Origin: a virus
Direction: 5' to 3' (one strand)
Virus record (IMG/VR): IMGVR_UViG_3300017917_001123
Span: 267,571 to 331,570 of that record
DNA length: 64,000 nucleotides
In this document: positions 1 through 64,000 of the stretch, in pieces
Layout: every line of letters begins with the position of its first letter
Numbering within the stretch: the first letter of the stretch is position 1
The notes under the pieces: model-generated
Database searches by the model: none
What the model was told of the DNA's origin: nothing
Seen by the model: only the letters and a program-made list of their open reading frames with translations
Made by a program: the position numbers and the translations under genes

Positions 1-39
1 TAATACCTTTGATCATATAATTAATTATCGTAAAAAATT

Positions 40-744
40 ATGACACAAACTAAGTTTGAATATTACTACAATAACGTCCCTGGTCACGGATTGTGTCGTA
101 ACAACCTTGTCTATACAAGTCTAATCTCAGCTGACAAGAAAACATTCTGCCAACACTATGTTAATGATCCTGTGTATCACATGGGACAGAATACAGTAGA
201 TCCTGCGCTAATGAATGACAAATGGGCTCGAGAGCTATGTTGGCTTAATCATATGGCAACGTGGTATCCTGACCTTGTTCCTGAGATACAAGACATTGAC
301 TTATTAAACAAGAAGATTTATTTGCGTGTTGACGGGGTTGACTTCTGGGAACGTGCTGGATGTCTGACAGAAAACTTTGATAATGTTCTTCCTGACTGGC
401 AGGAACAAATGCTTAACATTATCAAAGTACATCACAACGAAGGCATGTTTAAGTACAGCATGCATCCTAGCAGTTACTTTGTTGTAGACGGCAAACTTAA
501 GAGCATTAATTATTTCTTCACATACAGCAAAGATGAAGGTCCTATTAAAATATCAGATCATCAGAGTCATCTAAGCGAGATACGACAAGCAGATCTGCGT
601 AAGAAAGTCGAAGCACTGGGCATGGAGTGGGATGCTGTTACTCCATTGAAAGACTTAGAGTACTTGTGCTGGGAAAGTTTTAGAACAAACTATCCAAACG
701 AGTTTGTAAAAAAGGTACACAATCTATGTACGACATACTTGTAA
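40..744 (+). CDS. hypothetical protein
   Basis: 234-aa ORF with coding-like composition and no recognisable motif. Confidence 0.45.
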   Translation: MTQTKFEYYYNNVPGHGLCRNNLVYTSLISADKKTFCQHYVNDPVYHMGQNTVDPALMNDKWARELCWLNHMATWYPDLVPEIQDIDLLNKKIYLRVDGVDFWERAGCLTENFDNVLPDWQEQMLNIIKVHHNEGMFKYSMHPSSYFVVDGKLKSINYFFTYSKDEGPIKISDHQSHLSEIRQADLRKKVEALGMEWDAVTPLKDLEYLCWESFRTNYPNEFVKKVHNLCTTYL

Positions 745-1466
745 ACGAATCTGATAAGTTCCACAACGATTACAACCAATGGCGTGTTAATCGTGTGCGT
801 AAGATGGAACAGGTGCTAGGCAAGGAATGGTTTAAGGGCAAGCGTGTACTAGAGCTTGCCTGCGGACAAGGAAACATTAGCGCATATCTAAAAAGCCTAG
901 GAGCAGACGTAACCGCTAGCGATGCTAGGGCGCAACATTTAATACATGTTGAAAGCACGTACAATATTGATACGTTGCTTATTGATCAGGACAAGCCTTG
1001 GACATTAGATGAACACTACGATTTGATTGTACACTTTGGTGTATTATATCATTTAAAGAACTGGAAGCAGGATTTGTCCTGTGCTCTTAAACACACAGAC
1101 ATGATGTTCTTAGAAAGTGTCGTAGCAGATACAGACGATGCGTACTTTGAACATCAGCTCGCTGAAGCAGAAGAAGGCGGACAGAATGCTTTTCATGGTG
1201 TCGGTACTGTTATGAGTGCGAGTAATGTAGAGCGTGTAATAGAAGAACTGGGTTACGAGTGGATTAGGTTTGATGATCCTGATCTAAACTTACCTAATAG
1301 AAGATTGTATCAATACGATTGGACCGTTAGTAACAACATCGATGGGTACGAGTCCGCAACATCGTTTGAAGACAAGCCATTATACGGCGGCCGCCGACTG
1401 TGGCTTATTAAGAAATCTTTCTCCAACGATCGGCTAGGGCATATGAGCCTTGGTGTACGTGCATAG
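726..1466 (+). CDS. class I SAM-dependent methyltransferase
   Basis: Motif I 'VLELACGQGN' followed by an acidic residue ('DVTASD') typical of a Rossmann MTase. Ends in TAG. Confidence 0.6.
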   Translation: MYDILVNESDKFHNDYNQWRVNRVRKMEQVLGKEWFKGKRVLELACGQGNISAYLKSLGADVTASDARAQHLIHVESTYNIDTLLIDQDKPWTLDEHYDLIVHFGVLYHLKNWKQDLSCALKHTDMMFLESVVADTDDAYFEHQLAEAEEGGQNAFHGVGTVMSASNVERVIEELGYEWIRFDDPDLNLPNRRLYQYDWTVSNNIDGYESATSFEDKPLYGGRRLWLIKKSFSNDRLGHMSLGVRA

Positions 1467-2022
1467 ATATCGCCATACGTCCGCCGTCGACAGGTTGTTC
1501 TTCTACTTCGTGCCACAAGAATCCGGGCCATGCTAATAAGTCACCTTCTTCTGGTTGTATAGTAACTAGCTTTTGTCTATACGGAGCCATTCCTGTTTGC
1601 CCTTCAAAAGGATTGTAGAAAGTAATTGCGCTACTGCCTGCGGGCATTTTGTGATAGTAAGTCATTACCATCTCAGTCGACCCGTGTGCGTGTCCGCCTA
1701 GCTTAGACCCTTTAAAGAACTGATTAATCCAACTGCGCTCTATAGCAATATCGCAGTCTTCGTAGCCAATTTCTCTCCACAGATCTTTCATGACGCTTTC
1801 GGCCCATTTGCGAAAAGGATAAACACTAGGTAAGTTCATGATGTCGTTAAACTGACGAATGGTAGTGCTGTATTCGCCCTTAGCAGTATCAATTTTTCTA
1901 TCCTCTGGTACATTGTTGAGGATATCGTTGATCTCTTTATCAAATGCTTCGCCTAGTAAATGACGATCCTGCCATTTGGTTTTGGCAATGATGACAGGAA
2001 AAACATTTTGTGCTATAATCAT
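1408..2022 (-). CDS. hypothetical protein, possibly 2OG-Fe(II)-oxygenase-like
   Basis: 204-aa ORF. 'HAHGSTEM...WHEVEEQ' His/acidic cluster is weak evidence for a cupin/2OG fold. Its 5' end overlaps the promoter for the divergent gene. Confidence 0.35.
   Translation of the reverse strand: MIIAQNVFPVIIAKTKWQDRHLLGEAFDKEINDILNNVPEDRKIDTAKGEYSTTIRQFNDIMNLPSVYPFRKWAESVMKDLWREIGYEDCDIAIERSWINQFFKGSKLGGHAHGSTEMVMTYYHKMPAGSSAITFYNPFEGQTGMAPYRQKLVTIQPEEGDLLAWPGFLWHEVEEQPVDGGRMAISMHVHQGSYALADRWRKIS
1991..2019 (+). promoter_or_regulatory. sigma70-type early promoter ATGACA-17-TATAAT
   Basis: -35 ATGACA (1991-1996), 17-nt spacer, -10 TATAAT (2014-2019), 22 nt upstream of the 2041 ATG. Confidence 0.45.
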
Positions 2023-2040
2023 GATGTAAATACTTAGCTT

Positions 2041-2592
2041 ATGACATACACCATTAAACCCTATTCCGATGACTTAGACCTAACAGAGTTTTACCAAGAA
2101 GCAGAGCGTCGTGGTTTTGTCAATAATGCTAACAAGAAGATGCTAGTTGATAGCATTTCAAAAGAGCGAGAGTGGTGCGTGTGGGTTCTTTACTACAACG
2201 ATAAAGCCGTAGGCACAGTAGGCGCACACACTCTAGATATGTTTCCAAACGCTGTCCGTATTTGTGTAAGGACTTGTGCATTTACTGATATGTTGCCTAC
2301 TCCTAGTCTTCGTACTCGAGTAGGCATCACAAGTCATCAGCACGTTACAGCACAGTTCTTTATGCCTATTTGTATCGAATGGGCAGGTAACAGAGATATG
2401 TATATTACCAGTCATGATAGTGATGTAGGAACACAGCGATTAGTTCATACTATCTGGGGACCTACATTAGAGATGACTGGTGTGTTGTCCAACGCGGGTG
2501 CTTATGATTATAGAGGACACAGACAAACGTTCTGGAAACTAAACAAGGATGTATTCCTTGAGCAGTTAAACAAGGAACCTAGATGGAAATAA
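2041..2592 (+). CDS. hypothetical protein
   Basis: 183-aa ORF. Its stop overlaps the next start (ATGGAAATAA). Confidence 0.45.
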   Translation: MTYTIKPYSDDLDLTEFYQEAERRGFVNNANKKMLVDSISKEREWCVWVLYYNDKAVGTVGAHTLDMFPNAVRICVRTCAFTDMLPTPSLRTRVGITSHQHVTAQFFMPICIEWAGNRDMYITSHDSDVGTQRLVHTIWGPTLEMTGVLSNAGAYDYRGHRQTFWKLNKDVFLEQLNKEPRWK

Positions 2593-3551
2593 GAATTCCT
2601 CTTAATACGATTACAAAGTTTGGTCAGCAGACAATGTTAGATCGCCCTTTATTCAATGTAAGTTGGATACTAGGGCGATTCTGTAATTACAAGTGTTCTT
2701 ACTGCTGGCCTTATGCTAGATCAGACAAGTTAGACTTTTTGCCTATAGAAACTTATACTAAAGTTATAGACGAAATAAAGCGGCAAGCCAGGGCGAACGG
2801 CTTCACAGAGTTTCACTGGAGTTTTAGTGGAGGCGAACCTACAGCTTTTAAACAGTTGCCAGAAATCTTTAAACACATTGAACGCGATCTTGTAAGTCCT
2901 TATCAGAGTGTTCATATGACTACTAATCTAAGCCCGGGAAGCAATTGGTGGAGAAACTGGTGCTTAATTACAAGTCCTTTACAGCGTAGAAGTATTACTG
3001 CCAGTTACCACGAAGAGTTTGCTAAAGAGCAAGAGTTTGGTGATAAGTGTCTACAGCTAATGTATGAAAGTGTTTTTGTAACAGTTAACCAAGTAATGGT
3101 TCCTGAGCGTTTCTATGAGCTGTATGAACGTTGTGCTAGACTGCGTCAGCGTGGTATCAACGTAACTCTAAAGCCACAGACAAATCCTACAGCTACAGCC
3201 GTTGTTGACGGATACACTGAAGATATGATTGCTATAATGAAGAAAGATTTTCAACAGCAGGCAAACGGAGAACAGCTACATCAAATACGACTAACTGACG
3301 GAAACAATACCTATTTTATTGATCAAGCAGAACGGTTTAATGCTTTAGGATTCAACAAGTTTAAAGGATGGAATTGCGTTGCGGGTTATCAAAGTGTTGT
3401 AATTAGAGGACAAGAAGTTAAACGTAGTCATAGTTGTCACGAAGATTCTTTAGGCACGGTTGATAATTTTACTTTGTTTAAAGAATTAAAGCCCTGTATA
3501 ACTGAGTCTTGTATGAGCTCTGCGGACAGTAAGTTACCTAAGACTAAATAG
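2583..3551 (+). CDS. radical SAM protein (with extra C-terminal Cys cluster)
   Basis: CxxxCxxC motif 'FCNYKCSYCWP'. C-terminal cysteines ('CVAGYQ...SHSCHED...KPCITESC') suggest a SPASM/twitch auxiliary cluster. Ends TAG immediately followed by TAA. Confidence 0.7.
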   Translation: MEIRIPLNTITKFGQQTMLDRPLFNVSWILGRFCNYKCSYCWPYARSDKLDFLPIETYTKVIDEIKRQARANGFTEFHWSFSGGEPTAFKQLPEIFKHIERDLVSPYQSVHMTTNLSPGSNWWRNWCLITSPLQRRSITASYHEEFAKEQEFGDKCLQLMYESVFVTVNQVMVPERFYELYERCARLRQRGINVTLKPQTNPTATAVVDGYTEDMIAIMKKDFQQQANGEQLHQIRLTDGNNTYFIDQAERFNALGFNKFKGWNCVAGYQSVVIRGQEVKRSHSCHEDSLGTVDNFTLFKELKPCITESCMSSADSKLPKTK

Positions 3552-3576
3552 TAAAAAGAAACGGTTATTCTGTCCT

Positions 3577-4299
3577 ATGATCAATACACTACGAGAAAAA
3601 ATACTGAGCTGGACCCCTGAGTTAGCAAATTCTATGTACAATAACGTACCTAGAGTAAGTGATCTCGGAGGCATGATCTACGAAAAAACAGACAATGGTT
3701 GGTTTCTTTACTCAGTAGAAAAAGCCGCATACTACGACTTAAATGGAGAAAGTTTTATTCTAGAACAGAATTCTCCAGAAATAGAAGAATCTTTAAACGT
3801 ACAAAAAACCTATTCTGATTATGCTGACGTACATAATCTTGTTAAGATAGAAAAGCCTGTAGAAATACAACAAGTTAATATCTACGGAAGAACGTACATT
3901 TATTACAAAATGGTAAGACCGTATAATACTCACGGAATACCACAGCTTAATATGATTTACGTCCCTGAAGATCAAAAAGCCTCCGCAGTTCTTGAGCTTT
4001 CAAAAATAAACTTTAAGAAAATGGATGAGCTGTTTCAGTTAATCGATGCTTGTAACGGAACATTGTATCCTAAAGAGCTTAACACTGAAAATCTACATTA
4101 TGATCCGGCAACTGACAATTACTTTTGGGCGGGTGATTTACTATTTGTTAAACCAAGACAAGAGTCAATTGATGCTCATGTATTAATGATTCCTAATTTA
4201 AGTTATTATGTAACTAAGGTAGTAGGAAAACAGGTAGATCTACAGAGCGCAATTACTAACTACGTGAATACAGAATGTTCAATACTTCAACTTCCTTAA
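3577..4299 (+). CDS. hypothetical protein
   Basis: 240-aa ORF, no motif recognised. Confidence 0.45.
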   Translation: MINTLREKILSWTPELANSMYNNVPRVSDLGGMIYEKTDNGWFLYSVEKAAYYDLNGESFILEQNSPEIEESLNVQKTYSDYADVHNLVKIEKPVEIQQVNIYGRTYIYYKMVRPYNTHGIPQLNMIYVPEDQKASAVLELSKINFKKMDELFQLIDACNGTLYPKELNTENLHYDPATDNYFWAGDLLFVKPRQESIDAHVLMIPNLSYYVTKVVGKQVDLQSAITNYVNTECSILQLP

Positions 4300-5060
4300 T
4301 CAGTTATAGAATTAAGTCTAGCAATGGTTCAGTTCTTTTTGAAGGACTAGTACCTTACGGACTACTGCCATTTGTTCAAAAAGCATTTCTTACAAATCAA
4401 GATAGATTAATGGAGTTTGAAGTAGCAACAACATCTCACGTAATTTCTAGAAACTTTTCAGACTTACCGTCAAACACTCAATACGATACAACCAATCCAG
4501 CACACATTTCAAACAGAATGTATCAGGATTTGATTACAAGCAAAGAATTAACACGCATTGCCTCTTTGAATAATGCGGCATTTGAAACTTGGCAAGCACA
4601 GTTAGATGCTGAGAGAGTTCAACAAGAACAAAACGCACTCAATGAAGTAGCCACTCAGGCACAGACATTATACGAGCAGTCCTTATTAAATCAACAACAG
4701 ATTAGTGAAGAATATGCTCAACATCTAAGAGACGAAGCATACAGATTAGACATGCTCCGTGCTCAAACTGTTACACAGATAGCAGTTGATCCTACAACCA
4801 GCGTCAGTGCTCTAATGAGCGAAGTTGGACATAACTCGGATGTACAGCGACAAATTGCCGCGTGTATGCGAGCAAACAAAGAAATTACTAAACTAGTTCT
4901 AGCTAGCACATCAACATTGTGGAATACCAGCTACGAAATTATGGATGTTGTTGCTATACAAGCGGCAACGGATAACGAAATTGCTGATCAATTAGTTGGT
5001 AAGATTCCAGAAACAAGTCTTTTATATCAAAGCCTACAACGTCTCGGTATTCTTAGTTAA
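4275..5060 (+). CDS. hypothetical protein (Gln/Glu-rich coiled-coil region)
   Basis: 261-aa ORF. Central 'QAQLDAERVQQEQNALNEVATQAQTLYEQSLLNQQQ' segment. Confidence 0.45.
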   Translation: MFNTSTSLISYRIKSSNGSVLFEGLVPYGLLPFVQKAFLTNQDRLMEFEVATTSHVISRNFSDLPSNTQYDTTNPAHISNRMYQDLITSKELTRIASLNNAAFETWQAQLDAERVQQEQNALNEVATQAQTLYEQSLLNQQQISEEYAQHLRDEAYRLDMLRAQTVTQIAVDPTTSVSALMSEVGHNSDVQRQIAACMRANKEITKLVLASTSTLWNTSYEIMDVVAIQAATDNEIADQLVGKIPETSLLYQSLQRLGILS

Positions 5061-6528
5061 AGACTTTGACACCGTAGGTATTTTCCCATTCTCTAGAATC
5101 CTCTTCGTTGTTAACCATAGGCTTGCCTTTGATGTTAAGGCTTGTGTTTAACAGTACAGGACACCCTGTAGTTTTATACCACATAACTAGTAGGGCATGA
5201 AACTCAGGATTCATTTCTTTCGTGACAGTTTGTACACGACTAGTCCCGTCAGCATGGACGATAGCAGGAAATAGCTCAGGATTCCGGCAACGAGCGACCA
5301 TTTGCATATAAGGACTGCTACCACTAGGGATATCAAAGTAATAGTGAGCCAGCTCAGCCAAAACTGCCGGCGCAAAAGGTCTGAATTCTTGTCGTTGTTT
5401 AATTCCATTTACTTTATCCTTCATCTCTAAACTTCTAGGGTCGGCTAATAGACTTCTATTACCCAATGCTCTTGGTCCAAACTCTGCTGGCCCTCTTGCT
5501 ACTCCACAAATGCCTCTGGTCATTAAGAAATGTAATATCTTAGCGTTGTTATGTTTTGTTGGGATGTTGTATCCCAAGTATGGTGTGTAGTCGATACGTT
5601 GTTTTGTTTTTGCCAATACACTACCAATTGCGCTTCCGCTATCGCCCGGAGCAGGCATAATCCAAACGTTATCAAAATACTTGTAGGCAATAGGATTTGC
5701 TGAACAGTTCAAAGCACAGCCGCCCATAAAGACTAAATTCTTGCTAGGAACACATTGTCTAGCATACTGTAACACACGTTCGAATAGTAGTTCATATACT
5801 GCCTGCGTTGCTGCCGCAATATCAAACATATCCTGCTCTGTAGTCAAATCAGGACGCCAGTCTTTACAACCTTTGTGAAAATTTCTTTTAAATGAGACTA
5901 GTCCATTAGTTTCACTAAACGGAAAATGAATAAAATCATTTAACATTGTTGTGAATAACCTCTTAGGATCACCATATGCGGCCATGCCCATGAGAATGTA
6001 CTCTTCCTCGTTGGGCTTCAATCCACACCGTTGTGTCATTGCGCTATACCACAAGCCGATACTTTCTGGATACTCTAAACTGAATACCTTTGTAAGCTCG
6101 TCATCCTTGCCCTGCCAAATAGACAGCGTATCATATTCTCCGATGGCATCGATAACTAGAACGCAGGCTTCATCAAACTTGCTAGTGTAGTAGCCTGCTG
6201 CCGCATGGCTATAATGATGTGCTACATATTCTATTGCTGTAGGAAATATGCGTTTTGATACATATTTCTTTACATTGTTTTCTCCCCACATCCATCCTTG
6301 ACCTGCTTCTAGTTGACGCATAGTTTTAAGGAACGGACGTTCGTACCAAACAACTTTGTCTGGCGTGAGTCCTCTGTTATGTAGGTAGTAAGTTAAGTCA
6401 GAGTCCAAATCTGGATCGTTTTTAATTCCAGACCACCGCTCTGTTTCTGTGGCAAATACTAGCCGATCGTTATCAAATACCGCAACTGCGGCATTGTGAC
6501 TGTTAGCTGATATTCCCCAAGTAATCAT
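5053..6528 (-). CDS. carbamoyltransferase (NodU/CmcH/NovN family)
   Basis: N-terminus 'ITWGISANSHNAAVAVFDNDRLVFATETERWSGIKND' is the hallmark of the carbamoyltransferase N-terminal domain. 491 aa, typical length. Confidence 0.8.
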   Translation of the reverse strand: MITWGISANSHNAAVAVFDNDRLVFATETERWSGIKNDPDLDSDLTYYLHNRGLTPDKVVWYERPFLKTMRQLEAGQGWMWGENNVKKYVSKRIFPTAIEYVAHHYSHAAAGYYTSKFDEACVLVIDAIGEYDTLSIWQGKDDELTKVFSLEYPESIGLWYSAMTQRCGLKPNEEEYILMGMAAYGDPKRLFTTMLNDFIHFPFSETNGLVSFKRNFHKGCKDWRPDLTTEQDMFDIAAATQAVYELLFERVLQYARQCVPSKNLVFMGGCALNCSANPIAYKYFDNVWIMPAPGDSGSAIGSVLAKTKQRIDYTPYLGYNIPTKHNNAKILHFLMTRGICGVARGPAEFGPRALGNRSLLADPRSLEMKDKVNGIKQRQEFRPFAPAVLAELAHYYFDIPSGSSPYMQMVARCRNPELFPAIVHADGTSRVQTVTKEMNPEFHALLVMWYKTTGCPVLLNTSLNIKGKPMVNNEEDSREWENTYGVKVFN

Positions 6529-6609
6529 TTGTAAATGTAAGGATCCATTTTACGCAGTTTCTTTATTTGCTGTCTGCGTTTATACCATCTATACGGTGTT
6601 AGCAACCAA

Positions 6610-7290
6610 TCAAGTATTCTTTTCATATTGTTCTCTTAACCAATTATAATTATTAATCAACAACAGGGCTTCTGGGTTATCTTGATTGTACTCTCCGTAG
6701 GACCTTCCTGCTAGTGCGCCACGAATAGCGTCGTGTCCAAATGGTTTGTCCTCTCCTACAGAGCACCATACCTTAAGACGTATAGAAGTTTCCGTGTCTA
6801 CTTGATTGTTAATTGTTTTGCTGGCTAGCTTACAACATTCTCTAAACCCGCTACGCCATGCGCTAAATGCGTCTGTGTTAAATGCTGTGTTGTTACTAAC
6901 TTCGGGCATAGCATTAAACCTAGTACCGATGCTAGTTGTCATGTCGGGCTTGCTAGTATCCATCTCCAGTGTTTGCTTTTTTGGTAAAAGTTTAACACCG
7001 CCGTATCCATATTCTAGTCCGTTAACAGGATTACGACTGCGCCATACATGAACAGCATCGTAGTCCCATTCGGGTGCCTGATAGCTAAAGTCAAAGCTGT
7101 CTAATACATCAGCGTCGCCGTCGATTACCCAAAACATTTCTGTAAACGATTTCTTTGCGGCGGCAAGGTGTGCGTTATGAATACCTTCTACATCCTTAAC
7201 CCGCTTTAATAAAGGAAAGCGACTCTTTAGCTTTTTGTAGTTTTCTTCAGCATTTGGTTCTCCATAGCTGATAAAGATCATATCATACAT
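6610..7290 (-). CDS. nucleotide-diphospho-sugar-transferase-like protein (paralog of 9814..10689)
   Basis: 'IFISYGEPNAEENY...WVIDGDADV' matches 'VFISYDEPNAEMNY...FVTVDADNIV' in the paralog. The DxD-like motif suggests a GT-A fold. Confidence 0.45.
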   Translation of the reverse strand: MYDMIFISYGEPNAEENYKKLKSRFPLLKRVKDVEGIHNAHLAAAKKSFTEMFWVIDGDADVLDSFDFSYQAPEWDYDAVHVWRSRNPVNGLEYGYGGVKLLPKKQTLEMDTSKPDMTTSIGTRFNAMPEVSNNTAFNTDAFSAWRSGFRECCKLASKTINNQVDTETSIRLKVWCSVGEDKPFGHDAIRGALAGRSYGEYNQDNPEALLLINNYNWLREQYEKNT

Positions 7291-8476
7291 TAAAGTAGGC
7301 CTTATAGTGTTCTTCTAACTCAATCATTGCTTTGTGCTTTTTAATCGTTGTTAGATTTTCATAGTTGTGTTTTAAAATTGGTTTGATTGATTCTAACCAG
7401 CTTGCTTTGTCTTCTATGGCTTTTAGTTTTTGTAGACTATTGATAATAGCATCTAGTCTTTGCTCTGTAGGCAATGTGTCGTAGCTTTCGTCTATAAATC
7501 CGTCAAACGTTTTATATCCTAAATCTCGCAACCTCTTCAAACTTCCCCGGCCACCCACAACAATAAACGGCTGTAGACAAGCAATAGGTTTAAAAATCTT
7601 TTCACTACAAAATGTAGATAACTCGTAGTCAGCAAACTGCGGCTCTGTTACAATGCTAACCCATGACTGTGCGTACAGATTTGGTAACACTCTTCCAATG
7701 TACACAGGATCTGGTTCTACATTGTTCGGCTTGCCATCAATTAACATAGGCAAATACTTGCGTCCTTGTTCTAGCAAACTTTGACTTGGCCAATCATTAG
7801 TTAATGGATGTATATGATGACCGTAGTCGTTCATACTAACAATACCGTCATCAAGTAAGCCCGCTTCTAATAACTTTAAGAAGAACCAGCTTCTATGTGA
7901 ACGTGGCCTCTTGTTTAAGCAATCATATAGTTTAGTCTTTGTATTAGCAGACACAACGGGCATTGGTCTAGAACGAGCATACCACATAAGGTCTGGTTCA
8001 AAGTGCTCAAATGTAATAACCTTCATAGGCTTTACATTGTGTGTGCTAACATATATCGAATACTGCTCCGGTGCCTGTGCGTTGCCTGTTATGTATATAA
8101 CTGCCTGCGGGGTAACACTATGGTTAGCTAACTCTTGATGAAACCAATCCCATAACTGAGGTGTCTGATAACCTTCAAGTGATTGATCGATACACAACAT
8201 TGCCCGCCCTTCCTGTAGGTCTAGCAAGTTCTGCTTAGGCAAATGGTTTAGAATACTGTCTCTAGCCCAGTCGTGCGGATGATGGTTAACACCTGTGCCA
8301 ATAATGTAATGATCTGCGCTTCCTGTGATAATGCTTATGTGATTGTCTTGATTAAAGTGATTAATCATTCTATCTAGCATAGGAGGTGTGGTAAATCGTT
8401 TGATACCAGATCCTGCCCTGTCTGTACAAGCAATAAAGTTTTCTCTAGCAGATATATTTTCAAACGCTACACGCAC
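7283..8476 (-). CDS. hypothetical protein (possible glycosyltransferase)
   Basis: 397-aa ORF embedded in the transferase cluster, no clear motif. Confidence 0.4.
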   Translation of the reverse strand: MRVAFENISARENFIACTDRAGSGIKRFTTPPMLDRMINHFNQDNHISIITGSADHYIIGTGVNHHPHDWARDSILNHLPKQNLLDLQEGRAMLCIDQSLEGYQTPQLWDWFHQELANHSVTPQAVIYITGNAQAPEQYSIYVSTHNVKPMKVITFEHFEPDLMWYARSRPMPVVSANTKTKLYDCLNKRPRSHRSWFFLKLLEAGLLDDGIVSMNDYGHHIHPLTNDWPSQSLLEQGRKYLPMLIDGKPNNVEPDPVYIGRVLPNLYAQSWVSIVTEPQFADYELSTFCSEKIFKPIACLQPFIVVGGRGSLKRLRDLGYKTFDGFIDESYDTLPTEQRLDAIINSLQKLKAIEDKASWLESIKPILKHNYENLTTIKKHKAMIELEEHYKAYFNV

Positions 8477-9821
8477 GATAAAACTCCGCTAGGTGTGGGA
8501 AAGTTGTAGTAAAGTTTGTACCACGTCTGCGGTCATGTTCTTTAAACCATTCGTAGAAGTCTTTACGTCCCTCTGTTAACTTGTCCTCTGGATAGTGGGT
8601 AGTTTCCATATAGTCTACTACACGTCTAAACTTTTCGTACTCTAATTCGCTAAACTTTCCTCTAGTCAGTCCCTTCATATGATTCTTAATGAATTCTAAA
8701 TGGCTGTACATGTAAGGCATAAACTCCTCTTTTGGTAGTATGTTCATGTCGTACTGTAAAGGTTCTTTGAGATAGGGTGTGTCAAATCGAATACGCTGAT
8801 ACTGTGTTTGGAATATCTTGTTATACTTCTTACGCCATTCTAGGATCTTTTCTAACAAGCTAGTAAAGCTAGTAACTGCTAGAATGTTAAATGTGATCAT
8901 AAAGGTAATGGGCAAGTTTGTCTTGGTAAGGTATATATCTAAGTTCTTTTCCCAAACTGTTAAGTCTAGTCCTGTGCGAGCATACTCCGCAGGCTTACCC
9001 CACGTGTCGATACTAGTAAACAGTTTAAACTTTTTAATCTTACCTTCTTTGAGCAACTTGTTAACACGTTCTGTTAATCGTTCTACTAGGATAGGCTTTA
9101 CACCTAAGTTACTGTTTAAATTAAGTTCTAAATTAGGTTTAGGATTGTTGTCTAACTCGTCAAACAAACGCCACGTGCTTTTTTGTAGCAAAGGTTCGCC
9201 GCCTGTGATGCGTAAGATGTTTAGTGTCTTACTAACTTCGGGCCACCATTGCCACCATGCGTTAACATACGGGTTATTATCTTCTTCATAGACTTGGAAC
9301 CAATCGACATCGTTTCTATGATTCTTAACCATACTATAAGGGCCGTGATCTCTAATCTCTTTGTAGTAGGCAGAACTATGCTTTGGATGGCAGTAACCGC
9401 ATTTGAAGTTGCACTCGTTTCCAAAACTTATTTCAATGTATTCTGGATTTACGTTAGCCATTGGTGCGTTTTTAATTTCTGCAAAACGCTCGGGTGTATA
9501 GATACTAGCATTTCTTTCGTATCTATCGCTAATGTAGTCTGGACCCATTGCTTCGATGTTCCAGCAATATTGGCAACCACTTGGCTTTTCTCCCTGTAGC
9601 ATAGCGTAACGCTCATCACGCTTTTGATTTGTGTTGTGTAATGCGCTAGGATTAATAGCTAATTCCAACAAAGGAACTACATGCGGTCTTGGATGATAGC
9701 AACTATGTGTCTGCCCTGTTTGTAAGTAGATAGTTGTGTGATGCCACTTAGCCATACAAAATGTAGGGCTAATTTCATTCATTATAGGAATAATCTTTTT
9801 AATGCGATCTACGTCAGACAC
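8460..9821 (-). CDS. radical SAM protein (paralog of 2583..3551)
   Basis: CxxxCxxC 'FGNECNFKCGYCHP' in the same sequence context as the other radical SAM enzyme. Additional Cys motifs 'SGCQYCWNIEA' and 'SCYHPRPH'. Confidence 0.7.
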   Translation of the reverse strand: MSDVDRIKKIIPIMNEISPTFCMAKWHHTTIYLQTGQTHSCYHPRPHVVPLLELAINPSALHNTNQKRDERYAMLQGEKPSGCQYCWNIEAMGPDYISDRYERNASIYTPERFAEIKNAPMANVNPEYIEISFGNECNFKCGYCHPKHSSAYYKEIRDHGPYSMVKNHRNDVDWFQVYEEDNNPYVNAWWQWWPEVSKTLNILRITGGEPLLQKSTWRLFDELDNNPKPNLELNLNSNLGVKPILVERLTERVNKLLKEGKIKKFKLFTSIDTWGKPAEYARTGLDLTVWEKNLDIYLTKTNLPITFMITFNILAVTSFTSLLEKILEWRKKYNKIFQTQYQRIRFDTPYLKEPLQYDMNILPKEEFMPYMYSHLEFIKNHMKGLTRGKFSELEYEKFRRVVDYMETTHYPEDKLTEGRKDFYEWFKEHDRRRGTNFTTTFPHLAEFYRACSV

Positions 9822-10689
9822 GATTTAACCTATAAAATTCGTCAAACGTATGAACTACGTACCCACTAACATCAGCGTCAAGAACAGGAACATCGATAAA
9901 GTTTATCGACTGTGCTTTAAACTTTTTAATCAAATCGTCTGCGCCAAATCGTTCAATTGCTTTAAACATGGTAGTTAGTGTTTCGAAGTCGCGGACGTTA
10001 GTAACATCCCAGTCTGTACACATTGTTAGATAAACACCTTGCCATGCTCCGGCAATAGCCCATAGACCGTTTTCTACGTGTGCGCCAAGGGTAAGCCATT
10101 GCTTTAATCTATGTAGGTTCTCCCACCAAATAACTTCTTTGGCAGGTTTGCCCTGTTCTACTCTAACGCCTTTGTCTAAACACATCTTAACACCTTCGCG
10201 AAACCCTGCTCGCCATGCTTGAAGCGGTGTTGTGTTTATAATAGTATCGCTGTATGAAACTGTGAGTGGATAGTACCCTGCTTCCCAACAGAAGTCTACT
10301 TGGCCTTTGTCTTCTTCTGCGGCTTCGTGTGTTTTCATGTTAAGCACAAAGTCCTTGCGCCAAACTTTAAGACTGCCGTTTCCGTAGCGTAGTCCGTTAA
10401 TACAGTTACGTCCTGGCCAATTGAACGCCTGTGCGTTTGGATATTGGTCTAAGTCTAATTGTAAATCCCAAAACTTAGGATTAACAATGTTGTCAGCATC
10501 AACGGTAACAAACCATTCTGTATTGCTTAGGTTAGCAGCCGCCTTGTGGCAAGCATCACTGCCCTTAACACCGTGAACACGTTCGACCCACGGCGCATCC
10601 TGTAACAGTTTAGCATAGTTCATTTCTGCGTTAGGTTCATCGTACGAGATAAACACACAGTCTAATTCATTAATTTTTAGCAACGACAT
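9814..10689 (-). CDS. nucleotide-diphospho-sugar-transferase-like protein (paralog of 6610..7290)
   Basis: The longest ORF runs to 10767. The paralog alignment supports the internal start 'MSLLKINELDCVFISYDEPNAEMNY' at 10689, which removes most of the overlap with the upstream gene. Confidence 0.45.
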   Translation of the reverse strand: MSLLKINELDCVFISYDEPNAEMNYAKLLQDAPWVERVHGVKGSDACHKAAANLSNTEWFVTVDADNIVNPKFWDLQLDLDQYPNAQAFNWPGRNCINGLRYGNGSLKVWRKDFVLNMKTHEAAEEDKGQVDFCWEAGYYPLTVSYSDTIINTTPLQAWRAGFREGVKMCLDKGVRVEQGKPAKEVIWWENLHRLKQWLTLGAHVENGLWAIAGAWQGVYLTMCTDWDVTNVRDFETLTTMFKAIERFGADDLIKKFKAQSINFIDVPVLDADVSGYVVHTFDEFYRLNRV

Positions 10690-11233
10690 AAACAGAAATA
10701 TCCTTAGGACCTTGATAAGGTAACGACATAGTTCCTTTTGTAATAAAAGGTTCAAGAGTAATCTCAAAGCTATCGTATATAGCGAATGGATTACCTTTGC
10801 GAGTTACATATAGATTGTACACTTTATCTTTAACTAAAGTCAATCGGTCGATGTTCTCTTGATTGGTAATTGTATCAAAGTAATTAGGATCGTAAATTAA
10901 GGTTAAACCTTTATCAGTTGCTTCGGTAATAATTCTTGCGCTGGCAATGAAATTTTCAAAACTACGTAATGCTCTAACAACTTCGTCTTCTGTGTTCAAG
11001 ACGATCTGACTCTCAAAAATTTCTTTTCGTCTAAATCCTACAATGTTACTATCAACTATTAACGGATAGTATTCGCTAGGTATTTTCTTTAAGGTAAAGA
11101 ACGGTTCCAATAGACTGAAATCGTCTACTGGTAAGACTGTATATCCTTCTGCCTCTTCAAATTCAAACCCGATGCCCTTGATAACTAGCGTATCGGATTC
11201 AAACTTTACATAACGTCTTTGTACTTGTTCCAT
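10670..11233 (-). CDS. hypothetical protein
   Basis: 187-aa ORF. Confidence 0.4.
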   Translation of the reverse strand: MEQVQRRYVKFESDTLVIKGIGFEFEEAEGYTVLPVDDFSLLEPFFTLKKIPSEYYPLIVDSNIVGFRRKEIFESQIVLNTEDEVVRALRSFENFIASARIITEATDKGLTLIYDPNYFDTITNQENIDRLTLVKDKVYNLYVTRKGNPFAIYDSFEITLEPFITKGTMSLPYQGPKDISVYVVAKN

Positions 11234-12069
11234 ACTAATGACTCTAATGTGTTGATGAAGTTATCTGTAATAAGATCCTTCTTTGTGTAATGTAGGATAT
11301 CGGACTGAGCGTATGGCCCAATCTTTATATTTAGGTCCCCGTCATAGTAAAACGGAATACGTTCTGTCCATTCGTAGTCTGTTGCGCCAAGCCCTTGACT
11401 TCTGCCCTTCATGTGTGTAAAGCGAGGAAATGGTACAGCAGGATTACTCATATCTTCTACCATATCTAACATCTTAGCAGTTAGCGCACAGGCTTCGTCT
11501 GTTGGGATGCTGTCAAACTTGTAATCCTCTAATTGTTCTTTCCACAGCTCTGGATAATCAGTTAGTGCTTCTAGTACACGAAAAAACTTTGTAGTTTCTC
11601 TACTTTGTTTGAAGTATAACCAGCCACTGTAGAAGTCTGGCAATTTGTTTTGATCAACGACATATCTGTAATAACGATCTGTCATTGTTTCTCCTCTGAA
11701 CGTCATAGGGCGGGTAGCAACATACAAGTCGTGTTTTCTAACAAACGGAAGCCAATGACTAACATCGCTTAGGAACAGCAGGTCGCTATCTAAGAATATA
11801 GTTTCTTTATAAGGCGTGTGCTCATAGGCTCTGCTTCTGGCATTCATTCCTTTAGGGCCATCGTAATTAATGACGGTATCAAATACCCATTTTAGTTTTA
11901 AGTTTTGAACAACCTTTGGAGTAGTTGTTGCGATGCTTACAGAATTAAATCCCTGCGGTTGTGTTAGTTTAATTGTTAGCGCAGTAGCATAGGCTAATCT
12001 AAGATAGTCTGTAGTCTGCGTGTTGTTGGCTATCATAAAGTAGCCTAGGTTAAACTCTTTTGAAATCAT
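11206..12069 (-). CDS. hypothetical protein with DxD motif (glycosyltransferase-like)
   Basis: 'IFLDSDLLFLSD' DxD-type motif. 287 aa. Confidence 0.4.
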   Translation of the reverse strand: MISKEFNLGYFMIANNTQTTDYLRLAYATALTIKLTQPQGFNSVSIATTTPKVVQNLKLKWVFDTVINYDGPKGMNARSRAYEHTPYKETIFLDSDLLFLSDVSHWLPFVRKHDLYVATRPMTFRGETMTDRYYRYVVDQNKLPDFYSGWLYFKQSRETTKFFRVLEALTDYPELWKEQLEDYKFDSIPTDEACALTAKMLDMVEDMSNPAVPFPRFTHMKGRSQGLGATDYEWTERIPFYYDGDLNIKIGPYAQSDILHYTKKDLITDNFINTLESLVWNKYKDVM

Positions 12070-12866
12070 TTGACTAACTCCATGAGCTTTGGTAACTTAT
12101 CTAGCAAGTCGAATTTATTCATGTAGTGTATGTCTTGCCCTTGCGTTTTAACAAGCGTTTCTCCACACATTAGGACTGTCAGTGTTTGATCTTTAACCTG
12201 TAGAATCTCATCTTTGTCTGTAAAGATTATAGGACTTGGTAAGGCAGTATAAAACTTATCAAGACCAAACCCGCCCATAGTATGACAAGCAACACTAAAT
12301 GCGTAATCGTTTCTAAATCTTCTTGTATCGAACTTATAGAGTGCGCCGTAGTAACTCCAGTTTTCTCTAACATGGTCAACAAGTTCAAACAGGGCTTTAA
12401 CTTCAGGTGTCTTGTTAAAAATAATGTTTGTAGCCCAGAGCATAGGAATACTAGCAGGGTCTAGCATTAGTGCGCCTAGTGAATTGCCCAGCATGTCGTT
12501 CATACCTTCGCAAATCATAAAGTCTCTATCTGCTTCTAAGTAAGGCTTCAAGCAACTGCTTTGAACTAAGAAATCGCTGTCAATCACTAGTGTTCTGTCA
12601 TAAGGGCTTAGTTCGTATGCCGAACTTCTGTTGGTGTTCTTAAACGAAATGGTCTTACCGGCAAGTGTTCTAGTATTGTCTGTTTCCACAGTAGTAACAA
12701 TCAGTCCATCAAATACGCCCACATCTGTTGCGTCCAAGGTCTTGCTGTCTGTAACAAGCGTGACAGGAATGTTAAGATGTTTCTTAACAAGGCCTGCGGC
12801 TAAAACAGCTTGAGGGCCGTATGCTATGTCGCCATCAAAGGCGAAAATGACGCACCCTGTTGTCAT
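12066..12866 (-). CDS. hypothetical protein with DxD motif (glycosyltransferase-like)
   Basis: 'LVIDSDFLVQS' DxD-type motif. Start overlaps the previous gene's stop (ATGA). Confidence 0.4.
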   Translation of the reverse strand: MTTGCVIFAFDGDIAYGPQAVLAAGLVKKHLNIPVTLVTDSKTLDATDVGVFDGLIVTTVETDNTRTLAGKTISFKNTNRSSAYELSPYDRTLVIDSDFLVQSSCLKPYLEADRDFMICEGMNDMLGNSLGALMLDPASIPMLWATNIIFNKTPEVKALFELVDHVRENWSYYGALYKFDTRRFRNDYAFSVACHTMGGFGLDKFYTALPSPIIFTDKDEILQVKDQTLTVLMCGETLVKTQGQDIHYMNKFDLLDKLPKLMELVK

Positions 12867-13204
12867 AGGTCCACCAGTTTGGCTGCGGTTCGTTTTTGTT
12901 TGATTTGACTGTAGTCTGTCATGTATCTGTTTGTTACTTCAAAATACACACCTACAATCTTGTTGAAGAAATCCTGTAGGTTTTCAATTTCTACAGGATA
13001 TTCGTTGTCGTCTAAGATAACGGCAGATTCATAATCTTTAATTGAACTGATAAAACCAATCAGTTCTCTGCCTACAGTGAAAATGCCTCCGTTGTGTGCG
13101 ATAACAAGTTCAGCAAGTGCTTTGTCTTTTAAGCGTTGTCTTTCTATTCCTAGTGTCTGTCTATAGTTTGCGTGTTCGATTGCTTGTTTAAGCCGATCAT
13201 CCAT
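12863..13204 (-). CDS. hypothetical protein
   Basis: 113-aa ORF, translationally coupled (ATGA overlap). Confidence 0.4.
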   Translation of the reverse strand: MDDRLKQAIEHANYRQTLGIERQRLKDKALAELVIAHNGGIFTVGRELIGFISSIKDYESAVILDDNEYPVEIENLQDFFNKIVGVYFEVTNRYMTDYSQIKQKRTAAKLVDL

Positions 13205-13213
13205 GTGTGCCTC

Positions 13214-14095
13214 TTAGTAGTTGTTTGGTTTTGTCTGTGAATAAGGATAGTAGATTGCTACGTTATGATATATGTTACCATTAACATAGTCCGGACCGCC
13301 TGCGATGCCCGGGTGATCATCGACATAATACACGGTCATAGTAATAGCAGTTCTTTGTTTAACGTCTGTGTTATTATGCCACAGATATATTTGTACATAG
13401 TTTGCTGTATAAGGACTTTCTGGACTATAAATTCTAAATGCTTCGTTAGCGCCTGTGTTTGATGTTCCATAAACACCACCTGATCCCCAGCTGTTGTAGA
13501 ATGTTCCGCCCCAGGCTGCGCCCGATTGGAACATCCCCGTACGAGTCAGAACAATAGTTCCCATGTTTGCTAGCAAGTTTGACCATGTTGCGTTTTGGCT
13601 AGTGCCGTCGCCCCCTGATCGACTTCCTGTAAATTGTAGTCTGCCACCGCCATTCCAGAAACCCCTGTATGCGGCATTGTCTGCCCAAGTAACTGACACA
13701 GATCCTAATGGAGTTAATACTCCGTTCCATGCTCCGCCATACCCATATGACGGGCCAGCAACATAAGCTAGCTGACCTGTACTGATAGCACCCCTATTAG
13801 AGTAAGCAGTATCAACACGAGCAGAGATTGTTGACAAATCAGTTGAAGTAATAATCGCCGTATCGGCTCTTGTTGTAAGGTCTGAGTTAGCACCTGTTTG
13901 TAATAGGTATGCTTTGTTAACGTCGGCTCTTAGATTGTTCCATTGAACACCGGTAATTTTTTCATTATCGGCTACCGTTGCCGCAGAGTAAGTTGTGTTA
14001 TAGCCAAGATCGTTAGTAGTACCATCTGGTGTGCTTAACACACTACGCATTTTAAGAATAACTGGGTTCCAGTCTTCGTTTTGAATGATTGCCAT
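13214..14095 (-). CDS. hypothetical beta-rich protein, paralog A
   Basis: 293 aa, Gly/Ser/Thr/Asn/Tyr/Trp-rich. Shares 'DLGYN', 'RxDxAY(S/A)xR' and 'SGGxGxSQxxSW(T/S)N' blocks with the adjacent gene. Confidence 0.5.
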   Translation of the reverse strand: MAIIQNEDWNPVILKMRSVLSTPDGTTNDLGYNTTYSAATVADNEKITGVQWNNLRADVNKAYLLQTGANSDLTTRADTAIITSTDLSTISARVDTAYSNRGAISTGQLAYVAGPSYGYGGAWNGVLTPLGSVSVTWADNAAYRGFWNGGGRLQFTGSRSGGDGTSQNATWSNLLANMGTIVLTRTGMFQSGAAWGGTFYNSWGSGGVYGTSNTGANEAFRIYSPESPYTANYVQIYLWHNNTDVKQRTAITMTVYYVDDHPGIAGGPDYVNGNIYHNVAIYYPYSQTKPNNY

Positions 14096-14099
14096 AATT

Positions 14100-14999
14100 T
14101 TATCCTAATGTAGATCCTAGCTGTGTAGCTGTTGGTGTTTTATTATACGAGTAATATGTGTTAACAGAAAAACCTAATGTGCCGTCGACTAGGTCTGGAC
14201 CTTGCCCTGTTGCTACGTGTGGGTCTAGTAATACATATTCGATCTCAAAACCTGTTGCAGTAAGAACATTATTACCGCCATATGGTCTAATATAAATGGT
14301 AAAGCTATTAGAAGTGTAGTTTGCGTCACTGGCAAGTATTCTAAAAGCAATACCAGCGTTTACACCAGTTTGTCCATTCTGTAACAAATTATATAGCCCG
14401 CCGTTTGGAAAACTACCGTTACGTGATTGATTTTGTTGAATGGCAGAGTTACCACTGAATACTAAAATTCCAATAGCCTGGAAGATATTAGTCCAGGAAG
14501 AAGTTTGACTTGAACCACTACCTCCTGTCATTGATCCGCCAATGGTAATAAATCCGCCTAAGTTAGCCCACCCACGAAACTCTGCGTTTGATCCCCAATC
14601 GAATCTTACTTTATATTTGTGCTCGGTCTTCCATGTGGAACCGTTAACATAATTATCTGATGTTGTAATTTGTAATTTTCCAACACCGGCAGTAGTTCTG
14701 CTAGCATAGGCAATGTCAACTTTTGCTGATACTTCTGTTAAGTCGTCTGTTTCGATTAACTGACTTCTGTTGTAGATAGCTAGTCCAGTAGACAATCCTG
14801 TTTGATGTTCAATTGCTAGGTTAACGTCTTGAATTACTAGGTTAAGGTCTTGTCCAACAACTTTGGCGCCTTGGACGGCAGGCAAACTAGCAACAGCTAG
14901 GTTGTATCCGAGGTCGAACACCGTGCCGCTAGGTGATCCGATAATTGATGCTATTTTGTTCTGTACTAAATTGAACGCTTCGTCCGTTACTTTTGCCAT
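14100..14999 (-). CDS. hypothetical beta-rich protein, paralog B
   Basis: 299 aa. Collinear similarity to 13214..14095 ('FDLGYN', 'AKVDIAYASR', 'GGSGSSQTSSWTN'). Confidence 0.5.
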   Translation of the reverse strand: MAKVTDEAFNLVQNKIASIIGSPSGTVFDLGYNLAVASLPAVQGAKVVGQDLNLVIQDVNLAIEHQTGLSTGLAIYNRSQLIETDDLTEVSAKVDIAYASRTTAGVGKLQITTSDNYVNGSTWKTEHKYKVRFDWGSNAEFRGWANLGGFITIGGSMTGGSGSSQTSSWTNIFQAIGILVFSGNSAIQQNQSRNGSFPNGGLYNLLQNGQTGVNAGIAFRILASDANYTSNSFTIYIRPYGGNNVLTATGFEIEYVLLDPHVATGQGPDLVDGTLGFSVNTYYSYNKTPTATQLGSTLG

Positions 15000-15010
15000 C
15001 AGTTGCTCCG

Positions 15011-15331
15011 TTATACCCTAAACGACTCGCCGCATCCGCAACGATCTCTTTCATTAGGGTTCTTAAATTCAAATCCTTCGTTTAGCCCGTTCCTTACATA
15101 ATCAACAGTTAGGCCATCTACATAAACATGGCTTTTGGGATCAACAAAAATGCTGAATCCGGTTTTTTCAAACACTAAATCGGAACTGTCGGGCTCGTCT
15201 ACATATTCTAACACATAAGCTAGCCCTGAACAGCCAGTAGTTTTAACGCCTATCCGAATGCCCATTCCTTTCCCTCTCTTTTGTAGGTTTAACAAGAATT
15301 TATTGTAGGCTTCAGTTGTTAAGTTGACCAT
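15011..15331 (-). CDS. Fe-S cluster assembly protein IscA/HesB/ErpA family
   Basis: 106 aa. 'GCSGLAY' and C-terminal 'CGCGESF' are the three conserved Cys of A-type carriers. Confidence 0.8.
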
Positions 15332-15353
15332 AAAGTGTTAAAATAAATATTAT
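15324..15353 (+). promoter_or_regulatory. sigma70-type promoter TTGACC-18-TATTAT (rightward, iscU)
   Basis: -35 at 15324-15329, -10 at 15348-15353. Overlaps a leftward promoter in the same AT-rich stretch. Confidence 0.35.
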
Positions 15354-15377
15354 ACGCATATTTAGCGAGTAAAGCAA
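15349..15377 (-). promoter_or_regulatory. sigma70-type promoter TTGCTT-17-TATAAT (leftward, minus-strand gene array)
   Basis: On the minus strand, TTGCTT (complement of 15372-15377), a 17-nt spacer, and TATAAT (complement of 15349-15354). Confidence 0.35.
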
Positions 15378-15397
15378 CGGCTTAAAAGGAGTCTGAT

Positions 15398-15796
15398 ATG
15401 GCATACAGCGAAAAGGTAATTGATCATTATGAAAACCCCAGAAATGTGGGTAGTTTTGATAAGTCTGATACTTCCGTTGGTACTGGTATGGTTGGTGCAC
15501 CTGCTTGCGGCGATGTTATGAAATTACAAATAAAGGTGGACGATGCTACAGGTATTATTACAGATGCGAAATTTAAAACGTATGGCTGTGGATCGGCTAT
15601 CGCAAGTTCGAGCCTTGTCACAGAGTGGGTCAAAGGAAAAACTCTTGACGAAGCCGGAGCAATCAAAAACAGCCAAATTGCCGAAGAATTAGCCCTTCCC
15701 CCGGTAAAGATTCACTGTTCAATTCTAGCAGAAGATGCTATCAAAGCCGCAGTAGCGGACTACAAGGAAAAACATGGAAGCAATAACAGTAACTGA
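15398..15796 (+). CDS. iscU: Fe-S cluster scaffold protein IscU/NifU-like
   Basis: '[13 protein letters not shown]', '[11 protein letters not shown]' and '[12 protein letters not shown]' are the three conserved Cys motifs of IscU. Confidence 0.85.
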
Positions 15797-16100
15797 TGCG
15801 GCTTATGACAAGATAATTGACGTACTTGCCGAAGAAAACAATCCTAATATTGCTCTTAGGGTATTTGTTCAGGGCGGCGGCTGTTCGGGCTTCCAATATG
15901 GTTTTACCCTAGACGAAGAACAAAACGAAGACGACTTTGTTATTGAAGGCAAAGTTAAGATTTTAGTTGACTCGATGAGCTACCAGTACCTTGTAGGTGC
16001 TACTATAGATTACAAAGATGAAATCTACGGTAGCCAATTTACTATTAAAAATCCCAACGCCCAATCAACTTGTGGCTGTGGCTCTAGTTTTTCCGTTTAA
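15774..16100 (+). CDS. Fe-S cluster assembly protein IscA/HesB family (second copy)
   Basis: '[11 protein letters not shown]' and C-terminal 'CGCGSSFSV'. Confidence 0.8.
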
Positions 16101-16108
16101 GGATATTA

Positions 16109-17359
16109 ATGAAGATAGCTATACTAGGTGTAGGTTCAGCAGGTTCTATTTCAATTGCCCAACTTTGTGCTCATGTTCCTAAAGGTTGTAAAGTAGTCAG
16201 CATACACGATCCATCAATTCCTATGTTTCAAATAGGCGAAAGTACAAATGCTAATATGGTATCTGTTCTTGAGCAAGCATGTCACTTTAGTTTCACTGAA
16301 GATCTTCCAGCAATGGAAAGTACAATCAAATTCGGTAATAAGTTTATGAAGTGGCGTGACCGAGATTGGTTCAACCCTTTGCTCGATGGTGGCATCGGAA
16401 TACATTTCAACAACTTTAAATTAAAAGAATTTGTAATCAGTCGAGTTAAAAAACATTGGCCTGATAAATTTGAAATGATAGAGGGAAACGTTTCTAATTT
16501 AGTGAACCATGGAACGTATGCCGACGTTGTAGTTGACGGACAGACCCATAGGTTTGATTGGGTAATTGATACACGAGGAACACCAACCAACTGGAGCGAA
16601 TACGAAATTGTAGACGGCATTTCGATTAATAGCGGAATTATTCATACAGTAAACGAGCCAGGAAACTTTCAATATACAGAACATCTAGCAACAGCAAATG
16701 GCTGGATGTTCGGAGTACCACTAACATCTCGTCATACTCACGGTTATCTCTTTAATGATAAAATTACTTCTAAAGAAGAAGCCATTGAAGATATGAAAAA
16801 ATATTTTGGCACAGACGATATTGGCCGTAAGAATGCTCCGGTACACTATCAATTTAAGAGTTACTTTGCTAAAAAAGTTCTAGAAGGTAGAGTCTTAAAG
16901 AACGGCAACAGGGCTAACTTCTTTGAACCAATTAGCGCCAGTGGAATATTCTACTATATCTATACAAACTATCTTCTAATTGATTTGTTTAAGAAAAGAC
17001 ACAACGAAGATGAACTAAATCAAAAATTTAGAGATTTCGGAAATCAGTTGGCAGATCTTATTTGTTTCTTTTATCACGGCGGAAGTACTTACGATACACC
17101 ATTTTGGAAATATGCCAAAGAAAACGCAAGACAGCGACTTTTTAGAAGTCCGTTTTTTAGAAAAGCGTTAATTGACTGTTTTGTCAAGGGCGAAGCAGGG
17201 TTACCACATTATGCTGACCCGTGGATCTTTAGTGGATATCATCTTCATTTAATCGATAAAAAGTTTGGATATAATTACTTCACAGATCCTGTAAAAAATC
17301 GGCAAGCAGTAGCAGAAATTGATGCCAACTTAAAGTCTCAAGGAAAAATAATATTATGA
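16109..17359 (+). CDS. flavin-dependent (tryptophan-type) halogenase-like protein
   Basis: N-terminal dinucleotide-binding 'IAILGVGSAGSI'. 'QIGESTNA' resembles the halogenase 'IGVGEAT' motif. 'ANGWMFGVPL' resembles the 'GWxWxIPL' motif. Confidence 0.5.
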   Translation: MKIAILGVGSAGSISIAQLCAHVPKGCKVVSIHDPSIPMFQIGESTNANMVSVLEQACHFSFTEDLPAMESTIKFGNKFMKWRDRDWFNPLLDGGIGIHFNNFKLKEFVISRVKKHWPDKFEMIEGNVSNLVNHGTYADVVVDGQTHRFDWVIDTRGTPTNWSEYEIVDGISINSGIIHTVNEPGNFQYTEHLATANGWMFGVPLTSRHTHGYLFNDKITSKEEAIEDMKKYFGTDDIGRKNAPVHYQFKSYFAKKVLEGRVLKNGNRANFFEPISASGIFYYIYTNYLLIDLFKKRHNEDELNQKFRDFGNQLADLICFFYHGGSTYDTPFWKYAKENARQRLFRSPFFRKALIDCFVKGEAGLPHYADPWIFSGYHLHLIDKKFGYNYFTDPVKNRQAVAEIDANLKSQGKIIL

Positions 17360-18075
17360 TTGAATATAGATCGCCGACAACTGTAAAAGATTCTCTACCC
17401 CAAACAGAACAACGTACCGAATGGATGGATGGTTGGTTTAAAATTCGTAAGCTCGACTTGAACATGGATGCTCTAAGACACGAATGTCTAGGAGTTCAAA
17501 AAATGGTCAAGGAACGTTACGGAGACCAAGACGGAATGAATTACTATGAGAATAAGACAACAAACTTATTTGGCAAGTACAACATTTTTATGTTTAGTTC
17601 TTTTTCTCTACATACATTGTACTCTGAGATAGTTAAGACTTGGAACATGGTCAAACCCGATGATCAAAAATATTATCTACAAAGTTGGTTAAATGTCTAT
17701 GACCAGAGCAAAAGTATTGGCTGGCACTATCATTGGACAGAAAAGTATCTTGCTTGGCATGGATTTTTCTGTGTTGATGTCGACGTGAGTAAAACAACTT
17801 ACGCATTACAGCCACCACACTTTCAGCGTAGCAAGTCAATTCCTTACGGAACTTACAACGGTCGAGAAATCCTTGAATACAACGATGAGTACGAACTAAT
17901 CGATGTAGTAGGACAAGACGGTCTCTTAATTATGAGCCCTAGCGCAGGAGATAGCCACAGAAATATTCCGTGGAAGATTGCGGAACGTCCTCGAATTACT
18001 ATTGCGTTTGATATTGTGCCAGGTCAACATATTTTTAATGAAGACTGGGAGAATCACTGGATACCTCTAGTATGA
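17356..18075 (+). CDS. hypothetical protein
   Basis: 239-aa ORF, ATGA overlap with the upstream gene. Confidence 0.45.
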   Translation: MIEYRSPTTVKDSLPQTEQRTEWMDGWFKIRKLDLNMDALRHECLGVQKMVKERYGDQDGMNYYENKTTNLFGKYNIFMFSSFSLHTLYSEIVKTWNMVKPDDQKYYLQSWLNVYDQSKSIGWHYHWTEKYLAWHGFFCVDVDVSKTTYALQPPHFQRSKSIPYGTYNGREILEYNDEYELIDVVGQDGLLIMSPSAGDSHRNIPWKIAERPRITIAFDIVPGQHIFNEDWENHWIPLV

Positions 18076-18326
18076 GCTTATATAAACAACTACACATTGA
18101 CACAATTAAGTTAGGAGCCCGTGCCCAAACTGAACACGATTTTGGAGAGGAGGGAGCCATTCTTATTCCAAATGGAAAATCCAAAATATTTGTACATTGG
18201 ATGACCGACAAAGGCAATATTCGTTCAACTTGGACTATGACTTATGCGTCCAAAATAAAAGGAAAAGTTCGTTTAATTAACGGTTTGGACAATGAACTTT
18301 CAATTCAAGTCTTGACAGACTGGTAA
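18072..18326 (+). CDS. hypothetical protein
   Basis: 84-aa ORF. Its 3' end carries the ligase promoter. Confidence 0.35.
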   Translation: MSLYKQLHIDTIKLGARAQTEHDFGEEGAILIPNGKSKIFVHWMTDKGNIRSTWTMTYASKIKGKVRLINGLDNELSIQVLTDW

Positions 18327-18340
18327 ATCTTTGCTATAAT
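18312..18340 (+). promoter_or_regulatory. consensus sigma70-type early promoter TTGACA-17-TATAAT
   Basis: Perfect hexamers: -35 at 18312-18317, -10 at 18335-18340, 30 nt upstream of the ligase ATG. Confidence 0.55.
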
Positions 18341-18369
18341 ATACATATAGACACTGAAAAAGGATCCAA

Positions 18370-19659
18370 ATGTATCAGATTATTCAAGAGCTTGAAGCAG
18401 ACAATAGTCGCCTTGCTAAAGAAGCAATCATTGAACGTGAAAAAGATAATGCTGAATTGTTTGAGGGCTTTGAACTTGCCCTAAGTCCATACATTACTTT
18501 TGGTGTTAAGAAAGTCCCTACACACGGTGGTCCAGACGGGCAAGGACTTCCTTGGGACGCATTTAAAGAACTTTGTCATCTTCTTAGCACTCGTCAGCTA
18601 ACTGGCGACGATGCTCGTTCTGCTATTGAACTAGCCCTTGGCGCAAGCACTAAAGCTCAATGGAATGATTGGTACCGTCGAATTCTTATTAAAGACCTCC
18701 GTTGCGGCGTTAGCGAAAAAACTGTAAATAAAGTTAAGAAAAACGCTGTACCAGTGTTTGAATGTATGCTGGCACACGACGGAGCCAATCATGAGAAGAA
18801 AATTAACGGTCTACGACTCCTCGAACCAAAGTTGGACGGTGTACGATGCCTCACAATCGTCGACTATGAATCTCGAACCGTGGTTCAGTACACACGAAAT
18901 GGCAAAGTATTGGAAAACTTTAGCCACATTACAGATAGCCTTCTTGCTAACATCGATGATATTGGTCGATCATATGTTCTTGACGGAGAAGTCGTTAGTC
19001 ATAGCTTCCAAGACTTGATGAAGCAGGTACATCGCAAAGACGATGTAAAAGCACAAGACGCTCGGCTGATGCTGTTTGACATTTTGCCTCTTAGCGAGTT
19101 TAAGAAAGGCAAGAGCATCATGGGCCAAAAGCGCCGTAGCAATCTACTCAAAACCCTCAAACCCATCTTTGACAAGTGCGGTAGCATCGATGTTATTCCG
19201 CAAATTGAAGTCGACCTCGACAGCTATGTGGGAGAACTTCAATTCAAAGAATTTAACAAACAAGCAATCGAAGACGGCTTCGAAGGCATTATGATCAAGG
19301 TGCCAGATGCGGCATATGAATGTAAGCGAAGCACTAGCTGGCTCAAAATTAAACCCTTTATCGAAGTGTCGCTAACTGTAGTTGGCATTGAAGAGGGTAC
19401 TGGTAAAAACGAAGGCCGACTTGGCGCATTAATCTGTGAGGGTGTAGATGACGGAAAAACTATCTCTGTCAATGTTGGATCGGGCTTTACTGACGACCAA
19501 CGTTCTGAATTCTGGTCCGATCAAGGATCTTTGGTTGGTCAAGTCGTGGAGATCCGCGCTGATGCGGCGACTCGGAGCCAAGATAGCGAGGATGTGTGGT
19601 CGCTACGTTTTCCTCGTTTTCTCCGATTCCGAGGTTTCAAAGCAGGTGAAAAAATTTAA
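18370..19659 (+). CDS. ATP-dependent DNA ligase
   Basis: Adenylation motif I 'EPKLDGVRC' (KxDG). Length and 'EGIMIK' motif fit the T4/T7-like ligase family. Confidence 0.85.
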   Translation: MYQIIQELEADNSRLAKEAIIEREKDNAELFEGFELALSPYITFGVKKVPTHGGPDGQGLPWDAFKELCHLLSTRQLTGDDARSAIELALGASTKAQWNDWYRRILIKDLRCGVSEKTVNKVKKNAVPVFECMLAHDGANHEKKINGLRLLEPKLDGVRCLTIVDYESRTVVQYTRNGKVLENFSHITDSLLANIDDIGRSYVLDGEVVSHSFQDLMKQVHRKDDVKAQDARLMLFDILPLSEFKKGKSIMGQKRRSNLLKTLKPIFDKCGSIDVIPQIEVDLDSYVGELQFKEFNKQAIEDGFEGIMIKVPDAAYECKRSTSWLKIKPFIEVSLTVVGIEEGTGKNEGRLGALICEGVDDGKTISVNVGSGFTDDQRSEFWSDQGSLVGQVVEIRADAATRSQDSEDVWSLRFPRFLRFRGFKAGEKI

Positions 19660-19660
19660 G

Positions 19661-19921
19661 ATGGAAAAATCAGCAGTTAAAGACTTACTATTTGGGGGCA
19701 TCAATGAGTTGATGCGTGACCGAAGATACTACTATCACAGTTCGGTAGGATCGGGTTACAGTTATTGGACTGATGAAGGCAAGGAAGCCCTTATTGAGTA
19801 TATGAATGTAATGGGCTGGAAACTAAAGGAAGCCGAAGAGGCCGACTTGAATAAGCGTTCGAAGGATATGGTAATGAACGCATTAAAGGGAAAGAATCTT
19901 GACGGAAGTAAGAGTTCTTGA
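19661..19921 (+). CDS. hypothetical protein
   Basis: The ORF track gives 19448..19921, but that overlaps the ligase 3' end. The internal ATG at 19661, right after the ligase stop, is taken as the start (MEKSAVKDLL...). Confidence 0.4.
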   Translation: MEKSAVKDLLFGGINELMRDRRYYYHSSVGSGYSYWTDEGKEALIEYMNVMGWKLKEAEEADLNKRSKDMVMNALKGKNLDGSKSS

Positions 19922-20507
19922 TAATGTAGTACCTGTAGAAATACAGGATAAGGTGCTGGACATGGTTCAGCACCATCGCTTCAATTGGCATTTCGCACCT
20001 AGTAATGTCTATGAAGACGATGAAAATCGTGGCCAGACTTTTCTGGACAATCAAACTGTAGATTCTTATCAGTTTTATCATTTGTTTCTACAGACTCAAA
20101 TGGGTTACAACGAGCCTTTCTATCAAAATTTTAGGCCGTTAATTCAAGAGATACAAAAGTCGTTTGATCTACAAAGCCGAAATGTCTTGCGTGTTAAAGC
20201 AAATATGCTGACTAACAACAGACGTTTCTATCCACTGGCGTATAATCCTGCCCATGTGGATAATGAAGAAGAACATTGGGTAGTTGTTTACTATGTTAAC
20301 GATTCGGATGGGGATACAGTAATTTTCAATGAAACTTACGGTTCTTCGTTTGATAAACTTACCGAACAGGCAAGAGTTTCGCCTAAGAAAGGCAGAGCTG
20401 TATGCTTTCCGGGTAAGTATTTTCACGCTAGTTCAAATCCTATCAATTCGGAGTGGAGATGCGTGTTTAACATTAACCTGTCGATGACAGGGCCCATTGT
20501 TCTATAA
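19899..20507 (+). CDS. 2OG-Fe(II) oxygenase superfamily protein
   Basis: HxD 'HVDNEEE', distal His 'KYFHASS' and basic 'RCVFNIN' fit the 2-His-1-carboxylate facial triad plus the 2OG-binding residue. Confidence 0.55.
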   Translation: MTEVRVLDNVVPVEIQDKVLDMVQHHRFNWHFAPSNVYEDDENRGQTFLDNQTVDSYQFYHLFLQTQMGYNEPFYQNFRPLIQEIQKSFDLQSRNVLRVKANMLTNNRRFYPLAYNPAHVDNEEEHWVVVYYVNDSDGDTVIFNETYGSSFDKLTEQARVSPKKGRAVCFPGKYFHASSNPINSEWRCVFNINLSMTGPIVL

Positions 20508-20523
20508 GGAGATGTAACTCAAA

Positions 20524-20739
20524 GTGGCAAAAGACGATTGTATCGTAATGTTCGGTACTGTTGAAGAAGTACTACCCAACGCAATGTTTCGCGTTAAGCT
20601 CGAAAGCGGACAATATGTTCTAGGACATATCTCTGGTAAGATGCGTCAAAACAGAATTCAAATTCTACTAGGTGATAATGTCAAAATTGAAATGAGTCCA
20701 TATGATTTGTCTAAGGGACGAATAGTTTATAGACAATGA
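20524..20739 (+). CDS. infA: translation initiation factor IF-1
   Basis: 71 aa, GTG start. '[60 protein letters not shown]' is near-identical in pattern to bacterial IF-1 ('...HISGKMRKNYIRILTGDKV...[12 protein letters not shown]'). Confidence 0.85.
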
Positions 20740-21536
20740 TCCCTATCATTACAGGTTCTGACGGTTATATAGGAACCAACCTATCCCAGCTATTCAATAA
20801 GCACAATAGATCTTTTGTTGGGCTTGATCGCAAATCAGGTCCAGATCTCCTGAGTGCCGAGGGCAAGGATCTTTTTGAGGAATGTGCTAGTACAGCGGAT
20901 GTAGTTATACATCTTGCGGCTCGTCCTCGAATTCCTCCTAGCTGGGTAGATACTACTGCTTATATTCGTGATAACATTGAGCTAACAGAATATGTTGCTC
21001 GAATATGCGCCGAACAAGGCTGTCATTTAATATTTGCTAGTTCTAGCTCTGTTTACGGGAACGGAACAGGTCCTCTGAATCCCTATGCTTGGACTAAAAA
21101 AGCCGGAGAGGACATTATTCGTATCTACGGCGAAAAAGGACTAAGTTACACAATTTGTCGCTTGTTTACTACCTTTGGCAATAACGGACCCTTGGTTTTA
21201 GATAAGTGGCTCAAGCAAAGCCTAGCCGGAGAACCTATAACACTCTACGGCGATGGCACACAAAGTAGAGATTTTATTCATGTAGAGGATGTAGCAGATG
21301 CTCTTTACTCTGCTTATCTTGCCAAATTAGACAAAGAAACGCTAGATGTAGGCACAGGCAAAGCCCACAAACTACAGGATATTGCGGACTGGTACGGGAA
21401 CGAAATTATTCGTGGTCCTGCTCAAGAGGGCTATGCTCACAGCACTCAAGCGAAAGCCCAGCGAACAATGGAATTGCTCAACTGGGCTCCTAAACGTCCA
21501 GTAATTAGTTGGATCCGTTCTGGCCTAGATATGTAG
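20736..21536 (+). CDS. NAD-dependent epimerase/dehydratase (SDR family)
   Basis: N-terminal 'ITGSDGYIG' GxxGxxG and 'YAWTKK' YxxxK catalytic motif. Ends in TAG. Confidence 0.65.
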
Positions 21537-22038
21537 CCCAACTTGGGTGCGCCATGTGAAATGGCAACTTCTTACGTTGTTCAATAAGTTCCCAATAAGT
21601 AGGCTTATAAGGCTTCTTCTTAGGCACGATTTTCTTGTTGTTACCCTTGTTTGCGTTACATGGAGAACAGGCAGTCGTTGCGTTTTCAAAGGTAGACTTA
21701 CCACCGTGCGATGTTGGAACCACGTGGTCTAGGGTAGCAGTCTTTTTATTGACTTCGGTACCGCAGTACTGGCATTTAAATCCGTCGCGAAGAAATACGT
21801 TCTGCTTAGAGTAGCGAACGCCTGTTTTCGGCTTCATGTATTCTTTTACCATAATAACAGCCGGTACAGGAGTAGACCAGCGAGCTGATCTAACGACCCA
21901 GTCGTCGTGCCATTCCAATACAATAGCTTTGTCCAAAACCATGTATCGAATAGCTTCCTGCCATGTAATTACACTCAACGGAAGCATTGAAACTGGGCTT
22001 CCGTCTGTGTTTAAAACTAAAACGTCTGACATAATCAC
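21505..22038 (-). CDS. HNH homing endonuclease
   Basis: 'CQYCGTE...LDHVVPTSHGGKSTFENATTACSPCNANKG' is a canonical HNH motif. Free-standing, opposite strand, overlaps the 3' end of the epimerase gene. Confidence 0.8.
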   Translation of the reverse strand: MIMSDVLVLNTDGSPVSMLPLSVITWQEAIRYMVLDKAIVLEWHDDWVVRSARWSTPVPAVIMVKEYMKPKTGVRYSKQNVFLRDGFKCQYCGTEVNKKTATLDHVVPTSHGGKSTFENATTACSPCNANKGNNKKIVPKKKPYKPTYWELIEQRKKLPFHMAHPSWATYLGQNGSN

Positions 22039-22120
22039 ATATTTAGTGGGGGTTAAAACAGCTTTTAGTATAACAGATCACAATGGTTTAATCAAGAGCT
22101 CTAGGCAATAAATACGCAGT

Positions 22121-22387
22121 ATGAGCCGCCAAAAATCACTATTACAAGAATATACCGCCGATCCAAAAGCTATAAAAGAAGCACGTTCTGAGCCCTTTCC
22201 AGAGCCAGTAATCGACCGCAGTTTGAGCTTTTTACGTGCTATTGTGCTAGATTTACCCATCCAAACGGGTAGTGTAGTAGAAAGTACACAAGAATATACC
22301 GAAATGGAACGAGCAATTATGGAAGGTGGACACAGTTTAGAAGAAGAACAAATGGCAATGCTTAAAAAATTAGCAGGATTAAAATAA
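22121..22387 (+). CDS. hypothetical protein
   Basis: 88-aa ORF immediately upstream of the fibre genes. Confidence 0.4.
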   Translation: MSRQKSLLQEYTADPKAIKEARSEPFPEPVIDRSLSFLRAIVLDLPIQTGSVVESTQEYTEMERAIMEGGHSLEEEQMAMLKKLAGLK

Positions 22388-24145
22388 ATGACAACAGCGA
22401 CAATTCTTTTTATTAACACAGGAACATCTGCTAATAAGGGCGACGGTGATAGTCTACGCCTAGCATTTCACAAAGTAAACAAAAACTTTGAGCTTTTAGG
22501 TGTTACTACAGGTTTCGACACAAATGCTGTCAAAGATACAGTTTCGGAAATTTTAACTCAAGGAACACACTACGGTATTTCATATCTGTACAACACAGCA
22601 ACAAACGTAATTATTTCTAGTTTAACTACAGCAACAACTGATCGTTTAGGCGGTGTTAAACCGGGATCGGGAATTTCTATTACCGCAGACGGTACAATTT
22701 CTGCGGCTACTGCTTATGTGCTACCTATTGCTACAGCAAACCAATTAGGCGGTGTGCGTGTAGGTAATGGCCTAGCAATTGATCAATTTGGTGTGCTTTC
22801 AAATGACGGCGTTACAGCATTCCGTCCTAATGTAAGTCAACCATTTAGAACAGGTAATATTACATTACAATCAACAGACATTAGTTTTGCCCTAGGATTT
22901 ACTCCTCTTAACGCAAACCTAAAAGGCGCCCTAAACGGCGTAGCAGAATTAGACGGTACAGGTAAGGTTCCGTTAAGTCAAATGAACGAGGCAGTTCTTG
23001 GAGGATTGAACTTCCAAGGAACATGGAACGCAAGTTCAAACAATCCACAGATACAAAGCGGAGTTGGTACTAAAGGTTACTACTATAAAGTCAGTGTAGC
23101 AGGTACTACTAGCATTGACGGGATTGGTATTTGGAACGTTGGTGACTTAATTCTTTATAATGGTACTGCTTGGCTAAAGATTGACGGTACTACAACAGAA
23201 GTTTTATCTGTTGCAGGCCGTACAGGCGACGTTGTACTTTCTTTTACAGACATCAACGGAAATATCGATCGTTCTGCGTTCAGCGCAACAAGTACAGCAA
23301 CTAACCTAGCACTGGGCACAGTTAAGTTAGGTACAGGTCTAGTAGGTGCGGTAGACGGAACAGTTAGTGTATCTGAAGCACTACTTGGAAGTACATTACC
23401 TGCCACAACATCTACACTTGGAGTTATTAAAGTTGGAGATGGTTTATTAATTACTCCAGACGGTACATTAAGTGCTGTTGTTGGTAGTTCTGGAAACATT
23501 ACTTTCCAAGGCAACGAAATTAGAACTATTGAATTAGATACTGATCTAGTTCTTCGTCCGACCAGTAACGTAGTAAGATTCTATACAACATTGTTACATA
23601 TGGGCGGTAATAACAACTTGTTGTTAAGAACTAACCAATTTTTAAATGCAGGTCTAGCAACAGATTCAACAAACTTCAGCTTACGTATTGTAGGTGATAG
23701 TAACGTAGGTACTACATTATTTGATGCTGGTATCTACAATAGCCCAATTGCAACCACTGGTTGGTCAAGTAAGATGCTGTTAACAAAGAATGGTAACTTA
23801 ACAGTTGCTGGTACGTTGCGTGTTAACGGTGTGGGCGGAATTACATTTGCGGACGGATCAACTCAAACAACCGCAGCCGCATTAACTACAGCAACAACTA
23901 CAGCAGTCGGTGGTATTGTTGTAGGCAATGGTTTGACAATAGATGGTGCTGGTGTTCTTAGCGTTGTGTTAGGAACAACAGGCGGACAGATTACGGACGT
24001 AAGCGCAACAAGAGGTACTATTACTTCTGGAACAGAACCAGGTGATCCAGGTATGGTATCTTATGACGGTTCTTATCTATATCTATGTATTGCTACAAAT
24101 ACATGGGCAAGGATCGCAATCGTTGACGTTCCAGGACAATGGTAA
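22388..24145 (+). CDS. tail fibre protein (repeat-containing)
   Basis: 585 aa, Thr/Gly/Ser-rich. Recurrent 'TTATxxxLGGV(K/R)xGxGLxIDxxG(V/T)LS' repeats typical of long tail fibres. Confidence 0.6.
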   Translation: MTTATILFINTGTSANKGDGDSLRLAFHKVNKNFELLGVTTGFDTNAVKDTVSEILTQGTHYGISYLYNTATNVIISSLTTATTDRLGGVKPGSGISITADGTISAATAYVLPIATANQLGGVRVGNGLAIDQFGVLSNDGVTAFRPNVSQPFRTGNITLQSTDISFALGFTPLNANLKGALNGVAELDGTGKVPLSQMNEAVLGGLNFQGTWNASSNNPQIQSGVGTKGYYYKVSVAGTTSIDGIGIWNVGDLILYNGTAWLKIDGTTTEVLSVAGRTGDVVLSFTDINGNIDRSAFSATSTATNLALGTVKLGTGLVGAVDGTVSVSEALLGSTLPATTSTLGVIKVGDGLLITPDGTLSAVVGSSGNITFQGNEIRTIELDTDLVLRPTSNVVRFYTTLLHMGGNNNLLLRTNQFLNAGLATDSTNFSLRIVGDSNVGTTLFDAGIYNSPIATTGWSSKMLLTKNGNLTVAGTLRVNGVGGITFADGSTQTTAAALTTATTTAVGGIVVGNGLTIDGAGVLSVVLGTTGGQITDVSATRGTITSGTEPGDPGMVSYDGSYLYLCIATNTWARIAIVDVPGQW

Positions 24146-24165
24146 AAACTTTTTAGGATAGATAT

Positions 24166-27100
24166 ATGGGTATTAAGATTTCACAACTGCCAACACTGAC
24201 TCTTGGAAACATCAGAGATGCTAACCAATTGCCAGTAGTTGATACTACAACACTAGGTACTAAAAAAGTTACCATCGGTGACATTAAAACCTATGCGACA
24301 CAGGGATTAAGTGCGCTGGCGTTTTCTGGAAGCTACGCAGATCTAGTTAACGTTCCAACAACGTTTCCAATTCCTACAGCTAGCCCAACAACGTTGGGTG
24401 GTATACGTGTTGGTGGATTTTTAAATATTGACCAAAACGGTGTTCTAAGCGCAGACCCTGGCTTCTATAACATCAACGTAGGTAACGTACAGATTAACTC
24501 TGCCAATGGCGCATTAAACGTTATTGCTGGTAATAACGTAACTATTGACGCAGACGATCTAACTAACACAATTATTATCAACAGCTCCGGTGGCAGCGGC
24601 GGTGGCTCTGGCAACGTAGGAAAAGCAAACACAGGAACATTAGCAGTTTACTTTAATACTAATACCGTAACAGGTACAAACATTACAATCGAAGGCGGAA
24701 GTATTACTACTGACGGAGTAGTAACAGCCGCAGGCTTTGTTGGCGAAAGACTTACCGCAACTAGCATTGTTACTACAGTAGGCGATTTAATACTAGCACC
24801 AAGCGCAAACGTTTCTGTAACAGGAAAACGTATCGTTAACTTATCAACACCAGTTGGTTCAAACGATGCGGCAACCAAAGCCTACGTAGATGCTCAGACA
24901 AGTCGTGCGTTTGGTAAAGTTTCTGTTCCAGGACAGGGACTAGTATCAGCAACTTCTGGTACAGATACATTAAACTTTGCCGCAGGTAATAACGTTACGC
25001 TTTCGACTAACCCTGCTACAAAGACAGTTACTATCGCAGTTAACAATACACTATCTTTTGCTCTATTACCTGCTACAACAAGTAGTATCGGTGGTGTTAT
25101 CATTGGCTCAGGATTGTCAATTGACCAAAACGGTGTAGTAACTGCTTCGGCTCAAGCTCTTACAACCGCAACAACAAGTACGCTCGGCGGAATCATTATC
25201 GGTGATGGACTATCAATTGACGGCAATGGAAGATTAAGTTCAGCCGCTCAGTTTGTTCTTAATACTGCGTCTTCAACAGTTGTTGGTGGTGTTAAGATTG
25301 GTTTTGGTTTACAAATTGATAGTCAAGGTACTATTAGCGTACCAACACAAGTTTTAACAACAGCAACTAAATTCTTATTAGGTGGTGTTAAGATTGGTAA
25401 CTCGATTGCTGCCGCGGTAGACGGAACAATTGATGTTAACGTAGGTCAACTAACTCCAGCAACTACATCTTCCTTAGGAGTTGTAAAACCGGGTTACGGT
25501 CTAAGTGTAAGACCAGATGGATCACTAGACTTAGGAGTCGACGGTAACTTTACTATCACAGGTAACCTAAGCGTTGCTGGTGTAATTAGTGCCACAAACA
25601 TTTTTACAACAGGCACAGCAGTTACTATTATTAGTAGTGCTAATGATCTTCAATTACGTGCGGCAGGCCAAGTAATTACAAATACAACATTGTATGTAAA
25701 CACTAGTACACCTGCTACTTCTACATCAACTGGTGCTTTACAAGTGTGGGGCGGAATTGGCGTAGGTAAGAATATTATTACAGGTGAACCAAGTATTATT
25801 GATGGCGTTTATATCAGCGGTTCTCGTACAGCCGGAGGTGTTTACAACATTGCTTTAGGTTCAGGTGCGTTGGGATCTAACGCAGGCGCATCTTATCTAA
25901 CAGCAGTCGGTTATAATGCTCTTCAATTAGCAAACGTAAGTGAAAACTCTGCGTTCGGGTATAATGCTGGTAATTCTTTAACTAACGGCAGCAAGAATAC
26001 ATTCATCGGACAAGCCGCCGGTTCTGGACTGGCAAGCGGAACATTTAACTCTGTATTAGGCCATCAGTCTTATACTGGTCAAGGTGCTAGTTCGTACAAT
26101 ACTATTTTAGGTAGCAATATCAATGCTAACGCTAACCAAGTACAAAGTTACAATACATTTATTGGTTATAATATTGCTAACATTACAAACCGTCCTGGTT
26201 CGTATAACATCGCAATCGGTGGTAACAACCTACAGGCAACAACTGGCACAAGTAACATTGTAATTGGATACGGTGCTGGAAGCGGATTAACAACAGCCAG
26301 CAACCAAGTTATCATTGGTGGATACAACGGAACGGCTATTGCTACACAAACAGGCTACATTAGTCTTGCTGACGGAATAGGTAATCTTCGTGCTCAGTGG
26401 GATAACAAAGGACAGGTTACATTCTTTAATACAGCAACATTCTTTGCCACACAGAATGCTACTAACTCTACAAACAGCGGCGCATTAATTGTTGCTGGTG
26501 GTGCTGGTATTGGACAGGATTTATATGTTGGCGGAACAATTTACTCACAAGGTTCTCCAGTAATTACACAGGCGTATCTTGGTACTCCAATTAGTACAAT
26601 CACAGCAGGTACTGATACTAAAGTAGTTACAGCAGGTAGCGCAGTTACAATTTGGAATACATCGACTCTACAATCTATTACGTCAAGAGGAAACACTACT
26701 TCTAACCCAATTAGAATTACAAGTCAAGCATCAACAACTGGTACTAGTACAGGTGCCTTAATCCTTGACGGCGGACTAGGACTAGCAGGAAGTATCCAAG
26801 CAGGTGGTACTATTAACGCAGGTGCTGACAGTACCGCAAGTTCGATTGCTGAAACTGTTGGTTTATTTGATCGTGGCCGTCGTGTAATGACACAGGCAAT
26901 TTTAACTGGCGACCTAGGAATCGAAGTAACATCAAGTAGCAATACTGCTACTGTAATGGCCTATAACATCAAGAACACTGGTGTAAGATTTATTACTCCG
27001 GGCGATGGCCTTGCTATGTTAGTAAACGGAACAAGTGCGGTTGCTAATGGTACTGGCTCTGTTACACTTTCTGTTACTGCGGGCCTTGAACAAGTTTCTG

Positions 27101-28041
27101 TAAACGGTAATACAACAGCATTCCCGATTAAAGTTCTAAGTACAGGATCTGTTTCAACAAGTTCCAACTCTGGTGCTCTTGTTGTTGCGGGCGGTATGGG
27201 TGTAACTGGTGCTGTTAATATTTCTGGTAGTTTAACTTTAAACGGCGCGGCAATTACAACATCTACTGTGTTTAACGGTGGAACAATTACCGGAGCATTG
27301 TTTGTTAATAATGCTACTGCTAGTACAACTCCGACAACTGGTGCGTTACGTGTAGCAGGCGGAGCAGGTATTCAAGGAGATGTTAACGTAGGTGGAAGTA
27401 TCTTCATCAACGGTGTTCAGTTATCAACAAGTACAATCTTTAACGGCGGTACTATTACTGGAGCATTAACAGTTAATAATGCCACTGATGCTACTTCAAC
27501 CGGAACTGGTGCTATTATTACTACAGGTGGCGTAGGTATTGGTAAGAACTTGTACGTCGGCGGAAGTATTTTTGAAGTAAACGTTGCGTCAGGAACTACA
27601 TCGTTGGTTGGCAATGGACCTTCATTTAGTGCCTATAGGTCGACCACCCAGGCAGTTGCCTCCGGAGCAACACCAGTTAAGATTACTTACAACACAGAAG
27701 AATTTGATACAGATGGCGCATACGACAACGTTTCAAATTTCCGCTTCCAACCTGTAGTTGCTGGATATTATAGAGTTAGTGCGTCAATACAGCAAGGCGG
27801 TACAAGTGCTACTGGCTATTCAGCAATATCAATTTACAAAAACGGTTCGGCATTTAAACACGGTAATCGCTTGCCAAACAACGCTAACTCGGTTGTTGTA
27901 CAAGTGACTGCTCTAATTCAAATGAACGGCACTACTGATTACTTAGAAATCTTTTACGCACAAACAACTGGCGCAAGTATGACTATTGCGGCAAGCCAGC
28001 AATACAATTATTTCCAAGCAGAATTTGTAAGAGGTCTGTAA
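24166..28041 (+). CDS. large tail fibre protein
   Basis: 1291 aa with the same 'LGG(I/V)xxGxGLSIDxNG' repeat family and extreme Gly/Thr/Asn/Ser content. Confidence 0.65.
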   Translation: MGIKISQLPTLTLGNIRDANQLPVVDTTTLGTKKVTIGDIKTYATQGLSALAFSGSYADLVNVPTTFPIPTASPTTLGGIRVGGFLNIDQNGVLSADPGFYNINVGNVQINSANGALNVIAGNNVTIDADDLTNTIIINSSGGSGGGSGNVGKANTGTLAVYFNTNTVTGTNITIEGGSITTDGVVTAAGFVGERLTATSIVTTVGDLILAPSANVSVTGKRIVNLSTPVGSNDAATKAYVDAQTSRAFGKVSVPGQGLVSATSGTDTLNFAAGNNVTLSTNPATKTVTIAVNNTLSFALLPATTSSIGGVIIGSGLSIDQNGVVTASAQALTTATTSTLGGIIIGDGLSIDGNGRLSSAAQFVLNTASSTVVGGVKIGFGLQIDSQGTISVPTQVLTTATKFLLGGVKIGNSIAAAVDGTIDVNVGQLTPATTSSLGVVKPGYGLSVRPDGSLDLGVDGNFTITGNLSVAGVISATNIFTTGTAVTIISSANDLQLRAAGQVITNTTLYVNTSTPATSTSTGALQVWGGIGVGKNIITGEPSIIDGVYISGSRTAGGVYNIALGSGALGSNAGASYLTAVGYNALQLANVSENSAFGYNAGNSLTNGSKNTFIGQAAGSGLASGTFNSVLGHQSYTGQGASSYNTILGSNINANANQVQSYNTFIGYNIANITNRPGSYNIAIGGNNLQATTGTSNIVIGYGAGSGLTTASNQVIIGGYNGTAIATQTGYISLADGIGNLRAQWDNKGQVTFFNTATFFATQNATNSTNSGALIVAGGAGIGQDLYVGGTIYSQGSPVITQAYLGTPISTITAGTDTKVVTAGSAVTIWNTSTLQSITSRGNTTSNPIRITSQASTTGTSTGALILDGGLGLAGSIQAGGTINAGADSTASSIAETVGLFDRGRRVMTQAILTGDLGIEVTSSSNTATVMAYNIKNTGVRFITPGDGLAMLVNGTSAVANGTGSVTLSVTAGLEQVSVNGNTTAFPIKVLSTGSVSTSSNSGALVVAGGMGVTGAVNISGSLTLNGAAITTSTVFNGGTITGALFVNNATASTTPTTGALRVAGGAGIQGDVNVGGSIFINGVQLSTSTIFNGGTITGALTVNNATDATSTGTGAIITTGGVGIGKNLYVGGSIFEVNVASGTTSLVGNGPSFSAYRSTTQAVASGATPVKITYNTEEFDTDGAYDNVSNFRFQPVVAGYYRVSASIQQGGTSATGYSAISIYKNGSAFKHGNRLPNNANSVVVQVTALIQMNGTTDYLEIFYAQTTGASMTIAASQQYNYFQAEFVRGL

Positions 28042-28042
28042 T

Positions 28043-29611
28043 ATGAAGTATAGATATTACGTAGTTGTAAATGATCCGCAGTTTAAGGCTGCGGTTCATA
28101 CAGAATTAGTCAGTGACAGAGGAACAGAATTTGTCCCTTCAAGAAGAGTATCGGCAGACAATCCAATGCGCCATAGCGAGTATAATGGTTGTTATATGTT
28201 AACTCCTGAAGAAGCTCAACAACTACAAAACGACTCTAGAGTAAATGCTGTAGAGCGTGTTCCTGAAGATATTGGGATCAGTTTAAAACCACTGTCTGTT
28301 ATGACAGCACAATATAATAAGACAACCGCTATAGCAAACACTCACAGAAATTGGGGGTTAGTTAGATCTTCTAGCAGAGCAGAGCCTTACGGTGCGGCAA
28401 CTAATTTAACTACTTTCAATTACAACCTAGATGGAACAGGAGTAGACATTGTTATTATGGATAGTGGTGTTTTAAAATACCATCCAGAAATGGCAAAACG
28501 TTCAGATGGTACTGGCGGAACACGATATGTAGACATTAACTGGAGTCAGTTTGGTATCATAGCAAATAACGGTTCAGGTAGCTGGCAAGGGGATATTGAC
28601 GGTCACGGAAGTCACTGTGCCGGCATTGCCGCAGGTATCACCTGCGGATGGGCCAAAGGCGCACAAGTCTATGGATTTAATATTTTAGATCCTAACAATG
28701 CTACAACCTACGTTAGTCCGTTGCTGGCCTTCCAAACAGTACGTGCTTGGCATAATGCCAAACCTATTGATCCTAATACAGGTTATAAACGCCCGACTGT
28801 TGTTTCAATGAGTTTTGGTTACGAACTGACCTACACTGACATGGTTACAACAACATGGCGCGGCACAACATACAATACAACTGGCCCGGCAAGCGCATAC
28901 GGTCAAGTTAGTGCCGATGGTAGTGCTCCTCTAGCAGATAGCGACTTGTCAACACACGGATATCGATCACCTTCCTTAGAAGCAGAAATACAAAGCTGTA
29001 TTGATGCTGGCATTATTATGATTGGTGCGGCAGGTAATCAAGCAATAAAAGTAGATGTTCCAGGAGGAATCGACTACGATAACTACTATACCGACTCGTT
29101 TGGCGATCGTTGGTATTATCATAGAGGTACAACTCCTAGCGCAACATCAAATGTCGTTTGCGTAGGATCAATTAGCTATTCAACTCCAGAACATAAAGTA
29201 AGTTATTCAAATACTGGGCCTAGAGTTGATGTGTTTGCTCCGGGACTTGCTATTGCTAGTGCCTACATTAATCAAACAGAGGGAGGCAATCCTGCGGTCA
29301 TAGATCCACGCAGTACAGCAAGCACCTCATCTGTTACAACATCGTTCTACTTACAAAAGATTGGCGGCACGAGTATGGCATGTCCACAGGTTGCTGGAGT
29401 TGTTGCTTGCTTGTTACAAAGTCGTCCTTGGTACACACAGTGGCAAGTATCGCAATGGGTTAAAGAAAATGCCACAACGGGGTTATTAGACGAAACTTTT
29501 TACGGCGGAGCAGGCTATACACAATACGGCGGACTACAGGGGGCAGGGAATAGAATTTTATTCCAGCCATTTAATGATCCGAATCCTTGGTCAATAACAA
29601 GCAACTCTTAA
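28043..29611 (+). CDS. subtilisin-like serine protease (peptidase S8)
   Basis: Catalytic triad motifs in order: Asp 'VDIVIMDSGV', His 'HGSHCAGIAAG', Ser 'GGTSMACPQVAGVVA'. Confidence 0.8.
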   Translation: MKYRYYVVVNDPQFKAAVHTELVSDRGTEFVPSRRVSADNPMRHSEYNGCYMLTPEEAQQLQNDSRVNAVERVPEDIGISLKPLSVMTAQYNKTTAIANTHRNWGLVRSSSRAEPYGAATNLTTFNYNLDGTGVDIVIMDSGVLKYHPEMAKRSDGTGGTRYVDINWSQFGIIANNGSGSWQGDIDGHGSHCAGIAAGITCGWAKGAQVYGFNILDPNNATTYVSPLLAFQTVRAWHNAKPIDPNTGYKRPTVVSMSFGYELTYTDMVTTTWRGTTYNTTGPASAYGQVSADGSAPLADSDLSTHGYRSPSLEAEIQSCIDAGIIMIGAAGNQAIKVDVPGGIDYDNYYTDSFGDRWYYHRGTTPSATSNVVCVGSISYSTPEHKVSYSNTGPRVDVFAPGLAIASAYINQTEGGNPAVIDPRSTASTSSVTTSFYLQKIGGTSMACPQVAGVVACLLQSRPWYTQWQVSQWVKENATTGLLDETFYGGAGYTQYGGLQGAGNRILFQPFNDPNPWSITSNS

Positions 29612-29623
29612 TTTGGAAAAAAT

Positions 29624-32374
29624 ATGTCAGCAATTAAATTTAGTCAATTAAAACTTTTAACAAACCCAACAGGTGAAATATTTTTTCCTGTAGTTTATAA
29701 TGGAACAAACTGGAAACTAACTTTAGATTCGATAAAAGGATCGTTCGCTCCATCATGGACTGATCTTCAGAACAAACCTGTGTTCCATGAAACAGCAATC
29801 AGTGGAGATTATACAAGACTAAACAACTTACCTGCTATTCCTTCTAATACAAGCCAACTAACTAACGGCGCAGGATTTATCACCACAGCTAGTCTAACAT
29901 GGAACAATATCACTGGGAAGCCTAATTTATTCAGCGGCGTGTATAATGACCTAAGTGGCAAACCTAATTTATTCAGCGGTAGCTATAACGATTTAACGGA
30001 CAAGCCTCAGTTGTTTGACGGCAATTACAATTCATTATCGAACAGACCTGAGATACCATCAAACACTAATCAACTAGCCAACGGTGCTGGATTTATTACA
30101 ACTGCTAGCATCACATGGGAATCTCTACAAAGTAGTGTTCCTCTAGCAATGGTTGCCAAAACCGGTAGTTATACTGACTTAGGAAATAAACCAGATCAAG
30201 CATTAAACACTAATAGCAATGTTACTTTCTCTAGTATAACATTCCCAGATGCTAGTGTACAATCGACGGCGTTTATTCCGTTAACTTTTATTACTCCCGA
30301 TGACATCTCATTATCGGGCATTACAACAATCGCACTTACTGGTACTGGAGTAACTGCTTCTGCAGTAGGCAATGCTATTACACTAGATATATCAGGTGGC
30401 GGCAGTGGAAATGTAGGAGACTTTACATTTGTAGGTGGAACAGCAAGTCTTCCTCTAGGAAGCACAATGACTCTTCAAACCTACCAAAACGGTGGAAACA
30501 GAGAGTCTGTGTTAACATTGGCTCCTATTGGAGATTCTGCTCTTGATGTCGGTGGAGGATTAAGAGTAAGAACTGCCTACGGTACAGGTTTTGAAAAGTC
30601 TTGGACATTTAATACAGATGGTAGTATAACATTTCCAGATGCTACATTACAATCAACCGCGTTTGTCGGTACCGGCAATATCCAATTTAGAAATGATACA
30701 TTAAACAATCTTAATGGTGTTATCATTACTAATGCTGATCAAACCACTACTGCTACTGCTCAGATAAGTGTTCCTGCCAATGGCTCTGGAAGTATACTAA
30801 TCACTAATAATAACACCAGTTGGGGATTTGAAAGTAACGGCAATCTATCACTCCCAGGAGATTTAACATTACCTACCGGATGGAGGATTTCATCTAATCA
30901 AATCAACACAGGACTCGGAACCACAGTAACTTCTATTTCATTGATTACAGAGAGTCTATCTGTGGACCGTCGTTTAGAAATATATTCTGAAAGTAATCGA
31001 CTACATTTAGATTCACACAACCCAACTACTGAATTATACATAGGTGATAATTCACAGTTTATCGCTTTGCAACAAAGTGGCGAGATATTTGTCAGTGCTA
31101 CTGGTGGCTTAAGCCTTCATGGTGGCGGGGCAAACAGTCTCGCAAGAGTTGTTATACCCGACCAAGAAGATGCACCGTTTACACCTCTTTATGTAATAAA
31201 CACAGGAACTCCTGGAGTTATAATACAAGCTGGCGCAACTCCGCGGAATTGGCAGTTCCGTGGTAGCGACGGTGGGTTAGTATTCCCAGACAATACCGTT
31301 CAGACTACTGCTTGGTTAGGTACCGCGGACGTAGTTAGAAATGTCACCAGCCTTGGTGGCACGGTCAGTATTCAAACAGCCAGTCAGCAGGGTGATCCTG
31401 ATAAAACTTGGTTGTTTAAGCACGATGGCGCCGGTGCATTAGTTCTAACAGATGGTAGTACCATTAGAGCAAAACACGGATTTAACATTTTAGCCACTGC
31501 GCCAGAATTTGTTAACTTCACGAGCATAAGAAACTTTGATTCTCTGTCATTCCTTGATCTCACTAACATCGTAATAATAAATCCAACAGCTAGTATTTTA
31601 GCCGCCATTGATCCCTCAACTTCCACCTGCGTAGCAGTAACCGGCACTACAGTCAGACTTATGCTTGATAACGGTGTTGTACAAAACTACCAGTTGACAT
31701 CAACATTTGTTGGCGAAGAAAATAATCCGTTTTATGGGTTACCAGTATGGACAGCTACTATTCCTAACAGCGGTATTGCATCAACTTCAATCAAAGAAGT
31801 TAGTTTTGGATACTCTGCCAACTGGAGGTTTGATACAGCCGGCCGCATAACTTTCCCCGATGGTACAACATCAACTGGTGCTACTATATTTGCTAATTCT
31901 TCTAGTTATAAGATTCAAACAATATCGTTTGCCGGCAGTCCTAGCAATTTAGTTTCTACATATGAATTTGGTGTAGCTAGTATAACTATCCCCGGAAATG
32001 GAATAATTTACAATGAAGGCCAATCAGGATATTGGGCACTTGATGGTGTTAACGGAGAGTTTTCATTCCCTAACAATTCAAGAATTAGTTACGGTTTAAA
32101 TAATGCTGGACTAACTGAAGACGACTTAAAAATTCAAGCCATTAACACAGGTAATGTAGTTGTATCCGCCAACGGAGCTGACTGGATATTCGGAACCGAC
32201 GGCAGTCTAACACTCCCAGACTCTACTGTACAAACTACCGCATGGACTACAACATCTAACTATACTCCCGCAACACCCAGTGACTGGTCAGGAACACCTC
32301 CTACTACCATAGCAGAAGCATTAGATAGGTTAGCCGCAAGGATTAAATTAATTGACGGCGGCATCGGAGCATAA
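29624..32374 (+). CDS. tail fibre protein with tandem 14-aa repeats
   Basis: 916 aa. 'KPNLFSGxYNDLS' tandem repeats and duplicated 'SNTxQLxNGAGFITTAS(L/I)TW' blocks. Confidence 0.6.
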   Translation: MSAIKFSQLKLLTNPTGEIFFPVVYNGTNWKLTLDSIKGSFAPSWTDLQNKPVFHETAISGDYTRLNNLPAIPSNTSQLTNGAGFITTASLTWNNITGKPNLFSGVYNDLSGKPNLFSGSYNDLTDKPQLFDGNYNSLSNRPEIPSNTNQLANGAGFITTASITWESLQSSVPLAMVAKTGSYTDLGNKPDQALNTNSNVTFSSITFPDASVQSTAFIPLTFITPDDISLSGITTIALTGTGVTASAVGNAITLDISGGGSGNVGDFTFVGGTASLPLGSTMTLQTYQNGGNRESVLTLAPIGDSALDVGGGLRVRTAYGTGFEKSWTFNTDGSITFPDATLQSTAFVGTGNIQFRNDTLNNLNGVIITNADQTTTATAQISVPANGSGSILITNNNTSWGFESNGNLSLPGDLTLPTGWRISSNQINTGLGTTVTSISLITESLSVDRRLEIYSESNRLHLDSHNPTTELYIGDNSQFIALQQSGEIFVSATGGLSLHGGGANSLARVVIPDQEDAPFTPLYVINTGTPGVIIQAGATPRNWQFRGSDGGLVFPDNTVQTTAWLGTADVVRNVTSLGGTVSIQTASQQGDPDKTWLFKHDGAGALVLTDGSTIRAKHGFNILATAPEFVNFTSIRNFDSLSFLDLTNIVIINPTASILAAIDPSTSTCVAVTGTTVRLMLDNGVVQNYQLTSTFVGEENNPFYGLPVWTATIPNSGIASTSIKEVSFGYSANWRFDTAGRITFPDGTTSTGATIFANSSSYKIQTISFAGSPSNLVSTYEFGVASITIPGNGIIYNEGQSGYWALDGVNGEFSFPNNSRISYGLNNAGLTEDDLKIQAINTGNVVVSANGADWIFGTDGSLTLPDSTVQTTAWTTTSNYTPATPSDWSGTPPTTIAEALDRLAARIKLIDGGIGA
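29918..30043 (+). repeat. 3 x 42-nt tandem repeat inside fibre gene
   Basis: Units 29918-29959, 29960-30001 and 30002-30043 (the third is degenerate). Each encodes 'KPNLFSG(V/S)YNDL(S/T)(G/D)'. Confidence 0.7.
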
Positions 32375-32388
32375 GGTTAAATATAACT

Positions 32389-32733
32389 ATGAGAGCAACT
32401 GACCTAATCCGAAGCGTACTTTGCGTGATCGACCAAATTGAACAAAAAGAACAACAAGCAGAAATTCCAGCGTCGGCTACTATTTCTGTAAGTGTTCCAC
32501 CAGAAGAAGTTCACCAAGCTGATGTAGTAGAGCCAGGGTTTAAGCAGATCTTTGATTTGCTTTCCGGACGTAGACACGGTCAGTATGCCAATAGCCCAAC
32601 CGAAACAGTAGCAGGTATTGATTCAGTAACCAAAGACGCCGGAGCAGAAGGTTGGAACGGAACAAAGCATCCAGCAGATTTACGTGTAAAGGATCCTTCA
32701 ATGTATCCTAACTCACAATTAGGGAGTCAATAA
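32389..32733 (+). CDS. hypothetical protein
   Basis: 114-aa ORF in the fibre module. Confidence 0.4.
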   Translation: MRATDLIRSVLCVIDQIEQKEQQAEIPASATISVSVPPEEVHQADVVEPGFKQIFDLLSGRRHGQYANSPTETVAGIDSVTKDAGAEGWNGTKHPADLRVKDPSMYPNSQLGSQ

Positions 32734-32960
32734 TGTCTTTAAACGGAATAAGCACACTACCTACAAAACGCGAGCGCCAAGATGCTAAACTAGCACAGGC
32801 GGCATTAGATCGTGCGGCAGATGGCAATCCTCGTTCTACTCTTAACGCAACTCAATTACCTACAAGATATAAAGTAGGCGACAACGATACAGCAGATGTT
32901 GTTGATAATCCTAACGTTGGAGGCCTAGTACAAGGCAGACCCTGGACAACCGGAGATTAA
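32733..32960 (+). CDS. hypothetical protein
   Basis: 75-aa ORF, ATGA overlap with the upstream gene. Confidence 0.35.
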   Translation: MSLNGISTLPTKRERQDAKLAQAALDRAADGNPRSTLNATQLPTRYKVGDNDTADVVDNPNVGGLVQGRPWTTGD

Positions 32961-32963
32961 TCA

Positions 32964-34586
32964 ATGACGGTTGACCGCTATCAAAATAGTACCAGCTACG
33001 AACACCCACAGGAGAGCAATCTTCTAAACGTTCATAAGGCTATGGAGTACGACCTTGGCGGTAAGCCAATGCTTCGTGTTGCAGCTAAATTGTCGGGCCC
33101 GAGTATTGCTGGACAAGTATCAGCGTTCGGTGAGCCATTAGCAATCTCACCAACTGCAGTTATACAGTTAGATGGTATTTACGGTACTACCAATGATGTT
33201 ATACAAACATACACTAACGGCACCGGTTCAAGCGCAGGATCAGTAGATGGTATGTTCAGAGTACATTCAGGAACTAGCCAAGGTGGATATGGTGTGCTTC
33301 GTAGCAAACGCTTTGTTCGCTATCGTCCAGGACAGGGTATTCAATGTCGTATGACTGCTGGGTTTACCACAGGTGTAGCAGGTAGCAGTCAGTTTGCTGG
33401 ACTTGCTAACCAAGAGAACCGTGTAGGCTTTGGCTACGATGGCACACGCTTTGGTGTTGTTCGCTCAACAGGCGGCAAGGCTGTAATATTAACTATGGTT
33501 ATTAACACAGCACCCGACGCACCGCAGACTGCTACTATTACTCTAAACGGTGTTGCCTATACTGTAGCACTGACAGCAGGTACGGCCGCACACGCAGTCA
33601 CTGAAATGGTTAATCGTGTAGGTGGGTATGGAACTTGGCTGACACAACAAACAGACGGTGCTATGCTATGGCTAGGGCCAGTAGGCGTTGCCAACGGAGC
33701 ATTTAATTTTACCAGCACAGGTAATGCCACAGCTACGTTTACGGTTGTACAGGCAGGTGTTAACCAAACCCACAACTGGACCTATCAAGAAGAATGGAAT
33801 GTGGACAAGTTAGACGGCAGTGGCGCTATTGACACTAATCCTAGTGGTATGCTGTTAGACACAACTAAACTTAATGTTTATCAAGTTAGTATGCGATGGC
33901 TAGGAGCAGGTGTAATCAGTTATGCTATAGAAGACGAACTATCTGGCACATTAGTCTATGTTCATAGAGAACATTATGTAAACCAACATACTACAACACA
34001 TACCGCTAATCCAAGTTTTAAAGTTCAGTACAATGCCGTTAATACAACCAATACTACAGACATACAGGTCTACGGCGGCAGTATGTATGCGGCAATTGAA
34101 GGTACTATTCACTTAAACGAACTTACACGTTCTGCTTCGACTAGCAAAACAGGATTGGTAAAAGATGTTATTCATCATATGATGACCATTAAGAACTCTG
34201 TGGTCACTAACGGGCTTGCTGGTGCTAACAACGGAAACTATGTGCTCAACACCAAAGAAGCTATCGTTAAAAGTCTAAGCGTATCCTGTCAAAGTACAGA
34301 CCCTGTAGAAGTTTATCTGTACTTTGAACCAGCTGGATTTTCTGGCGCACACGAATACTATGCCATTCCACGTTGTAATGAAGTTAAGAGTACAGTAACA
34401 GGTACATTTAACGGCACTTCAGATACACCTATATATACAGGCTTCTGCGGCATCAACGGGACTATCAACGTTGATCTAAGCCAGTACCGTATTACTATAC
34501 CTCCAGGCAGTTGGCTAAGTATTGCGGTAAAGAGTACTAACTCAATCAGCCCTTGTATCGCTGCCTTGACTTGGAGTGAAGATTAA
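32964..34586 (+). CDS. putative distal tail fibre / receptor-binding protein
   Basis: 540 aa, beta-rich with fibre-like composition. Last large gene of the fibre module. Confidence 0.45.
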   Translation: MTVDRYQNSTSYEHPQESNLLNVHKAMEYDLGGKPMLRVAAKLSGPSIAGQVSAFGEPLAISPTAVIQLDGIYGTTNDVIQTYTNGTGSSAGSVDGMFRVHSGTSQGGYGVLRSKRFVRYRPGQGIQCRMTAGFTTGVAGSSQFAGLANQENRVGFGYDGTRFGVVRSTGGKAVILTMVINTAPDAPQTATITLNGVAYTVALTAGTAAHAVTEMVNRVGGYGTWLTQQTDGAMLWLGPVGVANGAFNFTSTGNATATFTVVQAGVNQTHNWTYQEEWNVDKLDGSGAIDTNPSGMLLDTTKLNVYQVSMRWLGAGVISYAIEDELSGTLVYVHREHYVNQHTTTHTANPSFKVQYNAVNTTNTTDIQVYGGSMYAAIEGTIHLNELTRSASTSKTGLVKDVIHHMMTIKNSVVTNGLAGANNGNYVLNTKEAIVKSLSVSCQSTDPVEVYLYFEPAGFSGAHEYYAIPRCNEVKSTVTGTFNGTSDTPIYTGFCGINGTINVDLSQYRITIPPGSWLSIAVKSTNSISPCIAALTWSED

Positions 34587-34923
34587 GATAAGTACTATTA
34601 TGAAAATACAGCAAATTTTTGAAGCACCTATTGCCGCTACAGACGATCCTAATAATCCTATGATTTATGGACATGAAAAAGCTAATCCAATGGACCTAAA
34701 GGGTCGCATTGTACAAGCTCGCGGACAATTAAAAGAATTAGCTCAGTTAGCAGAAACAAATGATCTAGCTAGCTGGCAACGTATTTGTCAATTAGCCAAG
34801 GGCGGAATGTTTATGGGCCTAGAGCAGAACTTAGAACAAATTCGTCATGGTATAGAAGAACTAAGTAAAAAGAGAGCCAAAGGCGGTGTTCAAAGCCGCG
34901 GCATAGATAAAAACATAGGATAA
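34576..34923 (+). CDS. hypothetical protein
   Basis: 115-aa ORF. Confidence 0.4.
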   Translation: MKIKISTIMKIQQIFEAPIAATDDPNNPMIYGHEKANPMDLKGRIVQARGQLKELAQLAETNDLASWQRICQLAKGGMFMGLEQNLEQIRHGIEELSKKRAKGGVQSRGIDKNIG

Positions 34924-34925
34924 AA

Positions 34926-35360
34926 ATGAAAAAATTATTAGCATTATTATTGTTAGTTCCAACACTAGCATTAGCACAAAAGACACCACAGGGTGTTACG
35001 TATGACGCACAAATTCTAAGGGTAAATGACGGCGATACTGTAGTAATCAGTGCGCCGTTTCTTCCTAAACCCCTTAAGCCAGAACTTGCTGTTCGAGTTT
35101 ACGGAGTTGACACACCTGAAAAAGGATTTAGAGCACAATGCCCAAGCGAAGACCAACGTGGACAAGCTGCCACTGCCTTTACCAAAAACGCAGTTGCTAC
35201 TACCCAAAAGCATCAGGTTACGCTCTATGGATGGGATAAGTTCGGCGGTCGTGTTTTGGGAGACGTCATTCTAAATGGTGTTAGCCTACGTGCTGAATTG
35301 ATTAAAAACGGCTTTGCTCGTGAATACTACGGTGAGGCAAAACAAAGCTGGTGTCAGTAA
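34926..35360 (+). CDS. secreted thermonuclease (staphylococcal nuclease / SNase family)
   Basis: Signal peptide 'MKKLLALLLLVPTLALA'. SNase motifs 'LRVNDGDTVV' and 'RVYGVDTPEKG'. Confidence 0.8.
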   Translation: MKKLLALLLLVPTLALAQKTPQGVTYDAQILRVNDGDTVVISAPFLPKPLKPELAVRVYGVDTPEKGFRAQCPSEDQRGQAATAFTKNAVATTQKHQVTLYGWDKFGGRVLGDVILNGVSLRAELIKNGFAREYYGEAKQSWCQ

Positions 35361-35679
35361 TGAATCCAGATAATCCTAACGATTACCCAGTTTACCCGGA
35401 GGATGATGGTTATGACCGTCCGAGAAACCCTTACAGCCCTGTATAAAAATATTATTATGGGCTTTGCCATGTATGGTATTAGTATGAGTCTAGCCTATGG
35501 TGGCTATGTAGGTCAAGATTACAACGACTTATGTGACCCTAGATATTGCTGTCCTCCAAAAGACATTAACTGATTATAAGAACATACCCTAGGACCGTTT
35601 GGGGTTATGTGGCCGGCTGCTGGCCTGGGACTGAAAGATTCGCTACCTAGTAGGTTCCTAAAGTGAGCACATATTCAAG

Positions 35680-35705
35680 AGAACGCCCCAATTAAGGGGC
35701 GTTCT
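35680..35705. terminator. 10-bp perfect hairpin between convergent gene blocks (bidirectional terminator candidate)
   Basis: agaacgcccc / ggggcgttct arms with an aattaa loop. Lies between the end of the rightward block (35360) and the end of the leftward block (35777). No U-tract. Confidence 0.4.
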
Positions 35706-35776
35706 GCTTTACGGATTAAAGTATAGTAAACTAATACGGGCTATGCCCCGATAATATATTATTTTTGTAAAGCAAA

Positions 35777-36046
35777 TTACTTCTTAGCGCCAGTGTTAAC
35801 AAAGGCATACATCTTTTCAGCTGTCTCTAGAACTTTATCAAGTCCTGGAAACTCTGGCATTTCTACCTTGCTAACGATTTGACCAGTCTTCTCATCACGT
35901 TGAGCAGTCATTTCCCAACCGGCAAATTTAACTTGAAAGTCTTGCTGAACAAGTTCTTTAGCCATTGCTAAGATGTCTGTACGGATTTCGTAACCGTTTT
36001 TATTGAACTTTACTTCTGGTAGTTTTGGTGTATTGAATTCTGACAT
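35777..36046 (-). CDS. hypothetical protein
   Basis: 89-aa ORF preceded by the conserved ACATACACACAGGAGAA ribosome-binding motif. Confidence 0.45.
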   Translation of the reverse strand: MSEFNTPKLPEVKFNKNGYEIRTDILAMAKELVQQDFQVKFAGWEMTAQRDEKTGQIVSKVEMPEFPGLDKVLETAEKMYAFVNTGAKK

Positions 36047-36076
36047 AATTTTTCTCCTGTGTGTATGTCTTACTGC

Positions 36077-36280
36077 TTATTTGGCCACTGCGTTTTTAAA
36101 AAACTTAATGACCGCATCATTAAGTGCGGAATTGCCCTTAACAATACTCTTGGCAAACTCACGTTGTGCTTCTACGTAAGCTAGCATCCCGTTTTTCAGC
36201 GGCTCGTTGGTTACAAATGTATTAACAAACTGTGCCTTGGCATTCTGAATGCCGTCAATGAAAAAATCTGGTGTAAACAT
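36077..36280 (-). CDS. hypothetical protein
   Basis: 67-aa ORF preceded by the same conserved motif. Confidence 0.4.
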   Translation of the reverse strand: MFTPDFFIDGIQNAKAQFVNTFVTNEPLKNGMLAYVEAQREFAKSIVKGNSALNDAVIKFFKNAVAK

Positions 36281-36344
36281 TTTTATTCTCCTGTGTGTAT
36301 GTTTAACAATGCGTTGAACATTGTACTATTATATATCTTTTTAT

Positions 36345-36917
36345 TTAAAATGTCAAAGGAAACCTGAGCATTTGAGCAAATTTTCTCTGAGCCTTACCTA
36401 AGTGATCAATCTTAGCAAGGCTATCGCTAACCGCTTCTCTCCATACACTAACCGGAGTTGGGGCAGGAATTGCTATCTCAGCACTAGCATCGCCGTGCTC
36501 TGACTTAACTAAAATACCGTGCTTACGTGCCAGGCTTTTAATCTTATCGTTGCTACCCAAGCAGACCATACAACCTGTTTTGATACTGTGGTTTTGACAA
36601 TACTCAATGGTACGAGCCATTAGGGCATCGCCCATACCTTGTCCTTGGCATTCTTTTAAAACACTAAAAGCTAGCTCAGCAGGATCATCTTCTAAACTGA
36701 TGTGACCGATACCTACAATTTCAAGGTCATCATTTTCGATCGCAAAGATAATGTGCTTGTCCGAGTTATCGCGCCACTTGTTACAAAGATCGATAATCTG
36801 TTCATTTCGAATGTGGTATCCAAAACGCATATATCGACTTTCTTCATCCAGACTAAGCAGATGTAGTTTGTATCTGTGATACTCGGGCTTTTCTAACTTG
36901 TAGATGGTATGTACCAT
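36345..36917 (-). CDS. GNAT family N-acetyltransferase
   Basis: Motif A 'CQGQGMGDALMARTIEY' (Q/RxxGxG/A). Confidence 0.7.
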   Translation of the reverse strand: MVHTIYKLEKPEYHRYKLHLLSLDEESRYMRFGYHIRNEQIIDLCNKWRDNSDKHIIFAIENDDLEIVGIGHISLEDDPAELAFSVLKECQGQGMGDALMARTIEYCQNHSIKTGCMVCLGSNDKIKSLARKHGILVKSEHGDASAEIAIPAPTPVSVWREAVSDSLAKIDHLGKAQRKFAQMLRFPLTF

Positions 36918-37043
36918 TTACTTTCCTTCCATTACCGCTCTAGCTTCGTCGTATTTGCGGGCTCTAGCTAATTCTGCCGCATACTTAGCACGGCCAATTG
37001 AGCAAAGAAAATCCCAAATAAATTTAATTGTTGTTTTGAACAT
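36918..37043 (-). CDS. small ORF (41 aa), translationally coupled to the GNAT gene
   Basis: MFKTTIKFIWDFLCSIGRAKYAAELARARKYDEARAVMEGK. Its stop overlaps the GNAT start (TAAATG). Preceded by a third copy of the conserved CACACA-GGAGA motif. Missing from the ORF track because it is under 60 aa. Confidence 0.3.
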   Translation of the reverse strand: MFKTTIKFIWDFLCSIGRAKYAAELARARKYDEARAVMEGK

Positions 37044-37131
37044 TGTGTGTTCTCCTTGTGTGTATGTAGCTACTCATGGTTTCTACTGAGTATTTAGCAC
37101 ATTATATGTTGCGGCCGCATAAAACACAAGT

Positions 37132-37160
37132 TTGCGTTTTGCCAAACAAGATGTTATTAT
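37132..37160 (+). promoter_or_regulatory. sigma70-type promoter TTGCGT-17-TATTAT
   Basis: -35 at 37132-37137, -10 at 37155-37160. A back-to-back leftward TTGTGT-17-TATAAT candidate lies just upstream. Confidence 0.4.
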
Positions 37161-37162
37161 AG

Positions 37163-37513
37163 TTGAAGTTAGCCGCTAAATACCAAGTAGAAAAAGGAAA
37201 TGACGTGAAACGCCATACTCGAAGCTTACTAGAAGAACTTAACGATATTGCTGTCCGTAAGGACGCAGAAAGCGTTATCGAAAGTAGAGCACAGCACATT
37301 ATTGACTCAGCAATTAACCTTCTCCACCTTATACGTGAGAATTTTGATCCAGAACAAGCATACGAACTAGAGCGCCGTTTCCTTAATTCAATCAAGGGTG
37401 CTGACCCTGCTAAATTTACACGCGGTATTCGCAAGTTCCGCGATGCTAAACACTCCGATAGTCCGCTACATTCTATCGAAGAAACTGCTAAATCTGACGA
37501 AGATAGCGTCTAA
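37163..37513 (+). CDS. hypothetical protein
   Basis: The ORF starts with TTG at 37163. An in-frame GTG at 37205 with an AAGGAA Shine-Dalgarno is an alternative start. Preferred over the antisense ORF 37102..37434. Confidence 0.4.
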   Translation: MKLAAKYQVEKGNDVKRHTRSLLEELNDIAVRKDAESVIESRAQHIIDSAINLLHLIRENFDPEQAYELERRFLNSIKGADPAKFTRGIRKFRDAKHSDSPLHSIEETAKSDEDSV

Positions 37514-37611
37514 AATTCCCCCATTTGACACGGTTTTTCCTTAACTGGATAAATATTGTTACCAATGCTTCAGAGTAGAAGCGTTAGACATATCGAGTTA
37601 AGGAGAAAATT

Positions 37612-38055
37612 ATGTCAGCAGGAATTACAAGAGTAAATGGTAAGGCCGAAATCGGTGCTTCCCTAAATGTTACAGGTGAAAAGAGCTTTTTCATCGGTGG
37701 TTATCAGCCACTATTTGTTACTATCCAAACAGTAACAGCAACTTACGACTTCACAACAAACTACGGTAACGTAAACAGCGAATTCGAACAAGTCATCCGT
37801 GCTTGCGAAACAGTTGGTACAGTAGTTGGTTATGGTAAGCCAGCAAATGCTAACTCTAGCTCAACAATGGTTGTTATCTATGATGCAGGTTCTGTAAACC
37901 AAGGTGACGGCGCAGGTGGTCAAGCTGGTGCTACAACTGGTTTTGGTGCTCTAAAGTCTGCTTTAGCAGCCGCAGGTGGTGTTACAGCTAGCGATTTCGC
38001 AGTTACAACATACACAGGCTTCTTAGGTGCCGCTTTAGCTAACAACGCATCTTAA
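37612..38055 (+). CDS. hypothetical Gly/Ala/Thr-rich protein, probably highly expressed (structural?)
   Basis: Very strong RBS 'TTAAGGAGAAAATTATG' and a strong intrinsic terminator immediately downstream. Confidence 0.5.
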   Translation: MSAGITRVNGKAEIGASLNVTGEKSFFIGGYQPLFVTIQTVTATYDFTTNYGNVNSEFEQVIRACETVGTVVGYGKPANANSSSTMVVIYDAGSVNQGDGAGGQAGATTGFGALKSALAAAGGVTASDFAVTTYTGFLGAALANNAS

Positions 38056-38076
38056 TCTAATCTAAATTAGATACAA

Positions 38077-38107
38077 GGGCATCTTTTTTAAGGTGCCCTT
38101 TTTCTTT
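38077..38107 (+). terminator. rho-independent terminator
   Basis: GGGCATC / GGTGCCC 7-bp stem (one G-U) followed by TTTTTCTTT. Confidence 0.6.
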
Positions 38108-38138
38108 GGCTTAAATATCAGACAAGAATTGAGCCACA

Positions 38139-38555
38139 ATGCAGAGAATCAAAATAGAAACTTTAATAGATGTTACATGTTCTAGCGCCAAGCGACCTGG
38201 ACAAGGTGATGCTACAGAAATGAACCAGTATAGAAACTATACAACATTGTTACAGGCTATTGGTCTACGAGCCAACGTTTCGTTTGAAGATCCTCCAACA
38301 TGCTCTGTTCAGAAATTAAACGGAAAGAAGTTTGGTACTGAATACGATGGGAAAAGTCACGCTGTTTGGACATTTGAATTTACTACCGATCGTGACGATG
38401 TTTACAATGATGGTAACGGGGAGTTATCTCTGTTAAAAGAAGATCTACACAATGTCCCAGTGGTAAGAAACTTAAAAGAAACAATAAATACAGACAAGAG
38501 CGTATTTGACCTTAAATCAGTCAAATATAGAAACACTATTGTTTCTTTAGATTAA
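38139..38555 (+). CDS. hypothetical protein
   Basis: 138-aa ORF. Confidence 0.4.
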   Translation: MQRIKIETLIDVTCSSAKRPGQGDATEMNQYRNYTTLLQAIGLRANVSFEDPPTCSVQKLNGKKFGTEYDGKSHAVWTFEFTTDRDDVYNDGNGELSLLKEDLHNVPVVRNLKETINTDKSVFDLKSVKYRNTIVSLD

Positions 38556-38567
38556 TGGAGCAAGGTA

Positions 38568-38807
38568 ATGTCCTTACAACCAACAGATATTGAAAAAGAA
38601 AATCTAGAAAGCCACGTTGAACTATGTGCTTTACGTTATGGTGAACTAGAGCGTCGCCTTAGTTCTATTGAAGACAAAGTCGGCAAATTAGCAGAAGCTA
38701 TTCAAGAAAGCCGTACTAGCATGACAAAGGTATTAATTGCCACAGCTGGTACAGTAGTAGCAGGAGTACTTTCTACTCTTGTAGTTTTATTAACAAAGTC
38801 ACTATAA
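38568..38807 (+). CDS. small C-terminally membrane-anchored protein
   Basis: 79 aa with an N-terminal coiled-coil and a C-terminal 'VLIATAGTVVAGVLSTLVVLL' transmembrane segment. Confidence 0.4.
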   Translation: MSLQPTDIEKENLESHVELCALRYGELERRLSSIEDKVGKLAEAIQESRTSMTKVLIATAGTVVAGVLSTLVVLLTKSL

Positions 38808-38808
38808 A

Positions 38809-39231
38809 ATGCGTATCCAAGACTTACTTTCAGAAACCGCTCCAGGAACTATGGGCGTCGGAAATACAATCAAAACAGGTATGGGTTTTAATGCCGGCGC
38901 AGGAACAGGAGCAGTTTTAAAGACAATGGCGTTAAAAGGCCTAGGTCTTGGAAATACAGCTAACGCATACGCACAGCAAAAAGGTGCTATTGGCGACACA
39001 ACTAATCTCGCTAAACAGACACCCCAACAACTAGCACAAAATCTTGCTCTGAAGCCTGGATCTACAGTAGACTTAGGCAACGGACAAAAAGGTCAAATTA
39101 AAGCAATCGATCAAACTGGTGTTAAATTTGCCGACGGCACAATCTGGGGAAGTGAAAAATTAGCTACCCTGGCACAGCAACGTCAAGCACTTCAAACACT
39201 AAGTCAGCAAGGCCAACCGAAGGTTCAGTAA
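38809..39231 (+). CDS. hypothetical protein
   Basis: 140 aa, Gly-rich. Confidence 0.4.
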   Translation: MRIQDLLSETAPGTMGVGNTIKTGMGFNAGAGTGAVLKTMALKGLGLGNTANAYAQQKGAIGDTTNLAKQTPQQLAQNLALKPGSTVDLGNGQKGQIKAIDQTGVKFADGTIWGSEKLATLAQQRQALQTLSQQGQPKVQ

Positions 39232-39232
39232 T

Positions 39233-39451
39233 ATGAGAATTCATCATTTGCTAGATCAGCCTTCTATTATCTTAACAAATGAAGAAAAAGAATTCATTGA
39301 CGCAATGGGCAATGAAATTAGATTGAACGCACTTAAAGAGCGCGAGCAAGTTTTAGCTCGTAACCTTGTCCGTAAGGGCGTTTATACAATAAGTAAAACA
39401 AACGAAACACTTCATTTAAGCCATGCCGAAAGTCCAAAAAGATTTAGTTGA
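39233..39451 (+). CDS. hypothetical protein
   Basis: 72-aa ORF. Confidence 0.35.
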   Translation: MRIHHLLDQPSIILTNEEKEFIDAMGNEIRLNALKEREQVLARNLVRKGVYTISKTNETLHLSHAESPKRFS

Positions 39452-39884
39452 ACGAGTTAACACCATAGCAGAACACGTTAAAGATGATCTGCGTAAAAAA
39501 GGTGTTATTGTTCCTGTCAAACAAAAAGACGGTTCCGTACACTTTGACGATTACATAATGGTCAAAGAGTCCGACGGATACCACATCTATAAAAAGAAAC
39601 TACATATTGCCGGCCCAATAAATTTGCCGCAAACTGCTATCGTTATTGCTAACGGACTAGCACTTGGTAGATTAGTAGATGACAAACTAATAGAACAAGA
39701 TCGCTGGTATGGATTTAAGCTATTTGATGAAGAAGTTTACACAAAGTCAGCAAATAACAGTCTAAAAAGCAAAAACTACGACAAAGCCGACTTCTGTTTT
39801 ACACGGGCTAGTATTGCTAAACAGCAAAAAGAGACTCATAAACGAGATATTATGAGTCACTTCAACCGTATCAAACTAGCTTAA
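39423..39884 (+). CDS. hypothetical protein
   Basis: 153-aa ORF. Confidence 0.4.
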   Translation: MPKVQKDLVERVNTIAEHVKDDLRKKGVIVPVKQKDGSVHFDDYIMVKESDGYHIYKKKLHIAGPINLPQTAIVIANGLALGRLVDDKLIEQDRWYGFKLFDEEVYTKSANNSLKSKNYDKADFCFTRASIAKQQKETHKRDIMSHFNRIKLA

Positions 39885-39888
39885 CGGA

Positions 39889-39896
39889 TATAAATA
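39889..39896 (+). promoter_or_regulatory. T4-type late promoter TATAAATA
   Basis: Exact TATAAATA followed by ACATTACTATT, 29 nt upstream of the 39925 ATG. T4 late consensus is TATAAATActATT. Confidence 0.45.
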
Positions 39897-39924
39897 ACAT
39901 TACTATTGATTTAGGGAAACCTTT

Positions 39925-41424
39925 ATGAGAACGAACGATTTTACAGCACCTATCACAAGCAAACAATTGAACGAAAACATGTTCAAGAAATTCGGAGTTA
40001 AGATAAACTTCGAAAAATACGACCGCGAGCAACTAGAAAACTATCGCAATCTGCTACGTACAAAGTTACACCAGACAGAGCTTTCTAGCAATTTTAACGC
40101 TCTTTTAAGCAACGAGTCATACCAAAAAGATAAGCACATGATGGATCTTTTAACTGCTCGTATTAAAGAGATGCTCGGCGAAGCTAAATTACCAATGAAA
40201 ACCGTTAACGGTAAGAAAGTTCCAGCATTTGCAGCAGATGGCAAGGGCAAGAACGATATTGCTAAGAACAAGAAAACTAAAGAAGGTCTTGATCCAGTTG
40301 GCAAAGAAGATGATGACGTTAACAACGATGGTAAGAAAGACAAGAGTGATTCCTATTTGAAAAATCGTCGTGCGGCAGTTGCTAAGGCAGTTGCTAAGAA
40401 AGGTTCTGTTAAAGAAGGCAAAGCACATGCTTATGAAATGGCACACCGCTATGCTATGGAATACGCAAAAGCAGTTAAAGAAGGCAACCTAGATTACGCA
40501 ATCGAAATGCGTGATGCTTGTGAAAGCTGGGGTGGAAAGATTAGCCACGGTGCTATGGGCGAAGCATTCCACACTCATATGGGATTAAACAATGGCCAGG
40601 CTTACAAGTGCGATGAAGGCGCAGTTGGTATGGGCGTTGGCGGACTAGCAGGCGGAACATTAGGTAAAGCCGGAGGAGCCGCATTAGGTACAACAGTCGG
40701 CGGTCCAATTGGTGGGGTTATTGGCGCAGTTGCCGGCGATATCGCAGGAACAGCATTAGGCGCTAAAGCCGGAGACAAGTTAACTGGTGAGTCAGTTGGA
40801 GAAGGCCTAAAAGGCGGTCAGAAAAAACTTGATAAGAATAAGAACGGCAAGTTAGACGCAAAAGACATGGCAATGCTACGTGCTAGTAAGGACAAAAAAA
40901 TGAAAAAAGTTAAAGAAGGTATTACAGAATCAATCGCACGTTATATTGCTGAAGACGAAGAAGGCAAGGCAAAATCAATTACAGCCGGTCTTGATATGGT
41001 CAACGACTTTACAAGCTGGATGCAACGTATTGCTACATACCAAACAAAGTCAATGATTGAATTAAGCGATCAGATTCGCGCTCACTTTGGTGACGCAGAA
41101 GCTCAACGCTTCAAAGAAGAAACTTATGCGGCTTTAGAAGCATCTCTAAATGCTCTAACACAAAGTCGTGAGCAACTAAGCAATTCTGTTGCTGTTCTAG
41201 CAGGCGAAGCTCCAGCTGAAGAGCCAATGGGAAGCGAGCCAGCAATGGACGCAGGTATGGACGCAGACATGGGCGGCGATATGGCAGGCGCTGAAGAAAT
41301 GCCTCCAGTAGAAGACGAGTTTGGTGCCGCAGACGCTGCCGCCGGCGGTCCAGAAACAACAGGCCGCATTAAACGTGAGAGCATTGAGCGTGGTAATCGC
41401 TTAATGAAAATCTTAGGAGCATAA
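39925..41424 (+). CDS. hypothetical late protein (Lys-rich N-terminus, glycine-zipper segment, acidic C-terminus)
   Basis: 499 aa. 'GAVGMGVGGLAGGTLGKAGGAALGTTVGGPIGGVIGAVAGDIAGTALGAKAGDK' followed by a D/E/M-rich tail. Sits under the late promoter. Confidence 0.45.
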   Translation: MRTNDFTAPITSKQLNENMFKKFGVKINFEKYDREQLENYRNLLRTKLHQTELSSNFNALLSNESYQKDKHMMDLLTARIKEMLGEAKLPMKTVNGKKVPAFAADGKGKNDIAKNKKTKEGLDPVGKEDDDVNNDGKKDKSDSYLKNRRAAVAKAVAKKGSVKEGKAHAYEMAHRYAMEYAKAVKEGNLDYAIEMRDACESWGGKISHGAMGEAFHTHMGLNNGQAYKCDEGAVGMGVGGLAGGTLGKAGGAALGTTVGGPIGGVIGAVAGDIAGTALGAKAGDKLTGESVGEGLKGGQKKLDKNKNGKLDAKDMAMLRASKDKKMKKVKEGITESIARYIAEDEEGKAKSITAGLDMVNDFTSWMQRIATYQTKSMIELSDQIRAHFGDAEAQRFKEETYAALEASLNALTQSREQLSNSVAVLAGEAPAEEPMGSEPAMDAGMDADMGGDMAGAEEMPPVEDEFGAADAAAGGPETTGRIKRESIERGNRLMKILGA

Positions 41425-41772
41425 ATGAGACTGTTTGAGTTTGCCAATCAAGCGGCAGACGATGTTGAAACAGTTTTAAGAAATTTACTTGGGCAGGCTG
41501 ATACAAATCAACAAACTGCCCAAGTTGATTACCAAACACTCAGCAATCTGCTCAATCCCCTAGGCTACGGCGAAATGGATTACGATGCTTTTAAAGCATT
41601 ACATGATGCCGACCCTGACAAATTTAAAGACGTTGTAGCTAACTTTGACAGCGAAGGCGTTACATTAAAAACCAAAGCAGAAACCCCAGCACAAAAACTT
41701 ACGCCAAGTACATCCAGCGGTAAATCCGTTGATCAAATGGCACACAACGTAGTTTCCAAAGAGTTGTCCTAA
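41425..41772 (+). CDS. hypothetical protein
   Basis: 115-aa ORF, ATGA overlap. Confidence 0.4.
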   Translation: MRLFEFANQAADDVETVLRNLLGQADTNQQTAQVDYQTLSNLLNPLGYGEMDYDAFKALHDADPDKFKDVVANFDSEGVTLKTKAETPAQKLTPSTSSGKSVDQMAHNVVSKELS

Positions 41773-41799
41773 CACTAATTAGATGTTATAATTAGTGTT
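41771..41799. repeat. 10-bp inverted repeat (hairpin) filling the intergenic gap
   Basis: aacactaatt-(9 nt)-aattagtgtt, from the stop of the upstream gene to 3 nt before the next ATG. Confidence 0.5.
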
Positions 41800-41801
41800 A
41801 T

Positions 41802-42533
41802 ATGACTACAACTATAATTAACCCACCTCCATTCGTTGAGCGTTTTCAATATAAAAACTGTAAACAAATCAACGACCCTGTAACTGGTAAGAGAGTATAT
41901 GCCACACCAGACGGGGAAACACTTCCAAGCGTAACAACAATCCTTAGTGCTACTAAAGACATGACCCACCTGAATGAGTGGAAAAAGCGTGTCGGTGAAG
42001 ATAACGCTAAACGCATTACGCAAGAAGCCGCAGGCATAGGCACAGCAATGCATAATAATCTAGAAAGATTTATTGCTGGACTAGATCGTATGCCGGGCAA
42101 TAATCATGTTCACCAACATGCCCATAAGATGGCTGATCAGATTATTGAGAATGGGTTAAAGTTTGTAGACGAGGTATGGGCAATCGAGCAGAGTTTATAT
42201 TTCCCTGGGTTGTATTCAGGAACCACAGACATAGTCGGTGTGTACAAGGGCAAGCCTGCGGTAATGGATTACAAACAAACTAACAAGCCTAAGAAAGAAG
42301 AGTGGATTGAAGATTATAAGATGCAGTTGATGGCTTATATTCTAGCACATAACGAAGTCTATGGCACAGACATTCGAGAAGGACATGTTTTTATGTGTTC
42401 AAGAGAATTCCAATATCAACACTTTGAGCTTCGTACAGAAGATTTCAACAAGTATCAAGATTTATGGTTAAGCAAAGTTGAAGAGTTTTACACAACTGGC
42501 TTAATGGGTATGAAACAATTACTAACACAATGA
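41802..42533 (+). CDS. PD-(D/E)XK family nuclease (RecB/Cas4-like exonuclease fold)
   Basis: 'GTTDIVGVY...PAVMDYKQT' matches motifs II/III (D...D/E-x-K) of RecB-family nucleases. Confidence 0.45.
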   Translation: MTTTIINPPPFVERFQYKNCKQINDPVTGKRVYATPDGETLPSVTTILSATKDMTHLNEWKKRVGEDNAKRITQEAAGIGTAMHNNLERFIAGLDRMPGNNHVHQHAHKMADQIIENGLKFVDEVWAIEQSLYFPGLYSGTTDIVGVYKGKPAVMDYKQTNKPKKEEWIEDYKMQLMAYILAHNEVYGTDIREGHVFMCSREFQYQHFELRTEDFNKYQDLWLSKVEEFYTTGLMGMKQLLTQ

Positions 42534-42982
42534 ACGAACAACAGTTAAAAGAATTAGCAAAAGCACTGGCTCCGTACATTAGCCAAGAGTTGTTAAGTCA
42601 GCCCTCTGTTTGGGGAGATCCAAACAGACTACATCTAGGCAACGATGTACATGTAATTAACACTTTCTTTAACTTGTCCTGCGGACATGTTTATATTGGT
42701 GACCATAGCTTTTTTGGAAACCACTGTTCCCTTCTAACAGGAACACACCCTATTGATCGTAAAAACAAGGCAAGACATCATCATCCAGACTCCGGAAACG
42801 ATATTGTAATCGGACAAGGTGTGTGGATTGCTAGCCATGCGGTAGTCATCGGTCCTTGTAAAATTGGTGACCACGCTGTGATTGCGTCGGGGTCTGTGTT
42901 ACTTCCGGGTGAATATGAAGGCGGGTATCTTTATGCTGGATTACCTGCTGTAGCAAAACGCAAAATAGATTTTAAGGACTAA
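42530..42982 (+). CDS. hexapeptide-repeat (left-handed beta-helix) acyl/acetyltransferase
   Basis: Imperfect hexapeptide repeats 'IGDHSFFGNHCSLL...IGQGVWIASHAVVIGPCKIGDHAVIASGSVL'. Confidence 0.6.
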   Translation: MNEQQLKELAKALAPYISQELLSQPSVWGDPNRLHLGNDVHVINTFFNLSCGHVYIGDHSFFGNHCSLLTGTHPIDRKNKARHHHPDSGNDIVIGQGVWIASHAVVIGPCKIGDHAVIASGSVLLPGEYEGGYLYAGLPAVAKRKIDFKD

Positions 42983-42983
42983 T

Positions 42984-43568
42984 ATGAATTTAACACTTCA
43001 AGAAATGCTGAATAAAACTAATCAGCGTCAAATTACTTTTCAGCTAATGCTTGATCATCTTAGAAGGACTAACAATCCTCTTATCATCGAAACAGGGTGT
43101 GCTAGAGCAGAACGTCATGGCTTTGACGGCGATGGATATAGCACATTGATCTTTGATAAGTTTGTAAATGAACACGGCGGAGAATTACGCACAGTTGATA
43201 TTAGTCCTGAAAGTGTAGCATGGGGTAAATCTCAAACCAGTTCCAAAGCACAGTTTTTCTGCGAAGATAGTGTCAGTTTTCTATGGAAATTGAACAAAGA
43301 ATTGGCTGAATCTGGTCGTTATATTGACCTATTGTACTTAGACAGTTTTGACTTTGAACCAAGCAATCCGCATCCTAGCTCTTTCCACCATGTAAAAGAA
43401 TTAACTGCTATCTTTAGTCGTTTGCGTCCCGGTACTATGATTGCTGTAGATGATAACTTTGGCAATGCTGAAAATCGTACAGGCAAAGGCAAATACGTTG
43501 AAGAATTCATGAAAAACATTGGTGTTCCGTTAGTTTACGATGGGTATCAATTGCTGTGGGTGCTTTAA
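42984..43568 (+). CDS. putative class I SAM-dependent methyltransferase (TylF/O-MTase-like)
   Basis: 'LIIETGCARA' glycine-rich loop and 'AVDDNFG' are weak Rossmann-MTase signatures. Confidence 0.35.
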   Translation: MNLTLQEMLNKTNQRQITFQLMLDHLRRTNNPLIIETGCARAERHGFDGDGYSTLIFDKFVNEHGGELRTVDISPESVAWGKSQTSSKAQFFCEDSVSFLWKLNKELAESGRYIDLLYLDSFDFEPSNPHPSSFHHVKELTAIFSRLRPGTMIAVDDNFGNAENRTGKGKYVEEFMKNIGVPLVYDGYQLLWVL

Positions 43569-43582
43569 GGTAAAAGCTAGAT

Positions 43583-43607
43583 AAATATCCTTGTTAAGAG
43601 GATATTT
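43583..43607 (+). promoter_or_regulatory. 9-bp inverted repeat sequestering the Shine-Dalgarno of the tailspike gene
   Basis: aaatatcct-(7 nt)-aggatattt ending 3 nt before the ATG at 43610. AGAGGA lies inside the 3' arm. Confidence 0.35.
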
Positions 43608-43609
43608 TC

Positions 43610-45238
43610 ATGGCTGTATTACAGATCTCCAAAATTCAGGTCCGAAGAGGACAAAAATCACAAGCAGGTATTCCTACTCTGTCCGCGGGCGAATTTGCCT
43701 GGGCAGTTGATGCTCAGGAACTGTACATTGGTAACGGTTCTGTTGGTGAAGGTGCTCCGTTTGTTGGAAACACTCGTCTTTTAACTGAATTGGATGCTAG
43801 TAACATTTTTAAACTAGCAGGTACATACGGTTACGAAGGCAACACTAGTGCTACTGTTATCACAGGCCCGGATGCTAATAGTCCTATTTCAAGAACACTA
43901 CAAGACAAGTTAGATGATTTTGTATCTCTAGCAGATTTTGGGGCAGTAGGTGATGGTGTTACAAATGACACAAGTGCTTTACAACGTGCTATTGATCAGA
44001 TCTACTTAAATTCAGACAAGTCAATTCCTTTAGCTAGAAAAAGACTACGTTTCCCAGCAGGCACATACTTAATTACAGGAACAATTTATATTCCTAGTTA
44101 TGCTACATTAGAAGGCGACGGAATTGATAGAACAATTATCAAACAATCTACAACAGCAACCGCTATTTTTCAAACAGTAGACTTTACTTCTACTCCTAGT
44201 TCAAAGGTATTGTTTCCATCGATTCAAAGCACTACACAACCTAGAAATATCAATGTTTCTGGAATGACACTACAATACGATCAAGCATCAAAACAAGGCA
44301 GTGGCGCATTAATTAATGTAGACTGTGCGACTGACATGACTGTTGAAAAATGTAAGTTTCTAGGACTTGCTTCTAGTCCAGAAAATGATCTTCAAGAATC
44401 TATTCAAATTAGAGGACAAGGCGCAACTACCACAGACAGATTAAAGATCAAAGACTGTGTGTTTAAAAATATTGCCTTAGGTGTTGTTAGCGACTACGAT
44501 GTAACTAACATTGAAATCAGCGACAATAAGTTCATGAACATGGGCCTTAGTATCAAGTTTGCTGAAAACTTGTTAGGAGTAAGTCCTAGCATCTCTGGAC
44601 CAACTAAGGTTGATATTTTAAACAATTACTTCAGTGACATCTTCTCTAGCGCAATTTTTAGTGGCAGTAATACCTCAGGAGTTCCTCTAAACATTCTAAG
44701 TCAAGGAAACAGATTTTATAATTGCGGTAACGAATTAGACCTAAGCCAAGAAGAAAATCAAAAGTATCCTGTTATAATTTTCTTAGGAGAAGGTTGCCGT
44801 TCAATTGATGATCAATTTGGACGATCAGAAGCAAATATCTCCGGCGTTGTTGGCCTATACAATCCAGAAATTCTTGGTCATGTAGCCGACTTCCAACCGT
44901 TAGCAGTTCGTTCTATTGATTTGCCTGTTCAATCTTTTCCAACAACTATTGCTGTTGTTCCAATGGTAACGACAACAGATGTTAGACTAACATTAGACTA
45001 TGTTGCTAGACAACCTAGTTTAAATGTTGCTAGAGTTGGACAAGTACAAGTAATGACTAACGTAACAACCGCAACATGGGTTGAAAGTTTCCAGTACACT
45101 GGATCTACAAACCTAACTGGAGACCTACGTTTTACAGCAAGTTTAAATACTGCTACACAGCTTCTAACAGTTGAGGTTCTTAACCCAACAGGAAGCGTTG
45201 ACACTAATTTAACTTACAAATATAACTTGTTGTTCTAA
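43610..45238 (+). CDS. right-handed beta-helix protein (pectate-lyase-3-like) - putative tailspike/depolymerase
   Basis: 'LADFGAVGDGVTNDTSALQRAID' is characteristic of the pectate_lyase_3 / tailspike N-terminus. 542 aa. Confidence 0.55.
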   Translation: MAVLQISKIQVRRGQKSQAGIPTLSAGEFAWAVDAQELYIGNGSVGEGAPFVGNTRLLTELDASNIFKLAGTYGYEGNTSATVITGPDANSPISRTLQDKLDDFVSLADFGAVGDGVTNDTSALQRAIDQIYLNSDKSIPLARKRLRFPAGTYLITGTIYIPSYATLEGDGIDRTIIKQSTTATAIFQTVDFTSTPSSKVLFPSIQSTTQPRNINVSGMTLQYDQASKQGSGALINVDCATDMTVEKCKFLGLASSPENDLQESIQIRGQGATTTDRLKIKDCVFKNIALGVVSDYDVTNIEISDNKFMNMGLSIKFAENLLGVSPSISGPTKVDILNNYFSDIFSSAIFSGSNTSGVPLNILSQGNRFYNCGNELDLSQEENQKYPVIIFLGEGCRSIDDQFGRSEANISGVVGLYNPEILGHVADFQPLAVRSIDLPVQSFPTTIAVVPMVTTTDVRLTLDYVARQPSLNVARVGQVQVMTNVTTATWVESFQYTGSTNLTGDLRFTASLNTATQLLTVEVLNPTGSVDTNLTYKYNLLF

Positions 45239-45672
45239 TGTTTAAAACTGAAACGGACCAGCGTCTACATCTCTGGTTTGAATTTAGATCTAATCTAGAA
45301 GTCAGCGAAACTCCTTTACAGGATTTAATAGACTTTTGGAATCCTGCTCCTCGCATTCCACACAACCATCTCATCGATCCTTACTTTGATAGGGATTGGC
45401 CTACACCTTGGGAAATTATCGAACGCAACAAATATGATGATTTTACACTCACGTTGATGATGGGTTGGACACTACTAATGACCAAACGGTTTGAAAAAAG
45501 CCAAATGGAAATTAGAACTATAGTTGACGACCGTTCAAAACGAATGTATAATGTTCTATGCGTAGATAATAAATGGGCACTCAATTTCAACGACCTAGAA
45601 CCGGTTTTACTAAGTTCTGTACCGAGTTTATACAGAGTAGAAAATATTGTGCCTCTAAAACGCCCAAGGTAA
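45238..45672 (+). CDS. hypothetical protein
   Basis: 144-aa ORF, ATGT overlap with the upstream gene. Confidence 0.4.
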   Translation: MFKTETDQRLHLWFEFRSNLEVSETPLQDLIDFWNPAPRIPHNHLIDPYFDRDWPTPWEIIERNKYDDFTLTLMMGWTLLMTKRFEKSQMEIRTIVDDRSKRMYNVLCVDNKWALNFNDLEPVLLSSVPSLYRVENIVPLKRPR

Positions 45673-45747
45673 ATATCAATTCCAACAAAAAGATTTCTCG
45701 CCAAAGGTCCGTGCCTTTGGCCATTATAATAATAAGATAGGTGAAGC

Positions 45748-48102
45748 ATGATCACAGTTGTTAAACGCAGTGGAGAAAAAGTACCACTAGACATTAGCAA
45801 AATACAGAGACAGGTAGCATACGGGTGTAAGGGGATAGATGGAGTTAGTCCATCGATGATTGAGATCAAAGCCCAGATCGAATTACACGACGGAATGTCA
45901 ACAGAGACCATCGACGAGCTGTTGTTAAAGGCCATGGTTAACCTGATTGACGAAACAGAAAATCCAGAAATCAATCACACAAATTATCAATATGTAGCAG
46001 GCCGTCAAAAGGTTAGTATGCTACGTAAAGAAGTCTATGGCAAATATACGCCACCACCTCTCTACGAGATTGTTAAAAGAAACGTAGAACTAGGAATGTA
46101 CACACCAGAACTATTAGACTGGTACACAAAAGAAGAATGGGATATTATTGATCTTTTCATTGATCATGCTAAAGATGAAAATTACACCTATGCGGCTATT
46201 GCTCAACTAGCAGAAAAATATCTAGTACAAAATAGGGCAACAGGCAAGATATACGAAACTCCACAGGTGCGTTATGCTGTAGCTGCCGCTACTGCTTTCC
46301 ATAACGAACCAAAAGATAAAAGATTAAAATATGTTAAAGAATATTACGAGTGTGCATCTGATGGTCACTTTACTTTGGCTACTCCTGTACTTGCTGGCCT
46401 CGGTACTCCTACCAAGCAGTTCAGTAGTTGTGTTCTTATTAGTTCTGACGATACACTTGACTCTATTTTTGCCGCAGGCGAAATGATGGCCAAGTATGCT
46501 AGCAAACGTGCTGGCATTGGCTTAGAGATTGGTCGTATTCGCCCACTAGGTGCTCCTATTCGTAACGGAGAGATCAAACATACCGGTCTAATTCCATTTA
46601 TGAAAAAATGGTTTGCTGACTTGCGTAGCTGTTCACAGGGCGGTATTCGTAACGCATCATGTACAGTTACATTTCCTATCTGGCACGCTCAGTTCGAAGA
46701 CCTAATCGTTCTAAAGAATAATCAGGGAACAGAAGAAACTCGTGTTCGTCAGATGGACTACTCAGTTGTAGTTAATGCCATGTTCTGGCGCCGTTATAAG
46801 AATGGCGAAAACATTACATTGTTTGACCCAAGTGAAGTACCGGACTTATACGAAGCATTTTACCGTAGCACAAGCGAGTTTGAGAAGTTATACTTACAGT
46901 ATGAACAAGACAAGACAAAGAAGAAAAAAGTCCTTACGGCCAACCAAGTGTTTAAGGACGGCATACTTAAAGAGCGTACGGATACTGGAAGAATCTACCT
47001 TGTCTTCATCGACAACGTCATCAACCAAGGCCCGTTCGATACAACTGTTGACCCGATATATCAATCAAATCTCTGCCAAGAAATTCTCTTGCCCACAAGA
47101 CCTTTTCAACGCATTGAAGACCCGACGGGGAGAATTGCTCTTTGCACTCTTGGCTCAATCAACTGGGGAAGTTTCAGAAACCCACAAGAGATGAGAAAGG
47201 CTTGCCGTGTACTTGTACGTAGTCTAAGTAACTTATTAAATTACCAAGACTTCTTAAGTATTCAGAGTAAGTTAGCCAACGAAGACTTTGAACCACTAGG
47301 TGTTGGAATTACCAATTTAGCATACTGGCATGCCAAGAGACATTTCAAATATGGTGAAGCAGAATCACTAGCAGAAGTTAAGCGTTGGATGGAACATCAG
47401 GCATATTTCTTAACAGAGATGTCAGTGGAACTTGCCCAAGAACGCGGCGCATGTAAGCGTAGCGAATTTACCTATTATGGCAAAGGTGTGTTTCCTTGGG
47501 AACGCCGTGCTAAGGGTGTAAATGAACTAACGGATTTTACCCCAAGCACAAACCTAGATTGGGAAGGACTACGTGCTAGATTAAAACAGTATGGTATCCG
47601 TAACGCTACACTAATGGCAGTTGCTCCTGTTGAGTCCAGTTCAGTTGTACTTAACAGTACTAACGGCATTGAAATGCCGATGGAAATGATTTCAGTAAAA
47701 GAATCTAAAGCAGGATCATTTGTACAGGTTGTACCAGAATACCGTCGTCTAAAGAATCGCTATCAGTTAATGTGGGATCAAACAAACTGCGAAGATTACT
47801 TAAAGACTGCCGCGGTATTAGCCGTATATATCGACCAAAGTTTATCTACCAATACATTCTATAATCCAGCACATTTCCCAGGCGGAAAGGTTCCGGGTAC
47901 TTTGGTTGCCAAGAACTTAATGTTGGCTTACAAATGGGGCCTAAAGACTATATACTATAGTTTAATTAATAAGGTAGGAGCAAAGGTTAGTGTTACGGGC
48001 ACTAATACACAAACTAACGGCGCCCACGATGTTCCTGCGTTAGCCGGTGAACCTATTACAGTATATGAAGATGACGCAGACTGCGAGGCATGTAAACTAT
48101 GA
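45748..48102 (+). CDS. nrdA: ribonucleoside-diphosphate reductase alpha subunit (class Ia)
   Basis: N-terminal ATP-cone ('VVKRSGEKVPLDISKIQ'), 784 aa. C-terminal 'CEAC' thiol pair. Overlaps nrdB by 4 nt. Confidence 0.9.
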   Translation: MITVVKRSGEKVPLDISKIQRQVAYGCKGIDGVSPSMIEIKAQIELHDGMSTETIDELLLKAMVNLIDETENPEINHTNYQYVAGRQKVSMLRKEVYGKYTPPPLYEIVKRNVELGMYTPELLDWYTKEEWDIIDLFIDHAKDENYTYAAIAQLAEKYLVQNRATGKIYETPQVRYAVAAATAFHNEPKDKRLKYVKEYYECASDGHFTLATPVLAGLGTPTKQFSSCVLISSDDTLDSIFAAGEMMAKYASKRAGIGLEIGRIRPLGAPIRNGEIKHTGLIPFMKKWFADLRSCSQGGIRNASCTVTFPIWHAQFEDLIVLKNNQGTEETRVRQMDYSVVVNAMFWRRYKNGENITLFDPSEVPDLYEAFYRSTSEFEKLYLQYEQDKTKKKKVLTANQVFKDGILKERTDTGRIYLVFIDNVINQGPFDTTVDPIYQSNLCQEILLPTRPFQRIEDPTGRIALCTLGSINWGSFRNPQEMRKACRVLVRSLSNLLNYQDFLSIQSKLANEDFEPLGVGITNLAYWHAKRHFKYGEAESLAEVKRWMEHQAYFLTEMSVELAQERGACKRSEFTYYGKGVFPWERRAKGVNELTDFTPSTNLDWEGLRARLKQYGIRNATLMAVAPVESSSVVLNSTNGIEMPMEMISVKESKAGSFVQVVPEYRRLKNRYQLMWDQTNCEDYLKTAAVLAVYIDQSLSTNTFYNPAHFPGGKVPGTLVAKNLMLAYKWGLKTIYYSLINKVGAKVSVTGTNTQTNGAHDVPALAGEPITVYEDDADCEACKL

Positions 48103-49199
48103 GTAAACAACAATACGATTTTTCTAAACCAACAAACTATCTAAAGCGCCATATGTTTCTGGATCCAGCAGGTCCTGTTACAGTCCAGCGTTTTGAAGAA
48201 GTTAAGTATCCTAAAGTCCAAAAGTACGAAGAATTAGCACGTGGCTTCTTTTGGGTTCCAGAAGAAATTAGTCTTACCAAAGATAAAATTGATCACAAGG
48301 AAGCCAGTGAAGCGGTAAAACATATCTTTACCAGCAACCTATTGCGTCAAACAGCCCTTGACTCAATTCAAGGCCGAGCACCGTTCCAGGTATTTGGTCC
48401 TGTGACAAGTATTCCAGAACTTGAAGCTCTAGCATTAACTTGGAGTTTCTTTGAAACATCGATTCACAGTAAGAGCTACAGTCATATCATTCGTAACGTC
48501 TACGGTGTACCAAAAGAAGAATTTAACAAGATTCATGACACACAAGAAATTGTGGGAATGGCAAGTCACGTTGGCAAGTATTACGAAGATTTACACATTC
48601 TAAACATTCGTAAAGAATTAGGCGAGACAATTCCTCTCAAGGAACATAAGAAGGCAATTTGGTTAGCCCTACATGCTTCTTATGCCCTAGAAGCTCTACG
48701 CTTCATGGTATCCTTTGCTACAAGCCTAGCAATGGTAGAAAATAAAATCTATATCGGTAATGGTAATATCATTAGTCTTATTCTTCAAGACGAATTATTA
48801 CACACCGAGTGGACAGCCTGGCTAATTAACAATGTAACTAAAGACGATCCTGACTTTGTACCAATTGCGGAAGAATGTAAGGATGAAGTCTACGCAATGT
48901 ATTTGGATGTTATCCGTGAAGAAAAAGAATGGGCAGATTACCTATTCAAGAAAGGCGTTGTTATTGGCCTTAACGCTAACATCTTAAAAGACTTTGTAGA
49001 CTACACAGCTTACACTCGTCTAAAAGAAGTCGGTATCAAGTATCTTGAGGATCATCCGAAGACTACACCTATTCCGTGGTTTAATAAGCACGTGAATATT
49101 AATAAAAAACAAACGGCATTACAGGAAAATGAAAGTACTAACTATGTTATCGGTGTTATGAGTGACGCAGTTAGTTACGAAGAACTTCCTGATCTATAA
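48099..49199 (+). CDS. nrdB: ribonucleoside-diphosphate reductase beta subunit
   Basis: Di-iron ligand motifs 'FFETSIHSKSY' and 'QDELLHTEW' (ExxH x2), and 'LHASYALEALRF'. Confidence 0.85.
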   Translation: MSKQQYDFSKPTNYLKRHMFLDPAGPVTVQRFEEVKYPKVQKYEELARGFFWVPEEISLTKDKIDHKEASEAVKHIFTSNLLRQTALDSIQGRAPFQVFGPVTSIPELEALALTWSFFETSIHSKSYSHIIRNVYGVPKEEFNKIHDTQEIVGMASHVGKYYEDLHILNIRKELGETIPLKEHKKAIWLALHASYALEALRFMVSFATSLAMVENKIYIGNGNIISLILQDELLHTEWTAWLINNVTKDDPDFVPIAEECKDEVYAMYLDVIREEKEWADYLFKKGVVIGLNANILKDFVDYTAYTRLKEVGIKYLEDHPKTTPIPWFNKHVNINKKQTALQENESTNYVIGVMSDAVSYEELPDL

Positions 49200-49217
49200 T
49201 AAAAAGAAGGTAGCGAA

Positions 49218-49439
49218 ATGAAAGCGATTGTATGGTCAAAGTATAACTGCCCCTATTGCGAGCAGGCAAAGTCCCTTTTAAAAATGAAGGGCATCGAATT
49301 CGAGGAGCGAAAAATCGGAGACGGCTACACTAAGGAGGACTTGTTGGAAGCAGTTCCAACAGCTCGAACCGTACCCCAAATCTTTTTAGATGAGGAGTTA
49401 GTAGGTGGCTTCGACGATCTTAAACGCAAACTCGGCTAA
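49218..49439 (+). CDS. glutaredoxin (NrdH/Grx-like redoxin)
   Basis: 73 aa with a 'CPYC' active site and a 'TVPQIF' cis-Pro loop. Confidence 0.8.
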   Translation: MKAIVWSKYNCPYCEQAKSLLKMKGIEFEERKIGDGYTKEDLLEAVPTARTVPQIFLDEELVGGFDDLKRKLG

Positions 49440-49818
49440 TGTAACTGCCGGCGGTCAAGGAGGTTCTAATTCAGGTGGAAATGTTTACATCTGGAATAAT
49501 ACAGGAACTTACTCTACTGGCAGTATAACAGTTCCGTCGTCATATTATGTGTCTGGCACAAATGGAGCGTCTTGGTCCACTATTACAACCAGCAACGCAC
49601 AGTCTCAACTGACTGTAACAGGCGATGCCGAAATTGAAGGATCACTTAAAGTGGGCGGCAAAGATATTGCTAAAAGTTTAGAAGCAATAGAAAAACGTCT
49701 TGCTATACTTGTTCCTGATCCAGAGAAGTTAGAACACTTCGAAGCTCTAAAAAAAGCCTATAACCATTACAAAATGTTAGAAGCACTTTGTGAATTACCA
49801 ACAGAAAAGAAAGAATAA
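49405..49818 (+). CDS. hypothetical protein (fibre-like Gly/Ser/Thr N-half, coiled-coil C-half)
   Basis: 137 aa, 35-nt overlap with the glutaredoxin gene. Confidence 0.35.
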   Translation: MASTILNANSANVTAGGQGGSNSGGNVYIWNNTGTYSTGSITVPSSYYVSGTNGASWSTITTSNAQSQLTVTGDAEIEGSLKVGGKDIAKSLEAIEKRLAILVPDPEKLEHFEALKKAYNHYKMLEALCELPTEKKE

Positions 49819-49820
49819 TT

Positions 49821-50522
49821 ATGGATGTTAAACTTGTTTCCTACAGTCAACCAACTGGAGAATTTAAAAACATGGGTCTCGAAGATGCGCAGGATCTCAT
49901 CGCGTATTGTGCCCGTGTGTCAAACCCAGCTAACCAATTCAACAACGAGACAGCAGAAAAGCTCATCAAGTATCTCGTTAAACACGCACACTGGAGCCCA
50001 CTCGAAATGGTGTCAGCCTGCTGTGAAATCACAACCACACGTGACATTGCCCGACAGATTCTACGTCACAGAAGTTTCAGCTTCCAAGAGTTCTCCCAGC
50101 GATATGCTGATCCTACAGCAGAGCTTGACGAAGCGTTTGTTATACGTGAGGCAAGACTCCAGGACACAAAGAATCGACAGAACAGCATAGAAATTCCTAT
50201 GAACAGTCCTGAGAATCGTATGTTAGCCTACGAATGGGAACGTGCTCAGAAACGTGTGCTACACGCAGTTAAAGATTCATATCGTTGGGCTATCGAAAAC
50301 GGTATTGCTAAAGAACAGGCTCGTGCCGTCCTTCCAGAGGGACTAACAATTAGTCGTATGTATATGAACGGAACACTTCGTAGTTGGATTCACTTTATTC
50401 AATTGCGTAGTGGCAACGGCACACAAAAAGAGCACATGGAAGTTGCTCGTGCTTGCGCCAAAGTAATCGCAGAAATCTTCCCAATGGCACAGGACTATGT
50501 CGAACCTAGCCAAGGGGCGTAA
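49821..50522 (+). CDS. thyX: flavin-dependent thymidylate synthase
   Basis: ThyX signature 'RHRSFSFQEFSQRY' (RHRx7S). Confidence 0.85.
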   Translation: MDVKLVSYSQPTGEFKNMGLEDAQDLIAYCARVSNPANQFNNETAEKLIKYLVKHAHWSPLEMVSACCEITTTRDIARQILRHRSFSFQEFSQRYADPTAELDEAFVIREARLQDTKNRQNSIEIPMNSPENRMLAYEWERAQKRVLHAVKDSYRWAIENGIAKEQARAVLPEGLTISRMYMNGTLRSWIHFIQLRSGNGTQKEHMEVARACAKVIAEIFPMAQDYVEPSQGA

Positions 50523-50964
50523 TAGCTACGATTCGACCTCCACTGGAGGTCTTATTGCGTTTTTTAATAAAAACGTAACTCCTTATGCGACTGAGGCAGG
50601 CGGACCTAAGTTTGACCTAGTTCCGGTTACAAAACAAAAAGACATAATGCTAAACAATGCTAGGCATTTTGCTAGGCAAGAATATAATCGCATTATGGAA
50701 CTAGTTGCTGTATTAGAAAAACAAGCACAGGATATTAAACGAAGGTTGGACATTACAGATGCTGTCCATGCCGCAGAGTATCAATTTCAACTATCAGTGG
50801 GTCATGCTTATTGGTTAGTTTGGGATAAACGTAAGGAAAAAACTTTGCTGGTTCATATGGGTCCGACTGAATGGACTACAGGTGTTCCGGTAGATTATGA
50901 TTATATAACACAAGTTCGGTTCCTTGGAGACCATACTTGGGAAGAAATTACAGAAGAGGAATAA
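50497..50964 (+). CDS. hypothetical protein
   Basis: 155-aa ORF. Confidence 0.4.
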   Translation: MSNLAKGRNSYDSTSTGGLIAFFNKNVTPYATEAGGPKFDLVPVTKQKDIMLNNARHFARQEYNRIMELVAVLEKQAQDIKRRLDITDAVHAAEYQFQLSVGHAYWLVWDKRKEKTLLVHMGPTEWTTGVPVDYDYITQVRFLGDHTWEEITEEE

Positions 50965-50965
50965 T

Positions 50966-51256
50966 ATGTTAATTAGTAAACCATACACAGTAGGTGATGT
51001 AGTAAGTATTAAGTTAGTCAATGGTGACGAGCTTATCGCAAAACTTGAAGCAGATGACACTGATACAATCACTGTTAGTCGTCCGCTAGCAATTACAATG
51101 AGTGCTCAAGGCATGGGTTTAATTCCTTGGGTATTTTTAGGCGAAGACGGCAAAATTACTTTGCGTAAAAAACATACATTCTTTGTTGTTACAAGTAAGA
51201 AAGAAGCCGCACAGCAATACATAGAAGGAACCACTGGTATTGCTCTAGTTAAATAA
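50966..51256 (+). CDS. hypothetical protein
   Basis: An in-frame ATG immediately after the upstream stop (TAATATG) is preferred over the longer 50924 start. Confidence 0.4.
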   Translation: MLISKPYTVGDVVSIKLVNGDELIAKLEADDTDTITVSRPLAITMSAQGMGLIPWVFLGEDGKITLRKKHTFFVVTSKKEAAQQYIEGTTGIALVK

Positions 51257-51260
51257 CAGT

Positions 51261-52301
51261 ATGGCACAACAGCATATATTGATCCCCGGAACGCTGACGT
51301 TCGATTTAACAGCCCCGTTTACACAACAGGGGATCTATAATGCTATCCGTACTGCCTATGCTCCTAGCCCTGAATATACAGTTGTCAGTGTAGCAGTTCC
51401 GTTTGTTTACATTAACTGCTTAGATGTTGGCGTTATTGACCCAGTAGGAATGTTCAAAGATGCGGCCCTTAAGTTATACAACTATCTGATGCAATACTAC
51501 ATACAACCAATATGGAATGCTCTGTATTCGTTGTACGAAGCATTAAAAGGATTCGGGCTAGCAATTTTAGATATAACTATTCCTATCCTCGGTTTAACTC
51601 TAGCAGATTTATTTGACCCTAACCTTTTTGAAAAGATTAAATTAAAAGTCTTAGAATGGTATTATTCAGCAAAAGACAAGCTGATTGAACTATTAAACTT
51701 TTTAGGAATCAAGTGGCCTATTACATTTAATGTTTCTTCTCCACAGTTTGAAATTGACTATATCATTAATGCTATTCTTAATAGCCTTTGGAGTTTTATC
51801 TTAAGATTAGTAAAGCAGGTAATCGCATTAATCAAACAAGGGTTAAGATTATGGGAACTAGCAACACAGCAAGGTAGAATTGTTTGGAGCCAAATCTGGG
51901 ATAATCTAGTAGACAGTATATTAGGGGCTATTCTAGGTTTCTTAACAAACGTACCCACCATTCAAGAAATCTGGGATGCTCTAGTTGCCTTTGCTAAAAG
52001 TGTGTACAATAAGGCTGTGGTTACTATTGAAGAAATTTTAGCAGTAATCAAGGATTTTAAATTCTTTGGGTTAAAACCATTTGACTGGGACCTTCCTTGG
52101 AATCTTAAGGTAAACTTTCCAGAAGTTGATCTAATGCGTATGCTAAACTCAATGCTAGTTTGGTTTAAAAATTTCTTATTTTCCATCATCAAACAATTTG
52201 TAGATGCCATAGCAGATATTCTAAACTATTTTGGAATTAATTTGGCAAACTTATTAACCATAAACATACCAATTACGTTCTGTGCGGTAAAAAACGAATA
52301 A
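51261..52301 (+). CDS. hypothetical protein (hydrophobic, Leu/Ile-rich)
   Basis: 346-aa ORF. Confidence 0.4.
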   Translation: MAQQHILIPGTLTFDLTAPFTQQGIYNAIRTAYAPSPEYTVVSVAVPFVYINCLDVGVIDPVGMFKDAALKLYNYLMQYYIQPIWNALYSLYEALKGFGLAILDITIPILGLTLADLFDPNLFEKIKLKVLEWYYSAKDKLIELLNFLGIKWPITFNVSSPQFEIDYIINAILNSLWSFILRLVKQVIALIKQGLRLWELATQQGRIVWSQIWDNLVDSILGAILGFLTNVPTIQEIWDALVAFAKSVYNKAVVTIEEILAVIKDFKFFGLKPFDWDLPWNLKVNFPEVDLMRMLNSMLVWFKNFLFSIIKQFVDAIADILNYFGINLANLLTINIPITFCAVKNE

Positions 52302-52363
52302 GTAATATTATCCGTTGAGCGTACTTGCGTAGCGAGTTTAGTAGTGGTTTGGCGAGGGCTTTC

Positions 52364-52392
52364 TTGACGGGCTCGTCAACTTGTTTTATAAT
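52364..52392 (+). promoter_or_regulatory. sigma70-type promoter TTGACG-17-TATAAT driving the tmRNA precursor
   Basis: -35 at 52364-52369, -10 at 52387-52392. Confidence 0.55.
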
Positions 52393-52469
52393 ATATAAAC
52401 TTTGAAAGGACTACATCATGGCATATAGAGCTAAAAATGGTAGCGTAAAGGCAGCGGCACGTAGAGCAT

Positions 52470-52557
52470 TACGTCGTCGACAGAAATAATTTTATTGCTG
52501 TATGAAGCAAACCCAAAAGGGTTCTGGACGCGGGTTCGACTCCCGCCAGGTCCACCA
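52470..52557 (+). ncRNA. ssrA: tmRNA acceptor piece (3' tRNA-like half, ends CCA) of a permuted two-piece ssrA; 5' boundary approximate
   Basis: T-arm 'GCGGG-TTCGACT-CCCGC' (52530-52546), 3' acceptor strand 'CAGGTCC' + A + CCA (52547-52557). No matching 5' acceptor strand upstream, so this is not a tRNA. Confidence 0.65.
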
Positions 52558-52645
52558 AAAGAGGATTGTATGAACGAAGAAGTAACTAAATGGATGCTGG
52601 GCGTGGGCCTAGTTCTTTTAATGTTCTTTTTAGTCCTTTTTTGAT

Positions 52646-52839
52646 GGGCCTGTACTGGATTTCGACAGGGTCAAGAGTAGGCGAGTGGACAGCACGGTAG
52701 GCGATGACCGTAAATCAAGCAAAACAAAATAGACGCAAACGATGAAGTTTACGCATTGGCGGCCTAATAACGGCTTCCTAGGGTAGGAAATACCTCGTAA
52801 CAGAAAATACCAAAAGGCTCTTCGGAGCCTTTTTCTTTG
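52646..52839 (+). ncRNA. ssrA: tmRNA coding piece (5' acceptor strand, tag reading frame ANDEVYALAA, terminator)
   Basis: 5' 'GGGCCTGTACTGGATTTCGACAGGG' matches the tmRNA 5' consensus (E. coli GGGGCUGAUUCUGGAUUCGACGGG). GGGCCUG pairs with CAGGUCC of the upstream piece. 'UAG-AC-GCA AAC GAU GAA GUU UAC GCA UUG GCG GCC UAA UAA' at 52730-52770 parallels the E. coli resume region and tag. Confidence 0.75.
52813..52839 (+). terminator. rho-independent terminator of the tmRNA transcript
   Basis: AGGCTC-ttcg-GAGCCT followed by TTTTTCTTT. Confidence 0.65.
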
Positions 52840-52853
52840 AGTCAAAAAATGTC

Positions 52854-52882
52854 TTGACTCTTCAGTGAAAACACTATATAAT
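52854..52882 (+). promoter_or_regulatory. sigma70-type promoter TTGACT-17-TATAAT with overlapping palindrome
   Basis: -35 at 52854-52859, -10 at 52877-52882. A 7-bp inverted repeat gagtcaa-N8-ttgactc (52839-52860) overlaps the -35. Confidence 0.5.
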
Positions 52883-52959
52883 ATTCTAAGCTGTGTTGTT
52901 TATCTAAGTGTTACACATAACGAAATGGCACACAGTTAATACATAAAGGAAATTTAAAA

Positions 52960-53424
52960 ATGAGAAAATTCGCAATCGCATCAATCTTGGCTTTGGCCGC
53001 AGTTTCAGCTTCGGCTGTAGAACTTGGCGTTACCGCAACACGTGGTGACACCACAGGTGATACTCGCAACTACGCAGGTGTTACCCTTGGTCAAAGTTTT
53101 GGCAAGCTAAATGCAACTGCTGGCTTTGAGCGTTCAACTGTTGGCGCACAGGGCAATCAGAACCGCTGGAGCTTGGTTGGTGGATACGACATTGCCAAGG
53201 TTGGTCCAGTTACTTTTACTCCTAAACTTGGTTATGCTTACTTAGACAATCAGACTCCGGGTGTTGCCAGCGGCAATGCTTATACAGTTGGTCTAGGCGC
53301 ATCATACGCTCTCACTAAGCAAGTTAGCCTTACCGCAGACTATGCTTATCAAAAGGCCTTTGAAACAAAGGTTGAGCAGTTTGATGGCAACCGAGTTACA
53401 TTGGGTGCTAAGTACCGCTTCTAA
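52960..53424 (+). CDS. small outer-membrane beta-barrel protein (OmpX/Ail/OmpA-like OMP)
   Basis: Signal peptide 'MRKFAIASILALAAVSASAVE', alternating amphipathic beta-strands, and a C-terminal aromatic 'YRF' terminal signature. Confidence 0.6.
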   Translation: MRKFAIASILALAAVSASAVELGVTATRGDTTGDTRNYAGVTLGQSFGKLNATAGFERSTVGAQGNQNRWSLVGGYDIAKVGPVTFTPKLGYAYLDNQTPGVASGNAYTVGLGASYALTKQVSLTADYAYQKAFETKVEQFDGNRVTLGAKYRF

Positions 53425-53442
53425 TTTTTAAATTAGATATCA

Positions 53443-53468
53443 AAGGGGGCTTAGGCCCCCTTTTTATT
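53443..53468 (+). terminator. rho-independent terminator
   Basis: AGGGGGC-ttag-GCCCCCT followed by TTTTTAT. Confidence 0.7.
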
Positions 53469-53479
53469 AGGAACAAGTT

Positions 53480-53725
53480 ATGGGCAATCAAACAGACTAC
53501 TTTAATAAAATTGGATACAAGCCTACCTACTTCATTGGGGATAGAGTTTTCGGCCACTGGAATAAAATTCCCTTTGTTGGAACTGTTGGCAACGATACAC
53601 TTATTAATCACGAAGAAGGACCTAGAATCAGCGTCCATGTAGATCTGCCAATTAAATACAAGGACACTATAAAGAGTGTTATAATTGTAAAACACAAAGA
53701 CATTAAACTATTAAAGGAGATTTAA
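53480..53725 (+). CDS. hypothetical protein
   Basis: 81-aa ORF. Confidence 0.4.
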   Translation: MGNQTDYFNKIGYKPTYFIGDRVFGHWNKIPFVGTVGNDTLINHEEGPRISVHVDLPIKYKDTIKSVIIVKHKDIKLLKEI

Positions 53726-53783
53726 AATGTCGTAGATTGAATATGCGTGTAAAGATATTGTTTTCCACTTTAACAAAAAGCAC

Positions 53784-54302
53784 TTGGAAGACCAGACCAT
53801 TCCCATGTGGGTCTTAAAATTTCATGGCGAAACCCTGTATGTAAATCACGTTGATTGTAGTGTTCCCTGGAGCACAAAAGAGACGCCCGATAACAGCCAT
53901 ACTAAAGGTAGCATCAAAGTTAAAGACGTATTGTTACGTGTTGACAACGAAAACTGTGCTACAATTTCCCAACTAACTCTAATTGACAAGTATAGACTTC
54001 GTAACCAGAAGCTAGGCATCACACGAATTATGTTTAGTCCTGGTACTGCTTTTCACAAGGCTTTACAGAATAACGAATTTAAACATAGTCCGTTTAAGAC
54101 TATTCGTGGCGCCTGTGCTAGTACGTTTATTATCTGTGATCTTTTAAACAAAGCAGATGTAACCATGGCAGGACTGAAGTACACAAGTCAGTTTAGAATT
54201 GTCAAACCAAACGAGGGCTACTTCCAACAGTACGACGAAATCAAAGGGGATAACATTCCTGTAGATTATGGACACCCAAGTACTCCTTACGAGTACAGCT
54301 AA
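53784..54302 (+). CDS. hypothetical protein (start uncertain: TTG at 53784 or ATG at 53805)
   Basis: 172-aa ORF. Confidence 0.4.
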   Translation: MEDQTIPMWVLKFHGETLYVNHVDCSVPWSTKETPDNSHTKGSIKVKDVLLRVDNENCATISQLTLIDKYRLRNQKLGITRIMFSPGTAFHKALQNNEFKHSPFKTIRGACASTFIICDLLNKADVTMAGLKYTSQFRIVKPNEGYFQQYDEIKGDNIPVDYGHPSTPYEYS

Positions 54303-55074
54303 GGTTGTAAATACTCTCATGGACTTTGAGAGAGTATTTTGTTTTGGTTGTAGTTGGACCCATTATCGTTGGCCAACTTGGGCAGACATGTGCCGATACG
54401 GAACGGACAAACCAGTTTATAATTGGGGACTCCGTGGTATCGGCAATGTTGGCATTTTACATAGAATGTTAGAAGCTGATCTTAAACATCAGTTCACAGA
54501 CCGAGACCTGATACTAGTTCAATGGACAACATGGACACGAGAAGATAGGTACTTTGATAAGTGGCAAGCAGGCGGCGCAGTTTTTAATAATAATTTCTAC
54601 GACAAAGCCTTTGTTAACAAGTACTGGAGTTGGAACAACGACATAATAAAAAATGCCACAGCAATTATTACAGCAAATCGCATGTTCAAAATTGCCTATC
54701 AATATACGTTCCATCCGTTTCCTGTAAGCCCGGATTTTGACTATACAGACTCTTTAACAAAACAAGAAATTCTATCCTTTTATAGAACAAATCTTCCTGC
54801 GGTGCCTGTATTTCCGCAGAACCTAAACACAGACTTTGGCAAGAATTGTTTAGACGGACACGCAGATATTAACGCACATCTAAAGTTCTTTGATCAAAAC
54901 ATAAAACCCTTGGGCTTTGACCTAAAGGACAACCATCTAAGACTAGCAGTCCTACACGATTCTATCTCGCAACAGCTAGACAAAAAACAATCGCATAATC
55001 AACAATGGGCAGTTATCAAAGAGCTTGTTCACAAGTTTGATAAAACCATTGACGGTCCTACTCTAGGATTCTAA
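54268..55074 (+). CDS. hypothetical protein
   Basis: 268-aa ORF. Confidence 0.4.
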   Translation: MDTQVLLTSTAKVVNTLMDFERVFCFGCSWTHYRWPTWADMCRYGTDKPVYNWGLRGIGNVGILHRMLEADLKHQFTDRDLILVQWTTWTREDRYFDKWQAGGAVFNNNFYDKAFVNKYWSWNNDIIKNATAIITANRMFKIAYQYTFHPFPVSPDFDYTDSLTKQEILSFYRTNLPAVPVFPQNLNTDFGKNCLDGHADINAHLKFFDQNIKPLGFDLKDNHLRLAVLHDSISQQLDKKQSHNQQWAVIKELVHKFDKTIDGPTLGF

Positions 55075-55088
55075 TTTCTCCAAAACGC

Positions 55089-55117
55089 TTGCTTTTCGCC
55101 CAGTTTTCGCCTATTAT
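55089..55117 (+). promoter_or_regulatory. sigma70-type promoter TTGCTT-17-TATTAT
   Basis: -35 at 55089-55094, -10 at 55112-55117. Confidence 0.4.
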
Positions 55118-55181
55118 TAATTCATAGAGCATAAGTAAAAGTATATGATTGCTCTAAGTTAATGCTCTAAGGAAAGGAAAG

Positions 55182-55538
55182 ATGGCTGAGATTTTTAAAT
55201 GCTTAAACTGCGGGAGAGAAAACCCTGTTAAAGGCGCAAATTATTCAAACAAGTATTGTAATAATCATTGCCAGCAACAGCATAGAAAGAAACTCCTAAA
55301 CGAAAAGCGTATTCAAGAATGGAAGTCAGGATGCGGGCTTTATGTATGGAAGGAAGTTCCGGATTACATTAAAGAACACCTTATCCAAGAGCGTGGGCAT
55401 CAATGTGAAGTATGCGGTATTACAGAGTGGCAGGGCAATCCGGCTCCGCTAACTGTAACGCAGAAAGACCGAGATGCTTATAACAACAAAGAAGATAACT
55501 TAGAAGTCATCTGTTATAATTGCTTATCGCAAAAATAA
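55182..55538 (+). CDS. Cys-rich zinc-ribbon protein with degenerate HNH-like C-terminal module
   Basis: 'CLNCG...CNNHC' and 'CEVCG...NLEVICYNC' CxxC pairs. The usual catalytic His is replaced ('TVTQKDRD' in place of 'xVDHIxP'). Confidence 0.4.
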   Translation: MAEIFKCLNCGRENPVKGANYSNKYCNNHCQQQHRKKLLNEKRIQEWKSGCGLYVWKEVPDYIKEHLIQERGHQCEVCGITEWQGNPAPLTVTQKDRDAYNNKEDNLEVICYNCLSQK

Positions 55539-55565
55539 TTTCATTTCACACAAGGAGAAACACAA

Positions 55566-56105
55566 ATGAAAACCGTTGGACAAAAATTAGATCCGTTTAT
55601 CGTAACTGGTGTTAAGCCAGGTCAACCTGAAGATGCTTTCTTCGACATCACCGAGGAATCATTCCCAGGTAAGTGGAAAGTAATCGTTTACTATCCAAAG
55701 GACTTTACATTCGTTTGCCCAACTGAAATTGTTGCCTACGATAAGTTGGCACAGGATTTCGCAGACCGCGACGCTGTATTGCTAACTGGTTCAACAGACA
55801 ACGAGTTCTGTAAGGTAGCTTGGCAGAAGGCACACCCAGATCTACAAAAGATCACTCACACTCAGTTCGCTGATACACAGCGTGGTGAGAACAGCCTAAT
55901 CGAGCAACTAGGTGTATTCTATGCTCCAGCAGGTGCGGCTCTTCGTGCTACATTCATTGTTGATCCTAACAACGAAATCCAGCACGTTACAGTCAACAAC
56001 TTGAACGTTGGTCGTAGCCCAGAGGAAACACTTCGTGTTCTTGATGCGCTACAAACTGGCGAGCTTTGCGCTTGTAACCGTGCTGTAGGCGGCGAAACAC
56101 TTTAA
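55566..56105 (+). CDS. peroxiredoxin (AhpC/Prx family)
   Basis: Peroxidatic Cys motif 'DFTFVCPTEI'. C-terminal 'GELCACN' is a candidate resolving Cys. Confidence 0.85.
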   Translation: MKTVGQKLDPFIVTGVKPGQPEDAFFDITEESFPGKWKVIVYYPKDFTFVCPTEIVAYDKLAQDFADRDAVLLTGSTDNEFCKVAWQKAHPDLQKITHTQFADTQRGENSLIEQLGVFYAPAGAALRATFIVDPNNEIQHVTVNNLNVGRSPEETLRVLDALQTGELCACNRAVGGETL

Positions 56106-56320
56106 GGGAATACAATGACCGGTAAAGAATTTGAACGTAAGATAAGACAATATCATTACCGTCTCGAGTTGCTACGCACAGTAGCACCGGTCATTATCAT
56201 TACCTTACAATGTATCATCTTATATAAGATTTTTTGGGGGTAGTATTATGAGTTTTCAAGAACAATTTGCTTACTTAAAAAGATGGCATTGCCCATCTTG
56301 TAACACACAAGGAAAATAAA

Positions 56321-56827
56321 ATGGCTTTTATTGAATCAATTAAACAAGCCTTGCCAGAGTACGCAAAGGATACCAAACTTAACTTGGATGCTGTCCTTTT
56401 GCGTAGCACATTGGATGCCGATGTGGCTATGGGCTGTGCGGTTGCCGCATTGGCCGCAACTGGCAATGGAAAGGTACTCGCAGTAATGTTGGCAGATGCT
56501 CCGGTACATGCCGAATCTGCGATGTGTGCCGCAAGCATTATGGCACAGAACAATGTATGGTATCCATATGTTGAAATGGCAGATGATGAGCAACTCAAAG
56601 GCTTGCCAGCACAGTTACGCATGAACGCAATCGCAAGTCATGGCGGAACTACAAAGGCAAACTTTGAAGCATTTAGTTTGGCGGCTAGTATTGTTGGCAA
56701 ATGTCATTTCTGTGTTAAGGCACACTATGACACATTGAAGCAAGAAGGCTACACAGTAGAACAGCTTCGTGACATTGGCCGTATTGCTAGTGTTATGAAC
56801 GCAGTAGCCAAAGTTTTAAACAGTTAA
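56321..56827 (+). CDS. ahpD: alkylhydroperoxidase AhpD-like (carboxymuconolactone decarboxylase family)
   Basis: 'GKCHFCVKAH' CxxC(H) active-site motif of AhpD. Confidence 0.7.
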   Translation: MAFIESIKQALPEYAKDTKLNLDAVLLRSTLDADVAMGCAVAALAATGNGKVLAVMLADAPVHAESAMCAASIMAQNNVWYPYVEMADDEQLKGLPAQLRMNAIASHGGTTKANFEAFSLAASIVGKCHFCVKAHYDTLKQEGYTVEQLRDIGRIASVMNAVAKVLNS

Positions 56828-56833
56828 TCCAAA

Positions 56834-56866
56834 AGCCCTGTTTCCAGGGCTTTCCCTCCTTTCTTC
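56834..56866 (+). terminator. rho-independent terminator
   Basis: AGCCCTG-tttc-CAGGGCT followed by a pyrimidine/T-rich tract. Confidence 0.5.
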
Positions 56867-56898
56867 CAAAATTTTGGTAAATTCTTTGCCAAAAGTGG

Positions 56899-56927
56899 TT
56901 GACCTTTTACCACTTTGACCTTATAAT
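56899..56927 (+). promoter_or_regulatory. sigma70-type early promoter TTGACC-17-TATAAT (rIIA)
   Basis: -35 at 56899-56904, -10 at 56922-56927, 43 nt upstream of the rIIA ATG. Confidence 0.55.
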
Positions 56928-56970
56928 ATATACATACAGTTAGATAACAGACACACAGAAAGGGTCTAAA

Positions 56971-59148
56971 ATGCAACTTTTGAACGCTGTCCAAAACGAA
57001 GCTATTTTGAGCAACGTTGGCGAAATTGGTGAGTTTCGTATCCGCAACTCTGCCAAAGCCTTTAACATCTTGTCCAGCGGTTTGTACGCAAACAAGATTA
57101 AGGCAATCGTTCGCGAATTGAGCTGTAACGCAGTTGACTCGCATACTGCCGCTGGTAAGTCAGACGTTCCGTTTGATGTTCATCTTCCTTCACAATTCGA
57201 ACCTTGGTTTGCTATTCGCGACTACGGTACTGGACTAAGCCATGAACAAGTTACTAACATCTATACGACTTATTTTGAGTCCACTAAGACTGCTTCAAAT
57301 GATTTCATTGGTGCTTTGGGTCTTGGCTCTAAGTCTCCTTTCAGCTACACTGACAATTTCACCGTAACCGCTATCCAAAACGGTCGCAAGGGTATCTACT
57401 CTGCTTTCATTAACGAAGCAGGTGTGCCTAGCATCGCATTGATGATGGAAGAAGCTACAGACGAAGCTAACGGTGTTGAAGTTAAGTTCTCTGTGAACGA
57501 ACGCTGGGACTTTGACAAGTTCCGCCAAGAAGCTCGTTCAGTCTACAAGTGGTTCAAGCAACAGCCCAATGTTATCGGTGTCAGCGACTTCAAGATCGAA
57601 GAAGTTGACTACGAAGACATGAACATTGTTCCTGGAGTTCACAGCCGTCAGCGCGGTTACGGCCATTCGGTTGCCGTTATGGGTAATATTGCTTACCCTA
57701 TCGAAATTCCTAACGCTGACCAAAGCCTCGGTGCTCTGCGTAAACTGTTGAGCTGTGGTCTTGTTATGGAGTTCAAAATTGGTGAACTGGACTTCCAAGC
57801 AAGCCGCGAAGGTTTGAGCTACATTCCTCAGACCATCGCTAGCATTAAGGCTAAGTTGGAAGAACTGAACGGTGCTTTGGCCGGAAAGTTGGCTGAAGAA
57901 GCAGATGCTATTACTAACCAGTGGGAAAAGGCTTTGTTCCTGTCCACTCGTGCTGATAAGGATCTGTGGTCTGCGGCTACTCGTAAGTACATCGCTGACA
58001 CTAAGTTTGAGCTGATCGAAGATCGTTCTGGCTATCTGCGTACTAAGGCATTTGGTCTTAAGACTGAAGATCTCCAAAAGGACTACAACATTATCCTTCG
58101 TGGCTTTAGCAAAGGTCGCGGATCTGTTACTTGTTCTAACATGACTGCTGGTCGTGAATACGACTATCACAAAAAGGACGCTAACGGTCATTCGCTGTCT
58201 TGGACTGAGTGGCGCATGAGCATCAGCAACGGTGTTCAGTTTGTTGTAAACGATACCAAAGTTGGTGCTACCGAACGTGCTAAGAACCACTGGCGCAAGT
58301 GTAAGCAGGACGACCTGCCGCACCAAAGCCATGTGTATGTTGTCGAGCCGTTTGACCGCACTAAGCCGATGAAGACCAAGGAGTTTTTTGAGTTGATCAA
58401 GAATCCTCCGGAGTGCCAAATCCGTTTGGCAAGCTCGCTGATTGAGAAGGAACGTGCCCAAGGTACTAGCCTGAAGAACGTTACTATCCTTAAGCTGGCT
58501 CCTCGTGGCTACGGCGGTTACTATCGTGAACGTGAAATGGTTTGGAAGGACGCAGGTAAGGCTGATCAGTTTGATCAGACCAAAACTTACTACTACATTC
58601 CGTTGAGCGGTTTCGAAATGAACAGTTCTTGTGGTTACACTTCTGGTAAAGAATTGTGGACTGAACTCAAAGAAAGTAAGATGGGTGTTTGCCCAGAAAC
58701 TATCTACGGTGTTCGCAAGTCGGACATTGAGTTTATCCGTACACAAGCTAACTGGGTTAATTTGGAAAAGCATATCAAGGAAACTTTGGAAAAAGTAACC
58801 GAACAAGATATGGTGAAATTTGCTGTTAGCCTACTTGACAATTCCAATGTTGCCAAGTACAATAGTAGCATTGTAAACGGTATTTCAAACCCGAATAGCC
58901 CTTACGTGGTCTTTGTGAATAAACTCAAGGACGTCCAAGCAGAGAGCTTTAACGAACATTACGTCAAGCGTCTGTTTAGTCGTTTCAAGATTCAAGCGCA
59001 CGACCCGTCTGCTATCGCTGAGAAGTTCCGTAAGGAATGTAACGATGTTATCAGTCGTTATCCGTTGATCGACTACGTGCCTAGTAGTAAAGCTACCCAA
59101 GCCCTGGTTGATTACATTAATATGGTTGACACACAGAAAGGTGTTTAA
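56971..59148 (+). CDS. rIIA: rIIA protein (membrane-associated, GHKL-ATPase-like N-terminus)
   Basis: '[30 protein letters not shown]' and '[27 protein letters not shown]' closely match T4 rIIA ('[30 protein letters not shown]', '[27 protein letters not shown]'). Confidence 0.85.
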   Translation: [725 protein letters not shown]

Positions 59149-59149
59149 A

Positions 59150-59917
59150 ATGAGCTATCCGTTTTTGATTCAAGGTAAGAACATTGTTGTCGTTATCGGC
59201 AATAACAGTCATACCATCAGTTCTACTCATATCAGCTATGAGAAGATCAAAGAGGCTATTAAGGCCAACGATTGGGATACTGTAAAGGATCTCATTGAGC
59301 CTCGTAAGGTTGTGCTGAACTACGGTGCTGGTAACATCGCTATCCAAGGTGATAAGATGTTCTGGAAGGGCACCGAGTTCCATAACACTTTGGCCGCCCG
59401 CATTGTTGAGATGTACCAAGAAGGCTTCCCGATTGAGCCAATGGTTAACTTCATGGAAAACTTGATGACTAACCCTAGTAAGCGAGCCGTCGATGAACTG
59501 TACAAGTTCCTCGAAAAGGGTAACCTGCCGATTACTTCGGACGGTCACTTCCTGGCTTACAAGAAAGTCCGTGAAGACTATTTGGACTGCCACAGTGGTA
59601 CTATGGACAATAGTGTCGGTAAGATTGTCGAAATGGAACGTAACCAAGTCGATGACGACAAGAATAACACTTGTTCTACCGGTCTCCACTTCTGTAGCAA
59701 GGAGTACTTGAACCACTTTGGTGGAGCTCGTACTATGATCCTTAAGATCAACCCTCGCGATGTAGTTTCTATTCCTAGCGACTACAATGCAACCAAGGGT
59801 CGTGCTTGCCGCTACGAAGTGGTTGGCGAAGTTGGTGTTTCGGTTGAAGAAGCAGAAGCGGCATTCACTGCTCCTGTCCAAGACTGGAATGTCAATAACC
59901 CGAGTGACATGGAATGA
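59150..59917 (+). CDS. rIIB: rIIB protein
   Basis: 'FMENLMTNPSKRAVDELYKFL...DGHFLAYKKVREDYLDCHSGTMDNSVGKIVEM...TCSTGLHFCSKEY...INPRDVVSIPSDYN' parallels T4 rIIB ('FLENLLENPSQKAVSRLFDFL...DGYFYAWKVVRSNYFDCHSNTFDNSPGKVVKM...TCSRGLHVCSKSY...VHPRDVVSIPIDYN'). Start taken at the ATG right after the rIIA stop. Confidence 0.8.
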   Translation: MSYPFLIQGKNIVVVIGNNSHTISSTHISYEKIKEAIKANDWDTVKDLIEPRKVVLNYGAGNIAIQGDKMFWKGTEFHNTLAARIVEMYQEGFPIEPMVNFMENLMTNPSKRAVDELYKFLEKGNLPITSDGHFLAYKKVREDYLDCHSGTMDNSVGKIVEMERNQVDDDKNNTCSTGLHFCSKEYLNHFGGARTMILKINPRDVVSIPSDYNATKGRACRYEVVGEVGVSVEEAEAAFTAPVQDWNVNNPSDME

Positions 59918-60090
59918 TTAAGATCATTCTTGCGTTTCTGATTGCCTTTGGTATCTGCTTTTTGGGTATCAAAGGCTTCAGAAATTTAACCGGAAAAGAC
60001 CGTTGGGCATTGACAAAACTCCTTGCCTACAGTACAATATGTTCATTGCTAGCAATAGCAATACTTGTTTTAATCGTCATTCTTTTTTAA
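59914..60090 (+). CDS. small membrane protein (2 predicted TM helices)
   Basis: 58 aa 'MIKIILAFLIAFGICFLG...LLAIAILVLIVILF'. ATGA overlap with the rIIB stop. Under 60 aa, so absent from the ORF track. Confidence 0.35.
   Translation: MIKIILAFLIAFGICFLGIKGFRNLTGKDRWALTKLLAYSTICSLLAIAILVLIVILF
60010..60038 (+). promoter_or_regulatory. sigma70-type promoter TTGACA-17-TACAAT
   Basis: -35 at 60010-60015, -10 at 60033-60038, 64 nt upstream of the lipoprotein ATG. Confidence 0.45.
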
Positions 60091-60101
60091 GGAAATTTAC
60101 A

Positions 60102-60896
60102 ATGAAGCGTTCCGCAATTTTGGGTATTTTGGGTTTGGCTATTTTGGCTACGGGTTGTACCCGAATCGAAACCGGTGAGGTTGGTGTGCGAGTGGGCTTT
60201 GACAAACAAGTCCAACCTGGCGAACTGTTGCCCGGTAGTTTCAATCAAGTTATCATCGGTGATGTGCTTACATTCCCAATCAAGGACGTTAACGTCAAAT
60301 TGGAAGACATGACTCCGGTTGCTAAAGATAATAGTACAATGAAAGACCTTGATGCTGTGGTTATCTACAACATCAATCAAGCGCAGGTTGCTGAACTGTA
60401 CAGTCAAAAGAGTCAAGCGTTTCACGCTAAACACCAAGGCGATATCTACTTGATGTACAACTACATTGTTCAAACTGCTCGTAATGCGATCTACAAAGAA
60501 GCACGTAAGTATGAAGCATTGGACATGGCGGACAATCGACAGGCAATGGAACAAGCAATTAAAGAACAAATCCAAAAGTCGTTGGCTGAAGAAAAGCTCG
60601 ACGGTAGTTTGGTTGTTAGTCAAGTTTTGATTCGTAACATTGTGCCTGCTGATTCTGTAGTTGAAAGTGCCAACGCTCTTGTTCGTGCTAAGAACGAGTA
60701 CAAGCAGAAGGAAGTTGAAGTGGCCACTGCTAAGAAAGAAGCAGAACGTATGGCCGCACTGGCTAACAACTCTGCTAGTTCGATTGCCTTTATGAACGCA
60801 CAGGCCGCACTTAATATCTCCGAAGGTATTAAGAACGGTAAGGTACAGACTATTGTTGTACCGAGCAACATGACTGGTTTGATGATTAACAAGTAA
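60102..60896 (+). CDS. SPFH/band-7 (stomatin/prohibitin/HflK-like) domain lipoprotein
   Basis: The ORF is taken from the internal ATG at 60102, giving the lipoprotein signal 'MKRSAILGILGLAILATGC' with the lipobox LATG|C. 'IETGEVGVRVGFDK' and the following segment resemble the start of an SPFH domain. Coiled-coil C-terminus. Confidence 0.55.
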   Translation: MKRSAILGILGLAILATGCTRIETGEVGVRVGFDKQVQPGELLPGSFNQVIIGDVLTFPIKDVNVKLEDMTPVAKDNSTMKDLDAVVIYNINQAQVAELYSQKSQAFHAKHQGDIYLMYNYIVQTARNAIYKEARKYEALDMADNRQAMEQAIKEQIQKSLAEEKLDGSLVVSQVLIRNIVPADSVVESANALVRAKNEYKQKEVEVATAKKEAERMAALANNSASSIAFMNAQAALNISEGIKNGKVQTIVVPSNMTGLMINK

Positions 60897-60901
60897 TCAG
60901 G

Positions 60902-60928
60902 ATAGGGCAGGCAACTGCCCTATTTTCA
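60902..60928 (+). terminator. rho-independent terminator
   Basis: TAGGGCAG-gcaa-CTGCCCTA followed by TTTTC. Confidence 0.55.
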
Positions 60929-60930
60929 AA

Positions 60931-61191
60931 ATGAAACAGCGTGGATTTACCCTCATCGAAATGCTAATTGCTGTAGTCTTTGCCCTGTGCTTGATTACAT
61001 TCATCGCAAATGCTGTCAATGGATTCAGCAACGGTGGCAATATTAGTTTTGGAATCAACGGCATGACCGAAAGCCGTTGTATCGAAGGCTACAAGTTTAT
61101 CGTTGGACAAGAAGGACAGGCCCGTCAAATCCTCGATGAGTTTGGCAAAGGTGTACGCTGTCAGACTAATCCAACTCCGGGCAAGCTATGA
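60931..61191 (+). CDS. type IV prepilin-like protein (pilin/pseudopilin N-terminal signal)
   Basis: 'MKQRG|FTLIEMLIAVVFAL' is a class III (prepilin peptidase) signal with conserved Gly-1, Phe+1 and Glu+5. Two C-terminal Cys (RCIEG...RCQT) could form the pilin disulfide. Confidence 0.6.
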   Translation: MKQRGFTLIEMLIAVVFALCLITFIANAVNGFSNGGNISFGINGMTESRCIEGYKFIVGQEGQARQILDEFGKGVRCQTNPTPGKL

Positions 61192-61664
61192 AGTTTTTTG
61201 ATAGATCAGGAGCACATTGGTTATTCTGGGCAGGAGTGGTATATCTTGTCGTTGGACTAACTGATATCTTCTTATTCAACAAATTTTTTAGTGAATGGAT
61301 ACATGTAGTTTGGATTCTTGTAATTAGTGCGCCTTTTTGGTTTCCTCCCTTAGGGCGTTGGCTTAATTTGGATGTAACCTGGGATCAAAAAATGTTTAAC
61401 TTCTTTAAAGGCAAAAAGCCTAGTAATGTTGTTCCTTTTCCTGAACCTAAATCGGTGCCTAAAATGCCAGAAGTACACACACCTCCTGCTCCAGAACCTG
61501 ACAAAGCTGGAAAGACTTATTACCAACTTGGTCTCACTGATAACAACCGTGTATGCTTTACAATGGGCTACACTCAAATCACGATGAATCGAGCAGGTGT
61601 CCAACAAATGATTAACCAACTTGAGTTCTATCAAAGCCAGCTCTACGATGAAAGCGAAGAGTAA
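61188..61664 (+). CDS. membrane protein (2 TM helices)
   Basis: 'WLFWAGVVYLVVGLTDIFLF' and 'VVWILVISAPFWFPPLG' hydrophobic segments. Confidence 0.45.
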   Translation: MKFFDRSGAHWLFWAGVVYLVVGLTDIFLFNKFFSEWIHVVWILVISAPFWFPPLGRWLNLDVTWDQKMFNFFKGKKPSNVVPFPEPKSVPKMPEVHTPPAPEPDKAGKTYYQLGLTDNNRVCFTMGYTQITMNRAGVQQMINQLEFYQSQLYDESEE

Positions 61665-61885
61665 TGAATCGGCACTACTGTATCAGAGAAACAGACAGCG
61701 GTTCTGAACCTTGCGATATCCTTTTGGACCACGGACTTAAAAGTCCAGACTTCCGAACTTATGTTATTCGTAAGGAAGATTTGTTTCCTTGGAAGATCGC
61801 ACACGAGCTAAACAATGCTTATCAAGCAGGTCGAGCAGATGCTATGCGTGAACTAAGAGACTTCATCGGGATTAAGAGTAATTAA
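61664..61885 (+). CDS. hypothetical protein
   Basis: 73-aa ORF. Confidence 0.4.
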   Translation: MNRHYCIRETDSGSEPCDILLDHGLKSPDFRTYVIRKEDLFPWKIAHELNNAYQAGRADAMRELRDFIGIKSN

Positions 61886-62046
61886 TGGGGCTTTGGAATT
61901 TTGTAGTCGATATGTCTCAAGAAGGTCGTATAAACGAACTTCAAGAACGTGTTGAAAAGCTAGAAGAACAGAATCAAATTTTGTACGAATGGGTACAGTA
62001 CTTTAGAAAGAAAGAAGATGAGCAAAATAGCAACAAACTTCCTTGA
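61885..62046 (+). CDS. small coiled-coil ORF (53 aa)
   Basis: MGLWNFVVDMSQEGRINELQERVEKLEEQNQILYEW.... Starts at a TAATGG overlap and partially overlaps the next ORF. Low confidence. Confidence 0.25.
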   Translation: MGLWNFVVDMSQEGRINELQERVEKLEEQNQILYEWVQYFRKKEDEQNSNKLP

Positions 62047-62230
62047 CCCTATGCGTCTGCCCTGTGGCGGTACAGCATACTTTGACGAGTCTAGCGGTAT
62101 TAGTTATCGCTGTGAGGATTGCGGTGCTGTAGTTGGTAGTATCGGACAGCCTAGAAGCTGTGTAGAAGAAGCAAAGAAATACGAAGTCTGGGAATTACTG
62201 GGCGGAAAAGGTTGGGACTATTTTCAATAA
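62018..62230 (+). CDS. small zinc-ribbon protein
   Basis: 'RLPCGG...YRCEDCGAV' CxxG...CxxC pattern. 70 aa. The tRNA starts immediately after its stop. Confidence 0.4.
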   Translation: MSKIATNFLDPMRLPCGGTAYFDESSGISYRCEDCGAVVGSIGQPRSCVEEAKKYEVWELLGGKGWDYFQ

Positions 62231-62306
62231 GCGTCTGTAGCTAAGTGGCATAGCAGGAGCCTCTAAAACTCTGAATCGCGGGTTCGATTCCCGCCAGACG
62301 CACCAA
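62231..62306 (+). tRNA. tRNA with anticodon loop CU-CUA-AA (putative amber suppressor tRNA-Sup(CUA))
   Basis: Full cloverleaf by hand: acceptor gcgtctg/cagacgc, D-arm gcta-agtggca-tagc, anticodon stem ggagc/actct (one C-A mismatch at 31-39), loop ctctaaa, 5-nt variable loop, T-arm gcggg-ttcgatt-cccgc, discriminator A, encoded CCA. Confidence 0.7.
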
Positions 62307-62317
62307 ATGTTAAAACC

Positions 62318-62500
62318 ATGATACCACATACACAATACGAACGCTTAATTCTCCTCGAAGAAATTGAACGAGGTGATAAAGTTGTAATTCCTACAAGTAT
62401 GGAACATGCTCGTTTCATGTTGCGGGTAGCACAGTTTTATATTGATCAACAACATCAAAACTTGATCGATACTATCAAAAACTCGGAAGGCAAACAATGA
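62318..62500 (+). CDS. hypothetical protein
   Basis: 60-aa ORF. Confidence 0.35.
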   Translation: MIPHTQYERLILLEEIERGDKVVIPTSMEHARFMLRVAQFYIDQQHQNLIDTIKNSEGKQ

Positions 62501-62599
62501 CAGATAACATGACTTTAAATATAATCTGTGCTTTTATTGTGGGAGTGCCGATGTTCTATGTTGCGTGGAGGATTTTAAAATTAATCGACCAGAAATGAC
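62498..62599 (+). CDS. small single-TM peptide (33 aa)
   Basis: MTDNMTLNIICAFIVGVPMFYVAWRILKLIDQK, ATGA-coupled to both neighbours. Under 60 aa, so absent from the ORF track. Confidence 0.3.
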
Positions 62600-62843
62600 T
62601 CCGGAAGAAGCTCGTGCCTTTATTAGAAAGGTAATGGGTCCTCCTAAGCGACAACTTGAAGGCAAAGAACGAGATCACGTTTGGTTATTGATTAAAATGT
62701 CAACACCTGTGCGTGAATCTAACAACCAACGTTTTTGGCACGAAGAATATCTTATCGGCGGACGTAGGTATGATGTAACCTATGGTGTTGAAGATAACCC
62801 TATTGTGGAGGTCTACGAAGATGAGACTGATGTTGGGAACTAA
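62595..62843 (+). CDS. hypothetical protein
   Basis: The ATG at 62595 (ATGA overlap) is preferred over the GTG at 62565. Confidence 0.4.
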   Translation: MTPEEARAFIRKVMGPPKRQLEGKERDHVWLLIKMSTPVRESNNQRFWHEEYLIGGRRYDVTYGVEDNPIVEVYEDETDVGN

Positions 62844-63135
62844 AGATCGTCCTAGTCTGCTAGTAGATGTCGAGCAAGAATACAGCCCAAATCATTTTGA
62901 ATTTTGGGTAGTCAACGGCGCCTGGAAAGGCACATATACAAACGGACACGTTACTGTTTGGCATTACACCCCGTGGAGTGAATTAGAGGAAACAGAAATC
63001 TTGTGTGACAATCAAGATCGTCTGCGTGGTGAATATCAAGAAGTGTTTAACAACTTTTGTGACCCCAACTATGTAGCACCAAAACCCAAGAAGTTTGAAT
63101 ATCCTGCTTGTTGGGACGATGACATTCCGTTTTAA
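62821..63135 (+). CDS. hypothetical protein
   Basis: The first in-frame ATG at 62821 is preferred over the TTG-initiated 62782 start. Confidence 0.35.
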   Translation: MRLMLGTKDRPSLLVDVEQEYSPNHFEFWVVNGAWKGTYTNGHVTVWHYTPWSELEETEILCDNQDRLRGEYQEVFNNFCDPNYVAPKPKKFEYPACWDDDIPF

Positions 63136-63136
63136 C

Positions 63137-63298
63137 ATGACACTCGAAGAAGCAATCAAAATTAAAGAAAGTTTAGAAGAACTCATTGCTGATCCTGAAA
63201 TTGATTTTGGACCTGCGTATGAGTTTACTAAAATTAGGCAGGCGGAAGCTCTAAAGATAATCCGAAGAGAAATTAAACGCCTAAAGGAAGAAAGATGA
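63137..63298 (+). CDS. hypothetical protein
   Basis: In-frame ATG immediately after the upstream stop. Confidence 0.35.
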   Translation: MTLEEAIKIKESLEELIADPEIDFGPAYEFTKIRQAEALKIIRREIKRLKEER

Positions 63299-63678
63299 GA
63301 AACCCATTAAGGAACGCTATGAGATCAGTAAAAGTAGAAAAGAACGAGTTGTTGGGCATTGTCCGTGACAACAAAAAGAAGCACGTTAAAGAGTTCGACG
63401 AAGCAGTTAAGGACTATAAAAAGGCCGCAATCAAAATTGCTAAGGAACATGTTGACCTAGCAAAGACTGGAGACCTAGATCAGATTGCTCGCATTAAGGC
63501 AATGCCGCAACGTCCTACTAGCTACGAAAAAGACTACGATCGTGCTATCCGTATGCTTGAACTAAGCGTAGAGGATACAATTGAACTAGAAGAAGACGTT
63601 TTTAATCAGTTAGTGTTAGACGAGTGGACTTGGAAGAATGCCTTTGTCGCAACTAGTGCCTTGTATAAAACACTCTGA
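63295..63678 (+). CDS. hypothetical protein
   Basis: 127-aa ORF, ATGA overlap. Followed by a GC hairpin gcgggga-cgg-tccccgc at 63691-63709. Confidence 0.4.
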   Translation: MRNPLRNAMRSVKVEKNELLGIVRDNKKKHVKEFDEAVKDYKKAAIKIAKEHVDLAKTGDLDQIARIKAMPQRPTSYEKDYDRAIRMLELSVEDTIELEEDVFNQLVLDEWTWKNAFVATSALYKTL

Positions 63679-63763
63679 TAAATAGAATTGCGGGGACGGT
63701 CCCCGCAACCAACACTCTTTAAATTACTAGGTACTTAGAGTGTGTACCGTAAAAGGAAGAAAA

Positions 63764-64000
63764 ATGATGTACAATCAAAAACTCGTTGCGAGTATAAAAG
63801 CTAACGGAAAAGTCCTTCGTGAATTCAAGGACACAGTCTATATCAACTTTGGATCTGAATACAGCATCCTACTCAAAAATCTCAATACTGTTCGAGCTGT
63901 CGTAAATGTGTTTATCGACGGAGAGAATGTCGTTCCTGGCGGATTGGTCATAGACCCGGGTCGGACTGTCGACTTAGAGCGTTGGATTAAAAACGGCAAT
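63764..64000 (+). CDS. hypothetical protein (5' partial, runs off the window)
   Basis: An ORF starting ATGATG with an AAGGAAGAAAAATG RBS. No stop before the window end. Confidence 0.3.
   Translation, partial: MMYNQKLVASIKANGKVLREFKDTVYINFGSEYSILLKNLNTVRAVVNVFIDGENVVPGGLVIDPGRTVDLERWIKNGN

Follow-up and report, generated by a model that had tools for sequence, protein, structure and literature searches.

The single tRNA gene of the viral DNA stretch analysed here (64,000 nucleotides; hereafter the window) is an intact gene under selection, carries the anticodon CUA and, judged from its sequence, almost certainly reads UAG. Expression of the tRNA, its charging and actual suppression at amber codons are presumed to follow in the infected cell. 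The window tRNA is not an oddity but belongs to a large family of tRNAs confined to viral sequences, and it is a new case of the already published orphan amber suppressors of standard-code phages. The reading favoured here, held with reasonable though far from full confidence, is that of a functional phage amber suppressor the benefit of which is general and not specific to any one gene.

The tRNA and its viral relatives

The tRNA gene and the parts of it that determine its decoding were located as follows:

62231..62305, + strand: tRNA gene of the amber suppressor type, 75 nt, CCA encoded (ARAGORN, Rfam, cloverleaf, family covariation)
62263..62265, + strand: anticodon CTA (C34 U35 A36) (ARAGORN, sequence, invariance in 67 distinct family members)
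62261-62267, + strand: 7-nt anticodon loop CUCUAAA (read from the sequence)
62260 and 62268, + strand: C31·A39, the non-Watson-Crick pair next to the anticodon loop and a characteristic trait of the family (flagged 'v' by Rfam)

ARAGORN placed the anticodon CTA at gene position 33 of this, the sole tRNA of the 64-kb window. The score with the Rfam model RF00005 was 65.1 bits (gathering score 29; E = 7e-12), and the alignment spanned model positions 1-71 of 71 with the posterior probability '*' everywhere. Together with the direct reading of the sequence these results confirmed the complete class-I tRNA with CUA in the right register that had been claimed in the preliminary description, except that the gene ends at 62305 and not at 62306.

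The cloverleaf read from the sequence and from the ARAGORN drawing has stems of 7, 4, 5 and 5 bp, with C31·A39 as the sole exception to the pairing. The acceptor stem GCGUCUG/CAGACGC consists of seven Watson-Crick pairs and is followed by U8 A9, a 4-bp D stem (GCUA/UAGC) and the D loop AGUGGCA with G18 G19. The anticodon stem is GGAG(C)/(A)CUCU, the loop-proximal pair being the C31·A39 mismatch, and the loop reads C32 U33 C34 U35 A36 A37 A38, thus including the features expected of an amber suppressor: CUA at 34-36, a 7-nt loop, U33 and a purine at 37. The variable loop has five nucleotides (GAAUC), the T arm is GCGGG-UUCGAUU-CCCGC, and the 3' end is formed by the discriminator A73 and the encoded CCA. 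Of the commonly conserved positions, U8, A14, G18 G19, U33, G53-U54-U55-C56, A58 and C61 are all present.

The designation 'tRNA-Pyl' is merely the name that ARAGORN gives to any CUA anticodon. In tRNA-Pyl the anticodon stem has 6 bp, the variable loop 3 nt, the small D loop lacks G18 G19 and a single base separates the acceptor and D stems. The window tRNA has a 5-bp (effectively 4-bp) anticodon stem, a 5-nt variable loop, G18 G19 in its D loop and two bases between the acceptor and D stems, and a tRNA-Pyl identity was rejected.

The gene is flanked by small ORFs on the same strand. The upstream TAA ends at 62230, directly before the tRNA, and the next ATG is at 62318, 12 nt past it. Scans for promoters and terminators around the gene produced counts no higher than in shuffled sequence, and the tRNA is probably cut from a polycistronic transcript. 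For the upstream ORF, an exact-protein look-up gave no match.

The 17-nt anticodon arm of the window tRNA, AGGAGCCTCTAAAACTC, was present in 59 contigs of IMG/VR, many of which measure 100-395 kb, and in 54 of the 59 ARAGORN identified the tRNA(CUA), represented by 39 distinct sequences. The same 17-mer occurred 13 times in bacterial and archaeal genomes totalling 596 Gb, none of these in a tRNA. Because this first set had been chosen via the anticodon arm, the search was repeated with the T arm and the 3' acceptor strand only. This search produced 41 further tRNAs, which had different anticodon stems and all had CUA, and it also drew host-type tRNA-Arg(CCG) at prophage ends. The family comprises 67 distinct CUA tRNAs in 97 loci, including those of two cultured jumbo phages of Xanthomonas, XacN1 and Xoo-sp13. 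No match in IMG/VR was obtained for the exact T-arm and acceptor sequence of the window tRNA, nor any in metagenome contigs for the exact tRNA.

In an alignment of 41 distinct members, standard pairs filled 92.6% of the cells compared to 33-44% in slid controls, and 14 pairs were changed on both sides; none of 500 shuffles reached the observed values. The covariation was strong in the acceptor, D and T stems. Also the tRNA of the closest syntenic relative (L036), the adjoining SPFH-type gene of which is 94% identical to that of the window at the protein level, departs from the window tRNA in the acceptor and T stems, where the changes are compensatory. CUA, A37 and A38 were invariant in all 67 distinct members, whereas G1-C2-G3 with A73 was found in 55 and an encoded CCA in 64 of them. 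The run A36-A37-A38 forms the MiaA motif that tRNAs for U-starting codons typically have.

Position 31:39 was non-Watson-Crick in 60 of the 67 CUA tRNAs but only in 11 of the 176 other tRNAs of the same loci. Among the 27 members without the 17-mer arm, most of which came from the search not using the anticodon arm, 20 had a non-Watson-Crick 31:39 (C·A in ten, A·C in eight, and C·C and U·C in one each). C·A and A·C replace one another, which suggests that selection favours this pair in particular, and C31·A39 could weaken decoding. Better stop-codon reading has been linked to opening of the top anticodon-stem pair (27:43) in tRNAs with a 4-bp anticodon stem (PMC13092985 and work cited there). 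In these tRNAs, as in the CUA family, one stem pair is systematically unpaired in a stop reader, but they have 27:43 open and are often near-cognate, whereas the CUA tRNAs have C·A or A·C at 31:39 and are fully cognate. The parallel provides only a lead, because the pair concerned is here the bottom and not the top one.

Among cultured phages, blastn found 82-84% identity to the window tRNA over about 60 nt in the tRNA(CUA) of XacN1 (AP018399) and Xoo-sp13 (MN047793), and the anticodon arm (A/G)GAGC-CUCUAAA-ACUC(C/U) with C31·A39 is common to both and the window. Like the window phage, XacN1 is a large standard-code phage with a class-I tRNA(CUA) and a permuted tmRNA on the same strand. XacN1, however, has two tandem CUA copies in its 66-kb terminal repeat, among 26 other tRNAs, while in the 64 kb of the window the single copy is the only tRNA, and the comparison of rIIA indicates that the two phages are only distantly related. 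The GenBank record of Xoo-sp13 does not include its tRNA(CUA) (L074 1496-1571).

Genetic code and amber stops

The window represents a large tailed phage. Matches to PHROGs and Pfam identified rIIA (56971-59148) and rIIB (59150-59917), the class I RNR subunits (45748-49199) together with ThyX, an ATP-dependent DNA ligase (18370-19659), and tail fibre or spike proteins as well as virion proteins. Four consecutive large proteins with repeated Thr/Gly/Ser motifs (585, 1291, 522 and 916 aa; 22388-32374) have the highest coding scores of the window and are probably tail fibres. Just upstream of rIIA lie the genes of an AhpC/peroxiredoxin (55566-56105) and a CMD (AhpD-like) protein (56321-56827). 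For rIIA only distant hits were obtained, the best match in a cultured phage being that of the Ralstonia jumbo phage RsoM2USA with 27% identity, and neither the tRNA region nor a 499-aa structural protein had a match among cultured phages in near and protein-level searches.

A crude gene call produced 80 genes, which take up 91% of the window and end in TAA (58), TGA (19) or TAG (three), TAG thus being the rarest stop. The large majority of the genes end in TAA or TGA as had been noted earlier, though the share is ~95% (77 of the 80 crude calls) and not about 90%. Reading TAG as sense did not lengthen the ORFs of the window more than reading TGA or TAA as sense did; the coverage was 0.91 with standard translation and 0.90 when TAG was made a sense codon. 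None of the window genes was split by TAG. The phage therefore uses the standard code, in agreement with the earlier statement that the genome is not globally recoded, and a TAG-recoded (code 15) phage was rejected. One property of code-15 phages, a phage-encoded suppressor tRNA cognate to TAG, is nevertheless found in the window.

The three TAG stops of the window are the following:

1464..1466, + strand: TAG stop of the methyltransferase gene 726-1466 (Pfam); readthrough adds 31 codons, antisense to 1408-2022(-)
3549..3551, + strand: TAG stop of the radical SAM gene 2583-3551, directly followed by TAA (TAGTAA) (Pfam); readthrough adds 0 codons
21534..21536, + strand: TAG stop of the epimerase gene 20736-21536 (Pfam); readthrough adds 16 codons, antisense to 21505-22038(-)

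All three stops had been listed in the preliminary description, and its assignments of the genes were upheld by Pfam; the next in-frame TAA of the epimerase is however 16 and not 18 codons away. The readthrough frame of the methyltransferase closes at another TAG. By Pfam, the gene 1408-2022(-) encodes a 2OG-Fe(II) oxygenase and the gene 21505-22038(-) an HNH endonuclease. The convergent 3' overlaps measure 59 nt between methyltransferase and oxygenase (1408-1466) and 32 nt between epimerase and HNH endonuclease (21505-21536). All three TAG-terminated genes are situated in a cluster of bacterial-type enzymes at 1-22000, which includes the methyltransferase, the oxygenase, the radical SAM protein, a carbamoyltransferase (5053-6528, - strand), a tryptophan-halogenase-like protein (16109-17359) and the NAD epimerase. 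Recent acquisition from a host with other stop-codon usage would fit this distribution.

In genes of at least 100 aa, TAG formed 7.0% of the stops in the carrier loci, 7.5% in the ligase-relative loci, 5.2% in the rIIA relatives and 4.5% in the window. In the CUA-tRNA loci, with L045 left out, the next in-frame TAA or TGA was found at a median distance of 21 codons after TAG stops (n = 67), and at 12 and 14 codons after TAA and TGA stops, respectively. The difference was significant (Mann-Whitney p = 0.007), but opposite in direction to that predicted for back-up stops. As TAG is not depleted and back-up stops are not enriched, the loci bear no genomic footprint of leaky UAG termination. Also the TAGTAA of the radical SAM gene, which had been taken for a back-up stop, falls outside any pattern, because there is no back-up enrichment after TAG across the family, the next stop of the TAG genes being farther and not nearer.

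Screening 1.7 Mb of related loci for in-frame TAG yielded 67 candidates. Almost every one was a conserved antisense frame, an artefact that arises because CTA Leu codons read TAG on the opposite strand, and the candidates of one further locus (L176) were discarded as overlapping tRNA genes. The only candidate to survive the filtering was the DNA ligase of a 9.4-kb contig (L040), which has a CUA tRNA with the acceptor stem of the window tRNA and a ligase 63% identical to that of the window. This ligase is interrupted by a single in-frame TAG (6795-6797), situated 2.2 kb upstream of the CUA tRNA of the contig, at a site that is Lys in 76 of the 82 ligase orthologues and AAG in a near-identical metagenome contig (L272). 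As a control, another ligase orthologue (L233) was found to have an in-frame TAA (about 6856) at a conserved Glu. No in-frame stops were present in 80 NrdA and 79 NrdB orthologues (90,435 codons), and in all ~240 ligase and RNR orthologues there was one in-frame TAG, one TAA and no TGA. The TAG of L040 is equally compatible with suppression and insertion of Lys and with a sequence error or a defective variant. The check for in-frame TAG followed by extended coding, which had been proposed for the complete genome, thus found none in the window and this one singleton in the related loci.

According to one alternative, the tRNA is a stepping stone to TAG recoding (code 15), or a remnant of it, and neutralises TAG nonsense mutations. 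Borges et al. reported suppressor tRNAs mainly from recoded phages and considered a standard-code relative with a suppressor a possible precursor of a code change, proposing a route via such relatives (bioRxiv 10.1101/2021.08.26.457843). Recoded phages (crAss-like, Lak and others) have, as does the window, a phage tRNA cognate to the stop codon, which is presumably charged by the host. The TAG-recoded Lak megaphages also have a related tRNA: the tRNA(UUA) of the Prevotella phage Lak-B1 (MK250020; L271 294-366) has an almost identical D arm as well as A73 and A31·C39, and this likeness in sequence hints at a common origin of the suppressors of recoded and standard-code phages. The variable loop of the Lak-B1 tRNA also resembles that of the CUA family. 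The rarity of TAG in the window and the replacement of a conserved Lys by TAG in the L040 ligase would likewise accord with such a step. However, recoded phages show many in-frame TAG in their late genes and a low code-11 coding density, neither of which is seen in the window or its relatives. Of the 71 loci tested for TAG recoding, L045 alone looked recoded, and the body of its tRNA is different; in conserved genes in-frame TAG was no commoner than TAA, and TAG stops were not depleted in comparison to related loci. The buffering of nonsense mutations would also appear too weak a force to act across many diverged lineages, and this alternative is judged unlikely. If mere buffering nevertheless were the true function, the tRNA would represent the first step on the proposed route to stop-codon recoding.

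Another alternative, the programmed readthrough or C-terminal extension put forward in the preliminary description, supposes that the tRNA extends or completes particular TAG-bearing phage proteins, either in the window or beyond it. The conservation of the tRNA requires some selective benefit, the visible 64 kb may belong to a genome several times larger (related contigs reach 395 kb), and the L040 ligase is broken by its single TAG close to a CUA tRNA. The genes of the window gave a different picture, the possible tails being of 31, 0 and 16 codons only, two of them antisense to convergent genes. The orthologues of these genes end in any of the three stops (TGA nine, TAG eight and TAA six in the epimerase; TAA six, TGA four and TAG one in the radical SAM gene), and none of the families with at least four diverged members was consistently TAG-terminated. 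The sole family with TAG in five of five members consisted of contigs 97-100% identical and is probably an antisense ORF. Furthermore, the L040 TAG is a singleton with AAG in the near-identical contig, and the in-frame TAA of the other ligase orthologue has no matching suppressor. Whole-genome checks of published phages have not revealed targets either. In XacN1, which has two CUA suppressors, all 18 amber stops were read through in silico without a target being found (Yoshikawa et al. 2018; PMC5852040), and none was found among the 12 TAG-terminated genes of the standard-code Stenotrophomonas siphophage Summit, which has a predicted amber suppressor (PMC9022506). Summit is a 96-kb siphophage of 58.5% GC and is here likened to the window by its published description and not by tRNA sequence. 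Programmed readthrough is thus considered quite improbable.

Linkage to a permuted tmRNA and the presumed role of the suppressor

The window contains also a tmRNA on the strand of the tRNA:

52447..52858, + strand: permuted (two-piece) tmRNA, tag ANDEVYALAA followed by two stops (Rfam, ARAGORN)

It obtained 152.6 bits with the Rfam model beta_tmRNA and 132.8 bits with tmRNA_permuted, and it is situated 9.4 kb upstream of the CUA tRNA. Directly after the tmRNA there is a gene for a small outer-membrane beta-barrel or porin-like protein (52960-53424), which points to a Gram-negative host.

In the few kb fetched per locus, a tmRNA was present on the same strand in 25 of the 97 CUA-tRNA loci, and 24 of these tmRNAs were permuted. 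Either gene may come first, the spacing ranges from as little as 16 nt (L071) and 28 nt (L049) to the distance seen in the window, and the tags are varied (e.g. ANDSQFALAA and ANDDSFDFAALSFTGNTVGGRVALAA). In 80 ligase-centred loci of the same broad clade no credible tmRNA was found. Of the 97 loci, 77 had no tRNA other than the CUA tRNA, and the tRNA and the tmRNA are often the sole tRNA-like genes of the region. The positional linkage is thus real, and a functional one would be suggested by it; a tmRNA may also be nearby merely from the clustering of tRNA-like genes. Co-variation between the T arms was rejected as a sign of linkage, the T arm of the tmRNA being almost constant while that of the tRNA varies, and the near-identity of the two T arms in the window is coincidental. 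The permuted tmRNA of XacN1 (L072 4066-4486), about 1 kb downstream of its tRNA-Sup genes, is missing from the GenBank record, and the XacN1 paper is silent on a tmRNA (PMC5852040).

Since the code is standard and no gene in the 64-kb window needs the tRNA, the benefit of the suppressor would be general and not gene-specific. Once released from the polycistronic transcript, the tRNA would probably be charged by a host aminoacyl-tRNA synthetase and would then, wherever a UAG is reached during infection, compete with release factor 1. The partial readthrough that may result would be tolerable to the phage, because few of the phage genes end in TAG.

The CUA tRNA and the two-piece tmRNA may also act together, as a small module altering termination and ribosome rescue. 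In its full form, this would be a conserved two-gene module rewiring termination in the host cell: the suppressor would read through UAG-ended messages, mostly those of the host, the phage tmRNA would deal with the resulting stalled or non-stop ribosomes, and the conserved C·A or A·C at 31:39 would tune the competition with release factor 1. The full form is offered as a tentative and rather unlikely extension of the general reading. It would mean that the two genes serve host takeover or anti-defence at stop codons, and neither codon supply nor recoding.

It is very unlikely that the tRNA is not a translational suppressor at all but instead occupies host anticodon nucleases or modification enzymes as their decoy or substrate, marks the operon or the tmRNA for processing, or is decaying, as might be thought from the failure to find a target, the unusual 31:39 mismatch in the anticodon stem and the tRNAs directly adjoining the tmRNA in some relatives, because the 92.6% pairing with compensatory changes, the invariant CUA-A37-A38 and the encoded CCA argue against decay, and a decoy would be expected to retain the anticodon of the sense-codon tRNA that the nuclease targets.

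For the general amber suppressor preferred here, why standard-code phages keep such tRNAs is a question that has stood since the descriptions of XacN1 (2018) and Summit (2022), and the invariant CUA-A37-A38, the C·A or A·C at 31:39 and the frequent linkage to tmRNA are features which make it testable. Action on host UAG stops, or action together with the tmRNA, would, if true, constitute a new kind of translational takeover. For annotators and gene callers, a tRNA of this kind is not evidence of an alternative code.

Amino-acid identity

The preliminary description derived the tRNA from a Gln/Lys/Glu-type tRNA. Of these Lys is plausible, whereas C32 and A38 match neither the Gln (U32, U38) nor the Glu (C38) tRNA of E. 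coli. By the E. coli identity rules, G1-C72 with A73 and C2-G71 would count against GlnRS, and U35 with A73 would favour LysRS. The short variable loop speaks against Tyr, Ser and classical Leu. Ala identity was rejected, as position 3:70 is G3-C70.

Comparison to ~175 other phage tRNAs, by overall similarity or by that of the 'body', gave the best values of 0.70-0.78 to Arg, Met, Leu, Phe and Gly tRNAs, and no paralogue clearly parental to the CUA tRNA was found in the tRNA-rich relatives. Two phage tRNA-Lys(UUU) have GCGCCAG as their acceptor stem, as does one member of the family, which is a weak indication. The position of the L040 TAG at a conserved Lys is compatible with Lys, whereas against it the phages of the Lak relative have been reported to read TAG as Gln (bioRxiv 10.1101/2021.08.26.457843). 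As a rough estimate, Lys and Gln are equally possible as the amino acid inserted, each falling short of an even chance, and some other amino acid is slightly less so.

The two 'tRNA-Sup' genes of XacN1 (L072 2912-3070) are alike in all parts except the acceptor stem and the discriminator (A73 in one and G73 in the other), and the pair could insert two different amino acids at UAG. Two CUA tRNAs per phage were found also in L089, L099 and L162. In three other loci (L017, L050 and L056) the tRNA-Leu(CAA) and tRNA-Leu(UAG) are of only 77 nt (L017 2966-3042 and 5245-5321), a 5-nt variable loop apparently replacing the long class-II arm.
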